Shown: positions 1 to 64,000 of the stretch, in pieces
How the letters are laid out: each line of letters begins with the position of its first letter
How positions within the stretch are numbered: position 1 is the stretch's first letter
Assembly: GCA_973895155.1 (NCBI GenBank)
Contig: OZ316893.1
Coordinates: forward strand, 3,640,490 to 3,704,489
Source: Marsupella aquatica
Lineage: Eukaryota; Plantae; Marchantiophyta
Reading direction: 5' to 3'
Length of the DNA stretch: 64,000 nt
Program-made: the position numbers and the translations under genes
The notes under the pieces: model-generated
What the model was told of the DNA's origin: nothing
The model's input: only the letters and a program-made list of their open reading frames with translations
Databases searched by the model: none

Positions 1-2
1 TA

Positions 3-301
3 GTTGGAAATGAATTATACTTTACCTGTAGCTAAGTGGTAGAGAACTACTACTTACACAGGAGGTCCTAGGTTCAATTCCTGGCCAGTTTATGTTCTGG
101 AAAGTTCCAACATAGTGTCAAAGATTAGGAATCTCCCTTGAAATAAACGTGACTCAAGGGAGGGTGTTGGAAACGAATCACACTACAGCCAGAGATAGTG
201 CCCCCATAAAGGGCCTGGAGCTCAGTAATCGAGCACTAGGGTGTGTACTGGGAGGGCCTAGGTTCAATACCTAGCCAGTAGATGTTGTTAATAGTTCCAA
301 C
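3..301 (+). mobile_element. Putative TRIM (miniature non-autonomous LTR element) with tRNA-like sequence in both LTRs
   Basis: Two diverged direct repeats, 3-112 (gttggaa...ttccaaca) and 165-301 (tgttggaa...ttccaac). Between them are a tRNA-Met-like PBS (tagtgtcaaag, 113-123; cf. TGGTATCAGAG) and a PPT (aagggaggg, 156-164). The TSD cannot be tested at the window edge. Confidence 0.55.
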
Positions 302-3300
302 TCTCTTTCTCGTCCTTGAGCATATTGTCATGGCCTTAGTTCAAGGTATGATAACATGTGTCAAGGTCAAGAGGACAATCTGGCTTAGGGGTACTAGGTT
401 CCTTGAATAGGGGGTAGCAGCTACGAGCACTCCTGTCCTCATCCACTAACATTATATTTAACAAACATACAAACACTCACTTTTATAGTAGTGAGTATTT
501 CTTGTGACCATTGTTCACCATCCTCTTTGCTAGCCAATGATAGGTCAAATCGGTCAATCAATCACTTTTAATTAATGGCTACAATTAGTCAATGCTATGA
601 AGAAATATTTTATTAACATTCAAAAAGTAATTATGTGATTACAAGAGGCTTTTGCTTGCCCCCCAGTCTTTGTTATTTGGCATAATAATTTCTGAATTGT
701 CTTAAACTTCACTATTCCCAGGTCTTTTTATTCTTGCTGTCAATAGACACGTTTGGCTGTTTGTTTGTCACAACAAACATCTCTGCTGGTGTTTGTGGTA
801 CACATTACTGCCATGGCACAACCCTAGGCCAGGCCCCAGGCCAGGATTTGGGGAATGAGCTTTTCATTGGGGTCCTTAAAGATGTATGTTGTCAGATTTC
901 TTAGATCAACAAATGAAATCAAGCATTGATAATCACTGACATTGTGCACTATAAACTAGTGGTATGTTAAGTCAGTCAGTTGTTCTTTTTTGAATTTTCA
1001 TTATATTGTTTCTGTGCTACTGGGGTACATCATTATCCTAGGATGCATCCAAAGAAGCTCTCAGCCATAATATTGTAGTCTCAAGTGCGTTGGTCTGAGA
1101 TTTTTCACATTAATACCTAGCTTGGGGCTCCATACCAAATTAATTTGAAGAAAAATGTATGTGCCAAAACTGTGTGATGACCTTCATCAATATATATTAG
1201 CTTTCCTGGCAAGTACTAAAGCATACATAAGTAGGGATCCATAAACTAATTACAGAAACAGTGAGACCATGCAAATAATGTGAGTAACACTCATGTGTGA
1301 GTTGAGAAGTTTTGAAACTCAATAGAAAATTGTATGATTGACATATGTGAACCTAATGGCTTAGCTAGACTCTGATTTAATGGATTTTCGTCTATGCCAC
1401 TGTCCAAAAATATATGTTTTGGACAACAGCATGGATTCTATTGTCTATACTACTGTCTAAAATTTTCTGTTTGGGACAACAAAATGAATAGATGTATGGA
1501 ACCATTAACACATCATGATACATTTTTGTTATCAATAGACTTTCAGATGGGATTCAAATTTTTGCAAGCCTCGCAAATAGTGGTAGTAACAGTAACTAGG
1601 CTGTCAACTGTGTAGTACTTAGGATTTCAAATTATGATATGTCCAACACAGATGGGACAGAATTTCCAAAGGTTCGTCAAGTATTGTGGTCGTCTTGGAT
1701 TTCTTTGGTAGTCGCCCATGACCTTGGGAGTTGTCATTCCTTTCAGATTTGTAGACCAGAGTTTGGATGGCCAACCAATATTAGTGCATTTTGATACCCC
1801 AAGTAGGGAGTCTCAGAGCTGGCAATTTTACTAGTTACAGGGTTATGGACACACAGTTCAGGACACTAATTTCATAGGGAAAGAAAAAACAAAAAACCTT
1901 TTTTCGAACTTGCAAAAAAGCTATGACCATCCCTTTCAGGCTGAATGTCATATCCATAATTTTGAAGCTTTGAGACGGAGCTAATAGAGACGGGGCACAT
2001 GGAATGGAAGGTCAAAGCAGATAAGTGGGTCATCGAAAGGCAATATGTGAAGGCCAGATGAGCTTGTCTTTGTTGGAGGTCATGGAAGGAGGAAATGGCA
2101 GCCTATTCTGAACTGCTACCTGGAAGCAGCAAAGGAAATTGACAGTCTACGCTATCAAGGGTGACCATAACTAATGAAAAATCCATGAACCAAGGACTGA
2201 AATTCCACTTCCTTCAGGAAAGAATGAGCTCGCCCTTCGTTCTGTGAATTCCGTTGGAACTAGAGGGATGAATAGAGAATGCACATTTGAGAGGATGAAA
2301 ATGTACCGCCCTCATATCAGATAGGTGGGTTCGAATTAGTCAAAGATAAAACGGACCGCTAAAACTTTAGCTCAGTTTGCCAAATGCTCAAATTCAGTTC
2401 CAGAATCAACCGCTATCCTTGAAGCAAAGGAACTTTAAAATTCAATTTCTAAAGAGGAAATTTAGATGAAAGTGAAGAAACCTGAGAGAAATAATGCGCT
2501 AAAGAAAAGACAAGCTCTGGAGGGAAGCAAATGAAGAACTAAGACTAAGAACAAATTGGCTAAAAACTGAGCTTGTCTAGACTAAGAACAAAAGACTAAG
2601 CTACTAGACTAGACTAGTTCTACTGGGGCTACTTTTCTAGAATTCTCTCTCAAACATTCCAGAAGCCAGCGATGTGATCCATCACAGTGTAAACCAAGCA
2701 GACATTGCAGAAGGGCATAGCAGTGCAATCAACCGTGGACAACGCAAGCTTTAGAAACCAAAAGCAAATTCAACCGCTTACTATTGAGCTCGCCAGATTC
2801 TTAGATGAGCCGTTCATGGCATCTTGCAAGGATAGCTTCACTAGCGAGGAGATGATCATAAACACCTCAGCAGGTTAGCAAAAAACCCTCCCCAGATGTA
2901 GAAGAGAGACCTCAACCTGCTGACAGGGTGGTAATCATACTACAGTAATAAACTTCTATATGAAATACGCTTCTACATCGAAGACCTAAGACCTTCAAAG
3001 AGATATGTTACAAACAGGGCAGGGCAGCATATCCCTGCAGTTAAATAAGGTACATTGGATCGGTACGGATCGAAGAACACAAGGAATCTCCCGAGGCAGA
3101 TTTGAAGCGGTCCAATAAACACGTACAGTAGCCTTCAATTTTCTGGGAGTCTGCCCATCTTGTTCAAGGATAGGAAACCATCTCTGAAAAATCCTCCCAA
3201 CGAAGGTAGAGAAAGAGCTCCGAAGTCGTATAATTTAACAGCAATGAGATGGAACGTAACTTGTTTGCCGAGATAACAACATAGATTCGGACAACTCACG

Positions 3301-3349
3301 CAAGGAGATAGCTTGTAAGTGTGACCTGCTCTTTCTTCTTCGGGCGTCG

Positions 3350-5012
3350 TCATCGGGTGGGGGAATCACCAATTTGACGGGCTATCAACGCATGAACTGC
3401 AGCTCGATCAAAGGTACCGGATAGGGTGGCTGTCAGGTGCTTCTTCTGAGGCGTGGTGAGCAGCGGGGACTGAGCTGGTGATCGAAACGTGGGCGATGGG
3501 AGCGGCACTGATCTGTCCACTTTAATGGAGTCCCATCTCAACATTTCCTTTTCGAGGTGTGTACAGTAGAACTCGAACTCCGGTGCCGGCACCTGTAACC
3601 TAAAATCGAGCCTATCAAGCAGCTCTATTTCCAGGCGATTCAGTTCCACGAGGCTTACTCCCCCAACTCGGGCATAGAAGGAGTTGTTGAAGTGCCTGAA
3701 ATAAAGAAACAAAGCACCAAAACGACAATGAGTCACTCACCTTCACACATCGACCCTAATGAGCACCCCTAAACAGCCATGGCAGCTAGATTCAAAAGTA
3801 AGCATTGTCAGACACTCTTAAACATCCACAAGATCCAAGGGTTCCTTTAAAAGATGCAGAGCAATGGCCCAAACCACTATGGCGTAGTGTTTGGCAACCC
3901 TCTGTGAGGCCTAGTCCAGAGCAAATAGTGAGCAATTGGTGTTGACGATTTGCAGAAGATGACGAGCAAGTGCGGGGTATATGAGCTTAAGTTATATTGA
4001 CAGCCTGACACATTGAGTGAACCCACTACCAATACAACGAGGCTGGAATGCAGTAACACTGATTGACACAATTACAGGCGCCAAGACCTCTCAAAGCAGA
4101 TTAAGAGGATGCAACTCTGGAGGGAAGGAAGGCCTTTCCCAGCAGATTCTTTCAGAGAGAATGGAACTCAAGTAGGTATGAAGGCCTCTCACAGTAGATT
4201 CGGATAAGTGAATCTCTAGTCGGAAAGTCGGGTAGAGTGGTGGTTACTGCCTGAGAGCGGATTAACAGTAAGAGGTCACCAGAGAGCACCAAGCAGGACA
4301 AATGCAACGAGCTGGCCTAAGGCTATGGACGGCATACACGGGTCACAGTAAATAAAAATGGTCGAAAGGACTAAGAACAAATTCCCAGTGAAACCACAAT
4401 AAGATACACAATAAGCTGACTGATGCGGATTATGTGCGACACAGTAAGTAAGAACCAGGCATTGACTAAAGGACAGTAGGATACATACACGTCGTCTAGC
4501 ATTTTGGCAGCCACCATGACAGCGGTCACGAGAAGGCGGTGCACATTCAGTAAAGTCACAGGCATGTCCGGTTGCTTGTGGATCAGCCGGTCGATGTAAA
4601 TGTAACCGACCACAAAGCACGAGGGACTACAATTCGTATACTTAAAAATCCGTTTCATGTACTTGATTATCGAGATCCCCGGCGCTCGCAGTCCATGAAA
4701 GGAGGTGAGCTTTTTCGAATTGAGAGGGCTCAACGTTAGCAATGTGCCTCCCGTACGCTCATTCCTGGCGACCAGCCGCTCCAGCACTGCGGCCACGACA
4801 TTCAGCACTGTCGGTGTGTCACGTGAGTCTTTGTCCGCTTTGACAGATGCCGTTTCGTACTCACTCTTCAAGGATACAGAATCCTGATCCTTAAAATCGA
4901 GATCAGATTCTGATGCGGTGTCGGAGTAGTTCCCATTCTGCTGACCGCCTTTCCCCATTGTTAACACCTCCTGGGAATTCGACGAGGGAGCAAACGCTTC
5001 GAGTTCCGGCAT
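3350..5012 (-). CDS. CYCU: P/U-type (PHO80-like) cyclin, 2 exons (5012-4489, 3695-3350), 289 aa
   Basis: Motifs FHGLRAPGISI..Y..RIFKYTNCSPSCFVVGYIYIDRL, NVHRLLVTAVMVAAKMLDD and FNNSFYARVGGV. A GT-AG intron (4488-3696) joins DD-V-HFNN in frame; the CDS totals 870 nt. Confidence 0.93.
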
Positions 5013-5859
5013 GTTCTAGAATTACAACGATCTCCCAAAGCTTACACCAAAAGCGTCTCTCTCCCTCCCACTATTTGCCTTCCCTTCCGGGAGAGGGACG
5101 TCTGGATCCGGCCTCTCCACTCAGCCCGCCCTGTTCTACAAGTCCTCTGCGGTGCCTATCTTTCCCCGCCCTGCTGCTGCCCCGTTTGCCGCTGCTGCTG
5201 CTCCTGTGCTACTCCTCTTGTCCCATCCATCTCGACGACGTGCCTGGACTTCATCGACCCAAATTCCTCAGTTTTGGGATCCCTCATAGCCAGGCAACTG
5301 AGAAGTCTTCTCGTGCTCGACCGTAATCAAATTCCTAGATCTTCTGTTTCCCCCAGAACCTCCCGCAACCACTGTGCTCTCTACTAATGCAATCCATGAC
5401 TGTGTCCCAGGAAGTAGTCACGCAGCCATTTGCTTTCATATCTGTCCGTTCTGTCCCTACCTATTTCACCTTCGACACCGGGCCTCGCTCGTCTTCACCT
5501 CTACTTTGCATTTCTGGTCAAGGAGACGGCCCACCGACTCCTTTCCCCTCTGCTGCAGCTTGCCCGACTCACCTCACTGCTCCGCTCTTCTGTTTGAAAA
5601 CCTCGAGTCTCAATCCTTTCTCCCTCCCCGGCCGACACGCTCCACCTCGATTACGGATGGACGTCAGAGCCTCCACATCCACCTCCACCTCTCCTTCTCC
5701 TCCGTTCGTCGTCCTCCTCCGATTAGTTTATCTCCGAATCAAATGCGCTCACGGATTGGTCCGTGATCCTATTCTTTTGACTCCTCGTACTTGCCTGTCT
5801 GCCAGTCTTCGACCTTGCTGGCCTTGCCGCGTTCCTTGTTCGTCCCGAGACCTTCTCCA

Positions 5860-5863
<4 letters not shown>

Positions 5864-5902
<39 letters not shown>

Positions 5903-6023
5903 GCTCTCGCCTGCTGCTGTAGCTCCTGCTTCTCCTTCTTCTTCTCCTCCCGGTGCTCGTCCTCGTCGTGGCAGCCATAGCTATAAAACCTGTTGGTCTG
6001 GTCTGGTCTGGTCTGGTCTGGTC
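5864..6023. repeat. (CT)n microsatellite (~5864-5899) and (GGTCT)n repeat (~5994-6023) in the cyclin leader/promoter
   Basis: Directly visible simple repeats. Confidence 0.9.
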
Positions 6024-6405
6024 TCTTGTACTGCAGCTCCTTTGATAGGGAGTAATGTGCTACCGAACACACACACCCCCTTTTGTCGGGAGGATTGGCC
6101 CCGTTATGTTGCGAATCTGCTTGCCCGGGAAAAGGGAAGGCGTTCGTCGTCGTCCACAAGACCACCCTAGCCCGGCCCTTCCCGGCGGACCGCCTCGCCT
6201 GAAAACATTCCCCGGGCGGGTGGGCCCACTGTCTGCCTCACGCCGTCGAGCGCTCAGTTGGTGACTGAGACTGCCGTCCGTCCGTAAGTACGTCCCCGGT
6301 CTCCTGCTTTTTCTCGTTCTCTCCACTACTTGTACCGGTAAATGCACATTTGACAGGATATAGCAAACAGGGAGTTCAGGTAGCTAGTAAACAAAACTTA
6401 AAGTT

Positions 6406-6766
6406 CTCATGGACACACATGTTTGTTGGGACTACCAGGATGGACACAACCATGTGACACTGTAAGAAGAATCTCCAATTACACCTAACAAACGGATTAC
6501 CGTCTTTCATTCGCGGAAGGAAACCTTGCTTTAGACCTTATGGTTGAGTTAGACGGTCACTGCATCCTTGCAGGGAGGAAAAAGTGGATGGACTACCGGA
6601 AAAATCAACCAAATACCGACTGGTCTCGGTCACATACCTCCTTACAGGTCACTTTGGGATTACAATCAAAAAGCATGTTACAGGAGCAAAAAATGAAGTT
6701 CGAGTTGTGTCTATCTGGGTTGTGTGTGTCCATCCAGGCTTTCTTCCAAACCTGTGTGTCCATGAG
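6406..6766. mobile_element. Degenerate MITE-like inverted repeat pair (~45-bp arms)
   Basis: ctcatggacacacatgtttg...ggatggacacaacc (6406-6451) is an imperfect reverse complement of 6718-6766. No clear TSD. Confidence 0.4.
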
Positions 6767-9700
6767 TAAACAATTGATATTTTTTCAAAAGATATGGCTA
6801 TTCCCATAAAAGGGAGTTCAGGCAACCATGTAGTAAACACCTTCTACAACTCACCCTCACCCTGCCACTCAATTAAGGACGATCACTCTAGGGACTAATA
6901 ACTCTTTTTCAATTGATCAAGTTAAAATGACTGTGATTGAATATTAACTTGTAAAGGTTGGCAGGCCCAAGGCTAATCAGTTGTAGATTCCAACTCATTC
7001 TGCAAATTTCTCTGTCAAACTCTTAGCTATTATCATAAACTCATTCCCTGAACTCATTTTATGTATAGGATCAAGGGTATAGGGTTCCCTTATGAGGTAT
7101 AGGGTGACCCTTTAGCTCATAACTTAGACCATTTGTCTTTGGTCCTACTTTCTGACTCTGTTGAACTTTGATTTGGCACACATGCACCTTGTGAGGAGTT
7201 CCCCACTGTTTACAGCATTCAATTATGCACAAACATCATATAGTTTGTGATGAGACATAAAACATACACATGAAGAGGAATCATTAGACATGGAGAGAAA
7301 TCACTAGGCAAGGACCATAATTATTCAACTCATGACCTTAAAATGTTGCTTAAAGTCCCCAATATGTGGTGAAAAACGGGTCGAACGATGTAATTTGCAG
7401 AATGGCACAATTCTACTTACAGGACGTTCTAACCTCTTTCAGACATAGAATGTTCTGTGAAAAGGCCAATAATTTATCCATATTGCGTTTCAAAACCAAG
7501 ACACTTTATTCATTTGCAACGTTCACGTTCAAAAAGCGTGCCGTTGCTACTGTGACAGAGACGGCCGTCCTGCCCCGTCCGTCCTTCCACTGGTCCCACG
7601 GTCTCCCGCTTTTCTTTTCCTCTCCAGTTAGTAGTTTCCACGAATAGCTTCGTTTCAAATCGCACCACTGTACAGAGCTGTACCGTAGTCACACACACAA
7701 CAGATGACTACTCTGTTGTGTATGTGACTCTCCGCTATGCATGATTCCATCATTTTCGCATGCCTTTTGACCGGAATATAATCCGAAAAATCGCCCTTCG
7801 GGAAATTCACGGTGGGACATCTGCCGTTCACCACCAAAGCTATTAGATCTGAGCTATATATGTATTCATTCTTGGATTAGATTGTGGCCAATAAAGGTTT
7901 GATTTGAGAGTCATCCACTAGCTGGGGGGTCTCCATCCAACCTTATATGGGGCTATGTGGGGCCTCTTTGGTCTTCTTGGGCTTTCCCCTTATTGGGGCT
8001 TTTGACTTTTGGGATCCTACCTCCGGGTTAGGCGCTGTTTGTTCAACAGAGTGATATATAATCTTTGTGGTGATTGCAAGGCTTTAAGTTCCATTGGCCC
8101 TCTTTTGCACCCTCCTACAGGAGAGAAAGGGCCTTCTCCAGAGATCCTGCTTCTCCTCCATTGAAGGAAGCTCAGCTTCAATTATCTATAGCTGGAAGTT
8201 TTGTCTCCATACTTGAATAGCTTCCATATCATCTATGTTGTGAAATTGCTCAAATTTGTGATGCCAAGCCACGGGAAGCAAGCTCGGGCTATGTGGTTTT
8301 GTAGTCAATGTTAGGAGATTCATTTGTGCACATTCTAAAAATCAATGCAGTTGTTGGTGGGTTCAAAGCTTGGGTATGGAGGTTTGGATTTTCAAGGGCA
8401 CTTTTGGCAGGCACTGGTACAATGACACTTGGAAGGCCCGACTTGGGAATGATGCTGGTCTCAAATTGCCAGGCACGATTTCTCCAACGGCATGCAGCGC
8501 CCAGCTGCAAACCGCTGAAGAGTACAAAAAGCAATGACATGCTAGCTGGAGTCGGGTCACACCCTTTGCTACCAAAAGGGGAAACTTGAAGTGCAAAAAC
8601 TGTTGAGTTGAAAACAGACGACTCTCGGAAGTGGGTACTCTTTATTCTCCTGTTGTGACTGACTGATGGGATGATGCAACTTCCTGCAAGTTATTGAGTA
8701 GGCCTAGCCTTGGAAATCTGGGCAAGTCTGGATCCTATCTATTTAGTCCCTTTTGGGAATGCGTCTTCAAGTTGGTAGGTCTTTCAGTTCCTTCTGTCTG
8801 TGGTTGGGACTCGTTCTATATAACTAAATTACAACAAAATGCTCCACACAGCCAGACAAGATTTCAAAGGCAAGGCCCAATAGAAGGGAGAAAACAAAAG
8901 AAAATCCCAGCAAGTCTGGTATTGCATTTTGCCCTATACTTTCAAAAGCAAAAGACTAAGAAGCATGCTACTCCTTCCTAACCAACAGATGCTTGTTGTT
9001 GTGGTTGTTTTGCCTTGAAACCAAAAGCATAAAGCATACCCATCCAACACAGGATAGACAATCAACTTTGGAGCATGCATTTCTGTAGGGCAGCCATAAG
9101 GGGACAATACCCGGGGTTCCCACAAGAACGCAAACCAGGTGGGAGAGAGGGTTGAACCAGGGCCCAAAAAGGGGCCAGCCAGGGGCTGAAGGGAATATAT
9201 ATTCTACACACCTCTTGCACATGGAGGGGGGAGTGAACCACTTGTTTTAAAAAGTGGTTTTCAATTGAAAGATGTTAGTTTTTCTTAGGGGATGTGATTT
9301 GTTTCATCATTCAGATGAACAAATAAACAAATTGCTGCTAGGCCAGGTTTGTAAAAATGCACTTAGAAATTACAGCACATTCCCTTGTTGGTTTCTAAGA
9401 CGGTAGTCAAAGTCAATCGAAATTCAAACTAAATAATATTTCTTAATTGAAGTCACTCTACTGGTAGACGTTGTAAAGAGCACTGCTGTCAAGGCTTTCC
9501 ATTGGTCGGTCACTGCAACTCTGTGCAGAAATATTCTGCTCGGTTTCCAATTCAAATGTTCATCGTCATGGCAAGGTTTCATGTTACCCTATGTTTGCGA
9601 GGATCGAGGTGCGAGAATTCGTGGTAAGATGCGACTGAATCATGTCATCTCTCAACGACAGCATCACAAGCATCTACTGTAATTACTTGTATAGAGTGGT

Positions 9701-11257
9701 ATATATCTTTGGTTTGAAGAGTATTTGCTGTACATAGTTGTTAGATTTCAGTATGCACTCTATTAACCCACTAAACTCTTCGTCGCTGCTTTTTTGTTTG
9801 GTGTTGACGATGCTGTTTTGTATGGGACTCTGGTCAAGTGTGGATCTCAAACTCCTGTGGCAGTGCAATTAGAGGAAGCTGCAACTAATCTGTAGTTGGC
9901 AGTACCGTTGTAGGTTCTGTCTACAATCTGACATTTGCGTGGTAAACTTATTGACTACAAAAATTCTAGACTTATGATCCGTAATGGAGTTTTTCATAGA
10001 GATTGAGATTGACTGTGAAGCTGAAGGAAAAAGCCAGAATTAAATTCGCTGGGTGACAGAAAAAGCACGACTCTCGAATCATGACCGGGAGGACCTGTTG
10101 TGAATAAGTCATTTACACTTGTAATTCAGATTGAAGCATCTCATCTGGTTTGGGTTGTGTGGTTGAAGTTTGCTCGCAGATTTAACATTTCTGACTCCAA
10201 ATGTGAAGAAGAACCACTCGACCAACTGGCATAGGTTACTTTATGAAATCGAGTGGGGAGTTCAAAGGCCGAGAAAGTGGCAAGCACAGGAGTTGGCCTG
10301 GAAGGATCCTTTTGAATTCCGTTCATGCACAGAGACAGCATAGAAACCTCAGGAGTTTAATGGTAGTTAGTTTGGAATCTTTCCAGTTATCCCGTTATCA
10401 AGGTTCCCAGGAGTTGAACCTACTGTAGCATAGCTTGTACAGCTTGGGAAGGAACCCTTGGTCACTCATGCCGATGTAAAGTGGTGCCATAAACCAGCAC
10501 CACAGCCTTACATAATAATAATGAAGAAGGATCCGTGCTACTTTATCAGAGACTGATCACAACTAAATATCCATTAAATATCCCAAGTGGTCCGACTTTG
10601 GTGCTAAAAGCCGAACTACCAGCCAAACGATAAGATGAGTCTTTTACAAGGGCAACTGGACAAAAAGAAGAGGAGATTTGTGATGACCTTTAGCACAAAA
10701 GTTCAGCCATGATTTTTCAAGGCAAAAACAAGTTCAAAATATGCTGTGAGTCCTGTATAAGACCTTTGAATCTACAGTAACAGGTTCCAACACCTTATTC
10801 TTTAAGGTTTTTACTTTTTAGCCAGAGTGGCCAATGTCCAGTGTGTGAAGGAGAAGATGTTCAAACATTCCATTATATTCTTGACCGTCAGATCTCCCTA
10901 GATTTATAGTTGACCATTAGATGCTGGCTAATGGGACCTGTGATCAGGTTGGAGATTGGCTAATGAGACAGAAAAATACTAGCAAATTTTAGTCAAAAAT
11001 GGCGAAAACTTTCTGGGGAGGTGACATTTCGCAAATTTTCACCACTAAAAAAACGCTGGTCCCCAGTGCCAGTGAGGTGCCCCTGGTAGCCCCCTCAAGT
11101 GCCCACTTTACAATTTACAGTTTCTCCTAGCAGGCGACCAGGGGCAACTCACATGACATTTCCTTTACTGACCAAAACAATTCTTGGCTTATGTCCAGAA
11201 AAAAGTGATGTTTAAGTTCATGAGAGAATCTCTGTGGCAACATGCCTGCATGGCTCC

Positions 11258-11372
11258 TGGTGCAATGGTGTAACATATACCAATGTCTCTGACAGAATGC
11301 CTGCATGGCTTGGCTCCTGGTGCAATGTTGCACCAAATACCAATGTCTGCGAGAGACTGCCTGCATGGCTCG
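11258..11372. repeat. Tandem repeat, ~57-62-bp unit, ~2.3 copies
   Basis: tgcctgcatggct...cctggtgcaatg...ataccaatgtct recurs; the first partial unit begins near 11243. Confidence 0.7.
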
Positions 11373-12627
11373 ATCCTGATGGAGTGTTTTACCAAATACC
11401 TAACAGAGTGCTTCCAGTTTATTACCCCTAAACTATCATACCCATAATGCCATGTTAGGCGAAAAATATCCATACTGTTTTTACAAAATCAGAAAAGTGG
11501 TAGCCAATCCTAGCCCTTCATCAAAACATTGTTTTTCTGGCACAGATAGATCCACCCATACCCCCTTCAATGTCAATTGTCTTTGCTCAAGCTGCCCTTA
11601 GTCTGCCCAAACCTGCACAAGATGACAAATTAGTCTAAAATTAATTAAATTAATCTAAATATCCACTCCTTTTATATATGAAACAAAAAATGAATCCAAT
11701 TAAATATGAAACAGAAAGTATTTCACTCCTTTCATGCAGTTGTGGTTGCATGGACTCTGGGACAGAGTGCTTTCTTGCCTCAACTGCATTTCCTTACCTC
11801 TCCTTCACATCTTTGCCTTGCCTCATTATCATTGCCTCTGCTGAACATGTTTGCCTCACCCCAACATCTACACTCGCCTCAACATTTTTTCCAGCCTTGA
11901 TATCTTTGTCTCACCTGGACATTTTTTCTTTAAGGGGAAATTTATGAATCCTACAGAAAGGGAGTAAGTGGTCAGTCACTACATTTGAATTCTAGGCCTA
12001 TGAGTCTCAATTCAAATGAGACACCACATAGTCATGCCTCTCTGGGCATCATTGCATTGCCTCGATCTGCTCTGTGCAACACACAGGCGCTGGACAGTGT
12101 ACAAGTAAACTTACATGAAATATTATATTAAAATTATATATACAATCCCATGTTTTGTTTCTCATGATGTGATTAAGAAATGTTATTTTAAGGAAATCCT
12201 CCCTGTTGTGCTGGTGGATTGTGATGACATTTTTCCTAACCATGAGATAAACCTAGGTGCCAGTGTGCTACTTTTTTCACACCCAACCATCACTCTACTA
12301 GTTTGCCATCCTTTAATACCCAGTTTCCAGGTTGACTGTCTCGCTGACTCCTTGTAGCATTTGATTGTTTGGCCAGCTCACTTGTGCTTGATAACACTTC
12401 CTTTTGACATTGTCCACTATCAACATGATTGTGCAATGCACAGGCTTTGGGTTACTATATATCAAAGACGGAAAAAACTACATAGCCAATTAGTTTTAAG
12501 AAGAAGAAAAAAATCAACTAACCAAACTAACCAGTTGGTTAAATACTTAGCTGCATCACAATAGGGACTACTACTGCAATTTGTACCTGCTACGCAAATA
12601 ATGACGAGGACCACGTGAAAACAGTTA

Positions 12628-12987
12628 TGTTAGGTATTGCTCTAGTCTTGTGACTCATGAGCTAACCACAGTTAGTCTAACTCGGGTTAGGACTTAGCTA
12701 ATGTTAGCGGTAGTGCTATTGTGCATATAGCCAGGGTTGATGCCAGACCCTGGTGGAACTTAGGCTCATTGTTACGGAGCTAGTTGAGAGATAGAGAGAG
12801 CTTGTGCTGTGAATGCTTGGTATGGCCGGTTGGCCTAGAGTGCAGTAAAGCTCTTGTGTGTTCCCGTGGACGTAGCCTCATGTGGAGGTGAACCACGTAT
12901 CTCTCTGTGTCGACTATTGTGCGTTGGATGGTTCATGGGCTTGCTGTTACGAATGTCGTCTATGCTCAAAAAGTTATACCCAAAACA
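12628..12987 (+). mobile_element. Possible Copia-type solo LTR
   Basis: Begins tgttagg and ends aaaaca. Contains cccgtggacgtag...gaaccacgta, which resembles a motif common in plant Copia LTR U5 regions. The flanks are not a clean TSD. Confidence 0.35.
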
Positions 12988-14395
12988 ATTAATAGACGAA
13001 TCCATCCCCTCACCACCAAGAGGTTGGATACATTTAGGTCGGGTGAGAGTAATTGAAGGAGACCCACCAGAACACCTGACTCAGCAGCCAGCCATCCCAG
13101 AAAAGATAACTCTAGGTGATAATTAATCTATCCCTTGCCAATTTGGCATTACTTAAATCCCGGCCTTCAACAAAATTCTCTTTGAAGTTTCCTGATTAGG
13201 GCATTTGAGATTTGTACTCTATTCCTCTCTTGGAGAAGAAAGTAAAATCTCAACTTGTATGAAATCCTGCATGAAAAATATCCATTTGAGGGTGCTTATA
13301 CTTGACAGTGTATGCACTGACAATGGTGGTTACTCAGTACTGTATACAGATAAGAACTCTGGGAGAATCAAGGGTAAATTTCATCACTTATGGACTAAAA
13401 ATAGTTGAGTGACCATTCCATTCCCAGTCCTGTCCAGATCACAGGACTGATGAAGGGACAAGCTCACCCGGGAGCTCACCATTAGGGTGTCTTTACAACA
13501 TGTTGGGGCCCATTGTTTTATTTGTATTCCCTCTAAGATAAAATGTGTACCATATAATGAGTGGAAACTGCTGCAGTTGGCTTCACAAGAACTCTAGGCC
13601 ATTCAAGCATGGTGTCCACCATCACACATGCATGGCAAGCACTTGGTCCAAGTAAATTCTAATGTAGAGTGCTTATTTTCTCTAGAATTTTAGACCATCT
13701 CTGGAGGGACCAAGCATTCCAAACTTGGAATAGGCTCCTTCATTCCAAGGGATTCATTGCATTTATTGAAGTTCATTTGAAAAGATCTTTGGTCTGGAGT
13801 CTATGATTTTTTAGAACTAGAAATGACCCTCCAATTTGATTTGGTGAAAAATATCACAGGTGCCCAAAAATGGTCACAAGTGCAGCATATCTTGTATAGC
13901 CACCCTTACATTCAGGCAATCACAATCATCAACAAGAAAGGTTGCCGCCTGATGCCAACTATGTACCTACACATGCACAGACATCTTGTCACGTTATTAG
14001 TTTCCCAGAAGATGATGCTCGTGGTTCAAAATAGGGCCCAGACCACCATAGTCTCCTGGAGCTGCTCACAAACCACACAATTGTATCCTCAAAAGTTTAC
14101 ATAGCTTACTCTCTGGAATTCTGGAGTAGGAATAGTCCAACACAGTATTTTTCATGCTTTAACATGTCATGTATTTAACTTGTTCTCAACGTGTAGTTTA
14201 TAACAGAACACAAGTTATAGTTGAGTCGTCCAGAACTGTTTGGCTCCCATAGCTATGTGAAGCATGAAAAATAGTTGAGCATGAACATAGTTGAGCTCAT
14301 AAACAAGACGGATTCACATTTTTTTGTTTGGGTAATTTGCTCCTACATAGGCTTTAGGTTCAGTGTAGACAATCAAGGTGACCAGTCACTTTGTG

Positions 14396-14685
14396 CTCGT
14401 AGGTCTCACTATATGAAGGCCTCCCCATCACCTGTGACATTTTTAGGCCTTGGACTCCCTAAATGTAAGAAAGTTTTTACTTTTGAACCCGTATAAAGTT
14501 AGAATATTCCAACTTTTTGATTAAAAATACCTTAATATTCTTATAAGGCTCAAACTTGGATTATTTAAACGACCCTATTGTTCTTCTTAGAAAATTTTCA
14601 AGTCTTGACTTAGAACCAATAAAACAACCCTAGCTTAATTTTGTTGGACGTGATGTGTCATTTTTGAGAAAGTGAAACCCCCGAG
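14396..14685. mobile_element. MITE, copy 1 of the family also at 56542-56837
   Basis: Ends ctcgtaggtctcac and gtgaaacccccgag; 8-bp TSD actttgtg/accttgtg (1 mismatch). The body aligns with 56542-56837. Confidence 0.75.
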
Positions 14686-16207
14686 ACCTTGTGCCTCTTT
14701 CTTTTGCAAAGTTAATTTTCAATGAAAAAAATGAATAATAAATGAGCAGCAGCTGACAGTAAGGAGTTGCCTCTATAGGTGGTTTTACAAGATGGCCGGG
14801 GCACTTGTGAGATTTTCTCAACAAAGCAAATGTCAGGAGGGCTATTTGAGATATCAAAGATAATGTACGGGTGTAAAAGTGTTTTTGAAATCCTTTTATG
14901 ACCCCCAAGAATGTCTTGTAAGCTAACTAGAGCAAGTGGTACTGGAGTAATTTTCTGAGAGACAAATTGAGGACCAACTTCAAGTCAAAGTCACCTAGTG
15001 CTTTGGCTAGTCCTAATTCTAACAAGAGAAGATCTGATTAAGGACTTCTGGGTCTGGACCACTTCTAATGCAAATCACTCGGAATAGGAATGGACCAAGT
15101 GCCTGACCAAGTGGCCAGATGAAGAGACCTCCAACTGATGTGGGTTGATCTAAACATTGGGACAAAAATGTGCTCCACTTACATAAGGAGAATTTGAGGC
15201 CCACTTCCCTGACCACTTCTTTCCATGTGGGATTGGCAGCAGTATAGAAATCTGAAAGAAACTGCCCCCAACATTTTGTAAAGTGCATTTTGTAAACTGC
15301 CCCCAACATTTTGTAAAGTTCCAACAGGTGTCCCAAATGGATAGCCATGATCACATCTTGGAGACCATAAAAAGTTGGAACCCCTCTACACGTCTTGCAA
15401 AGCCACTCTAAGGTCCAAGCCCACTCAATGGCCAAAGAAATTTGGAGCAAATGATCTGAATCAACCTCCAGGAGCAATGGTCTACTAGTCTTCTACACAC
15501 CACATACCAATGAAGGAGCATCTCATTTGGGACACACAAGTTGAGAAGGATGGTAAAGCAGTAGACAGTCTTGTTTTTTGCTTTGGCTACTGCATAACTA
15601 CAGTAGTAGCTCTAAGCTATGATAGAATAGGGTCTCTCAAAGCTTCATCATGATGATGGCTTGGGGAAGTCTCATGTTTCTTTGCCATAAGAACATGGCC
15701 GCGATGTTTTTCTCAGGTTATGTAAAACTTTATTTTCTCGTCTTTACAATGACCCATTTCTGATTTGATTTTTTTAAACAGAGGGAAGCCATATCCAAAA
15801 CCTGTGTTTTCCCATTCGTGGATATGATCATTCTTACCCTAAAAAGTTATGGCCATCCATAACTTTTGTGTGTCAGTAAGGAGAACCAACTACAGCAGTT
15901 AAGGTACCTAAATTAATTTGTTCTCACCCCCTAACATTTTACTCGTGACTTTTGTGTGGAGGACGGGAGTGGGGCCCACTAAAAGCATGGCCAGGATGAG
16001 CAGCTTTTTTTTCTCATGGAAATCACAAAAGTATCGGAAAAGTGGTCAATAGCAGGATATAATTGTGAAAAATTAGAGTTCTAAATAGTTTTTGAAACCT
16101 GTAGGCCCGCCTGTAGGCTTGAGTAGAGTTAAGGCGTAGGATCCTACAGTAGATTAACCAAGATCAAAAGGGAGAGTTGGAAGATTGGACTGTCGTAACA
16201 AAGTCTT

Positions 16208-16366
16208 GTTAGTACAGGCATGAAGGTTGCATGGCTTAGCCAGGGTTGTTAAAACATAATACAATATTGTTACCTTGGTCTAGTTAGTACAGCCGTGGTT
16301 GCATGGCTTAGGTTGCATGTTTTAACAACCCTGGCTAAGCCATGCAACCTCCATGCCTGTACTAAC
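16208..16366. repeat. 50-bp inverted repeat (1 mismatch) with a 59-nt spacer
   Basis: 16208-16257 is the reverse complement of 16317-16366. Confidence 0.85.
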
Positions 16367-17075
16367 CTCCATGCGATGCAAGAGTTGCCACAAATCCCCC
16401 TCTCTGGGGTGCTGGGATGTCTCACCCCATCTGTAGGAGTAGTTACAGGACTCGTGACATGCCTGTCCATATGTGGCTGGGCACTGGCCCTAGGCTCTTA
16501 ATTGGTGACCTTGAGGCTTGAGTGGGCTGCTCCCATGACTGCGGCATATGGCAGTTGCGTGCTTTGGACCCTTTGGTTGCATTTCTTTGTGCCCTGCTGG
16601 TCTTTGCACCCTTTGGTTGCGTTTCTTTGTGCCCTGCTGGTCTTTGCTTGTGGGGTCCTAGGAATACATTGGGCCCTCACCTTCCTCTTGAAAAAAGAAC
16701 CAGAGAGTTGCCACAAATGAGTTGTCACAAAATAATGTTCTTGGAAATGAATGTTATGCAGTCACAAAATAAAGTGCTGGATCGACAGACACTGGTTGAC
16801 TTACATAAGCACTGTTGTGGAGCATACATACATTACAGTGTAATATGTGGTTGTCGAGAGGGGGATGTCCTCTTGTAAGCAGCATCCTCCACGTGTGAGC
16901 TTGTCTTTGGTGGGGCTCTCTTACCAAGTACACCATTTACTGTATGCCGTGGAGCCTCGTCACCATCATGCCCCAGATGTAAATTTGTCGCTGGATTATG
17001 CTAGTCCTTGGCCACCATTATCCACCAGATGAAAATTGGTTTCAGGTCTTGGTTACGAGACAGGACTTGCATGCA

Positions 17076-17183
17076 AGCTTGGCCCACCTGGTAGGATTTA
17101 GAGGCAGCTTGGCCCACCTGGCGGGATTTGGAAGGCAGCTTGGCTCACCTGGCAGGATTTAAAAAAGAGCTTAGCCCACCTGA
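17076..17183. repeat. Tandem repeat, ~29-30-bp unit, ~4 copies
   Basis: agcttggcccacctgg.ggattt recurs four times. Confidence 0.75.
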
Positions 17184-18006
17184 CACGCATTTCGATGAGT
17201 ATTGTCAAAGTATTGTTACTTGCTGCCTCTTCTTGCAGTACTCTACCGAGTGGCGTGAGACTTGGTCATGATTACAGCCAGTGGTAAACCATCCTCTGTT
17301 CCTACTTCGATGACAGCACGCAAGATCTGTCTTAAAGCTGTCTAGGGAAGAAAACTTTCGGCACATTCGTTATTCCCAGTGTATTCGATCGTCAGAACAG
17401 GTAGGATCTATTTCCCACTCTATTTGTGCTGTCATTTTTTTATAGTAATTTGATTTCTCAGGCAACGCAACGACGGGTATGATCTCTGATAGCACGACCC
17501 ACATGTTGCAGAACAAGAGGTGGGCTTGGGGACGAACTTTGAGTCGATCAAATCTAAGCTGCTCACTCGTCGGTTATTTGTGTTGCGTTAGGCAGTGGAC
17601 ATCTCTCCAATTCTGCACTTGAGAAGACAACTCGAGGATTGAGTCATATCCTCGGTAATTGATAATATGGATGTTGGTTCAATCGATGAGTTGCACTTCC
17701 TCAGAGCTAGATTTCAGCATTCAAATAGCAGGGTCGATTTCATTCTTGGCTATATTCATGAGTACCTATCCAATCCTTGTAATTAGTTGTAGAAGGTCTA
17801 AATCACTGTTATCATTCACCTTTGCAGGAGGATTTTTAATGTTCTCGTTGGTTTTAAGGGGTATTCGTTGGATCCTGAATGTGTAGGTCGTAAACCTCAC
17901 AGTCGAGAGTACAAATCAAAATGCAATTACAGCAGCGTTGAAGCAGCCAACGAGTGAGGAGGGTGTCGAGAGTAAGCTGGCCAACAGCGAATTCGTGAGA
18001 GCTCAA

Positions 18007-21000
18007 ATGGATCGTTGGAAATCAATTCTGTGCCTGCTGTCGCTATTGCTGGTGTTTAGCCAGATCGCTGAAGCGAATAGGGTCGTGTGCAATGCAAATT
18101 CCATCGCCTTGGAAGCCCTGGATTCGAAGCAAAATTTCACAGTTGAGAAAATCGAAAACGTTGGTTATGGATTCTACTTTGAGAATCCTTCTCTTGTTGA
18201 AATAATGGGAGGCCCAAGTGTAACTCGAGGCCTGGTATTCTTATCCGAGGATGGTATCGACCCAGCTGCTTACGCTCCATATGCTCGTGGTAAGGAGTAA
18301 CATCCATCGATATGCTATAAAAACATTACTTTGTCTATGGACTTGCTCCATGCCACAAATGTATTTGTACTCCCCTGTGCAATCGCGAAGATGTATTTGT
18401 GTCAAGAGGATGCCGACAGTTGTTTACCCTCCAAATTCCAAGGTATTGGGCGGGGAAAACACGAAACTTACTGTGGATAATGCAGATTTCTCATTGATTG
18501 GGTGGAAGTAAGACCTTGTATAAATAACTTGGTTGAGAATATATTGGGTTTAAGCATAATTATGTTATCTAAACATCTGTCTGTCAATGCCACTCCTTTT
18601 AGAACATCGGGGACACTGAGGGTGTTTGGTAAGGGTCTGAATATGCCATCAAAGTTTCTCGCTTCCCCACTTTGCAGGAACTCGGAAATATGAATATAAA
18701 CAACACGAGTATATGATGCAAGGAACGGGTATGTCAATGGTTGGACTGTAAGAGCTGCAAGACTTCCTCATTATTTTTCCAGAGTCTCACAGTGCTATGA
18801 ACATTGAGCTTTTGTAGCGATCGCGCTTTTCGGATACTATGCGGTAATAGTGAATGCGGCGACTCCTGGGAGAGTTCTGGAGGCAATGATGCAACATCCA
18901 GAGTTGGTGTACTGGTCCCTTGTTGGACACGGCACAGGAGGGCAGTTAGCGGCAAGAATTGCAGTGACTCTTCAACCTAAAGTAAAGTCTCTTGTTTTAA
19001 TAGCATCTATGCTTCCTCCGGACGTGGACTTGCGGTCCCTCAACCTCTTTCTTACTGTCATGTATGGTGACAACGACGCCATCACCACTCCAGCGGAAGT
19101 CATCAACTCGTTTTCCCGCATGAGGGGTGAGTTACAATTCTGCAGTGCATTATTAGCACTTGATCTCAAATTTCATGCAAGTGTGTCAAGAACAGTTCGT
19201 TGATACTCCTTGATCAAGAGGTTTGATAGTTACCCCTATGGGAACTCGGGATTCTAAGGGGATTGGATGGTTATCCTCACGCAACTTTCCAATTTCTAAT
19301 GGGATTTGATGGTCACCATTTTGGAAACTTAAGAAAATTCTCAAGAGATTAGATGCCTTTCCTTTTGGAACTTGGAATGTTACGGGACTTTGATGGTAGT
19401 CTTTCGAAAATTCAAAACGTTGTTCTTGTTTGATTGCAGGAGATACGAGCGTTGTACAAATTCCCGGTTTTGGCCACTTCGACTTCGCTTACAGCACATG
19501 TGTGGGGAATACAAAAGCCCCATCCAATGTGACCTCGAGTGTCACAAACACTTTTATTGCAAGCATCAACCTCGCGCTCCTTCATTCGATTGCATTTGCG
19601 CAGTGGGCCACTGGCACACATAAGGCACTTTCTTATGGGGATAATCACTACTTGAGTCCGGGATTCAATGATTCCAAACCTTACCCTGGCGACATTCGTG
19701 TGCGTTTCGATGAGTTGCCGATCCCAGGCACTTCCCCCCAGGTTTGATTTCAATGTAATCCGGCCCGATGGAGGAAATGAATGAATGAAGGAATTGATGA
19801 TTTTTGATGTCCAGTGACACCAACGAAGGGACAGAGGGTATATAAAGGTGACACGTTGACTAATTCACCGTGTCACGAAAAAGAGAGGTGGGAAAGGAAT
19901 CCGAGGGCGGGGTAAACAGAAAAATTACAAAACAACGATTGCTCACTTCTTACGAAAAGCTCTAACAAGCTGCGCTACACAATCCTATAGTGCTTTCTAC
20001 GATTGAAGCTCTCAATTTTGGAATTGAGGCTGTAACCGAAATGCTTGAGACTTTTCCTCAGCGCAGTAGTTGTCTGTTTGATCTCTTTACCAGCAATGTG
20101 AACAGGCCCAACAACGGCGTTGAATTGATTCCGTTCTCTGCAGACAAGACTGTAATGGTTGAGTCCATCAGTTGAACCGAGAGCTCAACGTTCTAGGCTA
20201 ATTGGCGATTGTCGGATGGTAGATATTCGAGTGTATGACAGTTCACAGAACATGTTAGACTAACTTCGTCGGGGTTTCTAGGAATTCAAATTCTGTGGGT
20301 GGTCATTGTCTTTTCTGCTAAGCTGGATTTTTTGGGAATTTAAACGATTGCTGTGGACTCTGTACATTATACAGCGAACGTGGTGGGTGTTCACACCAAG
20401 CCGGATCAAGGGTGGAATTGTCTATTACCCCGGTGCTGCAGTAGATGGAACGGCGTACTTCCCACTGGCTTTTGAAATTGCTGCACGGGGGCATTTGGTA
20501 GTGATTGTCCAGCAGCCATCGCGTACGGCGAGTACCTTCCAGGACGCCAATACTGTCATAGACTCCAATCTCACCATATTTTCCGGTAACATTACTAAGG
20601 TTTTCAGTCCATACATTCCATCGTCTTCAATGGACTCATTGGACAATTTGTTTGCCTTGCAATTGGCGTGAATAATGACAGTGTTTTGCCAAGATTCCTC
20701 AGAAATACGCTCCTTGTCTCTCTCAGGGGGCTCCAATTTCTATTTGTTTCTCACGCCTCCTTAGCTGCCAATAATAGAGGTTGTTATCTCATCGTTTGCA
20801 GGAGTGCCGAAGGGAAGATGGGCGATTTCAGGCCACTCCCAAGGTGGTGTAGGAGCAACGCATTACCTGGCTTGCTTCGGTAACAAAGTATACGGAGCTG
20901 TTTTGCATGCGGGTGGTTGGCAAGGGAACTTCAACACCTCTGCAGTTCCTATCCTGCTGATCTATGGTAGCATTGATGACGTTGGAGGAGGAAATGACTC

Positions 21001-21358
21001 GTACGTAAGAAAGTTCGAAGGGTTTTTCAATCCGAACAAGACCACTTTTCTGGTCGTTGAAGGTGCCAATCACTATCAAATAGGGGATTACGGATACCAG
21101 GTCCAAGATCAGATACCGACCATCAGCCTGGAAGAACAGCACGCAGTTTTTGCTCGCCACACTGTCAGTTTTCTTGAGGGTCTGGAAACGAAGGTGTATG
21201 CTCCTGTTATCTCCGGTCCAGCCTGCTCTTCTCAGAAACTCACTGGACATTACTCTTTGGCGGATTTCCATCTCACGGACAAAATCCTCTCGACTCCTGA
21301 AGAATCTGCGCTTTCGAAGATCATCGAATTTGGTGCTGCTGATGCAGTCTATTCATAA
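18007..21358 (+). CDS. Secreted protein with two tandem alpha/beta-hydrolase (Abhydrolase_5-like) domains; exons 18007-18289, 18818-19126, 19440-19741, 20375-20585, 20802-21358; 553 aa
   Basis: Signal peptide MDRWKSILCLLSLLLVFSQIAEA. Domain 2 has YPGAAVDGTAYFPLA, GHSQGG, IYGSIDD and EGANHYQIGDYG. Domain 1 has the equivalent DPAAYAPYAR, GHGTGG, YGDND and PGFGHFDF. All four introns are GT-AG with compatible phases; the CDS totals 1662 nt. Confidence 0.85.
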
Positions 21359-22986
21359 AATCAGGTGTCACAATGGTAAGGCTCTGATTCGTTTGACTTA
21401 CAAGAATCCACGCCCAAGAAGCCGATGTTCTGGAAAGATGAATGTTGGGTTTCCACGGATCTGAATAGAGAGAGCCATCTGCGCTGCTCCGTGGAAACCC
21501 AGCATCTGCGCATGCAAGAGATCTCTTATTAAGAGAGCCATCGCTATGTGGTTCTAAGCACTTGAGAAGAATGTAATGCTTTTAAGCTACTGACGCTCTA
21601 CTGTTCAATTAGTCTCTCAACTGTTGACACTATTCCATGCTTGGCTCCAATCAATTGAGGATGTACCATATTAGACCTCTAGTGGTCAGGGCTATGCTGA
21701 CCCTTCCTTAGCACGTTTCCATGATGTCAAGGGAACATCGATATCATGCAAGGTTTAGAGCGTTTCATGAGGGTGGAGAAGAATATTGCAAACCCCAAAT
21801 TAGGAAGAACTGTGAGCTCCAGGCAAATCATATGTACGGCAAACTGTTGAATGTTCTAAGAAATTTAATTTGATCAAAGGTTCGTAGTCCGAGATTGTCG
21901 GCAGATCAGCAGGGAAGTAGCAAGATGCATCGTGAGTCTTCATCCTATGGCTTGGTAGCACATGGTTAGCACCTGATAGCTCGACTTCACGGAAATATCG
22001 TTTTGATCCACGTCTTCATATTAGCCAATCTCTCCTAAACTTCCTGTGGCGCTTTGAAATAGTAAACATCACGGTTGGTTTCGATGTTTCTATTTGAACC
22101 GTTCAGTTGGAGGCACTTCACGGCCTACAGACTTTCATTGCCCAGACAGGACAATTATCGCGCGGCAGTCTCTGCGTCATACTATGTCAAAAAGGCAATT
22201 TCAGAATTAGTCTGGAAATACTGTTACACCCTTCGATATAATGTCTTCTCACCATTCCAAAGATCATTTTGTTTCCGAGTTTGCTCACTACTGGGTAATA
22301 TCATTTATTCAAGCACCAGAGCCCATGCAGATGTCATGAGCCTGCCCGAGCCAAAATATCAGTTGGAACTGCCGGAAAATGATAATCGCTCTAACTAGGA
22401 CTGACACATCGAAACGTCCCTGGAAGAACTAAACATCACCATGGATCTCAATTCACCGTAACGGAGAAAATTGTAATAAACTCCTGCACTGTTTCAGTAG
22501 TTTTCAATTAACTTTTGTGACCTCCACAAAACTTTTTAACCATGAGCTTAGGCGTGTGGAGGTTAAGATCACACATTGAAGAGGCTGTAACACCTATTGT
22601 ACGTAATATCTTCTACTGCAGCTGAATCATCACGGTATTTGGGAGGAACCCTGTTAATTGTTAGTTATAGTCGAGTTCAAAATAAACTCCATTTATCTTC
22701 TTTCCGCGGGCAGACAGGATGATTTTGAATTACCCTACACCTAAATTTTTCATTCTCTACATTTAAGGGATCGGCGACTGCATTTTGAGCCCTCGACTAC
22801 ATCTCTAAGATCTGCAAGAATTCATGAATGCCAGCATTCTTTGAAGACAGCGCGGCCTCTGCTTTAATGTAAGCTGCATGTCGTGCTAGGGAGATTGTTC
22901 ATCTGACAATATTATGCCTGAAATTGCTCACGTAGCGTTGCTTTCGGATCAATGGTTGCCTATGGCTGATCAGCAAGACAATGTTT

Positions 22987-25900
22987 TTAAGACTTCATAT
23001 AGTCTGTAAGCCTTTTCTGTTGCTTTGACTCAGCTTCTGCGGCGACATTTCGCCTTCTCTTTGGCCGAGTTCCTTTGTCAGGAGTGCTATCCCTAGTGGC
23101 AGTTTTCTTGATGTGCTTTTCTTTCTTATCTTGCAATTCATGGTCCTCCTCTAAAGATGGGTGCACATTGTCGCCCTTGTTGTGTGCGTAGGCCTTAGCC
23201 ATGAGCTCACGACATTCTTTGTTAGCAATATTATGATCCACCACTGCACAAGACAGATGCTAAGTTTAAATCAGGTTGGTAAAGGTCAATTTCGCAGACC
23301 ATAGATTAAAAATCCCCTCTCGAACACTATTGAGTCATTAAAATATACTACGTAACATTCTAAAACCAAGGAAAATGAATACATGAAGACAGATGATTAG
23401 TAGTTTGCATATAAATACAACGATAGCCCGAACAAATCCCCCCACCTGGTGAGGGATAATCCCTGCCGATGATACAATTTGCTTTCTTCTGAATATTCAT
23501 TGGGGCGGTCCAAGGCTCATAAATGTACGCCTTTGGCATATCTGCATTCCGTCGAGCAGACCAATGAGCTCGACGTCTGAGTCAGTCGGAAAAATTAGAA
23601 ACTTTACATACAGCCTTGGACAGTACTTGGATCTTGACTGCCTCACCTTTCAGTACTGGCAAGAAATGCTTGATATAATTTCCATCCGGGTCATGTTTCT
23701 TTGCGAAGGAAATCGGAGAATAAATTCGATGATACTGCAAAATTCGATTGAAAAGATTATTACTCGATCACGAATTTAAGCAATCTTTAAGATACACCTA
23801 CAGTACAAATCTCAGACAACTCGAGCATTCGTGATGGTCGTACAACGCTCTCGATCTCACCTATTTAAGTCATGCCATCAAAGCTGGCTATCTCTGGACA
23901 GAGACAGCAGGTGGGTAGGGTCAACTTAAAAAACTAGGTCACGGAATAGACATGCTCGAAACACTCAGCTTTTGCGAGGTTTGGGTTGGAAATCCACACC
24001 TGATGAAAAAAGGCCGATGCCGAAAGCCACAACCAGTTACCATTGTTGATTGACCAGTCAGAGTCCACCAGAAGCCTGTCAAATACATCGCGGCCTTTTT
24101 CCCAATGAACAAACTGGGAATCAGACACGTTTATTGCCATTAAAATCTGTTAGGGACTTCGTTCTTTAGGCTGATTTGACACATCACATTTATTCCTTGC
24201 AGGTTTTCTATGATAGAGCTCAAGTCAATTTAAGGATAACTGACCCATAATGATGAGTTATCAGATAAGTGTGAACATAACCATTTCTGAGGTTCTCCCA
24301 AAGATGCTTACTTACAATACACATGTAAAGACTAAACTAGGTTCGCATACGATTGGAAGAGATTGAACAGCAATATGTCCAAGTCTTGAAAGCGGTATGG
24401 TTGTTAGCCTTACGAGATCTCCTCTGGTCAGAAAGCAGGCGACAGCATGGCGGGCAAGGTGGTGCATCCAGCCCCATTTTCGTAACTGTAATCAAGCAAA
24501 TTCTTTCGAAGTGAGCCTATGTATATATGGACCATATATTCCAATATCCTTTACATGCAAAGGAAAAAAGTAATTTTCTGTACACATGTCAAAGCGACAT
24601 TATTGGACATACCTGGATCATCGCAGAATCAATCCACGGATACCCAGTTTGGCCATCTCTCCAAAGTCCCAGAAGTCGATCGTCATCATGCCATGAAATC
24701 TGAGAATCATCGCCCAACATACTTGTTAAGCATGAGATTTCAAATGCGATACGATATACCAGCTAATTGGATTCCACTGTACAAACGTGTTTATCCATAC
24801 CTGCTTGCAGATGGGATTATCAACCATCCTATCATAGTGACTTACGCCATACCCCTGGGTGTAAAAGAATTCCCGCCACAAAAGCTACAACAATTGAATC
24901 ATGGCGAATGTAAGAAGGATGACCAGATAAGGCAATCGTGCGTGACCTCAGGGCAAACGTGCAATTATTCATCGTAAAGGGAAGAAAAAAATACACCAGA
25001 GATTCAACGAATTTTCAAAAGTAAATTTGTGTAAATTTGTCACCTGCCCTTCCAATGACACGGGAGGCTTGGTGTGATTTTTTGACTCCTTATATATTAG
25101 GAGCAATTTGTGGTAGAACAACCGAGCCGAAACACATCCAAACTGCACAAAAACGGTGCTGTTATTTCCCTAAAGATCGGGAAATTGGGCGGGATGGATT
25201 TGCAGTAAGTGCACGTTGAGCACGTTTGGTACGTTGCGTTGGTTTTGGATAGATTGCCAACCTTCAGATATGGAGACAGACAGGTAGTCGCTGGCTTTAT
25301 AAAGGCAGTAGGATCTCCCTTGGGCTTCTCAAACTCGACCACCCATTTCTGTTGAGCACACAGACCCACACCCGTTAGGTCTCACAAAGACAGTTCGTGA
25401 TGCATACTCAGTCATCAACCAACAGAAAAACAAATTCATGACTCGAGGGGAAAGCGCACCTTGTCAGATAGGCTTTCTTCGAGTCTCTTCAACCCCTCCG
25501 TCTCTCCTCCAGAGAAAGGCGTAAATTCCTGAAGACAGTACAAAACATGTTTGAGTTATGAAACTAGGCGCCTAATGGTAAAGACCGATCCATGGACAGA
25601 AATTGGTGAGCAGCTACAAGCTTAGAATAGGGAATTTGAAAAGAAGACACATATGGCATCAAGGCACTTGAATCACAATTATCTGGAATAAAACTAGCCG
25701 TAGGAATTGAAGCTAAACAATACCTAACTTCTCAGACCTAAACACACCTCGTGAAGATTTTTGTAGCCAAGATCCTCGAGACTTGGTACAGGAACAACTT
25801 TCACGTCCTTCAAATCTTGTGGGAGCTTTGGCAAATTGTTTGGGGCATCGCCGACAGGCCCTGGAGGTTGACCAATTACTTTGCGAAAAGCTGCGTATGT

Positions 25901-27640
25901 TCCTGGTGGCTTGCCGCCATTCTGACACCAAGTGAATCACAGTAGAGAAGAACTGAGTGAAACACAGGGGCCGAGTTGAAAACATAGATAAATATTAAAT
26001 TGGCTCAAATTTCTTTCTCATTCAGTACACCCTTCCTGCAGTTGTTATCAAAACTGTCTGAGAGGCAAGATTCCAAACCAAACCTTCAATCATTACCAAA
26101 ATTTAGGAATTTACAAATTCAGAGAATAACTCAAGTTTCTATATTTCAGAAGGTCAGGGAATCTTGGAGTCGGGATTTACCTCGGAAATTATTTTCTGAG
26201 GGTCAAATAGAGTGTGACTGACGGGCGAAAAAACTTCAACACCGTTCTTCTGGCTAACTTCCTGTAAACCAAATTCGCTGAGATAGAATGTCACCCTGAA
26301 AACCAGAAAATAATTCTCCATGCAAAAGGCGTACATGAGAATCTACGATGGAGGCAGACGAATGGACTTCACAGTCAACTGAAAACCCAAAACAGACAGA
26401 CTTTTTCATCTGAGGTCGTCGCACCTTAATTTTCGTGTCGCGCTGACGTGCATACGGTTCAGTGTCCTGCTCGAAACATAATCTGTCGATACTCCACTGA
26501 TAAAAACAGAAATGTTAGTCTGGAAATACTGTTATAGCCTTCCAAATATTGTTTTCTCACCATTCCAAAGATAAAGATAATGGGCTTTGAAAAAATGCGC
26601 GTTTGTAGCTAACTGATTGATTAGAAAGACTGCAGAATTGTTCACTTGAAGTGCCATTTTAGACAATCAGCGCTTTTTGATACCCGATACTCCACTAGTC
26701 GCATTACCTACTGAGAAACGAACGATATCTAGTGATAATTGTTCACCAATGCTCCAGGCCATGAAGACTTACTTGAAAAACTAATCAAAATAACAATTAG
26801 AAAGAACCAGGACCGAGACTCCATGAGTTGAACCGCTAATTTAAGACTCGGAGGTGAAAGTTAGGTGATTGTTAGCAGATCCATTTTACTGAAGTGCTAC
26901 TTCAAAAACTAAACATAATTAGCACTAAGGTTTTTTGCAACTCCGTTGCTTAGACTGCTGAGTGAAAACCTTAACATTGCAATTGGCGCAAACTTTTATA
27001 AGATAGTCGACACAGTGAGGACTGCCAGAGACAATTGATGCTTTTGGTATTGTTGACCTGAGGATTGACTGCTTCCTAGAAACCAGAGGGTGGCAATTCG
27101 CTCAATGAAGGCTTCACTTGCCAGGTAGCGCTAGTTGAAGGATGTCCGTGACAAATGGCTGCAGCAGAGGAAATTTCGTACCTTTTCAAGGAGCTCTGGA
27201 ATGACCACTAAGGGACTTCCATGAACCAAAAGCAAACGGGACCCGCGAGCCTGGAGGTTTTCGTCCAAATTGCTTAGACTCTCAAGGAGAAACTTGATTC
27301 TATTCACGCCCACCGTTGCCGAGCCAGGAGATGGAGCTGAGGGGTCCGGAGCGAGAAAGAAGGGGTCGAGCACAAACACAGGGAGCACAGCCGAAGCTCC
27401 CTCGCAAGCTCTGTGCAGGGCAGGATTGTCGTGCAATCTCAGCCCTTTCCTGAACCACATTAGTGACCGCACTCCCATCTCGCTTCTCCCACCACCTCCC
27501 TCTCCCTCTCCGCTTCCTCTGCTTCCTTTGTCACACCTAATCGTGCAGCTGAGCTGACTGACTCGCAGTTGGCGAAATCCTGAGCACAATGGTTGAGCTT
27601 TCGGCAGCGAATTCAATGTCTTCCAAGACGCTAGCAGCAT
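22987..27640 (-). CDS. UVR3: (6-4) DNA photolyase, 14 exons, 612 aa
   Basis: Motifs [49 protein letters not shown] and DWSINNGNW. Exons: 27640-27182, 26496-26425, 26261-26181, 25921-25748, 25528-25460, 25348-25262, 25142-25044, 24884-24801, 24699-24613, 24485-24414, 24113-24000, 23734-23647, 23541-23446, 23243-22987. All introns are GT-AG; 1839 nt, frame open throughout. Confidence 0.95.
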
Positions 27641-28686
27641 TGAAGCTCCCTCTCGTAAACTCTATCTAAGCCACTCCAAAGCTTTCCCTGTTCCCCACCT
27701 GCTCCCGCACTCCTCTCGCCACTTCAAGTCATGAATACAGGACTCAAGCCATCTCCCTCACCGAAATTCGAAGTTGGCCTCGCCATCCGAAGGTCTCCAC
27801 CCACCCCTGTTCATCAGGAAACGACCCAATCCCCAAACTCACATTCCCAATTTGTCAAGATCTCATTTTGGTCCCTGTTCAGAGTGTTCGTGTGGTGCAG
27901 TCACCCCCATTTCATCAATGGACCTCCATCTCTGTAGAAAATTTGGAGCTTGTCATCCTCTCTTCTCCTCTCGTCTCCTCGTAACGTGAATCCAATCCCA
28001 GAGGTCTGTTTGAATCTGAAGGATTCGAATTTGCAGCTCAACAGCAGAGCGGTAAAGTTCCTCGATGCTATACTGTTACAGAATTAGCGGAGTTTTTCAT
28101 GGGCCCTCCAGGAACAACATGGTCCCAGAGGGACCACGTCAAAGTCCCCTGTGGGCACTCGTGGACGGCCAAGGATTACAAGATTGTGACTTATTTTACT
28201 AGTTGATATTAAACCACACCTGCCCCTACAAAGTTATATAGTGCACATAAAAAGTGCACAAGTTCATGAATGGGCACAAAAGGTAAGGTGGTGAGTGCAA
28301 AACCTTTTATTAGCAAGCGCTCCATTTTTTATGGTGAGACACTATTCATCACAGTACAAGAACGAGGAGTGCGGGGAAGGGGGCTTTTATACTAGCACCA
28401 AAATGCTTCAGACCTTGACAATTGGGAATGTGGCATTTTGGATCCAGCATAATAAACCCCAAGAAAGCCAGGTGACAAAAGGGACACTCTTCTGTTGACT
28501 TTGATGTCTATGTTTGTCACATATGTAAATGACTGACTCTCACATCCAAAACGTTATGCCTTCTTGCACATGCTATGTAGTTGGACTTAACCTTAACCCT
28601 TTCAATTGTGAACCTCATATCCAAACGTTATGCCCCAATTATCCCTTATCACCGTGGCACTCTTGGTTCTGTGGGTCACCCAATAT

Positions 28687-28857
28687 AGATGTCCCTGTGA
28701 TAGATAGATGGATTGAAGGAATGAGCTATTGTTGGTTTGGAGCCCTCACTAATTTGGGAATGTTCCATCTATATGCTACAAACATTCCCAAACTAGTGAC
28801 GCTCTGGACAAACAATAGCTCCTTCCTTCAATCCATCTATCTATCATAGGGACATCT
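28687..28857. repeat. Long fold-back hairpin (~75-bp imperfect stem); MITE or small-RNA precursor
   Basis: agatgtccctgtgatagatagatggattgaagg...tttgggaatgtt pairs with aacattcccaaa...ccttcaatccatctatctatcatagggacatct. Confidence 0.75.
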
Positions 28858-29030
28858 CCGGTCGGATCAGTAGGTTGAGGCCCTTCCCCTTATCCATGCC
28901 ATCTCACACTCCATGCAAGGGAGGGAAAGGGGCAGGGAGTTAAATGCTGGACATCAATGCCCTCTACCCGCCTACACACCCCGCCTGACATTAGAATTGT
29001 TTTGTCCTGATATCAGGCCTTGCAATCATT

Positions 29031-29295
29031 AGGGCATCTCAAATCTTGGAAATTAAGAATGATGGCATTTGATCATAAACAAAAGTTCATAACTTTTTCA
29101 CAAGATAATAGTGTAAAAGTTTTTTTTGTTTTTTACCAGCCTATACAGTGTCTAATGGTGATGGCATAAGACCAATCCTTATGTCAAAAAGTTATGGACT
29201 ACAGAATTAACAGTCCGTAACCCATAACTAGAGAGTTAAGGTAAAGGTTAAGGTAAAGGTTAAGGTACATCAAATTGTCAGCTTTGAGATGCCCT
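29031..29295. mobile_element. Tourist/PIF-Harbinger-like MITE
   Basis: Perfect 13-bp TIR agggcatctcaaa/tttgagatgccct, 3-bp flanking duplication att, AT-rich body. Confidence 0.65.
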
Positions 29296-30201
29296 ATTAT
29301 TAACATTCAGAAATACATATAAAGTTGGACCCACCTATTTTCTCCTTGAGTGCACTTTAACTATTCACAAAATACATAATTAGTTCGTGGACCCCTTGGC
29401 TAATTGACAGCATGGTTATCACAAGTACTTGTCAAAATCAAGCCTTTTCGCTACATGCTACCAAATTCTCAAGCTACTAGAGTCAGAATTCATTCTGTGA
29501 CAAGTCCATTTACAATTAGATGAATGTCTGATCAAATGAATTGTATTACTTGAGTTCAACTTAGGACCATGGCTAGCAATTTTCCTTGATTGCATTGGGC
29601 CGGAAATCCAGGTGCCAATTACCCTTTAACAAGGAAGTTATCAAGTTAGTTACTAGCCATTATTTATTATATGAAAAATAATTTTTATAAATCTTTGAAT
29701 TGAAGTTTTAAAATTGGAAATGTAACTAAAACGGTTATATAGTGACGGTTTTAACTGTCTTGCTCTTTGCATTTCTAATTTTTTACTTTTCTTTTTACAG
29801 TATGGAGTCCTAAAATTTACACCCAAATTGACACAAACACGAATGAAAATTTGATTCACAAAATTGATAAATCTTGTTTGTTTCGGTTGTTGTTGATGGT
29901 GACACAATGTGGTGCTAGGAATTTTGAAAAAGACCTCTAGTGGGATCCATAAAGACTCACCACTGATGGGTATAATAATCCAACCCAACACTCCCCATCA
30001 AATTGACATCCAGTTCTGATCTCCATACCCCCGCATCACAAGCCAAGACGATTGTTAGTTATATACCTAGAAAAAACAGCATACCCTATTATGGGTCAAA
30101 AACGGGGTTTGTTATTGTGATATGGAAAATCGGTCCAACCCATGGGCCCAGGCCATATGGCACAACACGCCACATTTTAATGTGCAACCAAAAATGCAAC
30201 A

Positions 30202-30210
30202 CCACGTGGC
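30202..30210 (+). promoter_or_regulatory. G-box/ABRE (CCACGTGGC) upstream of the small LEA-like gene
   Basis: Exact ACGTGGC ABRE core, with a CE3-like cacgcg about 20 bp downstream. A short motif like this could occur by chance. Confidence 0.35.
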
Positions 30211-30458
30211 AGGGAATTCCAAGCAGCAGACACGCGCCCTCTTCCCAACTACCGAGCGCTGATGATAGGTACACTTGGCATCATCCTAGAAGTCCCATAT
30301 TCGTGATGCTCTTCAGACGGTGACGAAGCGGTCTGAGCTTGCCTCAAGTTTCCCCTCTCGAGAATGGCCTCACAATAATCAATTGTCACCTCGTGTACTG
30401 TCTGCGTGCATTGTGACCATCATCCTGCCTCTGTGTTGCAGCATTTGGATTGCGTGAT

Positions 30459-30579
30459 CTGTAATTGGGGACTTCGTTATATCACAGGAGTGAAGTTTTC
30501 TGCTCCAAGCGAGGCAAGAACTGTAATTAGGGACTTCGTTACACAGGAGTGAAGTTTTCTGCTCCAAGCGGGGCAAGAA
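30459..30579. repeat. ~60-bp tandem duplication
   Basis: ctgtaatt.gggacttcgtta...cacaggagtgaagttttctgctccaagcg.ggcaagaa occurs twice. Confidence 0.85.
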
Positions 30580-30877
30580 GCAGCTGCATCATCAATCCCT
30601 GGGCTCGGTCCGTTTCAGGGTCGCGTTTTGATTTTCATTTCAGCTAGACTGATCGGGCTTCGAAGTTGAACTTTGTCATGAGCAGGGTTCGGAAAAAGTT
30701 ATATTTCCAGGGAACTTGATTGATTTGTTTTCTGAGAGGTGGCTGAAATCCGAGAAACACTGCGAGCTGAGGAGGTGATCAGAAGGTTAGGACGGGTTCC
30801 GACCGATCGGTCTCGTTGGGTGGTTGAGTTAGCTCGCCTGTAAGATCGAAGGCTTTGGTTCACTTCGATTTCGTTCA

Positions 30878-32240
30878 ATGGAGGCTGCGAAGGATGCTAC
30901 AAATGCCGTGAGGAACACGGTGTACACCGTTGCTCAAAACTTTGACGCAAAGCTGTTTAGTGCAGAGGATACCTCTCGACAGAAGGTCAGTTGGCCTTTC
31001 CTAGTGACAAGACCTTTCAAGGAGGACCTTCGAAAGTAAAGGAAATCATCACAACCTAAATGCAATTTCCTTTAATTAATGAACTAATTGGCCATGGCAG
31101 TGATGCATGGTGGGAGTCGCCTCACGAATGCGAGTGCTAGAGCGAAAACTTCAGCAGCTTCTAGGATTTTTGGGTCACATAAGTTCACGTTTAATACTGA
31201 TCAAATTGCCAAATGCTCGGACATCAAATGGCAGGCGGCAGACAAGGAGCTCGAGAAGACAGAAAATGTGAAGACAGCCACGGAGGCCCCAAATCTGACA
31301 GACGAATCCGGTAAGCGTAATTGATTTCTTCTCGGGCTGGTGGTTTGTCTTACATGGAGCTAGTAAAATTGAATTTGAGCTAGTCCACGCCAACTGATGA
31401 ACACTTCGATGGATAAAACTGAAGTAAGCAGAGTGGTTTAGAACAGGAGAGTAGTTATAATTCCTAAGCAATAATTGTATACTGAGGCCAGTAAATCGTG
31501 CCAGCTTCGACGACTGCTAAGTGAGCATTTCAATATCCCAGTTTGTTTTTTCAAGTTTCAGTCCTCTCGAACTGAAGTCGACTGAGAGAGAAACAAGAAC
31601 AGAATTAGCAGTCCACTTTGAAATCTTAGCAAATTCTGGGGTTCTTAACAACCACTTAGCAAGATATATTCGAGAATCACCAGAGCCAAGAAATTCCTAG
31701 TTTATGAAGAAATTTCTACAGGAAAGTATAACCAAGCCAGTTATGGTGTTTTGAGTGCTCTTGATTTGAGTTTAGGTCCCCAAATTCATTGATCATCGTT
31801 GTAGAATTTTGTTTCAAGTTTATATTTAATTTTCATTTTCAGATTTTGTTGTGTTGCTCTGACTAGATACAATGCCGACTTTGGCTGAAATCATTAGTCC
31901 ATGATTCCAAATTATAGCTCACCACTGATTTGTTCAAGTTCAGCGTATGACCGGTGTCACAGCAGAATGGGACGAAATGTAACTTAATATGATCTTACTC
32001 TAGTCCGACGAACATTCCTTGAAAATAGAGAGGCCAACACGTCCTTGCCTGTGAGACACGGGTACTTACTCTACTTGAAGGTAGACAGGGGACTTCTAAG
32101 TTCTGGCTTTTCATTTGAACTCAAAACGATCCGGTTCTGTCGATGGCGTTATGGCAGATACCCAGCCAACGGAGAAAGCGAAGAGTCTTGTCGATAATCT
32201 CGGCAAGCTTGGTAACACGCCCTTCGACGCTCAGCAATAG
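30878..32240 (+). CDS. Small hydrophilic LEA-like protein, 3 exons (30878-30985, 31235-31310, 32158-32240), 88 aa
   Basis: Splice model with donors AG|gtcagt and G|gtaagc and two tggcag| acceptors. Product: MEAAKDATNAVRNTVYTVAQNFDAKLFSAEDTSRQKAADKELEKTENVKTATEAPNLTDESDTQPTEKAKSLVDNLGKLGNTPFDAQQ (A/K/E/T/D-rich, no Cys or Trp). The family assignment rests on composition only. Confidence 0.6.
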
Positions 32241-33142
32241 CAAAGGTTCAGCCAGCCAATGCAGAAAGCGAAAAGTTTTGTTGGTGATCTTGGCAAGCTT
32301 GGTCCTACGCTAAATGCTGTCTAAATCAGCAAGTGGACGGCTATATACCATACACTGTGAAAACCATATGAGTGGAGTTGATTTGGCCAGGTCGGAGGTG
32401 AAGTCCACTGAGGTTGAAGACTGTTGACGGATCGACACATTTGCATTTGAGCTTTTTTCGTTTCTGGCCGAGGAAGTCGGAAAGATCAGTTGTTCATACA
32501 GATCCTCGGTCAATTCGGTATTATTTATGCATTAGTAAAGAATTTCGGTTCTTTGATGGAGCAATGGGAAGTTTTTGGTGCTTCTGGAATAGGTCGGAAC
32601 ATTTGTTGAAACATCATGAATTCTAATCCGACAGTTGAAGCTGAGGCTCATGGGAAACCTATCTCTTAGTTGGTTGCCAGAGTACGAACTGATCAGGTTA
32701 GTGACTCCTGAACTTCCACCTTGATCAAGGTCTAAGAGACTACGTGACGCAGAGTCGAAGCACCAAAAACCGGTTGGTACAGCAGAACCTCTGGAAGTCT
32801 AAGCGCGCCTTGCTTTGTATACAAATCCCCGATTTGCCCCCAGTAAATTGAATTCAGTTTTCACAATTCGTTGTTCCTAGCTTACTGCTCATTGCAGTCG
32901 GCAATTAGTATTAGTTTTCTCCATCCAATTGCACTCTCCCAGTTTCCGTGTCCATGGTCTCCAATTCCTGTTAGATCACTCATGATAAGCTAGCTGGTTG
33001 CTCTGTCCACACTTCCGTGTCCCTGCTCGCTCCATTGAGCACGTACAGACAGAGACACTGACTGATTTTATTTCGGTGCAATTTCGGCATTACGACAAGG
33101 CAATTTACGTACGTTCCGAGGCTTAAGAGAGTAGTGTCTTCG

Positions 33143-33583
33143 ATGGCCCCTTTGGCTACTCCACACGGAATGCAATCGCATGGCGTCAAACCGAAGAAAA
33201 AACGTGAGGTTGTGGCTCTACTCAACGTTTGTGTACAAGAGATCGACCAACTAACTGCATTGTTGGAGAGATTGGCGCTCATAGCATCACGCGATCGAAA
33301 AGAACAGGCAGAATTGTTAACTCGCATTCTGAGCAAACAGGCTGGAGGGAGTACTGCTACGTCTCTGTGGAAGGAGTTGAGAGCCCTATCGGAGGCCATG
33401 AAGACGCACAATGAGCGGGCTGCAGGTAGTAGAGTTGAGACAACAATTGCGCTGATAGAGCTGAGAGCCAAAATCCGGCACCACTTCAATCGTACCTTCG
33501 AATTTCTTCGCGAACTCGGTCCCAATCCCGATTCCGATTCCGATGAAGACATTCCGCAAAGATGGTGCTGCCTAAAATGGTGA
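33143..33583 (+). CDS. Hypothetical 146-aa helical/coiled-coil protein
   Basis: Single ORF with protein-like amphipathic composition, a basic KPKKKR patch, an acidic PDSDSDED tail and terminal WCCLKW. No family recognised. Confidence 0.5.
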   Translation: MAPLATPHGMQSHGVKPKKKREVVALLNVCVQEIDQLTALLERLALIASRDRKEQAELLTRILSKQAGGSTATSLWKELRALSEAMKTHNERAAGSRVETTIALIELRAKIRHHFNRTFEFLRELGPNPDSDSDEDIPQRWCCLKW

Positions 33584-36500
33584 AATGACCTAGGTAGTAG
33601 TTACCAGTTGGCTAGACATATGTGAGACTATGATTCCGTCCGACGATCTTCTTATTTGCTATCAATTTACTGTAAGCTTAAACGACATTCATTTGCATTC
33701 TTCCTCGATCATTCTGGAAACTCTAATTAAGGTGTTGCCTGCCGGGAGAGATTCTCATATTCAGAGAATTATTGTACAGCTTGCGACCATTCTATCTCAG
33801 AATGGACCGATCGGTTGCACCGTCGGAACTTCGTACATTCTAGTAAACTTGCCTGAAACCTTCAGTGAAACTGACGAAAGGTACATTTTCTAATTAGTTG
33901 GAACTGACAGTCGCTAGTGAATTGAGCTCACGTTGGTTGTAAAAGCCGACGTTGTGAATAACAGGTGCAAATGGACCCAGTTTCTCCCAATCAAAATGTC
34001 ACTCATATTGGCAGCCGTATCACGTGAAGCTTAAGCCGGCGCGTCAACCTGTTCTACATTCCAGATTTGACAAACTAATTTGCAATCATCAGTTCACTTT
34101 ATTGAATGAATTTAGATGCTAGCAATGGTATCCACTTTGTGCGTTAGTCTACAAAGGCGAGGAACGTGATGCAACTTAGGGTATTATATTCTAGGTGACA
34201 CTAGGTGACACGAGTGCGGGTGCTCGACACAGAGGTCTGCTCGTGAAATATAGCTAACTAGTCCAAGGCAATTGAGAAAACTCATGAATTTAACAAGCTT
34301 CCATCGATATGATCGACGATCATGTGTGAAATGCTACACCTATTGTCGACCAGTTTGTAGGATGCCAGAAGCATCCTGATCGTTTTCAGAAACATTCCAG
34401 ACAAATTTGGTATCCATTTTACAGCTGCTATTTGGTCAAGCCGGAAGGTCACAAGGCACTATTCTGTCAATTGCTAGCTGGGTCGTACCGTCATCAGTAC
34501 GTACAGTGAAAGCTTCCTACTTCATTCCCGATTTCATTTTTAACTATGCGAACATCTTGAACAGTAGGAAACAATCAGTGCCCGCTAAAGCGACAACCAT
34601 TCGGTGCTGCATTCCGTGTATAGTTGATCTCGATCTATTCCGCCCATAAAAGCGCCTACAATTCGGCAGGCAATTCGGCTGTCATGATCACAAATATTCC
34701 AGTCATTTAATTCGATAATTCATAATTCTCACTAAAACAGGTGACCCTTTCGATATTTCTTGTTAAATTTGGGTTTTGTTTTACCATCGACCACAATAGT
34801 CATTTTAAAATCTATTCTAGTTAGCACAGGACCTTCCTAGTCTTTACTAGACCCACAGCCGGAGAGGAGCAACGTATTATTATAATTTGACCATCATCTG
34901 AACCGCCGCAACCATTCCCGTGGACATTAATTTCAGGGCACAATTTGTGCTCTGCGTAGGAGATTGAGTACTAACTATAATTTCGCTACTCAAGGCAAAT
35001 CTCCCGAAGCTGCGCCAAATCTTTGGTCATTTCTGTAGCCATGTGCGATCGACGTCACGGATAGTCGCCATATTACCCTCGACCGGAATTTCGGTCAAAA
35101 GTTTCAATCCTGCTTGAATAACTAGGGCCGAGATTTCGGTCACTTCGATAGCTGTGACCGACATCACTATTGGCTGTCCTTTCCAGCCGGTGGCTAGGGC
35201 TGTAATTGTGGTCATTTCGGTAGCCAAGAAGTACACATTTGTCAAACCTGACTGCTTCGAGAGACAATTTCGGTTACTTCTATAGGAGCGACTGATATCG
35301 CGGATAGAAGCGCAACTGACATCTTGGATGTTACATTTTATACGCATAATCGCATTTCGGCCAGTTAGCGCTGTGACTGCGCAGACTTGTAACAAAGTTG
35401 TATTCGATTGAAACAACCGCCGCGTGAGAAAAGCCAGCAGCAGTAGATGTGAATTATTCATCGCGTGGTAGGAGATCGGGACGCTTCCTTTCTCGACAGG
35501 ATAGAAGTGGTGAAAGTCTCACGGCTTAATTATAGTTATGCAGCGGAGCTAAGTAGACTTCAATTCCAAATAAATAATGGGCCCGACGCGCGCAAGTTCT
35601 CAACGCGTTTCATCTCCTTATTATGAAACGACATCTATTCCGTTTGCACTGTTGGACCGCAAATACGATCATTCCCTCCGCTCATCCAGAACGTCGATAA
35701 AAGTGATGATTCTCCTTCTTGGTTTAGTCTTAGTCTTGAGTCTACTCAGGAGACGAGCAATGTGATGCGTCGGCAGCATGCGAGAAAAAGACACAAGAGA
35801 GCTCTAAATTAATAGAGAGTTCAGGGCAATAAACCGAGAATTACGGAAACGTTCATGTAATGAATGAGATCCAAGAACTTAGGCATTGCCTCGAAAAAAC
35901 CATTTGAATTACATCCAAAAAGCCAACTTAGGCATTTGAGCATGAGTCTCACTCAATAATCGAATTAATAGCTCTCACTTATATGACGAGGCTCCACTGC
36001 AGTCAGGAGCTTGCTTTGAGAACATATATGTAGATGCAGTTTTGAACGAGGAAGAGCTAGTTTCAATCTTGAATATCGCCCTGATTCAAAGGAGTCATGC
36101 ATGCACAGTAGAACACGAGTTTTGATGCACGTAGGAGTCTCGGACTGGAGAGTGGAAATTTAACAGATAGATTGTGGTCACTGTGCTATTGGCAGCTGCG
36201 GCAGTGGGGGCCATAGACGCAGCTGAGCAATCGGTCGTTCCAATTAGCTAGTTAAGGATCTGGAAAAATTCTGATACGCATTCCAACTCAAGCATGGTAA
36301 GCTAGGAGGATTCTGAGTAGCGAATCTCGTCCAAAATTGCCTCTGCGGGCTCACTGAGGGAACCCCGGAAAATCTCCATCACCGCAATTATATTAAGGAT
36401 TGTCAGCGGGAGCTAATTATATAAACCGATATTTCCTTTCTTGGAATTTAAGGTGGGCGGCCGAGCAGATCATACTGTTAACTGCATATTTAAGGAATCT

Positions 36501-37552
36501 TAGAATTGAAAACATAGTCGACCGCCAATCGACTGTAAGCCCGAAGCTCGATCAGGGATATTAATTAGAACAAGACCTACATTCTTGAACGTGAGGTGTA
36601 CAAGTCGTCGCTGCATTCATTGAATGGTTGGCAAAAATAACATGAAGTCTGTAACTGGTCCATGATAAATTCAGAGGGTGGCTTCAGTGTGAAAAACAAA
36701 TACTTTAGTACACAGTTTAATAGGCCCAACCCTAAACATCCGGCCGGAACCCCGTTCTATGATTTTAAGAAACAAATCTTCACATTTGTCCTTAGCGTCC
36801 TGAGGCAAGTTGAGCGGTAACAGTTCTCCCCAAAGTGTGGCTTAATTATTACCTCATCCCAGCCAAAAGTTTCCAGCATGGGAATCACGCAGTACTGTAG
36901 CCTAGACTGCATTCGGGTCCATTAACATACCACCTGGGGCGACGATTTGAGGGCAATAATTAATCACATCAAGCTGCCATCGTGTCCTACAGGCCAGGAC
37001 GTGCTTCAGGAGTGGTTCATAAATTAGTATGGTTTAGGCAACTCGCCAGACTCGTCCTCTCGAGGGGCGATGTCTCGTGGACGTCTTGTGTCCTCGAGTC
37101 GCAAATCGTACGCTCGGCGTTGACGTAATTGCCAAAAAACTGGGCTAGATCGACCTCCTAGGAATTGTGCATGCCAGTTCACTGTTCAATACGGGACGGG
37201 AGTTCAACCTTTGAACCTGGAAACACTTAGCCATCGCAATGGTGCGGCCAGATCGAATTCTAGACGTGGTTTGATTTTGCTACACAACTGGACGAGTCGG
37301 CTGACCAGATCAGCAAAGAGGCAACTGGTAGGTAGGGCTAAAGTGTACCTGGATCTCATACTCCTGCGGTCACTAGCTAGCTGCCTAATCGAACTACTGA
37401 AAGCTTGTGTTCGAGTTAATTAATGAAGAGATCGGTCACTACAGTATTTAAGGTTACTGTACCTGGAGTCGATCGATCAAGTACCAGCAGTAATCGACCA
37501 GGGTACAATTGCAAGTAAACGCGGGCGAATACTTGAAAATGCTTCCAACGGA

Positions 37553-39804
37553 TATTCAGGGAGACGAGTCCCTGTTTTGTCATTAAATGCATCTTGGTTT
37601 TCCCCCACACCTCACCGGAAAACTCTCCTCGTTTTTCTGTCCCACTTTTTTCAGGCCAGCCTTTTTGGGTCCCCTAGCTGCCCCTGCCCATCCCATGCTT
37701 GGGCAGCCCTTAAAACCTAGCCCTTTTTGGTAACCACTTTATTTCTATATTTTTATTTCTATACTTTTATTTTAAATAATGGGTTCTCTGGCCCGCTCTC
37801 TGGTCATTAGTCAGATTTTTCTAACTGTATTTTGAAAGTTTGAAACATGGAAATAAGACCAAAGAGCCAAATAAGGCTAGCGCAGTCACCAATTGCAAGA
37901 AGAACTAAACCCTCCCTACAAATATAATTTTTTTCAGACAGGAATTCCTCTCAGCATTGAGTGTGGTTGCATTGAGGTCTCTTTTGTAGGAACAAAATTA
38001 TCTCAGGTTCCAGAAAAGAACTATCTGGTTGAAGGAGAATGTATATGTGACATTTCCAAAGAACAAAAAATGTGAAACCAGGAAACAGGATACCAAAGGC
38101 AAGTGACTCAATAAAGGGGTGAAAACATTAGCCTAACCTCTGTAAGATTAAAGAGCCAAAATAAGCCTGAGTCCAAACAACTGCAAAAATGACTAAAATA
38201 ACTACAACCCTACAGACAAATTTTTTTGGCATGAATCAAAGGATGTCGGTTGAGAAATGGAGTTGAGAAAAGACAAAGAAAGGAATTTCAAGGCAGAAAC
38301 TAAACGATCACAAAAAGCGCCAGCAAAATACTTGGTGGGTCCCCTCTAGGTAAAGATATTCGTGACTCTCACTTTTCAAATATACTTAATGGGGCCCCTT
38401 GTCCCTGCAACCCTTTCTCATGACCTGTGTCAGTGATTCTTTTCTGCATTTTTTAATTGTAACATAATCCTACAATTATCTACATCAGTCCACCAAATGT
38501 ACTCTCTAGAAGCAATTTTAAGTGTACACTTGCTTAAAATAAATAGATAACATATGTACAAAGTATTTAGCCCTTGTCACTCCCATATTCATTTTTTTTC
38601 ATGTGTTGAAATACTTGTGCAAGGTAAGTACTACTTTAAGGTACCTAATATTTACTCTCTTTAGTTATTCCATCTCAAATTTTTTGGCAGTACTCACACC
38701 TGAAAGTATTTCTCCAAAGCATAGTCTTACCTGAACTTTAGTAAGGCGAGTCAATGGTTTTGGGTACTATTTTTTAAAATTTGTTTTCTGCAAATAAATC
38801 AAGTGTGATTTAAACAATTCTTTGATGCTATTTTGCCAAAAAAAGGAGTCCAACGTGAGTATTTCCTAAACACACCGAGTTCTTTTTGTGAAAGTTTCTT
38901 TTGTGTCACTTTGAGTAAACATAGAGATGTGAATTGTGATATGATTTTGATAGCTAATTTTGTGGTTGTTTCACCAACATTGAGCTCAAATTTTAAGGTC
39001 ATATAACTGCTTTTACATTTGTTACTATATGCATCCTAGTGCTCATTTTTATGAATCAATTGATGCCTTGTGAATTTAATTAGTGCATTGTGTACTAAGC
39101 TAAACAATAAAAATTACCATTTAAGTGACATAAATTGCCTGAAATGCTCTAGCTAGATGCTCACATCTGAAAAAAACTTTCACAAAAATAACACCAACGA
39201 AAAGCTCAAGTCTAACATGAATATTTCCACAAAGGTTTTTGGCAAAATAGCATCAAAGAATGGTTTAAGGGCCACTTGATTTAACTGCAAAAAACAAATT
39301 AAAAAAAATAGCACCCAAATAGCATCGGTGAGGCACCCGGATTTCACCCAAACCATTGGTTCACCTTACTAAAGTTCACGGAAGACTATTCTTTGGAGAA
39401 ATTGGGGAAAGACATAGAAAGGGGATAAGGGAAAGAGTAGATGCTTGTCGTAAACACTCCTTCATGTCATAGCAACTTTGTTCACCACCCCTACTCAACA
39501 AACAGTCAGCAGCTGGAAGGGTGGGGTTTTAGGGGCTGCCCAGGCATGGGATGGAACCCAAAAAGGTTGGCCTGAAACCAACTTGTGACACAAAAATGAG
39601 GAGAGTCTTCAGGTGGGGTGTTGGGAAAGAAGGGTGTGATTTTAAGGGCTGCCCAGGCATAGGATGGGCAGGGGCAACGAGGGAACCCAAAAAGGCTGGC
39701 CTGAAACTGAATTGTGACACAAAAATGAGGAGGGTCTTCCGGTGGGGTGCGGGGGAGAACCGAGGTGCATTTAATGACAAAACAGGGACTAGTCTCCATG
39801 AATG
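37553..39804. mobile_element. Non-autonomous TIR DNA transposon, 2252 bp, ~170-bp TIRs
   Basis: The left end tattcagggagacgagtccctgttttgtcattaaatgca... matches the reverse complement of the right end ...tgcatttaatgacaaaacagggactagtctccatgaatg. Flanking direct repeat caacgga (37546-37552 and 39805-39811). No transposase ORF. Confidence 0.8.
38708..39402. mobile_element. Nested fold-back/MITE-like element inside the TIR transposon
   Basis: 38708-38845 is an imperfect reverse complement of ~39235-39402. Confidence 0.55.
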
Positions 39805-41130
39805 CAACGGATCTACTTGCTCGCATCCTTCATGTCTACCGTAAACTCTAACATATAATTAACCATCGACAGTGACGTACATCGCGTCGTCGCTGACCAA
39901 AACATGCTCTAGGTAAGTCGTTCATTGTGGTCTCGGTGTACGTGACAATCTACAGCCATTCGTGTTTCGCATTCATATACTAGTACTCCAAGCGAAGAGT
40001 ACAAGTAATCCTCACAGAAGTCAAGGCACTTCCAGGGGCATTACTCTAATTATATATTGTCCAATTATGCATTAAGATTTTATTCTCCAGTACGAAAACA
40101 AAAACTATGGACTCGTTATTATACACAGCAGGCATATATAGCGACGATTACTGGGGTCTAGCTAGGATATATGGGAGCCTCTACTCAAATCTTCAGCCAT
40201 TTGGAGATCAACAATCATGAGGCACTTGCAATTAGTCTCGCCACTTCTAGACAATAGATTAAGACGCAAACGTTGTACAGGGCTTGAGTTGTTTGGTTAC
40301 AGAGGCCACCAAATATTTTCATTGAAGAACTTCAATCATCCTGAGCATTCAATCTTAGAAAAAATTACGGAGGAGGTTTTCCAAGTCCTCCGTCGAAGGA
40401 TTAATTTTTTTTTCTCGGTACTCGTGAGCAGCCTTGAAAGCTATAATTGATCTCTCACAGTTTCAGGACAAGTCATATGATCTATAAACGTTCTGCACTA
40501 GAGAGGTTTCGGTTGTCTGTGGATTGACAAATATTGATACCACGTTGGAATTCAGTGTCCAATTAAGGTCGATGCTTCTCAGTTAGACAGATACAAGATC
40601 GTGGTAGAATGTGCTAATTACACATCGACATTACCATATAATTTATTCCCTGTATAATTTGTTTTGTTTTCCGTTCGTGATTCCTAAAAGCATTGATTTT
40701 CATATCCTGGAATGGTATTCACATTTTCCAGCTATCTTCACTGTCAGTGTTTCAACTCGAGACTAATTACACACTATTCGATCTCTAGAGACACAATGCC
40801 AAAAACTTTCGACATGAGGCACCGGATGTGGTCCTCGCCCTCGATGTTTACCAGATGTTCTGCGACAGTATCTTGAGTCATCTATGTACAGAGGTCTCGG
40901 TGAGCACTCGAAGGCGTACGTACTCTATCTAGGCTTAATTCTTGCGGTGGGGACAAAATTGAAACTGTCACATCTGTATACGCGAGAGAAATTTGATCGC
41001 AAGATTAACGATGGCATTATGCGGACATCCTGGAAAACATTTGAACTTCACGTATCAATTGTTCGATGATCGACCATCTAACTTGCGATATAAATATATA
41101 TGTAGCCATTGAAAATGACCTACTTGAATA

Positions 41131-43071
41131 TCACCTGCAGCTCACCGAAGTTTGCACCGAGAAATTGCCACCGACAACTCGGGCGACTTGGAGGAACAAC
41201 GCAGGGTCACATATTATTGGAACACCACTGTTATAGTCGTGGTCGGTGCCGAGCTCGTCCTGGGAACATTTTAGCAGCACTTGGAAAAGATGATGTCGTA
41301 GAATTTCCTTTTCAAGGACATACCTCGTCAAGTTTCCACCTCGCTCCCCTACATATACGGTCAGATGGTCTGAGTCCTTGTCGTCTGAAGCAGGCACCTT
41401 CTCCAACAGCACCAGTCTAGAGTTCTGATCGTTTGCAATGCTGGATTTCGAGCTAACGCTGCTCCGTTTGGACCACCAGGTTTTCAACGCTTGAGAGTGC
41501 CTTGAGGACGGGATTCGGTCGGAATCAGCCAGGGACGACTGATTTTCGTCAGTCTCGTCAGTCGCAGACAAATTTCTTGAATAGGCCATCATGGTCTGCG
41601 AAGGATGCTTTGTTGGAGACGTACTTCGACTTTTACTTCGCGACCACGACCATTCTTTGGAGAAGAATCTCTTAGAGTAAGACTTTGCACTGTTCGGTGA
41701 AGATCCTGTGCCAGTATCATACGCTGCTCCTGACGAAAGTTGGTCAGCAGGATCTGGCGACTTGAAATTTGAAAACTGGAAACCTCTAGTGAAAAATTTC
41801 TTCAAATGGGACTCCTTGTCGACCTTGCCTGGTCCATTGGTCTCGCCATTGGTACCACCAGAGTTGGCGGATGAACAATCACCTTTGGGATCTAGAAACC
41901 TGGAGAGAGATAAGTTGAAGCGTCCAAAGAATTTCCTAGAGCGAACTTCTGTGGGACTGTCCTTCTCGGAAGATCTCTCACCTGAACTAGAAACGTCGGA
42001 TGGACCCTCTCTTGGTATCTTAGGAGATAATGTTCTGGAGAAGAACAAACCGGATCTCGAGATGAACCGCTTTGACCAGGATATCTCTGGAATGCTGCTT
42101 GAATGTTGAGATGCGCTATCGTCGCAATCGTCAGGCGATAACAGCTCACCATTCACATCTAGAGACCTGGAGAACGAGAGGCCTCGTCGAATCTCTGTCC
42201 TTCTTTTCGATTTGCTGGTATCATCCGATGGTATTTCTCCTCTGGGATCCAATGACCTGGAGAACGATAAGACTTTTGCAAGGAATCTGGTTTTGAGGTT
42301 AGTCTCAGACGCCCTCCTCGCAGCTGCATTCTTGTGATCCTGACCTGAGCTTCTGTAACTGTCATTGACACCCCAGCTTCGCGAACGGTCTAAGGTCTTT
42401 CCGCAAGGCTGAGCGAGGCAAGGCTTCGGCAACGACAAGCTTCCTGAGAAGATTTTCTTGTCTTTCGAGAACGACAAGACGCCTGAGAAGAATTTCTTGT
42501 CTCTCGAAAACGAGAGGCCACCTGAAAAAAATTTCCTCGGCAATGGGCGAGTGCCTAGATCTGCTGTCCGACAATCACTAGAAAAGGTCTCTGAAGAATC
42601 CTCGGAACCTTGGCAGCTACCCTCTGAAATCTCTGATTCAATATGCCCGCTTTCCACAGACCTGGGGAATAGGTATGCCGTCGATGACTGAGCGGCAAAC
42701 ATTGATGAAAGATCTGCATTCGGTCTCCTGGTGGTGCAATAATCAGATTCTTCAAGTATGATTTCTCCTCTTGAAGCCAATGACCTCGGAAAACTCAAGC
42801 CTCTTGCAAAGTTCTTGGTCTTTACTGGCTCGGAACCAACTGTCGCTGAAAATGACACGCTTCTTGCAATGACTTTCTTGACAGGTCGAATTTCTTGTTC
42901 CTCTGAGTCTGATGTGGTCAAGTATTTGTTAAGCTCTCCTGATTTCCGTCGATCCGCTCGTCCTCCACTACTCCCCCACGACTCAAACAGGAGCCCTCTC
43001 TCCCACTGCTGCAAGCTAATGTGACGACTCCGGAGGGGGGCGAAGTACTCTTGAGCCCGAATCATGGACAT
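41131..43071 (-). CDS. 646-aa intronless protein with a C-terminal SAUR (auxin-inducible) domain and a long Ser/Arg-rich repetitive N-terminus
   Basis: The C-terminal segment DHLTVYVGE...RYVL....LRHHLFQVLL...QDELG.D....GVPIICDPALF matches the SAUR pattern GHxxVYVG...RF...L.HP.F..LL...EEE.G......IPC. The 1941-nt ORF is uninterrupted. Confidence 0.8.
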   Translation of the reverse strand: MSMIRAQEYFAPLRSRHISLQQWERGLLFESWGSSGGRADRRKSGELNKYLTTSDSEEQEIRPVKKVIARSVSFSATVGSEPVKTKNFARGLSFPRSLASRGEIILEESDYCTTRRPNADLSSMFAAQSSTAYLFPRSVESGHIESEISEGSCQGSEDSSETFSSDCRTADLGTRPLPRKFFSGGLSFSRDKKFFSGVLSFSKDKKIFSGSLSLPKPCLAQPCGKTLDRSRSWGVNDSYRSSGQDHKNAAARRASETNLKTRFLAKVLSFSRSLDPRGEIPSDDTSKSKRRTEIRRGLSFSRSLDVNGELLSPDDCDDSASQHSSSIPEISWSKRFISRSGLFFSRTLSPKIPREGPSDVSSSGERSSEKDSPTEVRSRKFFGRFNLSLSRFLDPKGDCSSANSGGTNGETNGPGKVDKESHLKKFFTRGFQFSNFKSPDPADQLSSGAAYDTGTGSSPNSAKSYSKRFFSKEWSWSRSKSRSTSPTKHPSQTMMAYSRNLSATDETDENQSSLADSDRIPSSRHSQALKTWWSKRSSVSSKSSIANDQNSRLVLLEKVPASDDKDSDHLTVYVGERGGNLTRYVLEKEILRHHLFQVLLKCSQDELGTDHDYNSGVPIICDPALFLQVARVVGGNFSVQTSVSCR

Positions 43072-45602
43072 AGATTTCTGACACGCTAAACTTCAAACTA
43101 TAGACAGTTCAAGAACTGGAACCTTATTCAGGCTCTGTGGACCGACTGCGTTGGTCAGTCTCTGGGTTGATCTTCAATCTAATGGAAGAGCATACAAACT
43201 TACAAATATATGGTTAGCTAGCTAGAGACGTCGGCAAGAAATTTTGTACAAGGATGTGAGAGAGAAGTGATTTGAGAGATAAGTGAAATACCTGAAATCC
43301 AACATGAACCTTTAGAATTATTGACCAGACCTTTCTGAGAAAACTGACAAAGATGCATGGACCTTTCTGAGAAAACTGACAAAGATCAGGAAATTGGCCT
43401 TTGGGTGGAGCAGCGCTCTAACGCTACATCGAAGGACTCGGGATCGAGCCCTACACACGGCTAGAACTAAAATTCATTCACCGAGCTTCATGCTCTGACC
43501 TGAGAGGGCAAGACAGGATATGAAGTGGCTGAACATGGCCCCAGATTTGTACCAAACCTGCGTGCATTGCGGACATGATCGGCAGGCCAAACTAGTTCTA
43601 CAACATAAAACTAATTAAAGCCCACAAATGTGAGCGTTGTCGATAACGAATGAATATGAGTTTGAGTAGCATTCGATCTGGAGTGAGCCTGGCGCCCTGG
43701 TCCGATGGAAGCGACGTTATCTCGCAGATTTTCTGCTCAACAGTCGCTTCGAGGCGACCTCGAGGGGGACTGTATGCAAGCAATCTTCCGCAGATGCTGG
43801 TAGCTAGCGACTGTTTTGTCTTTCGAGATCTTTCTGGCATGCACGGGAGGCTGGCAGCATTGTATGGCATGCACCGCACGCGGAGCAGGTTGGTGCACAT
43901 CCTCCGTCGACGTGCGCGCTCCATGAGTCTATCAAGCTGGGAGCCCTCCCTCTTGCTTCCTCACTGTGACATCAATTTTTCCTTTACGAACCAACTGTGA
44001 GTAATTTTAAACCGCCCATCTTCGAGTGAAACGTCATTTCTACTGCACTTCACTGTACAGTGCTACCATAGCATTGAACAAGTGCAATCTAAGGCTGTCT
44101 ATATTAATAAACAGAAATACCCATGGCCACGATTGGAATCAAGACAGGACAGAATATGAGGTCCAGCGAGGTCTCTCCATTTATTTTAACACTGAGTCGT
44201 GTTACGTACTGCGATGATATGCTACAGTATATATGCATCAAATTAAAAATTCATCGCCCTACTTCTAAACATCCTCATCCTGGCTGGCCATGTTTGCAAG
44301 CCCTCCCACGCTTTCCACGCAAAAACTCCCATTCTCAATTCCCAGCCATACCGCTGATATTTCTTTTGGTCTTACATCAAAATCCATCGCGTTGGCGTTC
44401 TTTATTTGGAGCACACTGTGTGTCCTTGGCTCCATGGCAGCTCTCCTTGGGTCATTCTCAACACTGGTCAGTAAGCTCGAACAACTGGACAGTAAATTCA
44501 ACCCGAACCAACGTCTCCGGCTGTAACAAACGATCATCTGAATCAAATTTATCTCAAACAGAAAGCACTGCTCAATCTGAAAAGTAAACCGCTAATTCTC
44601 AGGTCATCGGAAAAGCTAGATCCAATTCCATCGTGCACGCAAGGTGTATATAATCATTCGGAAATCTTGGCACAGACTGGGGGTCTACCTCGGGAGAGAT
44701 TGGGCTCGTCATCGCTCTAAAATTCGGTTAGGAAAATCAACGTTTAGTGACGACTTCAACGTTATGTCCTTTGATTACGGTCCCTGGGCTGGATTGTGGG
44801 AATTGCATGAGGATATTCTCCAAGTACCTCCCGTTCCACTCCGTCCGCCATAAATGTGCCCCCCTGGCAGGACTGGAAGTTAGACTGCAGACTAGACGGA
44901 TAGTCTTTTCTTTCACGGATAGACACTGATGGGTACCCCGCCGGTCCCTTGTTCACTGGCCGGCCTTGGGAGTCTCTGCCGCTCCTTCTGCAGTACTGTT
45001 GCTAAATTTCTGGTTTGGCTTTCCATTCGGTTTTAGCTTCCTTCCTGGTTCCCGGTCTCCTCCGGTCTTGGGCTTTTCGACCGGGTTTTCGACCTTTGGT
45101 CCACCTGGGTGCCGAGCCCCTTTCGTGGGCCACATACCCCTGTACGTTGTATGCTGGCTTTTCGGATGGAATCCATTGGGTTTTCTCGAGGCAAAAGATC
45201 CAATTCCATGCCATCAAGCGTCCACTAGCTAGCTCCCACACTGGGTGATTTCTCAAAAGTAGGTGCCAAAAACTTAAATAAATAATCTCGGGTATAAAGT
45301 CGATCTTCAGTACAGATATAAAGTCGATCTTCAGTACAGGTCGTTCTGAATTTGATGGCAGATTTGAGCTATATGCACTCTAGACTAGAAATCAATTCTC
45401 CTGGAGATGTGCAGGTACAGTTAGCTGCTTTGTTTACCAGGCCACTATGCAGTTTCATTGGTATGTGCTTCATCTGAAGCTTGACATTAAAGGGTTCCGA
45501 ATCCAGCCTTCAAGAAGAAACTTTAGAGACTCTGATTATCCAGAGCCTCGTTTGTTGAAAATACCAATGGACTGATTATTTCGATCACTTTCCACATATG
45601 AT

Positions 45603-45688
45603 GATCACAATCTTTCGTTTCAAGAGTGCGGATCTATTAACGAGATCACAATCTTTCGTTTCAAGAGTGCGGATCAATTAACGAGATC
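45603..45688. repeat. 41-bp tandem duplication (other short duplications at 43328-43386 and 45292-45338)
   Basis: gatcacaatctttcgtttcaagagtgcggatc.attaacga occurs twice. Confidence 0.8.
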
Positions 45689-48600
45689 GACCATTAGATA
45701 GCTGCACCAACGTGAAGAAGATCCGAGATCTTCGTCACGTTGTAGAAGTGCAAAAATGCATCCATGTAAGAAGAACTCTTAATATATTGAGCCGGTAACC
45801 ACAGGCATCACGAGTGGACTGAAGGATACGTACAAGCTACTCTAGTTTTTACGTTAGGTTGACGCTAGCCAGAAAGGATCTCTGAAGGTCAATTGCTGTT
45901 CTAATCCTATCCTCGCTCATGATGCAGAGGATTGTCCTATTCTTACCATCGACCTCGATTGGTAATAATAAAACTTGCTTAACTACGGATGCAGTGAGGC
46001 GACGATTGTCAACAACTCTGATTGTTCAAGCCCTTGTTCTGCCTCGGCCCGTCATTCCCAACATGCAATTTTCTCTCTAGAACGCCACGCTGAACATTCC
46101 ATGTAAAAAGTTATTCTCACCGTCCTTATATTACTCATCTCTTCATTAGGTCTGTGTCCTGCTCATATATATTAAGACTAGCGAAACATGCATACTTACG
46201 ACGTAAATTTCAAGCCTCGTTCTATTACATGTAGAGAACGTACAGCCCGCTTGATATTCATTTCTTGTTGAAACTTATCGACCAGGTTTTCAGGACAAGA
46301 TTCCAATCTTGATGAGAATAATCTTTGTTGGGCATGAAATACACTTTGAGCATTTTTAACTCGATCAGTACCAGTCAAGGAACTAATAGTTCAATCAAAA
46401 GCCTCTGTCAGTGATCAATCGATTGATCGAGCTCAGAGTCCGCTTGGCTCAAGACTACGGCTTATTTATTTCTCACCGTCCTTTGCTTCAATTCTCCTCC
46501 ACAAGAAGTTGAATTTGTTAGTCCACAAGTGTTGATTGAAGTACATTGTCCATAAATTCTTCTCCAAAGTTGAATCTGTAGGTCCGCAAGTGTTGAAGTT
46601 TATTGTCTTGGAGAAGACCTCAAAATGATACCCCTCCCAATCGCATAGTGTCTTAACATGAGGTCTTGAGAACTATATAAATATACCGAGAGCAGTACGT
46701 ACATAAATATGGCAATGTTCGTCCTCCCTTGCTAGCCTACCCTCTTGTGGCCAAATCCTCCTTTCCACGATGGCCACTCCTCATTCCATGATGGCCATTG
46801 TTTCTTTTTCATTTTTCGTAATGGCTACCTCCAGTTTTGCAGTTTTATGGGCGCTTACAGTTATTGGGAGGATTTGGTAGCAAATTGAACTCAACCAATG
46901 GATCCTGGTTTTTCACGGGGCTCATGAAGGGGTTTGAAATGAATACAAACATGATTGTTTGGAGTAATATTAGCGCACCATCATGTTTGGAGTAATATTA
47001 GCGTACCCACTATACGTTAGTTTTAAGTTTCAACACTTTCTATATTTTGGTCTTTTCATTTTGCGCCTTGTGTAGAGCCTTGGGTCAGTCCCCGCCTACC
47101 AGGAGCTAGGGGTGCCTAGCCCTACACCTTTGCCTCCACCTTCTGGACTCCTTGTGCCCCCTCAATGGACCGATCAATACCACCCTTGGACCTCATTATT
47201 TACGGTTCAGCTGTTGTTTTGGATAGATTATCAAATTCAAAACCTACATTTGAGGGATACTTGTCAAAGATTTGGCTTTTAACACCATTCTGATGGAGAA
47301 CATGAGCAATTTTAGATGTATGCCAGTGAGGGGTTTACATGAAAAGTAGAAGCACATGCTTCAATTTGGATCGAAAACAAAGAACACTTGTTTGATATTG
47401 CGATATGGTGAATCCACCTAAAGTTCATATTTTGTCTTATACGGATTTTCTATCATGTATTTTTAACTCAATGTGCCCTAACAATGCGCATCATTTTGGG
47501 ACCCTATTAATTTTTGCTAACCTATAGTATTTTGAGTTGATTTTGGCACCCTTCTTAATTTTTTAATCTTCCTATCCTAGAGATATACTTTCCAACTATC
47601 TGAAATCCACTTCCTTTCAATGAGTTTTTGTCACTAGAGAGAAGTTCTATCTCCTCACGAGTGAGAAATGATTCTGAACAATGTGGACACCTGGGGTCTT
47701 AAGCTCCCCTCATGGTCCACCCTGTCTTTGAGAGGGATTCACAATAGTTTGAGAGCTAAATAGTTGTCTACTAGAAAAATATCATGCAGGGATATAAGTG
47801 GGGTCAATGTTCACTTTGTAAAACAATAAGTGGTGAGGGTTTAAAGCATTAGTGTAAAGAAATAAGCATTGAGGCACAAGTACCAAGTCACCAAAAGCTA
47901 ATTCTTGCTTAGTTTAAAGGGGTTACTTACTACAAAATTTATCCAAACTCTGAAAAGGAATGACTAATTTTTCTTCTCAACATCAATGAGAATTAATCCT
48001 TTTGAGAGGGAAACACTACAAGACAAAGTATTTCACTTTTTTGGGAGGAATCTTTACACTTTTAGGTACCTTAATTTTTCTCATTTATCTAGATACGATA
48101 GTCCTACAATCTTTTTATTACCATTTGGTGGAGATTGCTTAAAGTTGGAGCAACCCTATGTGCATAACTCTTGAGTACCTGTTTTATTATAGACTTGTAC
48201 AATGCCTGGTCATTATGTCCTTTTCTTTGCATGTGCTCTACTTCAATCTACTCTGACTTGTATTTTTATCCCACTCTCTGCATGTAATCTACTTCTACTC
48301 CCTATTTTATTATAAAGAAATTAGATCACTCCCACATAGCTACAAGACAGAACGCACTCAATGACACTGGCCAACAATGCCCAAATGCATATTGGGAGTG
48401 CTTCCAAGAGTGATCTTGTTGTTCTTAACAAAGCTTAATTGTCCCCTGGCTAGCCCTTGGACAGTCACCAATGCACGACAATGCCAAAGATGCCTCCCTC
48501 TCAACTCTCAGCTCAAGATTGAAATCTTGAAGGTCACTCTTAAAAACTGAAATGAAGGTCAATCCCTGAAAGAAAGCACCGGCAGGTACACTACCGTGGA

Positions 48601-49606
48601 GGTTGAATGGATTGGAGGTCAATTCAAGCTGAAATCCCTGTAGTCTTTAGGCCAAAGATTCATCACATTTTTCTCAGCACAAGTAGCTCAACTTGTCTCC
48701 TCCAACCGTAGAGCTTAAACAAAGCTCAAAAACAGTTGGGACTCAAATGCGGGCTCATATGGTGGAACTATCTGTTCCAATCTTGAAATTCACAACTCAA
48801 AACCCTGCAATGTTTGAGCTGGAATTGAGGCTAGAATGGAGCTTGAAAAATGAGTTGAAAACACATGATGCAATTGTTGCAACCGTAGCAGGGGTGAGTA
48901 TTACTACTGTCCAGCTCAAATCGAGCTGAAATCCCTCCAACTGAACCTGTTTGCCGGAAACTGGGTTCCCATTGGAACCCAAAAGCCCACCATGATAATT
49001 AAGGGGGGATGGACAAAAAGGGTGAGGGTGGTGCCCTAATTTACTCAAAATGGCACTTTTGGCGCGTTTTTGAGCTCTGGTAGCACACATTGCGTCCATC
49101 AATTTTCTCCGCTTCTGCTGTGACGTTTTTTGCTTAGGCCCCGCTTAGGCATGACATTTTTATGAGTAAACTGCCTCGACGTTTTTTGAAGCTTGACATT
49201 GGGTCTCGTCGACTGTCCGAGCCTGGAGACTGCCAAGACTCATAGCTGTTTCTACATTGTCTGTACAATGTTCTTAAACAGTAATCTAGGTTTCCCCCAT
49301 AAATAGTCATTGCCCTTCGCGTGCACGACAACTTTGTTCCTTACAGGCACATGCATGCAACTTGCATTTGCATTGTTATAAAGACATTTGATGTCTAGGC
49401 AAATTATTAAGTGTAAGCAAATTTGGAATCTAGGCAAATTATTAAGTGTATCCCAATGGTTCAAAGCTCTGCCTTGCAACCAGGTGGTTTTGGGTTCAAA
49501 TCTCGGTCTTAGGGTTTTCACTTCAATCCACACAAATGATAAGGTTCAAATAAGGCTTTTGGGGGCCAGAAATCGTGGCAGGAACCTGGGTTCCCACTAA
49601 CAGGTT

Positions 49607-49920
49607 CAACTGTATGCTCAAATTGTAGGCCTGAAATACCGTGAAATATTGGCCTGTGCTAAACAATTTAATTGGCACTTACAATTCAATTCCTACAATG
49701 ATGGAGCTTAAAAATGAAGTTCAAATTGCCAGCTGCAACCTAGCAGGGGTAAGTACTACTACAAAACTGTATGCTCAAATTGTAGGCCTGAAATATTGTC
49801 AAATATTGGCTGTGCTAAACAATTTAATTGGCACTTACAATTCAATTCCTACAATGATGGAGCTTAAAAATGAAGTTCAAATTGCCAGCTGCAACCTAGC
49901 AGGGGTAAGTACTACTACAA
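49607..49920. repeat. ~157-bp near-perfect tandem duplication
   Basis: aactgtatgctcaaattgtaggcctgaaata...ggggtaagtactactacaa occurs twice. Confidence 0.85.
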
Positions 49921-50553
49921 ATTGTGGACAGAGCTCAAACCCCTCCAATTTGAGCTCAGGCAGCTGCTTCTATGGTGGGCAGCTTGAATCCGGTGGATGG
50001 AACCCAAACAATCAGCCATGTGCCTATCAATGCAAAGGTCCGAGGTGAAGCAATCACCTGAGTTGAACCCTCTGTCAACATTTTCTTCAGAAGGTTGACA
50101 TATTTCTCAAAAGATAGTTGGGGCCTATGCTTTGTGCAGGTACTCTTCATTTTCTGGAAACATCAAGCCTGCTGGAGGGCAAGCTTCAATGTTTGGAGGG
50201 AGGTACCGCACCTGTAGTGTGCAATCACGGGCAGTACAAGGGCAGGCCAACTGTGGTGGGAGAAACCATGGGTTAGGCTAACCCACCTGGGTAGACTTTG
50301 CCAATCAGGTGCTTTCTGGGGTATAAATATGAGTTACAATGACCTGCTCCGGTTTGGAGGGCCGTATAATATATAATTAAATTAGTTTGAAGATTAACTT
50401 AGTAAAAAGTTGTGAGAAATATTCTTAGGCAGCGTCTTCATTTTTGCACAAGTTGACATTGGCAACTATTGGCAAAAAAAAGGCCTTAAAAATAAGTTGT
50501 TTTGACCTGGTGACCAACACCCATGCAACTGTGTTCGCTATGTTGGTGGCCAG

Positions 50554-51156
50554 TGTCGTGCGCATACATATCGCTACACAACATACATCGCTTGTCACAT
50601 ACATCCAGACATAGTCACACTCCACATCACAAACACAAGAGAATGGAATACAAGTGGAACTCATGTCCACACATGTCCAAAACCCACAATAATCTCCATA
50701 CAATCGGCACAACGATCCCGGTCAACAATACCCTATCGATCCCGCACCGATCCGATCACACACATATGTCAAGCCAACGCACCTTGCACTACTCAAGGAA
50801 TCCACGTTACACAAGCGGAGCTCACAGCCACCATAGCCACTCAAGCTCCTCTCTCTCCAAGGCTCAACATTGAAAGATGACCTTTCAATGCCTCACAAGT
50901 GAGAAGTGCCCTCTCACACAAACCTGACGGAACCTTATCGGCTCCAATAGCACTCATACCAAACGTACATACTCTAATAGCATGATATACTACTACACTA
51001 CTCAGAATGGTGTGACAGCTGTCGTGCGCATACATATCGCTACACAACATACATCGCTTGTCACATACATCCAGACATAGTCACACTCCACATCACAAAC
51101 ACAAGAGAATGGAATACAAGTGGAACTCATGTCCACACATGTCCAAAACCCACAAT
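50554..51156 (-). repeat. 3' terminal repeat block (A-gc-B-A in element orientation)
   Basis: The two 137-bp A copies look identical and flank one 328-bp B copy. The A/B junction reads CGACA-GC-TGTCA (plus 51013-51024). A PPT-like AGGGGGGCG lies just inside, at 51157-51165. Confidence 0.9.
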
Positions 51157-51329
51157 CGCCCCCCTAGCTGGGAGTAAGGTCCCCTAACTCTAGCTAGCCA
51201 TGAGTTCTACAAGGTTGATATACACCTTTTTAGGTGTGAAGATCAGGAGGCTGGGTGCAAGTGAGCCCCATCGATCACCTACCTGCAATCCATATCTGCC
51301 AAGAGAACACAAATGATAACTAGTCGGCT

Positions 51330-52745
51330 TCACCGACACTGAGGACACAACCATGATCCACTAGGAATCACCTGCAATGGTGGTGTCAAACATGACATGT
51401 GTCATCCTCTAGAACACTTATCACAAATCAACATAGTAGTTGCTCCCTAATCCACACAACATATATTTCAAGCCAGCACGAACATGTGCCAAGCTTGGAT
51501 CTACTGTACCATCAATGTTGGGAAGGTGACATGGTGCACAGTTGCGCACATGATCCTTCCAAACTATACAATCGCGTCCCTCCAACATCAGGACACCAGA
51601 AGGCAACACTTCACGCACACGTAAGATTGTCCGGCCTGCGGTCACATCAAGTATCGTGGGTGCTGTCTGCTGCAAATAAATATAATCACCAGGATGAAAT
51701 CGTCGAATGCTTGCACGGTAACCTCCTCCACGAATAGTGGCATACCTCAAAGTATCACAATGTTGGGCAATGGCAAGGTTATCGAAAGCCATGGGCATCA
51801 CTCGCTGAAATACCCGTGCTCTCTTTGAACACACCTTGACCCAAACATCAGGATCATCCAAGTTCACAACTGATGCAGCATCACGACGAATAGCTGCTGG
51901 AAAATCTGGCTCCTACCATAGAGCAAAAAGTAAGGTGAGAAGGATGCAAGTGATGCTTGCCGACTAAAACGGTAGCCCATAGCTAACCAAGGTAGCTGGA
52001 GATCCCAATCTCCCAGATGACCAACCTGCAAGCCATACTTACGCAATCCTCTCTTCACAATTTGCACAACTCTCTCAGCTAATCCATCTGCCTCAGGATG
52101 ATCACGAGAGGTAGTACGATGATCAATCAGAGCTTGTTCACACAAACTCTCAAACTTTCCACGGAACTCAGTTCCCTGATCAGTCAACACCTCAGCTGGT
52201 GCTCCAAAATGACTGAGTACACGATCCAAAAATGTAGCAGCAACTCCTCCACTGGCTTTATCTGGCAACGCCACTAGCTTAATCCACTTGGAGAAGTGCT
52301 CCACCATGACCAAAACATACCGATTATGACGTTGGGTAAGAGGTAATGGACTAGCAAAATCCAAACTCCAACGATATCCCAAACCCATGATTGGCAACGG
52401 GTGCAACTGGGGAGTGGGAGCATTAAATGATGCTCTCACTCTATCACATACCACACACTTAGCTATCAACTACTGGACATAAGTATGCATACCACGCCAC
52501 CAATATTGTGTCTGCAGCAAGCTGTAAGTGCGCTTTACACCAAAGTGACACAACTCCTCGTGCGCATGTCGCACCAAATGTACTCTCTGTGATGGTTTTG
52601 GGACCACCAACACTCTACCATCATGCAATACTCTCAAAAGATGGTTTCCCTCCCATCGAAACGTCTTGGCTCTCTGTAGAACCCTGTCACGTTCCTTGGC
52701 ATCAACACTGCCAACAATAGAACCACTGCGCAGATATTCCAACAC
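51330..52745 (-). pseudogene. Retrotransposon DDE integrase (HHCC zinc finger + rve core) with a C-terminal PHD finger; disrupted
   Basis: HEELCHFG...CVVCD; WSLDFA, VLTDQGTEF and EADGLAERVV. The tail reads MLCG...[31 protein letters not shown]. Internal stops and frameshifts are present. Confidence 0.88.
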
Positions 52746-52766
52746 TCTCGAATCATTGTGGATATC

Positions 52767-54436
52767 TTATTTTCCAGTAGTTACCTCACTAACATCCACA
52801 TCTGAAGACTCATCATCCACTCCATCCAATGAGGTAGAGTCCACAGATCCACTGTATGCTGGCACCCAACAAAGAAAGGCAGATGCATGCCATCCTGGCA
52901 CCATCTCCTTATCTGACTCATCATGCCATCTGGCTCCAGTCTCATCTTGCTGACTGGTACATGGATTGCGGCTTAATCCATCTGCATCCAAGTTCACTTT
53001 TCCAGGCCTATGCACCACTTGGAAATCATACTCCTGTAACAACAATGCCCATCATGCAAGCTTCCCTGTAAGCTTGTCAGACTCCATTAACCACTTAAGA
53101 GGCTGATGATCAGTGATCAAGGTGAAGGGGTTACCAAACAAGTAGCAACGAAAGTGTGCAACAGCCCACACTTTCCCTCATAAGAGCTATACTTAGCCTC
53201 TGCTGAATTGTTTGATCTACTGGCATAAGCCACAACAAACTCATTCCCCTCATCGTCCTTCTGAGTCGGCACTGCTCCAAGTCCTACTCCACTCCAATCA
53301 GTGTGTAGCTGAAATGGTCTGCCTGAAATGGGTCTTCTCAAAATAGGGGATGATGCCAACCTTTGCTTCAACTCCTGAAAGGCATGCTCCTGGTCATCAC
53401 CCCAAATCCATTCCTGATCCAACTTAGTGAGTATGGTCAAAGGGTTAGCAAGCTGGCTAAATCCTTTAACATACCTCCTGTAGTAGCTTGCCAATCCCAA
53501 GAATGCACGAACTCTACTCACATCAGTAGGATAAGGAATCTGTGTAATGGCCTCCACTTTAGTCTGCTGTACACCCAATCCCCCTGGGTATATAGTGTGG
53601 CCCAAATACTCAATCTGGTCTTGGAAGAACTTACACTTGCTAGGATGGAGCTTCAACCCATGTGCTCTCAATCTCTCCAACACAGTCTGCAAGTGCTACT
53701 GATGTTCTTCCACAGTAGAAGAATAAACCAAAATATCATCAATATAACATCTGACAAAATCCAAACCTGCAAGGATTCGATCCATGACTCTCTGGAACTC
53801 AGCTGGTGCATTCTTCAACCCAAATGGTAAGAATAACCACTGATACAAACGATCTTTGCCATAAGAATCAATCCCCCAGAATGCTGTCTTGGACCTGTCA
53901 GCATGCCTAATTGGAACCTGATGGTACCCTGCCCTCAGATCCAATGAACTGAAAACCTTTGCATGCCCCACAACATCAAAGATCTCTTCAGGTGTGGGCA
54001 TGGCATATCTATCAGATTTTGTTTGGCGATTAATGGGTCTGTAATCACCACACATGCGCCTATCTGTGTAATTGCCATGCACATCCTTCTTGGCTGGCAT
54101 CACTATGGCAGATGCATACTCCCCATATGAAATCTCCACCAATCCAACCTCCAACAAATCTTGAGTTCTGCTTTGAATCAGAGCTCTCTCCATGTCACTG
54201 TAACGGTATGGCCTACGAAAGATTGGCGCATCACTAGCCAATTCAATCTGAATACCAGGACCCTTTAATGTCCCCAAATCTTTCATGCTAAATGCTAAAC
54301 AATTCTAGTAACTCTTCAGGAATTGATGCATGCGACGTCTCTCCTCCCCTGTCAACTTAGGGCCAAGCTGTGGTTCCCAACTCTCCACCAAATCCCTAAT
54401 ATCTCTTTGTAGGGTAGAAGAGATAGCCGATGATTG
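52767..54436 (-). pseudogene. Retrotransposon reverse transcriptase and RNase H; disrupted
   Basis: RMCGDYRPIN, LDLRAGYHQV, LPFGLKNAPAEFQR and YIDD; RNase H motifs LHTDWS, VAYASR, YSSYE and ADGLSR. In-frame stop at 53696-53698. Confidence 0.92.
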
Positions 54437-54639
54437 CTATTTAGCAGTAGATTGAGTAGTCCCTTCCTGCTCAACAATCTGTCTAGTCTTGGCCAATCCT
54501 GCCATAGGTCCATGGACTGTCTGCTCGCCCCCAGCTGTGGTCAATACTGTCTCAGTGGACCGCAAGCTCACCAAGGGACAATTAGTAATTCCAGCAGAGC
54601 GCATCCGCAACTGTTCAGCTACTCCCAAGCTGATAATCC

Positions 54640-55600
54640 AAGTCAAACAATTCAGGTCCATTGCTTGACCAAGGACCTGGCGCCGCAAACCCTCTGACAC
54701 AGAGGCAACTGCAGTGGTGCCAGTCAAAATCCCATAGCACGCTCTCTCTCATCAGCAGAAGGCTCCACTAACTGCTGGAGAGCTGTATCCCACACAAGTC
54801 CAGGGCCACCTGCTCTGAATGCATATGAAGTAGAGTGGCTTACAAGAGTGGGTAATGCACAACGTGGGCGCCCAACTGCATTGACCATTGCCAATGGAGG
54901 TCTATTAGGTTGGGTCACACCCTGTGCCCGACGCCCTGGATCCAAAATATCATCCACCACTAAGGCTGGTGAGCGTGGAATGCTGTCAAATGCGCGCTTC
55001 AGCACCTCACATGGGATCAAATTAGATCAAATTAGTCCACCACAAGCGTGGACGATGTGCACGAGAACCCACATGTGCAGCATCCAATAACACAGCAGGT
55101 CCAATCCAAGACCTCACCTGGTGAACATTGGCAACAATCCGACTACGATCATCACCTAACAATGGCACATTCTCCAAAATGTATGTTGGAGACTGTGTTT
55201 GATGTAGCTGGAGATGACGCAGCACCCGTAACATCTCCCAAAACAATGCAGAGCGTGGATCATGAAGTCCATGCCCAATGCCAGCTCTAGATTGGCCCTG
55301 ACATGGCCAACCAGCAATCACCAAATCAATGGGGCCAACACGATGTAGATGATCCGCCCCCAACAAGGAAATATCAGCAGGTAGTGCATGTTGATAACCA
55401 CGAACAGCATCCACTGGCAGCAACTGTGGATATCTATCCACCAACATAGCCACATGTCGCAATGAGACTCTCCGTGCTGTCTCATCTGTCTCCACATACA
55501 AATAACAACGCACAGGAATTCCTGCCTGAAGAACAACAGCCAATCCAGTGCTAATCCCACCAAAAAGATCCAACAAACAAATACCCTCCGGTGGATATTG
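54640..55600 (-). pseudogene. C5 cytosine DNA methyltransferase domain within pol; two frameshifts
   Basis: Motif I LDLFGGIS, II YVETD, III ADI, IV IAGWPCQG, VI ILENV, VIII HRPRLWW, TRD PTL, IX SADERERAMGF, X RQVLGQAM. Confidence 0.88.
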
Positions 55601-55783
55601 CCAAGCAATAGGAGTGGTATCCAACGGTGAAAGAGTCACAGGTCCATCTGCAAGAGACTGCTCTGCTCCTGACTGTGGTGTAAAAGCATGACGCCATGCA
55701 TCATGTACCAATCGTGCTACTGCTTGTGGCAAGGTCTATGTAGTGCCCCACACTGGTGGCACAACACTGCCAACAGGTAATCC

Positions 55784-56488
55784 TCACATGATGTGCTCCT
55801 CATGAGATTCCTCCAATGGTGGAACATCGGCTGCATGCGCATTACCCTCAATCAAATCATCAGGTCCAGCAATTACACCACTAAATGCTGCCAAAGACAA
55901 TGGTGTGGATTTAGGGCCTCCCACAGGTCCACTAAATCTCACTAGCAATTTGCTCAATCGAGCATCTCCTGACTGCCAATCAGGTCCATATGACACTGAT
56001 TCCTCCCAAAAATCAAGAATAAATCCCATCCATGGGTAGAGCACTGTACATCCCACCAACACATCATATGACTTTGCCTTAGTCAGAATAGCTCGCGCTT
56101 GTATCTGTGAGCTATCTGTGGTATGACCTTCCTGAATCCTCAAATCAAGTGGTCTCCTGGTGATATGCTGTGTAGGTGTAGGTCCCCCCAATGAAGTCTG
56201 AATGGGAAAGGGACAATCCTCCAAATCCTCTAGATGCAATCCCAATCCACGTATGGCAGACTTCCCCAACATCAAGGGCTGAGCACTAGTATCAAGTAAC
56301 ACTCTCTCTGGCTGGTATACTACTCCAGAAGGCCCAACTAATCGGAAGATACCACTTCGATTATCCAATGACACAACACTAGGTTTAAACCTAGTCCTCT
56401 CAAATGCAGGGCGTGCTGGTAAATCCACCAACCTCGCTGCTGCTGCATGCCATGTCTCACTAGTAGCAGTACGTGCTATGGTCTTCAC
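55784..56488 (-). pseudogene. Retrotransposon aspartic protease region
   Basis: VLLDTSA (D-T-G-like active-site motif) and a downstream DVLVG motif; located between gag and the MTase. Confidence 0.7.
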
Positions 56489-56541
56489 TGCTTCAACACT
56501 GCAAGCTACTTCTGCATGGGAAGCAACAACTGGAGTGTCCT

Positions 56542-56837
56542 CTCGGGGGTCTCACTATATGGGGACCTCCCCATCGCCTGTGACGTTTTTAGGCCTCGGA
56601 CCCCCTAAAATGTAAGAATTTTTTTTATTTTTTAACCCTTATAAAGTTGGAATATTCTTGGAATATTCCAAAAATTGGATTAAAAAGACCCTAATGTTCT
56701 TATAAGTCTCAAAATTGAATTTAAAAGACCATATTGTTCTTCTACAAAAATTCTTAAGTCTTCCCTTAGAACCAATAAAATGACCCTATCCTTCGTCGCA
56801 CGTGATATGCCACTTTTGTGGAAGTGAAACCCCCGAG
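56542..56837. mobile_element. 296-bp MITE inserted in the retrotransposon gag-pol
   Basis: TIR ctcgggggtctcac/gtgaaacccccgag; perfect 8-bp TSD agtgtcct (56534-56541, 56838-56845). Same family as 14396-14685. Confidence 0.88.
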
Positions 56838-56873
56838 AGTGTCCTCACAGAGTGTAGCTACCAATCTGAACAC

Positions 56874-58624
56874 TTATGCAGGACCAACTCCCAAGTTCAG
56901 CATGTCTGTCGCTGAAAATAATGGGGTGCATACTATGGCAGTAGCCACCCCCAGTAGGGTACCTGTCATCCCTACTGTATCACTACCGGATTCTGCCAAC
57001 TTACCCACGCCAGGGTTTATCCGAACCGGGTTCATAGAGGCAGTCTGAACTGTCTTTGACAATGTAAAAAACTGAGGAAGCTTTGTCTGCCGATGTGCAT
57101 CCCCCCTCTGTGGATCTACCTCCACTACTGATCCTCGGGGCTCAAGAGCTTTGGCTGCCCCACGTGTCAAAGCTACTGATGCATCAATATGTGCAGTGCC
57201 ACACATGAATCCCATGGTGGCAAGATCTCCATCAGCTCCATAAGATGTGGAAGGACCATGGGATGTGGAAGGTCCATAGGATGTAGATGCCCCATCACCC
57301 GAAGTAGGTCTCACTTGGGAACTAGCCATGGCAGCTAGTTGTTGCTCCAATTGAGCAATTTTAGCATCCTTTGGATCTATGGTTACAGCAGGGGCAGCGT
57401 CACCTCCCTGTCTCCCTGCATGTGGCATGCCACGACCACGTCCACCACCTCTACCTCCTCCTCCTCTTCCCTGATCATGTGTACGGGATCCTCCCCTCCG
57501 TAACTCAGGGTGGAGTGAGAAACACCTATCCTTGGTGTGTCCAGGAGCTCCACAATGATCACACTATCGCTGATCAGGTGCTGATGCTCCCCCTGATCCT
57601 CTATGATCTGGGAAATATCTCTGTGCATGATCCCCATCACAGGTCCAACATCCTGACTGCTGTCTAGCATAAGAGGGCACAGGTCTCTGGCTGGTAGACT
57701 CTCGTGCAATAGGCTTCTTCCTCTGGCTCTTCTGTGCAGTAGGTTGTGGTGTAGATGTAGATGCAGCCTTTGGTGCTTCCTTGGCAAATCCGGAAGTCAT
57801 CACCTTCTCATTCACCATATTGAGCTCAAATTCTCTGTCCAGAATTGCATACCGAAACTGGACTGCTTGAGCCTCTGTCACTCCCTTGGTGACAGTGATC
57901 AATCTGCGCATACGAGTGTATGCCTCACGTAGACTCTCTCCAATCTTGCGCTGGAACTCCTGGAGACCCTTCAACTTATCAGTTCTCACACCCTGATAGT
58001 TCTGCTTCAGTACCTCAAAGAATTCCACCACAGGATTAAATGTTGGCGCAACTCCAGTTCCTGTCACAATCACACCGGCAGGAGTAGCGGTGGATGCTGC
58101 TGGAGTGCTGCTGGTGGATGGTGTGCCACTCTGGCTAGTGTTGCTAGAAGAGGCAGCAGCTGTGGCAATGGGTTGGGCAACTGCACTAGTGCCATAGGTG
58201 ATGGACACGTAATTAGGTGACCAATGCTGCCTCCATGCCTCAATCTCAACCAAATGAGCCTTCCGAAACTCATGGTAGTCATCCATGGGTGGCCCCTCCA
58301 ATTGCTGAAATAATCCCTTCCATGCCATGAAAGGGGTAAACAACGTGGCGTTACGCAATGTCTGCATATCGCACCACGTATCAAACTCCTGGATGAAGTC
58401 ATCCAGATCAATTGTGCCAACTGCACCAAAGTATCATCATGGGCCCTTTGTAGCCCCGTACATCTCGTCCATATCCCACAACAAAGGTGCAACCACCTGA
58501 TGACGAGGAGAACTGGTCACTGAGTCCTCGTCGGAATCACTGTCAAAAGCTGCACTGCTGACTGCTACCAATACCGCTGGCCGAAACTACGCCCCACTCT
58601 GAGTGAAACCGGTCTGTCGTCCAT
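56874..58624 (-). pseudogene. Retrotransposon gag with CCHC zinc knuckle(s); disrupted
   Basis: DLDDFIQEFDTWC and QRKIGESLREAYTR (capsid-like). A degenerate knuckle CWTCDGDH and an intact CDHCGAPGHTKDRC are followed by an RGG-rich tract. The start position is approximate. Confidence 0.75.
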
Positions 58625-60155
58625 CGGGTAACCCAGCAGCACCAGAAGAATCCGTGGTGACCAACCTAACCTAATCTATATGTTAACCCTAAGGGCAACC
58701 TGTCCCTGTCAGCAACACAAGCACTCACCATGGTGTGTTGGGCATCACTCCAACATCACCAGGAGAGAAATACGTAGCACAACTAGAATATCCGGTCGCA
58801 AACCCGGATCACTCCTATAGAATCAAGTGCCCACGCCAAACCAACATGGCGCATAAACAGGAAGCATGTGTGGAGAGGATCCAACAACAAGAAGAGGATT
58901 TACCACAACTCTCCACACCAATCAATCAAAAATACATGAAAATAATGTGCATATAGTTCAATGTAGGGCCTTCATAATAGGCCTCAAGAATCCCGCGTCA
59001 AATGTTCAAGAATCCATCGCAAACTAGCTAAAACAGAGTATCTAGATGAATTCAAAAGTGCATAAAACCCCTAGGGCCTCATTTCTTGGACACCAAGTGT
59101 GGAAGGAAGCATGTACAATGCACCACATAGGAACTTGCTAGTTAAGCGCATGAGGGGAGGATTAGCTTTGGGATGGGTGACCTCTCACTTGTCATTATGC
59201 ACCAAATCTGCCACTCCAAAATGGCAGCACTTGCAATTCTCCTCACGTACTGGCTTGCTGGCCCGCCCGCTCTTGCTCCGCCCTCACGCCCCTCATCCCG
59301 AGTAACCATGAGTTGTCTCGAAGCCTTGAAACGCCGAGATGAGCCAAAGAGTGAGCCCTTCACGCCCACTACGCCGGAACCAAGTCCAGATTTCGCACCA
59401 TTCGGACTTCTGGCCCCTGTTTCCCTTCGCAGAACTGCACGGTAGCGGCGTACACTCCGTCGCAACAGCAATCCGCGGATGCTGCCACCGCATTGACGTA
59501 CTGTCTCACAAAAATGCAGATCGTCGGTTGAAATCTCACAACATTTGGGTCTCAATCCCTCAGTTTCCTTCAAAGAAACACGTTGCAAAATGCAGCTCGA
59601 CTTCGCGTCAACCAACACTTAACCGAGCGCAAAATCAGCAACATATGCAGCTGCCGGCAGTCGCTTTCTTCACACCAAACTTGGTCCGCACAGATCAGCA
59701 TACGGAAGAACTAGACAACAATACGGCCGCGCCTCGCAGATTTGCATACGGACAAACTAGATAGCAATATGGCCGCGCACTTCGCAAATCTGCAACCGAT
59801 GACACCATCAGAATGTTGTTTCCTTCACAAAAACAGCCACCGCTTCACAGGATAGAACACTGCCGCACCCGATCTGCTTGTAGCCAACCGATACAACTCA
59901 AACAATTCGATCTGCAACCAAGATCTGCACACTGTCGACAGATTTGTGCATACAGGCTACAGATCTGCCAAACCTCCAACTCCAGATCCGCTCAAGAATC
60001 AAACTCACAGGATCTCAACTTGGATCCACATGCCGGCGATCCAATCAAACGATACGCTGCACGATCCGAGATACCACGAACCGTCGCCGAACACAATCAA
60101 ACTGAAAATCGAAGCTCTGTCCAACAACAGCAGAGTCCGATGCCTGATCTTTCAA

Positions 60156-60485
60156 TGTAATCTCCATACAATCGGCACAACGATCCCGGTCAACAATACC
60201 CCATCGATCCCGCACCGATCCGATCACACACGTATGTCAACCCAATGCACCTTGCACTACTCAAAGAATCCACGTTACACAAGCGGAGCTCACAGCCACC
60301 ATAGCCACTCAAGCTCCTCTCTCTCCAAGGCTCAACATTGAAAGATGACCTTTCAATGCCTCACAAGTGAGAAGTACCCTCTCACACAAACCTGACGGAA
60401 CCTTATTGACTCCAATAGCACTCATACCAAACGTACATACTCTAATAGCACGATATACTACTACACTACTCAGAATGGTGTGACA
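60156..60485 (-). repeat. 5' terminal repeat (B) of the retrotransposon
   Basis: Matches 50690-51017 with about 9 substitutions in 328 bp (counted by eye). Reads TGTCA...TTACA on the minus strand. Confidence 0.9.
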
Positions 60486-63095
60486 CCAGCAAGACCATTC
60501 TCTTCCATTAATAATGGATTTTCAGAGGCTTTCAAGATGGTCGGGGGGGGGGGGGGTTATTTCTTAGTTTGCCTCTTAGTGGAGTTTTTGTTGTTGTGAG
60601 GCACTCACTGGTTTGTTGGGCCTTGAGTTGGGCCTTTGTGGTCTCCTCGGGGTCTTTCCTTCCCCCCCTCCCTTTATTGGGTCTTTTAATTTTGCCTTTG
60701 GGACCATGTCTCCCCATTTGGCTTTCCTGTCTTCTTGGCAGTGTTATATATAGGCTAACTGCCTGTCCCATATATCAAAATCTGCTTGGATAGCACTTTT
60801 TCCAATTTTGACTCATATGTGACCTATAAACAAGCTCCTGACCGTTTGCAGCTGGTATTCCACTAATATACAAGGTGGTAAGTCGCAGCTCAAGCAAGCT
60901 ACTCAGAGTGTCCTTCCCAAAAGTGAAGCGCCCTTTCCCCAAGGTGGTAAGTTGGTGCTCTTGCCTAAGTACTGAGGGCGTTCTTCACAAATGTGAAGCG
61001 TCCATTGGCCATTACTTTATAATGTTCGACCATCTTTGCACTCATTGGCAATGGATCAAATGGTTTCAGAAAAAAATTAACTTTGTCAGACAATAGATTG
61101 GACATCAGAGAACATGTTGCAAACGTTTGAGCTGAAACAGAGATCAATAAATTGTCCAAATATATACACAAGTTTGCTGAAATCTAACATTTTACACTTG
61201 CAAAATCTACTGAGGGAGTCTTTCTCAAAAGTGAAGAGTCCTTTTACATATAGCCCGGCGGTGTGAATTGTGGGTATAAAGTGAAGCAGTGTGTGTCACA
61301 GGCTATGCTGGTGGGCAAAACACACCCCTCGTCCATCCAGGCTAAACTTTCCAAGAGAAGGTCTCACCTTTTGACCCCCCGAAAATGTATACATCTGCAA
61401 AAAAGGGGACCCACTCACAGATGGTTGGGTAATTGTTTTGACTAACCCCATGACCCGTTCCTTGAACATAAATAGATATATGAAAAAAATCTTGCAACAA
61501 TAAGTTTTTTATGCTATTATTTTTGGTTAGTCTTTGCCCCATCCTTGCTTTTTGTCCATACTCATTTCAGTTTTGTCCCTTTTAGAGTTAATGTCACTTT
61601 TGTATATACTCATTTAAAAATTTCACCTTATTGAACCCTCACTATCAGTATTGTCTTTATTTGGAGTTATGGTCTATAGGCTTTACTATAGATCTAGGCC
61701 CTTAAGAGTAGGCTTCAGTTGACGCTTTTATTGTAAGATTGAATTGATTGTGTCCCCAAAATCGTGTAAAGTGAAGTCTGACGGCCAAGACTACATCTCA
61801 CATGGAAACCCACATTTGACTGGCTAGGATTACATCTCAGTCATAGAAAAACAGGGAATTGCTACCGGGTGTAAAGCCACCCGTATCCCATGGACCGCGA
61901 ATTCAGACGCTACTGCACTTTTTTACTCGGCACGACACCGCGTTGTGTACTCCTCCCGTCTCCGCCATTCCATTGGGCCAGTCGGCTCAGACTGGCTCCG
62001 CCATTGACCTGGTTGGGAGAAGCTTTTCAAGCTCCAAGCAGTTGCGACCTTCCTCAGCTCCGCTGTCTCTGGGTCTCTCCTCTGCAGCCCACATGTCTTG
62101 ATAGTTGATACCCTACCAGGCTTTCACTCAATCACCCTGCCTCCCTGTTTCTTGTGGTTTGACTTCCAGTGTTCCATCAATCGGACTGTAAAATTGTCAG
62201 CTCAATTGTCTTTTGTGTTGGGTGCAGATTGAGTCATTGAGGATTTGAGCCTTTCGTGGGGTGCAGAGATTCTCATGCACCGACCCAAATGGGCCAAGGC
62301 AACAAGGAACCTGCTGCAGAAGTGAAGTGTAGCAAAGAAAGTAAACTACGTAGTATATTCTGGGAGGATATGATCATGCACAAAAATAGGAATCGGACTT
62401 CATTCGTGTCCAGCGGCCTTGGAAGAAGCGGATGGAGCCAGGTCAAAGGATAGGTTGCTCTGCAGGACTTCAATGGTGGCGGTGGGGAAAGGAAGCGCGT
62501 TATCCGCTGCTTCACCTGAAATCAGTGCAAGGTAAGTTAGTGCAAGTTGCCAATGCCGAAGTCAAGAACGGAGGAGCGCGAAAGGATTGCGACGAGCTGG
62601 TAATCCCTTGCGGCCGACCTTGTTGTGCGGCCGATTCTCCTTGAGTTGCGGAGATCGGCGAGAGAGTGCTCTCTGTCTGTCTCCCAGTTGCACTGTCACG
62701 GCAATAAAACTACTGTGCAGATTTCATTCGAGAACGAAGGGCCACAAAGGATTCGATTGATGGGAACAGTTCTGGTGGGAACTGGGAAGTGAGTGCGGAA
62801 CAACGGTGTGACAGGTAACAATTTCGAGGAGAACAGAGAGCGGCCGACCGACTCTTGATGAGATTGTTGAAAGTAGAGTGGATATTTCGGAGCTGGACTG
62901 GACTCGTACAGTATTGGAGGAGTAGCAGATTTTTGAAGGAGGAGACGGAGGTGGGAGCTCAAAGGCAACGAGGAGTTGGACACGGGAGGTAGCATCTGCG
63001 GTGATTTTTTAGGGAGACGCTGTGGGGTTTCTGTATAAAACGAGAAGGGTTGGTTTTAGCGAGTTTGTTGTCAATACAGTACTTGGAAGGACATC

Positions 63096-63821
63096 ATGGG
63101 GCAAACGGTGTCCTTGCCTGAGTGCGTCACTGGAGGATCCGTGGTCCGTGTGATGAAAACTGACGGAGAGTTTGTTCAATTCGATTTCCCATGCATTGCC
63201 GCTGAAGTAATGGTGCAGCACCCGGGGCACATAGTGGTGCATTGTTCTCAGGTGAATAAGAACAATCTTGGGCAGAGGACCAAGATAACCATCATACTCC
63301 CTGACAGGCCCCTCTTACCTGGCCAACCTTACATGCTCTATCCCATACCTGATCAATACAAGAAGAGCTTGGCAAGGTCAAAGTCGTTTTCTATGCTGAA
63401 GTCGAAGTTTGAATCGACCAATCTCCCTGCAGTGAGTCCCGCGGAGAAGAGGCAGGGCAGACGAAAGGCTTTGAAAATGATTTTCACAAGGTTGAACTTG
63501 GCCACTTATGTAGCTTCCAACATGAACGAAAGCAACGAGGTCGAGCATAGTGGCGCAATTCAACCTGACCGAAATTCTGCACAGGTGCAAGAAATTCAAG
63601 AAGAGAGTGAGGACACGGACCAGCTGACGGTGCAGTTACCGAATCCTGCTGACTTGAATTTTGCTTGGAGACCAATTTTGACCACAATTCCGGAGTCACC
63701 TCTTGGGTTCCATAGTCATCCGGAATCGCCCTTGGGGCTTTACAAGATGGACGGTGCCATTCCTCATTCACCTCTTTCTGTGGGTTCTCGTCCCTTGCCC
63801 CCTTTTGTCACTGCTTCATGA
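63096..63821 (+). CDS. DUF4228 (PADRE) domain protein, 241 aa, intronless
   Basis: MG start; VRVMKTDG...AAEVM..HPGH.V...L.PGQPY.LYP; C-terminal WRPILTTIPE, matching the family WRPxLxxIxE motif. Confidence 0.85.
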   Translation: MGQTVSLPECVTGGSVVRVMKTDGEFVQFDFPCIAAEVMVQHPGHIVVHCSQVNKNNLGQRTKITIILPDRPLLPGQPYMLYPIPDQYKKSLARSKSFSMLKSKFESTNLPAVSPAEKRQGRRKALKMIFTRLNLATYVASNMNESNEVEHSGAIQPDRNSAQVQEIQEESEDTDQLTVQLPNPADLNFAWRPILTTIPESPLGFHSHPESPLGLYKMDGAIPHSPLSVGSRPLPPFVTAS

Positions 63822-64000
63822 TTTGTTTCAAACATCTCGTTGCACCAGCGCAGGCACACGGGAAGTAACTGGGCCGAAATGTTCTTGTCAATTGTGTGGC
63901 GTCCTCTGCACTAGGACGCACCTTTGATGGGGACTACCCAGTCCTCAGTGCCCAGGGGGAGTGTACGGTGCGTAAATTATCGGGACCTTCAGCATTGAAG

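Follow-up and report, generated by a model that had tools for sequence, protein, structure and literature searches.

The Gypsy element described here, a decayed copy on the minus strand (60485 to 50554) of the window, carries its repeats in the order B-internal-A-GC-B-A within a 4-bp target duplication, and this arrangement is genuine and shared across the clade rather than peculiar to a single copy. The window is the whole 64,000-nt stretch of Marsupella aquatica contig OZ316893.1 that was analysed (3,640,490-3,704,489, forward strand). With moderate confidence the layout is attributed to joined cDNA ends (a likely 2-LTR circle) that the integrase would open at the upstream palindrome, reverse transcription being likely self-primed; both the circularisation and the palindrome cutting are inferred from the insertion products. 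The coordinates of the repeats and flanks (Table 1) bear out the arrangement and the CCAG duplication proposed in an earlier note on this DNA, and the fused joint which it placed near 50690 is present. Repeat A, given there as 137 bp, measures 136 bp, the larger figure holding when the base common to the polypurine tract is included. A1 and A2 are identical and B1 and B2 show 9 differences over 328 bp; the contrast drawn in the note between identical A and ~3% divergent B copies is not significant (Fisher p = 0.064), and a meaningful age difference between A and B was rejected. No further copies of A or B were found within the 64-kb window. The promoter, R and U5 are placed within B1 by a predicted U3/R/U5 division, and B2 would supply the 3' R region. 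The TG...CA termini and the 4-5 bp target duplication of Ty3/Gypsy elements are present, as are the A1-B1-A2-B2 split direct repeats of PAT/Ngaro/DIRS elements; two whole LTRs bounding the internal region are absent, so that Gypsy proteins occur without the canonical LTR layout.

Table 1. Features of the window element, in element orientation (positions in the window)
Feature	Position	Strand	Remarks
Target-site duplication CCAG, upstream copy	60486..60489	.	
Repeat B1, 328 bp	60158..60485	-	left integration end, TGTCA start
Predicted self-primer, transcript 5' end	60336..60346	-	complementary to primer-binding site; second copy 50868-50878
Predicted primer-binding site	60147..60157	-	first bases not TGG
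gag-like region	56840..58610	-	two degenerate zinc-knuckle-like motifs; in-frame stops; from translation and tblastn of relatives
296-bp MITE	56542..56837	.	terminal inverted repeats, 8-bp duplication; sits in gag-pol frame
Aspartic-protease-like region	55976..56541	-	matches PF13650-bearing region of relative P0037
Dnmt3-like C5 cytosine methyltransferase domain	54600..55612	-	PF00145, E 6e-12; frameshifts
Reverse transcriptase core	53591..54067	-	PF00078, E 7e-34; one in-frame stop
RNase H	53028..53404	-	PF17919 and PF17917; frameshifted
Integrase	51451..52595	-	PF17921, PF00665; HHCC finger, DDE core, C-terminal part; frameshifted
PHD finger at integrase C terminus	51336..51461	-	PF00628, E 1.5e-7; one stop
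Polypurine tract	51156..51165	-	
Repeat A1, 136 bp	51020..51155	-	CACGACA end
GC spacer	51018-51019		within palindromic junction
Intact palindromic attachment junction GACAGCTGTC, CA-GC-TG	51014..51023	.	perfect 10-bp palindrome
Repeat B2, 328 bp	50690..51017	-	
B/A joint (predicted U5 end fused to U3 start)	50685..50694	-	fusion point 50689/50690
Repeat A2, 136 bp	50554..50689	-	right integration end, CACGACA end
Target-site duplication CCAG, downstream copy	50550..50553	.	

The coding region comprises gag, a protease-like region, a Dnmt3-like methyltransferase, reverse transcriptase (RT), RNase H, a DDE integrase and a PHD finger. The Pol order protease, RT, RNase H, integrase and the DDE integrase with an HHCC finger agree with Ty3/Gypsy elements, the protease being assigned through relatives only; the Pfam search of the window gave no match in the protease-like or gag-like regions. 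The C5 DNA methyltransferase domain, the PHD finger and the MITE are absent from the earlier note, and contigs jumping 304 bp at the MITE site occur in three of four runs. For the methyltransferase of relative P0002, DNMT3A is nearest among solved structures (E 6e-12). The DDE core of the window integrase shows D-34-E spacing; the nearest solved integrase is that of Ty3, with a one-residue gap relative to the window between the second D and E, and the spacing of the window recurs in 65 of 67 relatives. The DDE triad is intact at 50 of 82 loci. After the integrase Pfam detects no chromodomain, the element having the PHD finger instead, and no match to PF00589 or related tyrosine recombinase models was obtained in six frames of the window at E 0.05. 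One locus from viral contigs, L123, encodes RT and integrase but has no methyltransferase match and no palindrome; L127-L132, of which one is a short piece of RT and five match prokaryotic integrases weakly, were not used.

Among related loci, host DNA is directly followed by TGTCA at all 12 distinct 5' ends, and intact 3' ends terminate at CA(C/T)(G/A)ACA; these ends are the two halves of one palindrome with core GACAGCTGTC. Conventional LTR ends were not found: none of 81 A starts and none of 41 B ends adjoins host DNA. A G-run precedes 58 of the 81 A starts. Copies with two conventional LTRs, the arrangement that the earlier note had held against its own proposal, are likewise missing among the related loci. 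Target duplications are 4 bp long at all seven complete insertions (five exact, two with three of four bases matching), and 3- and 5-bp registers fit exactly at none of them. The layout is common to independent insertions with distinct 4-bp duplications, a comparison which the note had called for; the full window layout with different duplications is present at L014, L025 and L074. Thirteen distinct 3' ends belong to the long form, B-internal-A-GC-B-A, and 24 to a short form that terminates at the first A, both sets continuing into unlike sequence. The 24 take in L056, which passes into part of B in inverted orientation, and L057, which is ambiguous in that its next four bases are those of the junction. 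In the window's own family, 43, 40 and 9 contigs exit the repeat exactly at the A end, beyond which agreement with the consensus is only 0.36-0.46; at the B start no host flanks were seen among the matches listed (24 of ~3400 and 18 of ~230 loose ends), and this end is defined by the related loci and one flank contig. The contigs of all five runs are short, and a small number of short-read metagenome assemblies, possibly with reads in common, supply most of the related loci. The end tallies leave out 17 of 80 loci that neither the A nor the B probe matched, L035-L038 (with an interrupted A), L047/L048 (deletion spanning the junction; the 5' end of L048 is still counted), L055 and L076 (contig end within A) and L045/L046 (B without its start); L016, L017 and L065, with no A or B probe match, were used for the palindrome only.

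The palindrome core was found at eight of eight compared junctions, six of which are perfect over 10-16 bp, in families with integrase cores that are 42-79% identical between families. The core is kept although the B repeats cannot be aligned across four families. In the window's own family the B/A joint is present in contigs of all four runs, with a depth of 7297 versus 51 for the flank contig of the locus in run X1, and 1720 versus 33 in run X3. The joint falls exactly between the predicted self-priming site and the polypurine tract, which is the position expected of joined cDNA ends. It begins exactly at the primer site in seven of eight distinct insertions of one family; in a second family all four joints differ from each other, as expected if each joint forms anew, with the limits that this family offers only one 5' B copy and that some "deletions" may be subfamily differences. 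Rare letters common to A1 and A2 of one locus amount to 1.43 per pair, versus 0.67 between loci, and in a second comparison to 4.0 versus 0.75; gene conversion could also cause such common letters.

Because the first bases of the primer-binding site are not TGG, the site is not of the whole-tRNA type, and tRNA priming was rejected. Self-priming is predicted at the sequence level from 12 nt in the window that are complementary to the 5' repeat, 10 nt or more being the criterion of PMC6317226. An 11-mer match to the primer site arose in 17 of 20000 shuffles, and the pair of primer site and self-primer covaries across five families (12, 17, 15, 13-16 and 14 nt). Of 13 copies, six have a match shorter than 10 nt, and the stability of the folded leader is not greater than that of shuffles (z -1.46). 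The boundaries of the tract and the primer site rule out TGTGG...TTACA, the cDNA ends predicted in the earlier note: A begins TTGTGG after the tract GGGGGGCGA, and the CA after GGAGATTA is part of the predicted self-primer site, whose complement lies in the middle of B. There is thus no TG...CA signal at the predicted cDNA ends, nor at those of the relatives.

According to the favoured reading, the transcript would start in the middle of B1 and end in B2, which would give an RNA with one intact junction, and its first 11-12 bases would anneal to the primer-binding site in the manner of Tf1. Standard reverse transcription would yield a linear cDNA of A-GC-B, internal region and A-GC-B, with ends lacking TG...CA. 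Joining of these ends would create the B/A sequence, and at the upstream palindrome the integrase would nick each strand 3' of CA; the resulting 5' overhangs of two bases would resemble normally processed ends. In the observed insertion product the GC spacer is lost, 4 bp are duplicated and B-internal-A-GC-B-A remains. Only in the long form would a junction and a 3' R both be available again for a further cycle; copies of the short form, B-internal-A, would derive from 1-LTR circles or double palindrome cutting and could not go through another cycle. Integration at the internal CA-GC-TG, as the earlier note had it, is strongly supported by the insertion ends. Against the simple version of the circle route, a 2-LTR circle has two equal palindromes, and the downstream-opening product is seen at 0 of 12 5' ends (p ~0.005-0.008 if it were as common as the long form), so that a bias toward the upstream palindrome must be added. 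As pure speculation, the Dnmt3 or PHD domain of the element may choose which palindrome is cut; the A half has a CpG. Also against the favoured reading, short-form 3' ends exceed long-form ones (24 versus 13); the further suggestion that a second junction is kept for the next cycle holds for the long form, and 24 of the 37 3' ends are without it.

The joint could also be made by a jump of RT from the right to the left cDNA end, or through two cDNAs linked head to tail, with the integrase pairing half-sites of different palindromes and internal cutting unchanged. Such a jump would be consistent with two families in which the joint shows an overlap of one base (A), and with a third in which six bases of the primer site match the start of A. 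At L020 and L022 an inverted B half-site at the end is reached through a fold-back at the primer site, which suggests that the plus strand is able to continue beyond U5 and that a newly made junction is able to act as a right end, although the left end of L020 lies outside the locus. The short form would simply reflect cutting of both palindromes of a linear cDNA, and a one-sided jump could account for the absent mirror-image product; cDNA dimers, however, would produce that form as well. In addition, RT jumping to the left end of the same molecule yields a nicked circle anyway, and deleted joints with short overlaps fit host end-joining equally well, and the jump is considered unlikely. Templating as in PAT/Ngaro elements, where the transcript spans the split repeats, B/A is inherited and fixed and resembles joined cDNA ends for historical reasons only, appears quite improbable. 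The repeat order is indeed the A1-B1-A2-B2 described for PAT elements in the accessible text of PMC4157794, and in two families the joint varies very little, but a tyrosine recombinase is absent, 4-bp duplications are present, the joint follows the primer site and the tract while both vary among families, it differs in four of four cases in one family, and A2 resembles A1 of the same locus.

There is hardly any probability left that the locus is an ordinary LTR element that was rearranged once or wrongly assembled. The run contigs compared with this locus are short and its A copies are identical, as this would have it, but the layout recurs with other duplications at L014, L025 and L074, the 3' structure is repeated at 13 distinct flanks, the joint occurs at high depth in four runs and related loci show no conventional end; as an account of the family, a one-off rearrangement is refuted by recurrence in independent insertions. 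It is possible, if rather doubtful, that the short form is not an integration product and stems from later A1/A2 recombination or assembly collapse. The A1-A2 distance is only ~465 bp, the duplication would survive recombination and the assemblies are short-read, yet both forms occur within the same assemblies and loci recovered from two or more assemblies are of the same form in each. An older age of short-form copies was rejected, the mean divergence being 0.089 for short and 0.085 for junction-bearing copies (p = 0.63, 16 versus 9 loci).

PAT, Ngaro and DIRS elements are not known to make target duplications, in contrast to the window element. The latter resembles PAT/TOC1/Ngaro elements, as far as their accessible descriptions go, in its split direct repeats and in an internal junction equal to the joined termini, but differs in its DDE integrase and lack of a tyrosine recombinase, its 4-bp duplication, the 2-bp spacer lost at insertion and the presence of a primer site and polypurine tract. 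IS3/IS911 are DNA transposons in which the DDE enzyme itself makes an abutted-end junction with a short spacer and inserts the circle via this junction, without reverse transcription; the proposed route would be analogous in that a DDE enzyme opens a circle at a spacer junction. In the consulted parts of Delelis et al. (2005, PMC1180852), foamy virus integrase in vitro cuts the LTR-LTR palindrome after CA on both strands. The palindromic CA-2 nt-TG junction is alike, cleavage being seen there and only insertion products here. Unlike in foamy virus, where the palindrome arises when the cDNA ends are joined and both LTRs of the provirus are whole, the palindrome of the window element lies inside the repeat, the cDNA ends are predicted to be signal-less and the inserted copy is permuted. 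The chromoviruses Tf1/Sushi and Tcn1 self-prime with a primer site complementary to a stretch within the 5' repeat (PMC4600332, PMC6317226) and share the predicted self-priming site and the lack of a tRNA-type site, but the window element differs in its PHD finger, undetected chromodomain, split repeats and methyltransferase.

The closest description is that of KnitGypsy-Dnmt3 from Klebsormidium nitens (de Mendoza et al. 2018, PMC5890265), which combines Gypsy domains with a Dnmt3-type methyltransferase in Pol, as does the window element. Its repeats are termed DIRS-structured (Fig. 4c legend), a structure given as A-coding-B-A-B (Fig. 1e legend), and the two elements probably belong to the same clade. 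Layout and methyltransferase were thus already in print in 2018; in the accessible parts of that paper no mechanism, palindrome, duplication, self-priming, PHD finger, short form or bryophyte members were found. Sequence searches returned relatives from Coleochaete and Closterium and no Klebsormidium-named proteins. Protein scans found no relatives in viral contigs, and 42 viral-contig matches to a 15-base junction motif, none encoding a relative, were taken as chance. No description of the mechanism was found in the open-licence papers searched, a scope that excludes Repbase reports and subscription papers.

In the textbook view, what LTR elements and retroviruses insert is linear cDNA, via its ends, and circles are by-products, although integrase is able to cut circle junctions in vitro. 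The proposed joining-and-palindrome-cutting route is not accepted as normal for either; for retroviruses the circle-precursor model was given up in favour of linear DNA, as stated in the accessible text of PMC11054761. On balance, and only slightly so, the evidence favours a green-lineage Gypsy clade in which the attachment sites have shifted from the cDNA ends to a palindrome within U3, and in which end-joining into a circle and internal opening are obligatory for a copy that is to transpose again. In such a clade the Panganiban-Temin circle model would have a natural standing case, and split repeats like those of PAT elements would have arisen convergently, here with a DDE enzyme. The reading offers an explanation for the layout noted in 2018, for which none was found in the accessible parts of PMC5890265, and the named relatives in Marchantia, Calypogeia and Sphagnum extend methyltransferase-carrying Gypsy elements to land plants. 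LTR-finding programs need two whole repeats and are therefore predicted to miss or mis-date this high-copy family. If the reading is true, junction-cleavage integration becomes the normal life cycle of a lineage, which would provide a natural substrate and enzyme for the study of junction cleavage.

The element in the window is a Gypsy copy whose repeats are split into two parts, A and B, with a GC spacer. In its own orientation it comprises B1, an internal region, a polypurine tract, A1, GC, B2 and A2 (the long form, B-internal-A-GC-B-A), and no further A or B copies are present in the window. Pfam matches are, in order, C5 DNA methyltransferase, reverse transcriptase, RNase H, integrase HHCC and core domains and a PHD finger; the remaining four frames of the coding region give none, and neither a tyrosine recombinase nor a chromodomain is matched in any of its six frames. 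The copy is dead, with several stops and frameshifts and a MITE in the gag-pol frame. B1 and B2 differ at nine sites and A1 and A2 at none; this contrast, noted earlier as a caveat (A identical, B about 3% different), is not significant (Fisher p = 0.064). The CpG observed/expected ratio over the element is 0.48. Changes among copies are dominated by C>T and G>A, as in methylated repeats, and the A half-site contains a CpG.

Features of the window and of related loci (window positions unless a locus is named)
Feature	Position	Strand	Description
Gypsy element	60485 to 50554	minus	between two CCAG copies
B1			328 bp; starts TGTCA
A1			136 bp; ends CACGACA
Integrase	52095-52376 (region of the D-to-E spacing)
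MITE	56542-56837		296 bp; terminal inverted repeats; 8-bp duplication; probably hAT-like; high depth in the runs searched
Second MITE copy	14396-14686		78% identity
Tandem duplication	49608-49921		~157 bp unit; 97% identity; 630 bp from the element
Repeat cluster	37554-39803		inverted and direct; another small transposon possible
Host exons	27131-27661 and 4371-5015 (- strand)		presumably photolyase-like and cyclin-like
Long insertions, both ends seen	window, L014, L025, L074
Short insertions, both ends seen	L003, L011, L023		B-internal-A
Aberrant loci	L020:3699-3878, L022:1750-1929		A-GC-B, then through the primer site into the inverted 5' half of B; terminus is the attachment half-site of inverted B
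Aberrant locus	L056:1805-1929		A end fused directly to the inverted inner part of B
Deleted loci	L033:1541-1817, L043:3321-3602		PHD region to mid-B deleted; half B, joint and A remain
Distant relative	L126:122-12890		single 3265-codon open frame and additional 713-codon frame; 14-bp palindrome ~250 bp after a G-tract

Repeat ends were tallied in the window and 83 related loci (the best 80 of 530 metagenome loci in an integrase-alignment scan and three usable genome-bin loci). Of the 81 A starts, 58 follow a G-tract, 21 a B end and 2 a truncated B; the 41 B ends run into A (21) or into the primer site predicted after B1 (20). The two conventional LTRs that the earlier note had proposed to look for in other copies were not encountered: host DNA touches 0 of these 81 A starts and 0 of the 41 B ends. 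With copies of identical flank merged, all 12 distinct 5' ends consist of host DNA followed by TGTCA, while distinct 3' ends running into unlike sequence number 13 at the second A and 24 at the first. Both ends are seen in seven insertions, four long and three short, all with a 4-bp duplication (exact in five, three of four bases in two); the four long ones show that independent insertions share the B...A-gc-B-A layout, the check that the note had proposed. The B/A joint, the predicted fusion of cDNA ends, occurs in contigs of 4/4 short-read runs searched for the window family, with summed depths of 7297 and 1720 (runs X1 and X3) versus 51 and 33 for the contig holding the flank of the window locus; joint depth does not equal copy number, and the runs may include the source sample. 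In three runs, 43, 40 and 9 contigs continue past the A end with a consensus agreement of 0.36–0.46, i.e., many different flanks at a single base. At the A start, 34 and 18 loose-end contigs open on the initial bases of the B end, which is what joints to diverged copies of B would look like; host flanks may be among them. The layout is real, clade-wide and mechanistically unusual.

The palindrome core GACAGCTGTC lies at the A/B boundary in all eight junctions compared, L126 included; six palindromes are perfect over 10–16 bp and two have one spacer base changed. The core is found in every junction compared and the B repeats of four families show no mutual alignment at E 1e-3 (of the A repeats only two align), so the palindrome persists as the remainder of the repeat changes. 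Both integrated ends equal the palindrome halves minus the 2-base spacer, and a kept palindrome with ends at its halves is, judging from the sequences, the pattern of an integrase attachment site. From the second D to the E the integrase has 34 residues in the window and in 65 of 67 relatives (including protein P0047), one fewer than in Ty3 integrase, a spacing that might be related to junction cleavage.

B1 is followed by a sequence that is complementary to mid-B and has no TGG at its start. The complementarity spans 12 nt in the window (an 11-mer is matched in 17 of 20000 shuffles), 10–17 nt in 5 of the 11 copies from a second family, and 15, 13–16 and 14 nt in a third, fourth and fifth, each family with its own sequence; it is below 10 nt in 6 of 13 copies examined. 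Both stretches are paired in the minimum-energy and centroid structures of the predicted leader fold, the stability of which is not unusual relative to shuffles (z -1.46). At the sequence level this agrees with the self-priming criterion in the consulted part of Neumann et al. (PMC6317226), and the predicted arrangement is like that described for Tf1/Tj1 in excerpts of PMC4600332. At the joint, the last base before the primer site adjoins the one that follows the tract. The fit is exact in the window and in 7 of the second family's 8 distinct insertions, the eighth having an extra base, while all four joints of the third family differ. Thus TGTGG and TTACA, previously suggested as cDNA ends, are not the predicted ends, and relatives lack TG...CA there. 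Shared non-majority letters per pair are 10/7 for A1/A2 of the same locus versus 56/84 for different loci, and 16/4 versus 18/24 in a second comparison, L007 and L029 being one locus counted apart; such an excess is as expected if A2 had been copied with A1.

Named relatives of the methyltransferase region occur in Marchantia, Calypogeia (best matches 71–77%) and Sphagnum, those of Closterium, Coleochaete and Hariotina being more distant; this range makes a bryophyte the probable host. L126 carries its methyltransferase between RNase H and integrase, and its integrase core is 42–48% identical to the others. L124, L125 and L126 are in records titled cyanobacterial genome bins, likely as plant or algal contamination. 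A viral-collection contig, L123, has reverse transcriptase then integrase and 99-bp terminal repeats, with neither a methyltransferase match nor the palindrome. Among known systems, the IS3 family uses a DDE enzyme to insert a circle through an abutted-end junction with a short spacer. The repeat order is, as had been recognised, that of PAT/Ngaro elements, whose enzyme and duplication are unlike those of the element (PMC4157794, in the part available). De Mendoza et al. 2018 (PMC5890265, likewise in part) describe an element, KnitGypsy-Dnmt3, that combines Gypsy domains with a Dnmt3 in Pol and has DIRS-like repeats; it probably belongs to the same clade and is a precedent for layout and methyltransferase; a 2025 paper (PMC12344493) merely cites that description in the section consulted. 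The open-licence literature searched yielded no description of either palindrome or mechanism; within it, an attachment site at an internal palindrome, the predicted self-priming, the existence of two product classes and the occurrence in land plants seem not to have been reported.

With the inferred transcript ends, standard reverse transcription from the two predicted priming sites would produce a cDNA of the form A-GC-B, internal, A-GC-B. If its ends were joined into a putative circle and the upstream palindrome were opened, exactly the long form would result, and with both strands nicked 3' of CA the ends would be of the ordinary processed kind; foamy virus integrase makes such nicks in its LTR-LTR palindrome in vitro (PMC1180852, in excerpt). 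The history of the circle model, rejected for retroviruses, is covered in the consulted text of PMC11054761. The absence of the mirror product (B/A-GC-B-internal-A), seen at 0 of 12 distinct 5' ends (p 0.005–0.008 at 35% share), counts against simple circle opening. The aberrant loci bear on this absence: L020 and L022 are apparent plus-strand fold-backs, and L056 resembles autointegration or insertion into another copy. The short form may derive from an opened 1-LTR circle or from cutting of both palindromes; short-form copies show no greater divergence than junction-bearing ones (p = 0.63), which mildly favours its direct formation. The 3' R would be retained in the long form only, which would explain why the odd joining and opening step persists.

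Follow-up and report, generated by a model that had tools for sequence, protein, structure and literature searches.

An intron-less C5-methyltransferase domain carried by a land-plant retrotransposon is confirmed in the window, that is, in the whole stretch of 64,000 nucleotides of the liverwort Marsupella aquatica (contig OZ316893.1) that was analyzed. We judge it moderately probable, from sequence comparison, that this copy represents an old, multi-copy Ty3/gypsy lineage in which a conserved DNMT3-like domain ends the Gag-protease reading frame, the stop codon behind that domain is read through, the methyltransferase (DNMT) is made at the level of Gag, and the enzyme methylates the element's own cDNA.

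The element has the Ty3/gypsy order of protease, reverse transcriptase (RT), RNase H and integrase, with an integrase of the DDE type. Its parts, in window coordinates, are the following.

50554..60485, minus strand: full-length Ty3/gypsy-type element of 9.9 kb with TG...CA ends and the layout A1-coding-PPT-B1-A2-B2, delimited by self-BLAST
50550-50553 and 60486-60489: 4-bp target duplication, CCAG
60159..60485, minus strand: repeat A1, beginning TGTCA, with 9 differences from A2 in 328 columns
60335..60346, minus strand: predicted self-primer in A1 that can form 12 Watson-Crick pairs with the 12 nt following A1, a match equalled by 0 of 200 shuffles
60147..60158, minus strand: predicted primer-binding site of the self-priming type, no tRNA match
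56844..58472, minus strand: Gag, interrupted by stops, with two CCHC-like knuckles (tblastn to Marchantia P0005; motifs)
56542..56837, unstranded: MITE in ORF1 with an 8-bp duplication, AGTGTCCT, and short TIRs; second copy at 14396-14686
55950..56420, minus strand: aspartic protease region with active-site motif DTS (relatives match Asp_protease models weakly)
54590..55615, minus strand: DNMT3-like C5 cytosine methyltransferase domain, disrupted by two frameshifts, one at about 55026 and one at about 54725
55573-55556, minus strand: C5-methyltransferase motif I, LDLFGG
55315-55295, minus strand: motif IV, AGWPCQG
55180-55166, minus strand: motif VI, ILENV
55054-55037, minus strand: motif VIII, RxR..W
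54750-54739, minus strand: motif IX, ERER
54673-54656, minus strand: motif X, GQAMD
54431..54439, minus strand: in-frame TAG (54439-54437) followed by CAA TCA, the predicted readthrough signal ending ORF1 (motif as defined in PMC3542737)
52860..54430, minus strand: RT and RNase H (ORF2), broken (PF00078, PF17919, PF17917)
51470..52800, minus strand: DDE integrase (H2C2 and rve), broken (PF17921, PF00665)
51333..51464, minus strand: C-terminal PHD finger, broken (tblastn; PF00628 in unbroken relatives)
51157..51167, minus strand: polypurine tract (PPT) directly before B1
51020..51156, minus strand: repeat B1, ending ACGACA and followed by GC, which gives a palindromic GACA-GC-TGTC junction with A2
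50691..51017, minus strand: repeat A2
50554..50690, minus strand: repeat B2, the 3' end of the element, with 0 of 137 differences from B1

The MITE, which we take to be hAT-like, is about 296 bp long with CTCGGGG...CCCCGAG ends; its two copies are 78% alike, and its summed depth exceeded that of its host element in 3 of 4 runs. Elsewhere in the window, a host PADRE-domain gene at 63060-63821 is 83% identical to Calypogeia fissa (the best of 5 matches), which points to a leafy liverwort as host, and 50% identical to Riccia fluitans, nested inverted repeats of 80-170 bp lie about 2 kb apart at 37554-39803 and are possibly a DNA transposon remnant, and a 157-bp tandem duplication, 97% alike, occupies 49608-49921. 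Presumed host exons at 3353-5015, 17887-21355 and 27134-27661 resemble, by eye, P/U-type cyclin, alpha/beta hydrolases and photolyase/cryptochrome.

In the window copy, frameshifted as it is, the methyltransferase motifs I, IV, VI, VIII, IX and X follow one another in canonical, unpermuted order and without introns, between the protease motif (56299-56279) and the YIDD motif of RT (53746-53735), on the minus strand. The motif coordinates thus bear out the original prediction of an ordered, intron-less set of C5-methyltransferase motifs between protease and RT on one strand, and with it the idea of a retrotransposon-borne methyltransferase in a land plant, of the kind known from charophyte elements. 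The window reading frame was left unrepaired, and natural fragments and natural unbroken relatives were analyzed instead; a match to PF00145, on which that prediction hinged, was obtained from the unbroken 5' piece of the domain alone (E 6e-12, 46 bits, cut-off 22). The two lesions it had named, a 10-bp tandem duplication at 55016-55035 and a 1-bp loss near 54725, the latter seen as a change of frame, were both found. The loss at 54725 is absent from most other copies in public runs, and near 55028 these copies show loose ends or a 10-base gap. What did not hold is the placement of the domain inside Pol: in this clade the Gag-protease ORF has the DNMT at its C-terminal end, and RT, RNase H, integrase and PHD finger lie behind a conserved stop, fusion of DNMT and RT being confined to a more distant clade.

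The window copy is dead. Besides the two lesions in the DNMT, it has some 12 premature stops and no fewer than 5 frameshifts, its protease motif reads DTS rather than D[ST]G, and the MITE has inserted into it. The repeats (A and B together) differ at 9 of 465 bases, which at a moss substitution rate near 9e-9 corresponds to an insertion age of roughly 1 million years. Within this one copy, these 9 differences contrast with the 12 or so stops and 5 frameshifts of the coding region; the copy may have been defective already when it moved, or it may have decayed fast through deamination.

Ranking of PDB entries by the family profile placed DNMT3A first (E 1e-15), then DNMT3C and DNMT3B, with DRM (4e-6) and M.HhaI (3e-4) behind them. 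The AlphaFold model of a natural relative (P0002, 78% identical, pLDDT 84) had DNMT3A/B as its best Foldseek match (E 4e-17), and its comparison with DNMT3A/B by VIA gave a Z of 27.5 with an rmsd of 2.9 and 277 aligned; VIA Z values for other enzymes were 25.2 (M.MpeI), 21.9 (M.HhaI) and 18.0 (DNMT1). In the ESM Atlas, a Streptophyta cluster shared the nearest place with two PF00145 clusters from phages, all at 0.96, which favors neither origin. By profile and fold similarity, rather than by a tree with named DNMT3s, the nearest solved relatives of the domain appear to be DNMT3A/B. The family has the motif set of active C5 DNA methyltransferases (I, IV, VI, VIII, IX and X, with the catalytic Cys, Glu and Arg). 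Across 77 copies, the catalytic Cys is kept in 72, the Glu in 73 and the Asn in all, and the motif VIII arginines are kept in 46 and 57 of these 77 decayed copies. Motif IV reads ECQ instead of PCQ in 34 of the 77, namely in the clade with fused DNMT and RT (L042-L080), and also in the Closterium protein P0038.

With the DNMT fused to Gag ahead of a leaky stop, particles would carry many DNMT domains, and methyltransferase would be produced in large excess over the copying enzymes. We have good confidence that most ribosomes would stop after the DNMT and that a few per cent would read through. The protease would then free the DNMT inside the particle, and the enzyme would methylate extrachromosomal DNA, a step to which we give slightly less than an even chance. 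At that same strength, methylation of the element's own cDNA is the most likely role of the DNMT, and it has been proposed for DIRS-Dnmt3 elements (PMC5890265). Alternatively, instead of marking cDNA in the particle, the enzyme could act, once the element has integrated, on the chromatin of host or element, or could bind DNA or RNA and leave it unmethylated; we regard this as possible, if rather unlikely. The PHD finger that ends ORF2 is a chromatin reader and would suit a role in chromatin, and expression at the level of Gag would also yield free enzyme, but the fusion to Gag would point to the particle. This alternative would agree with the finding that the isolated KnitGypsy-Dnmt3 domain of an alga did not methylate yeast DNA, a result that its authors termed inconclusive (PMC5890265); retention of the catalytic Cys, Glu and Asn in nearly all copies argues against a purely binding role. 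Depletion of CpG was considered as a sign of self-methylation and dropped: the CpG ratio is 0.36 in the element coding region and 0.63 in the rest of the window, which host methylation explains equally, there being no control that lacks the DNMT.

The split-repeat layout A-coding-B-A-B was found in the window element and in L034, L040, L043, L045 and L049, and five of the six complete elements have TG..CA ends with a 4-bp target-site duplication. The B1/A2 junction is GACA-nn-TGTC in all clades (9 of 11 rows at the true junction), and A2/B2 joins the end of A exactly to the start of B in five of six elements, being one base off in L045. No tRNA-iMet-like primer site was found in the 6 elements examined. 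Of 8 elements, 5 show self-primer pairing of at least 12 nt where it is expected, between the bases after A1 and the middle of A; the pairing sequences of three clades are unrelated to one another, and in clade III the pairing follows a TATAAAA by about 30 nt. For L040, L043 and L012 the search gave no such pairing or indicated another place. The 5 elements are predicted to self-prime in the manner of Tf1 and Tj1, whose sequence behind the 5' repeat pairs with the repeat near the transcript start.

Reverse transcription would probably be self-primed, and from the predicted primer site and PPT we expect a linear cDNA of the form B-A...B-A. The layout in the genome is a circular permutation of this predicted cDNA and corresponds, we infer, to a two-LTR circle opened at the internal GACA-nn-TGTC. 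That is, the cDNA ends would be joined, and integrase would open the circle at the internal CA-nn-TG to give A-coding-B-A-B with a 4-bp duplication, which we hold to be reasonably probable. A circle would offer two CA-nn-TG sites, yet the 6 complete copies all show the same opening, which counts against this scheme. It is improbable, in our estimate, that the layout arose instead through a DIRS/PAT-like route or later recombination. The layout is indeed that of DIRS-type elements (PMC5890265), and cleavage at an internal palindrome is reported, in the accessible part of PMC3185514, only in vitro and only for HIV integrase. However, DIRS/PAT elements have a tyrosine recombinase and no DDE integrase, and here a tyrosine recombinase gave no match and an rve integrase is present instead; the TG..CA ends and 4-bp duplications, together with the clean A2/B2 join of two predicted cDNA ends, likewise favor opening of a circle by integrase.

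The amount of enzyme would be set by the stop behind the DNMT. In the window, a single in-frame TAG closes the Gag-protease-DNMT ORF ahead of the RT ORF. Seven long relatives consist of Gag, CCHC, protease and DNMT and end 70-137 residues past motif X, and in the unbroken L018 and L081 one TAG lies between the Gag-protease-DNMT ORF and a 1047-codon ORF in the same frame for RT, RNase H, integrase and PHD finger, whose best PDB match in L018 is Ty3 Gag-Pol (E 4e-98). UAG-CAR-YYA is the type I readthrough motif of tobamoviruses (PMC3542737), and it is found here in frame between two coding frames. The TAG-CAR-YYA occurs in the window, L018, L020, L027 and L056 (5 of 61 rows), and also in L081, as CAA TCA or CAG TTA. 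These copies differ at the R and Y positions only, L061 and L065 have a one-base variant of this context, and the background rate is 60 of 20,492 TAGs. In the stop-bearing clades, 26 of 34 rows have a linker length divisible by 3, the other 8 being off by small indels or deletions, and the subfamily lengths (459, 516, 570, 630 and 639) are all multiples of 3. At 54431-54446, no difference of at least 5% is listed in any of 4 public runs; codon-position counts after the stop show a mild third-position bias only. The stop after the DNMT is likely leaky, and would be read through into RT, RNase H, integrase and PHD finger.

Other clades differ at this point. In the moss-type clade, TAG/TAA-CAA-CCY is present in 24 of 27 loci, in the context stop-CAA-CCC-ATG-GCN, which lacks the final A of the consensus and has an in-frame ATG two codons on; given the imperfect context and the nearby ATG, this clade may use reinitiation. 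Among the 26 loci of the third clade no stop is conserved, and in L049 a single frame holds both DNMT and RT, so that an excess of DNMT over RT is not needed family-wide. In P0262, from another subfamily, a Trp stands where ORF1 of its relatives ends, followed by in-frame Gln-Pro, which is consistent with a stop that is read through. We consider it very unlikely that RT and integrase are made from spliced or subgenomic RNA or by reinitiation, with the stop as an ordinary terminator. Reinitiation could draw on the moss-type context, and splicing has a precedent in Ogre elements, in which the stop region between protease and RT is spliced out. Against both stand the exact CAR-YYA, variable only at the permitted positions, and the triplet linker lengths; moreover, a crude scan around the stop found no shared splice-like sites, and 3 of the 6 CAR-YYA copies (L018, L056 and L081) have no AUG behind the stop until codon 117, which lies within RT, earlier AUGs being present in L020, L027 and the window.

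Relatives of the domain numbered 50 among the longer proteins and 659 by profile search, 120 of which were listed. Named relatives among the matches listed come from Marchantia polymorpha, M. paleacea, Calypogeia, three Sphagnum species and Closterium, whose P0038 is 36% identical to clade III; among these named matches, a minority of all (120 of 659 listed), there were no fern, lycophyte or seed-plant names and no Klebsormidium protein. A first metagenome scan with the window piece as query gave no matches, and an alignment scan provided a set of 80 loci, the best of 303 confirmed. The order protease, DNMT, RT, RNase H, integrase, PHD is found wherever these loci reach those domains, a few of them with nested or neighboring elements; 60 of the 80 reach RT, and all 60 have the DNMT in that order, though all 80 were found by the DNMT domain itself. 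In 4 of the 17 public runs listed, the summed contig depth over the DNMT was similar to that over RT, and in 3 of these it was, for both, far above the flank contig (in X1, about 2-3 x 10^5 versus 51), a ratio that is not a copy number. A quick DNMT tree, from which P0030, P0048 and P0049 were left out, and a FastTree RT tree have the same main clades. In two distant relatives, P0039 and P0040, the DNMT occupies a second position, between RNase H and integrase (RT-RH-DNMT-IN-PHD).

Between the window copy and its 5 nearest loci, dN/dS (Nei-Gojobori) was 0.16-0.18 for the DNMT, 0.07-0.12 for RT, 0.12-0.18 for RNase H and 0.06-0.09 for integrase, and the DNMT median was 0.23 over 154 pairs at dS 1-2.5, these pairs being non-independent and near saturation. 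Close pairs gave higher values (DNMT 0.44-0.59, RT 0.38-0.58), as expected from decay after insertion. The DNMT domain is thus family-wide and under purifying selection (dN/dS about 0.16-0.23), rather than drifting neutrally. That a host DNMT3 gene was captured once, in this copy, or hitchhikes neutrally, for which the heavy decay of the window copy might speak, is refuted by the family-wide order, the depth in the runs and the dN/dS, and we give it virtually no chance. The outcomes that the original prediction had named as fatal to itself, namely a one-off capture, neutral evolution and the lack of a PF00145 match, were none of them found. As to other sources, 0 of 26 pattern matches were confirmed in IMG/VR, and 1 of 6 in GTDB genomes. 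The latter, L081, is almost complete and comes from a cyanobacterial bin, but we read it as plant contamination rather than as bacterial in origin; P0108 and P0283, also filed under bacteria in cyanobacterial bins, are likely plant contamination as well.

The elements are now placed in liverworts and peat mosses, and include several annotated genes of Marchantia polymorpha, a species with methylation mutants and methylomes, so that the role of a retrotransposon's own DNMT becomes testable. The stop signal predicts the amount of enzyme made, and from the anatomy of the repeats one would predict that a DDE integrase uses a circular intermediate, which would surprise specialists. The ORFs of these elements raise the apparent number of DNMTs annotated in bryophytes and turn up in bacterial bins. 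We put forward only tentatively, as doubtful in its entirety, the complete scheme of a liverwort and moss lineage with a DNMT3-like enzyme at capsid stoichiometry through a leaky stop, self-priming, circular methylated cDNA and a palindrome cut by a DDE integrase. If true, the element would be one of the LTR class that integrates by way of a circle, and it would supply land plants with a mobile source of de novo methylation.

In the literature that we covered, descriptions of the DNMT-carrying kind are confined to dinoflagellates and K. nitens, joined in 2026 by other algae. The capture in Klebsormidium was treated as lineage-specific in 2018 (PMC5890265), and according to a 2019 opinion paper, land plants such as tracheophytes lack methylase-encoding transposons (PMC6338049). 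Outside subscription journals, which our coverage did not include, we found no land-plant description and no readthrough or replication model, and six Marchantia gene ids derived from the match names are not mentioned. Bryophyte elements are not described in the accessible parts of PMC11982613, PMC9033089, PMC10952607 and PMC12344493; the last of these and bioRxiv 10.64898/2026.05.21.726589 speak of 'streptophytes', and their supplements may include land-plant sequences, as may the supplementary figures of PMC5890265.

Individual features of the element have counterparts elsewhere. The UAG-CAR-YYA is shared with the type I readthrough of tobamoviruses (PMC3542737), but here it would gate the RT and integrase of a retrotransposon. 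Tj1 and Tf1 of fission yeasts share the Ty3/gypsy type and self-primed reverse transcription, and Tj1 needs a stop between gag and pol; that stop ends Gag, whereas the liverwort stop follows protease and DNMT, and Tj1 and Tf1 have ordinary LTRs and no DNMT (PMC4600332). EpiLTRs and DAM-LTRs are likewise LTR elements that encode DNA methyltransferases together with a chromatin reader, but their DNMT is sister to DNMT4 and is accompanied by DAM and a chromodomain, in Cymbomonas and Euglena (bioRxiv 10.64898/2026.05.21.726589). SymbioDIRS-Dnmt3, which methylates CG de novo in yeast, shares a retrotransposon-borne DNMT3 and the A-coding-B-A-B repeats, yet it is a tyrosine recombinase element of dinoflagellates, whereas the window element has a DDE integrase (PMC5890265). 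Closest by description, and possibly related by descent, is KnitGypsy-Dnmt3 of Klebsormidium nitens, which shares the Gypsy domains, an unpermuted DNMT3-like domain, DIRS-like split repeats and purifying selection; the accessible text on it does not describe self-priming, target-site duplication or readthrough (PMC5890265). According to its authors (peer-review file), its DNMT is in the same ORF as RT, an arrangement found here only in clade L042-L080, whereas a conserved stop lies between the two in the window and the two nearer clades. The DNMT-carrying retrotransposon type is already published for an alga, and what differs here is the land-plant host and the stop after the DNMT.
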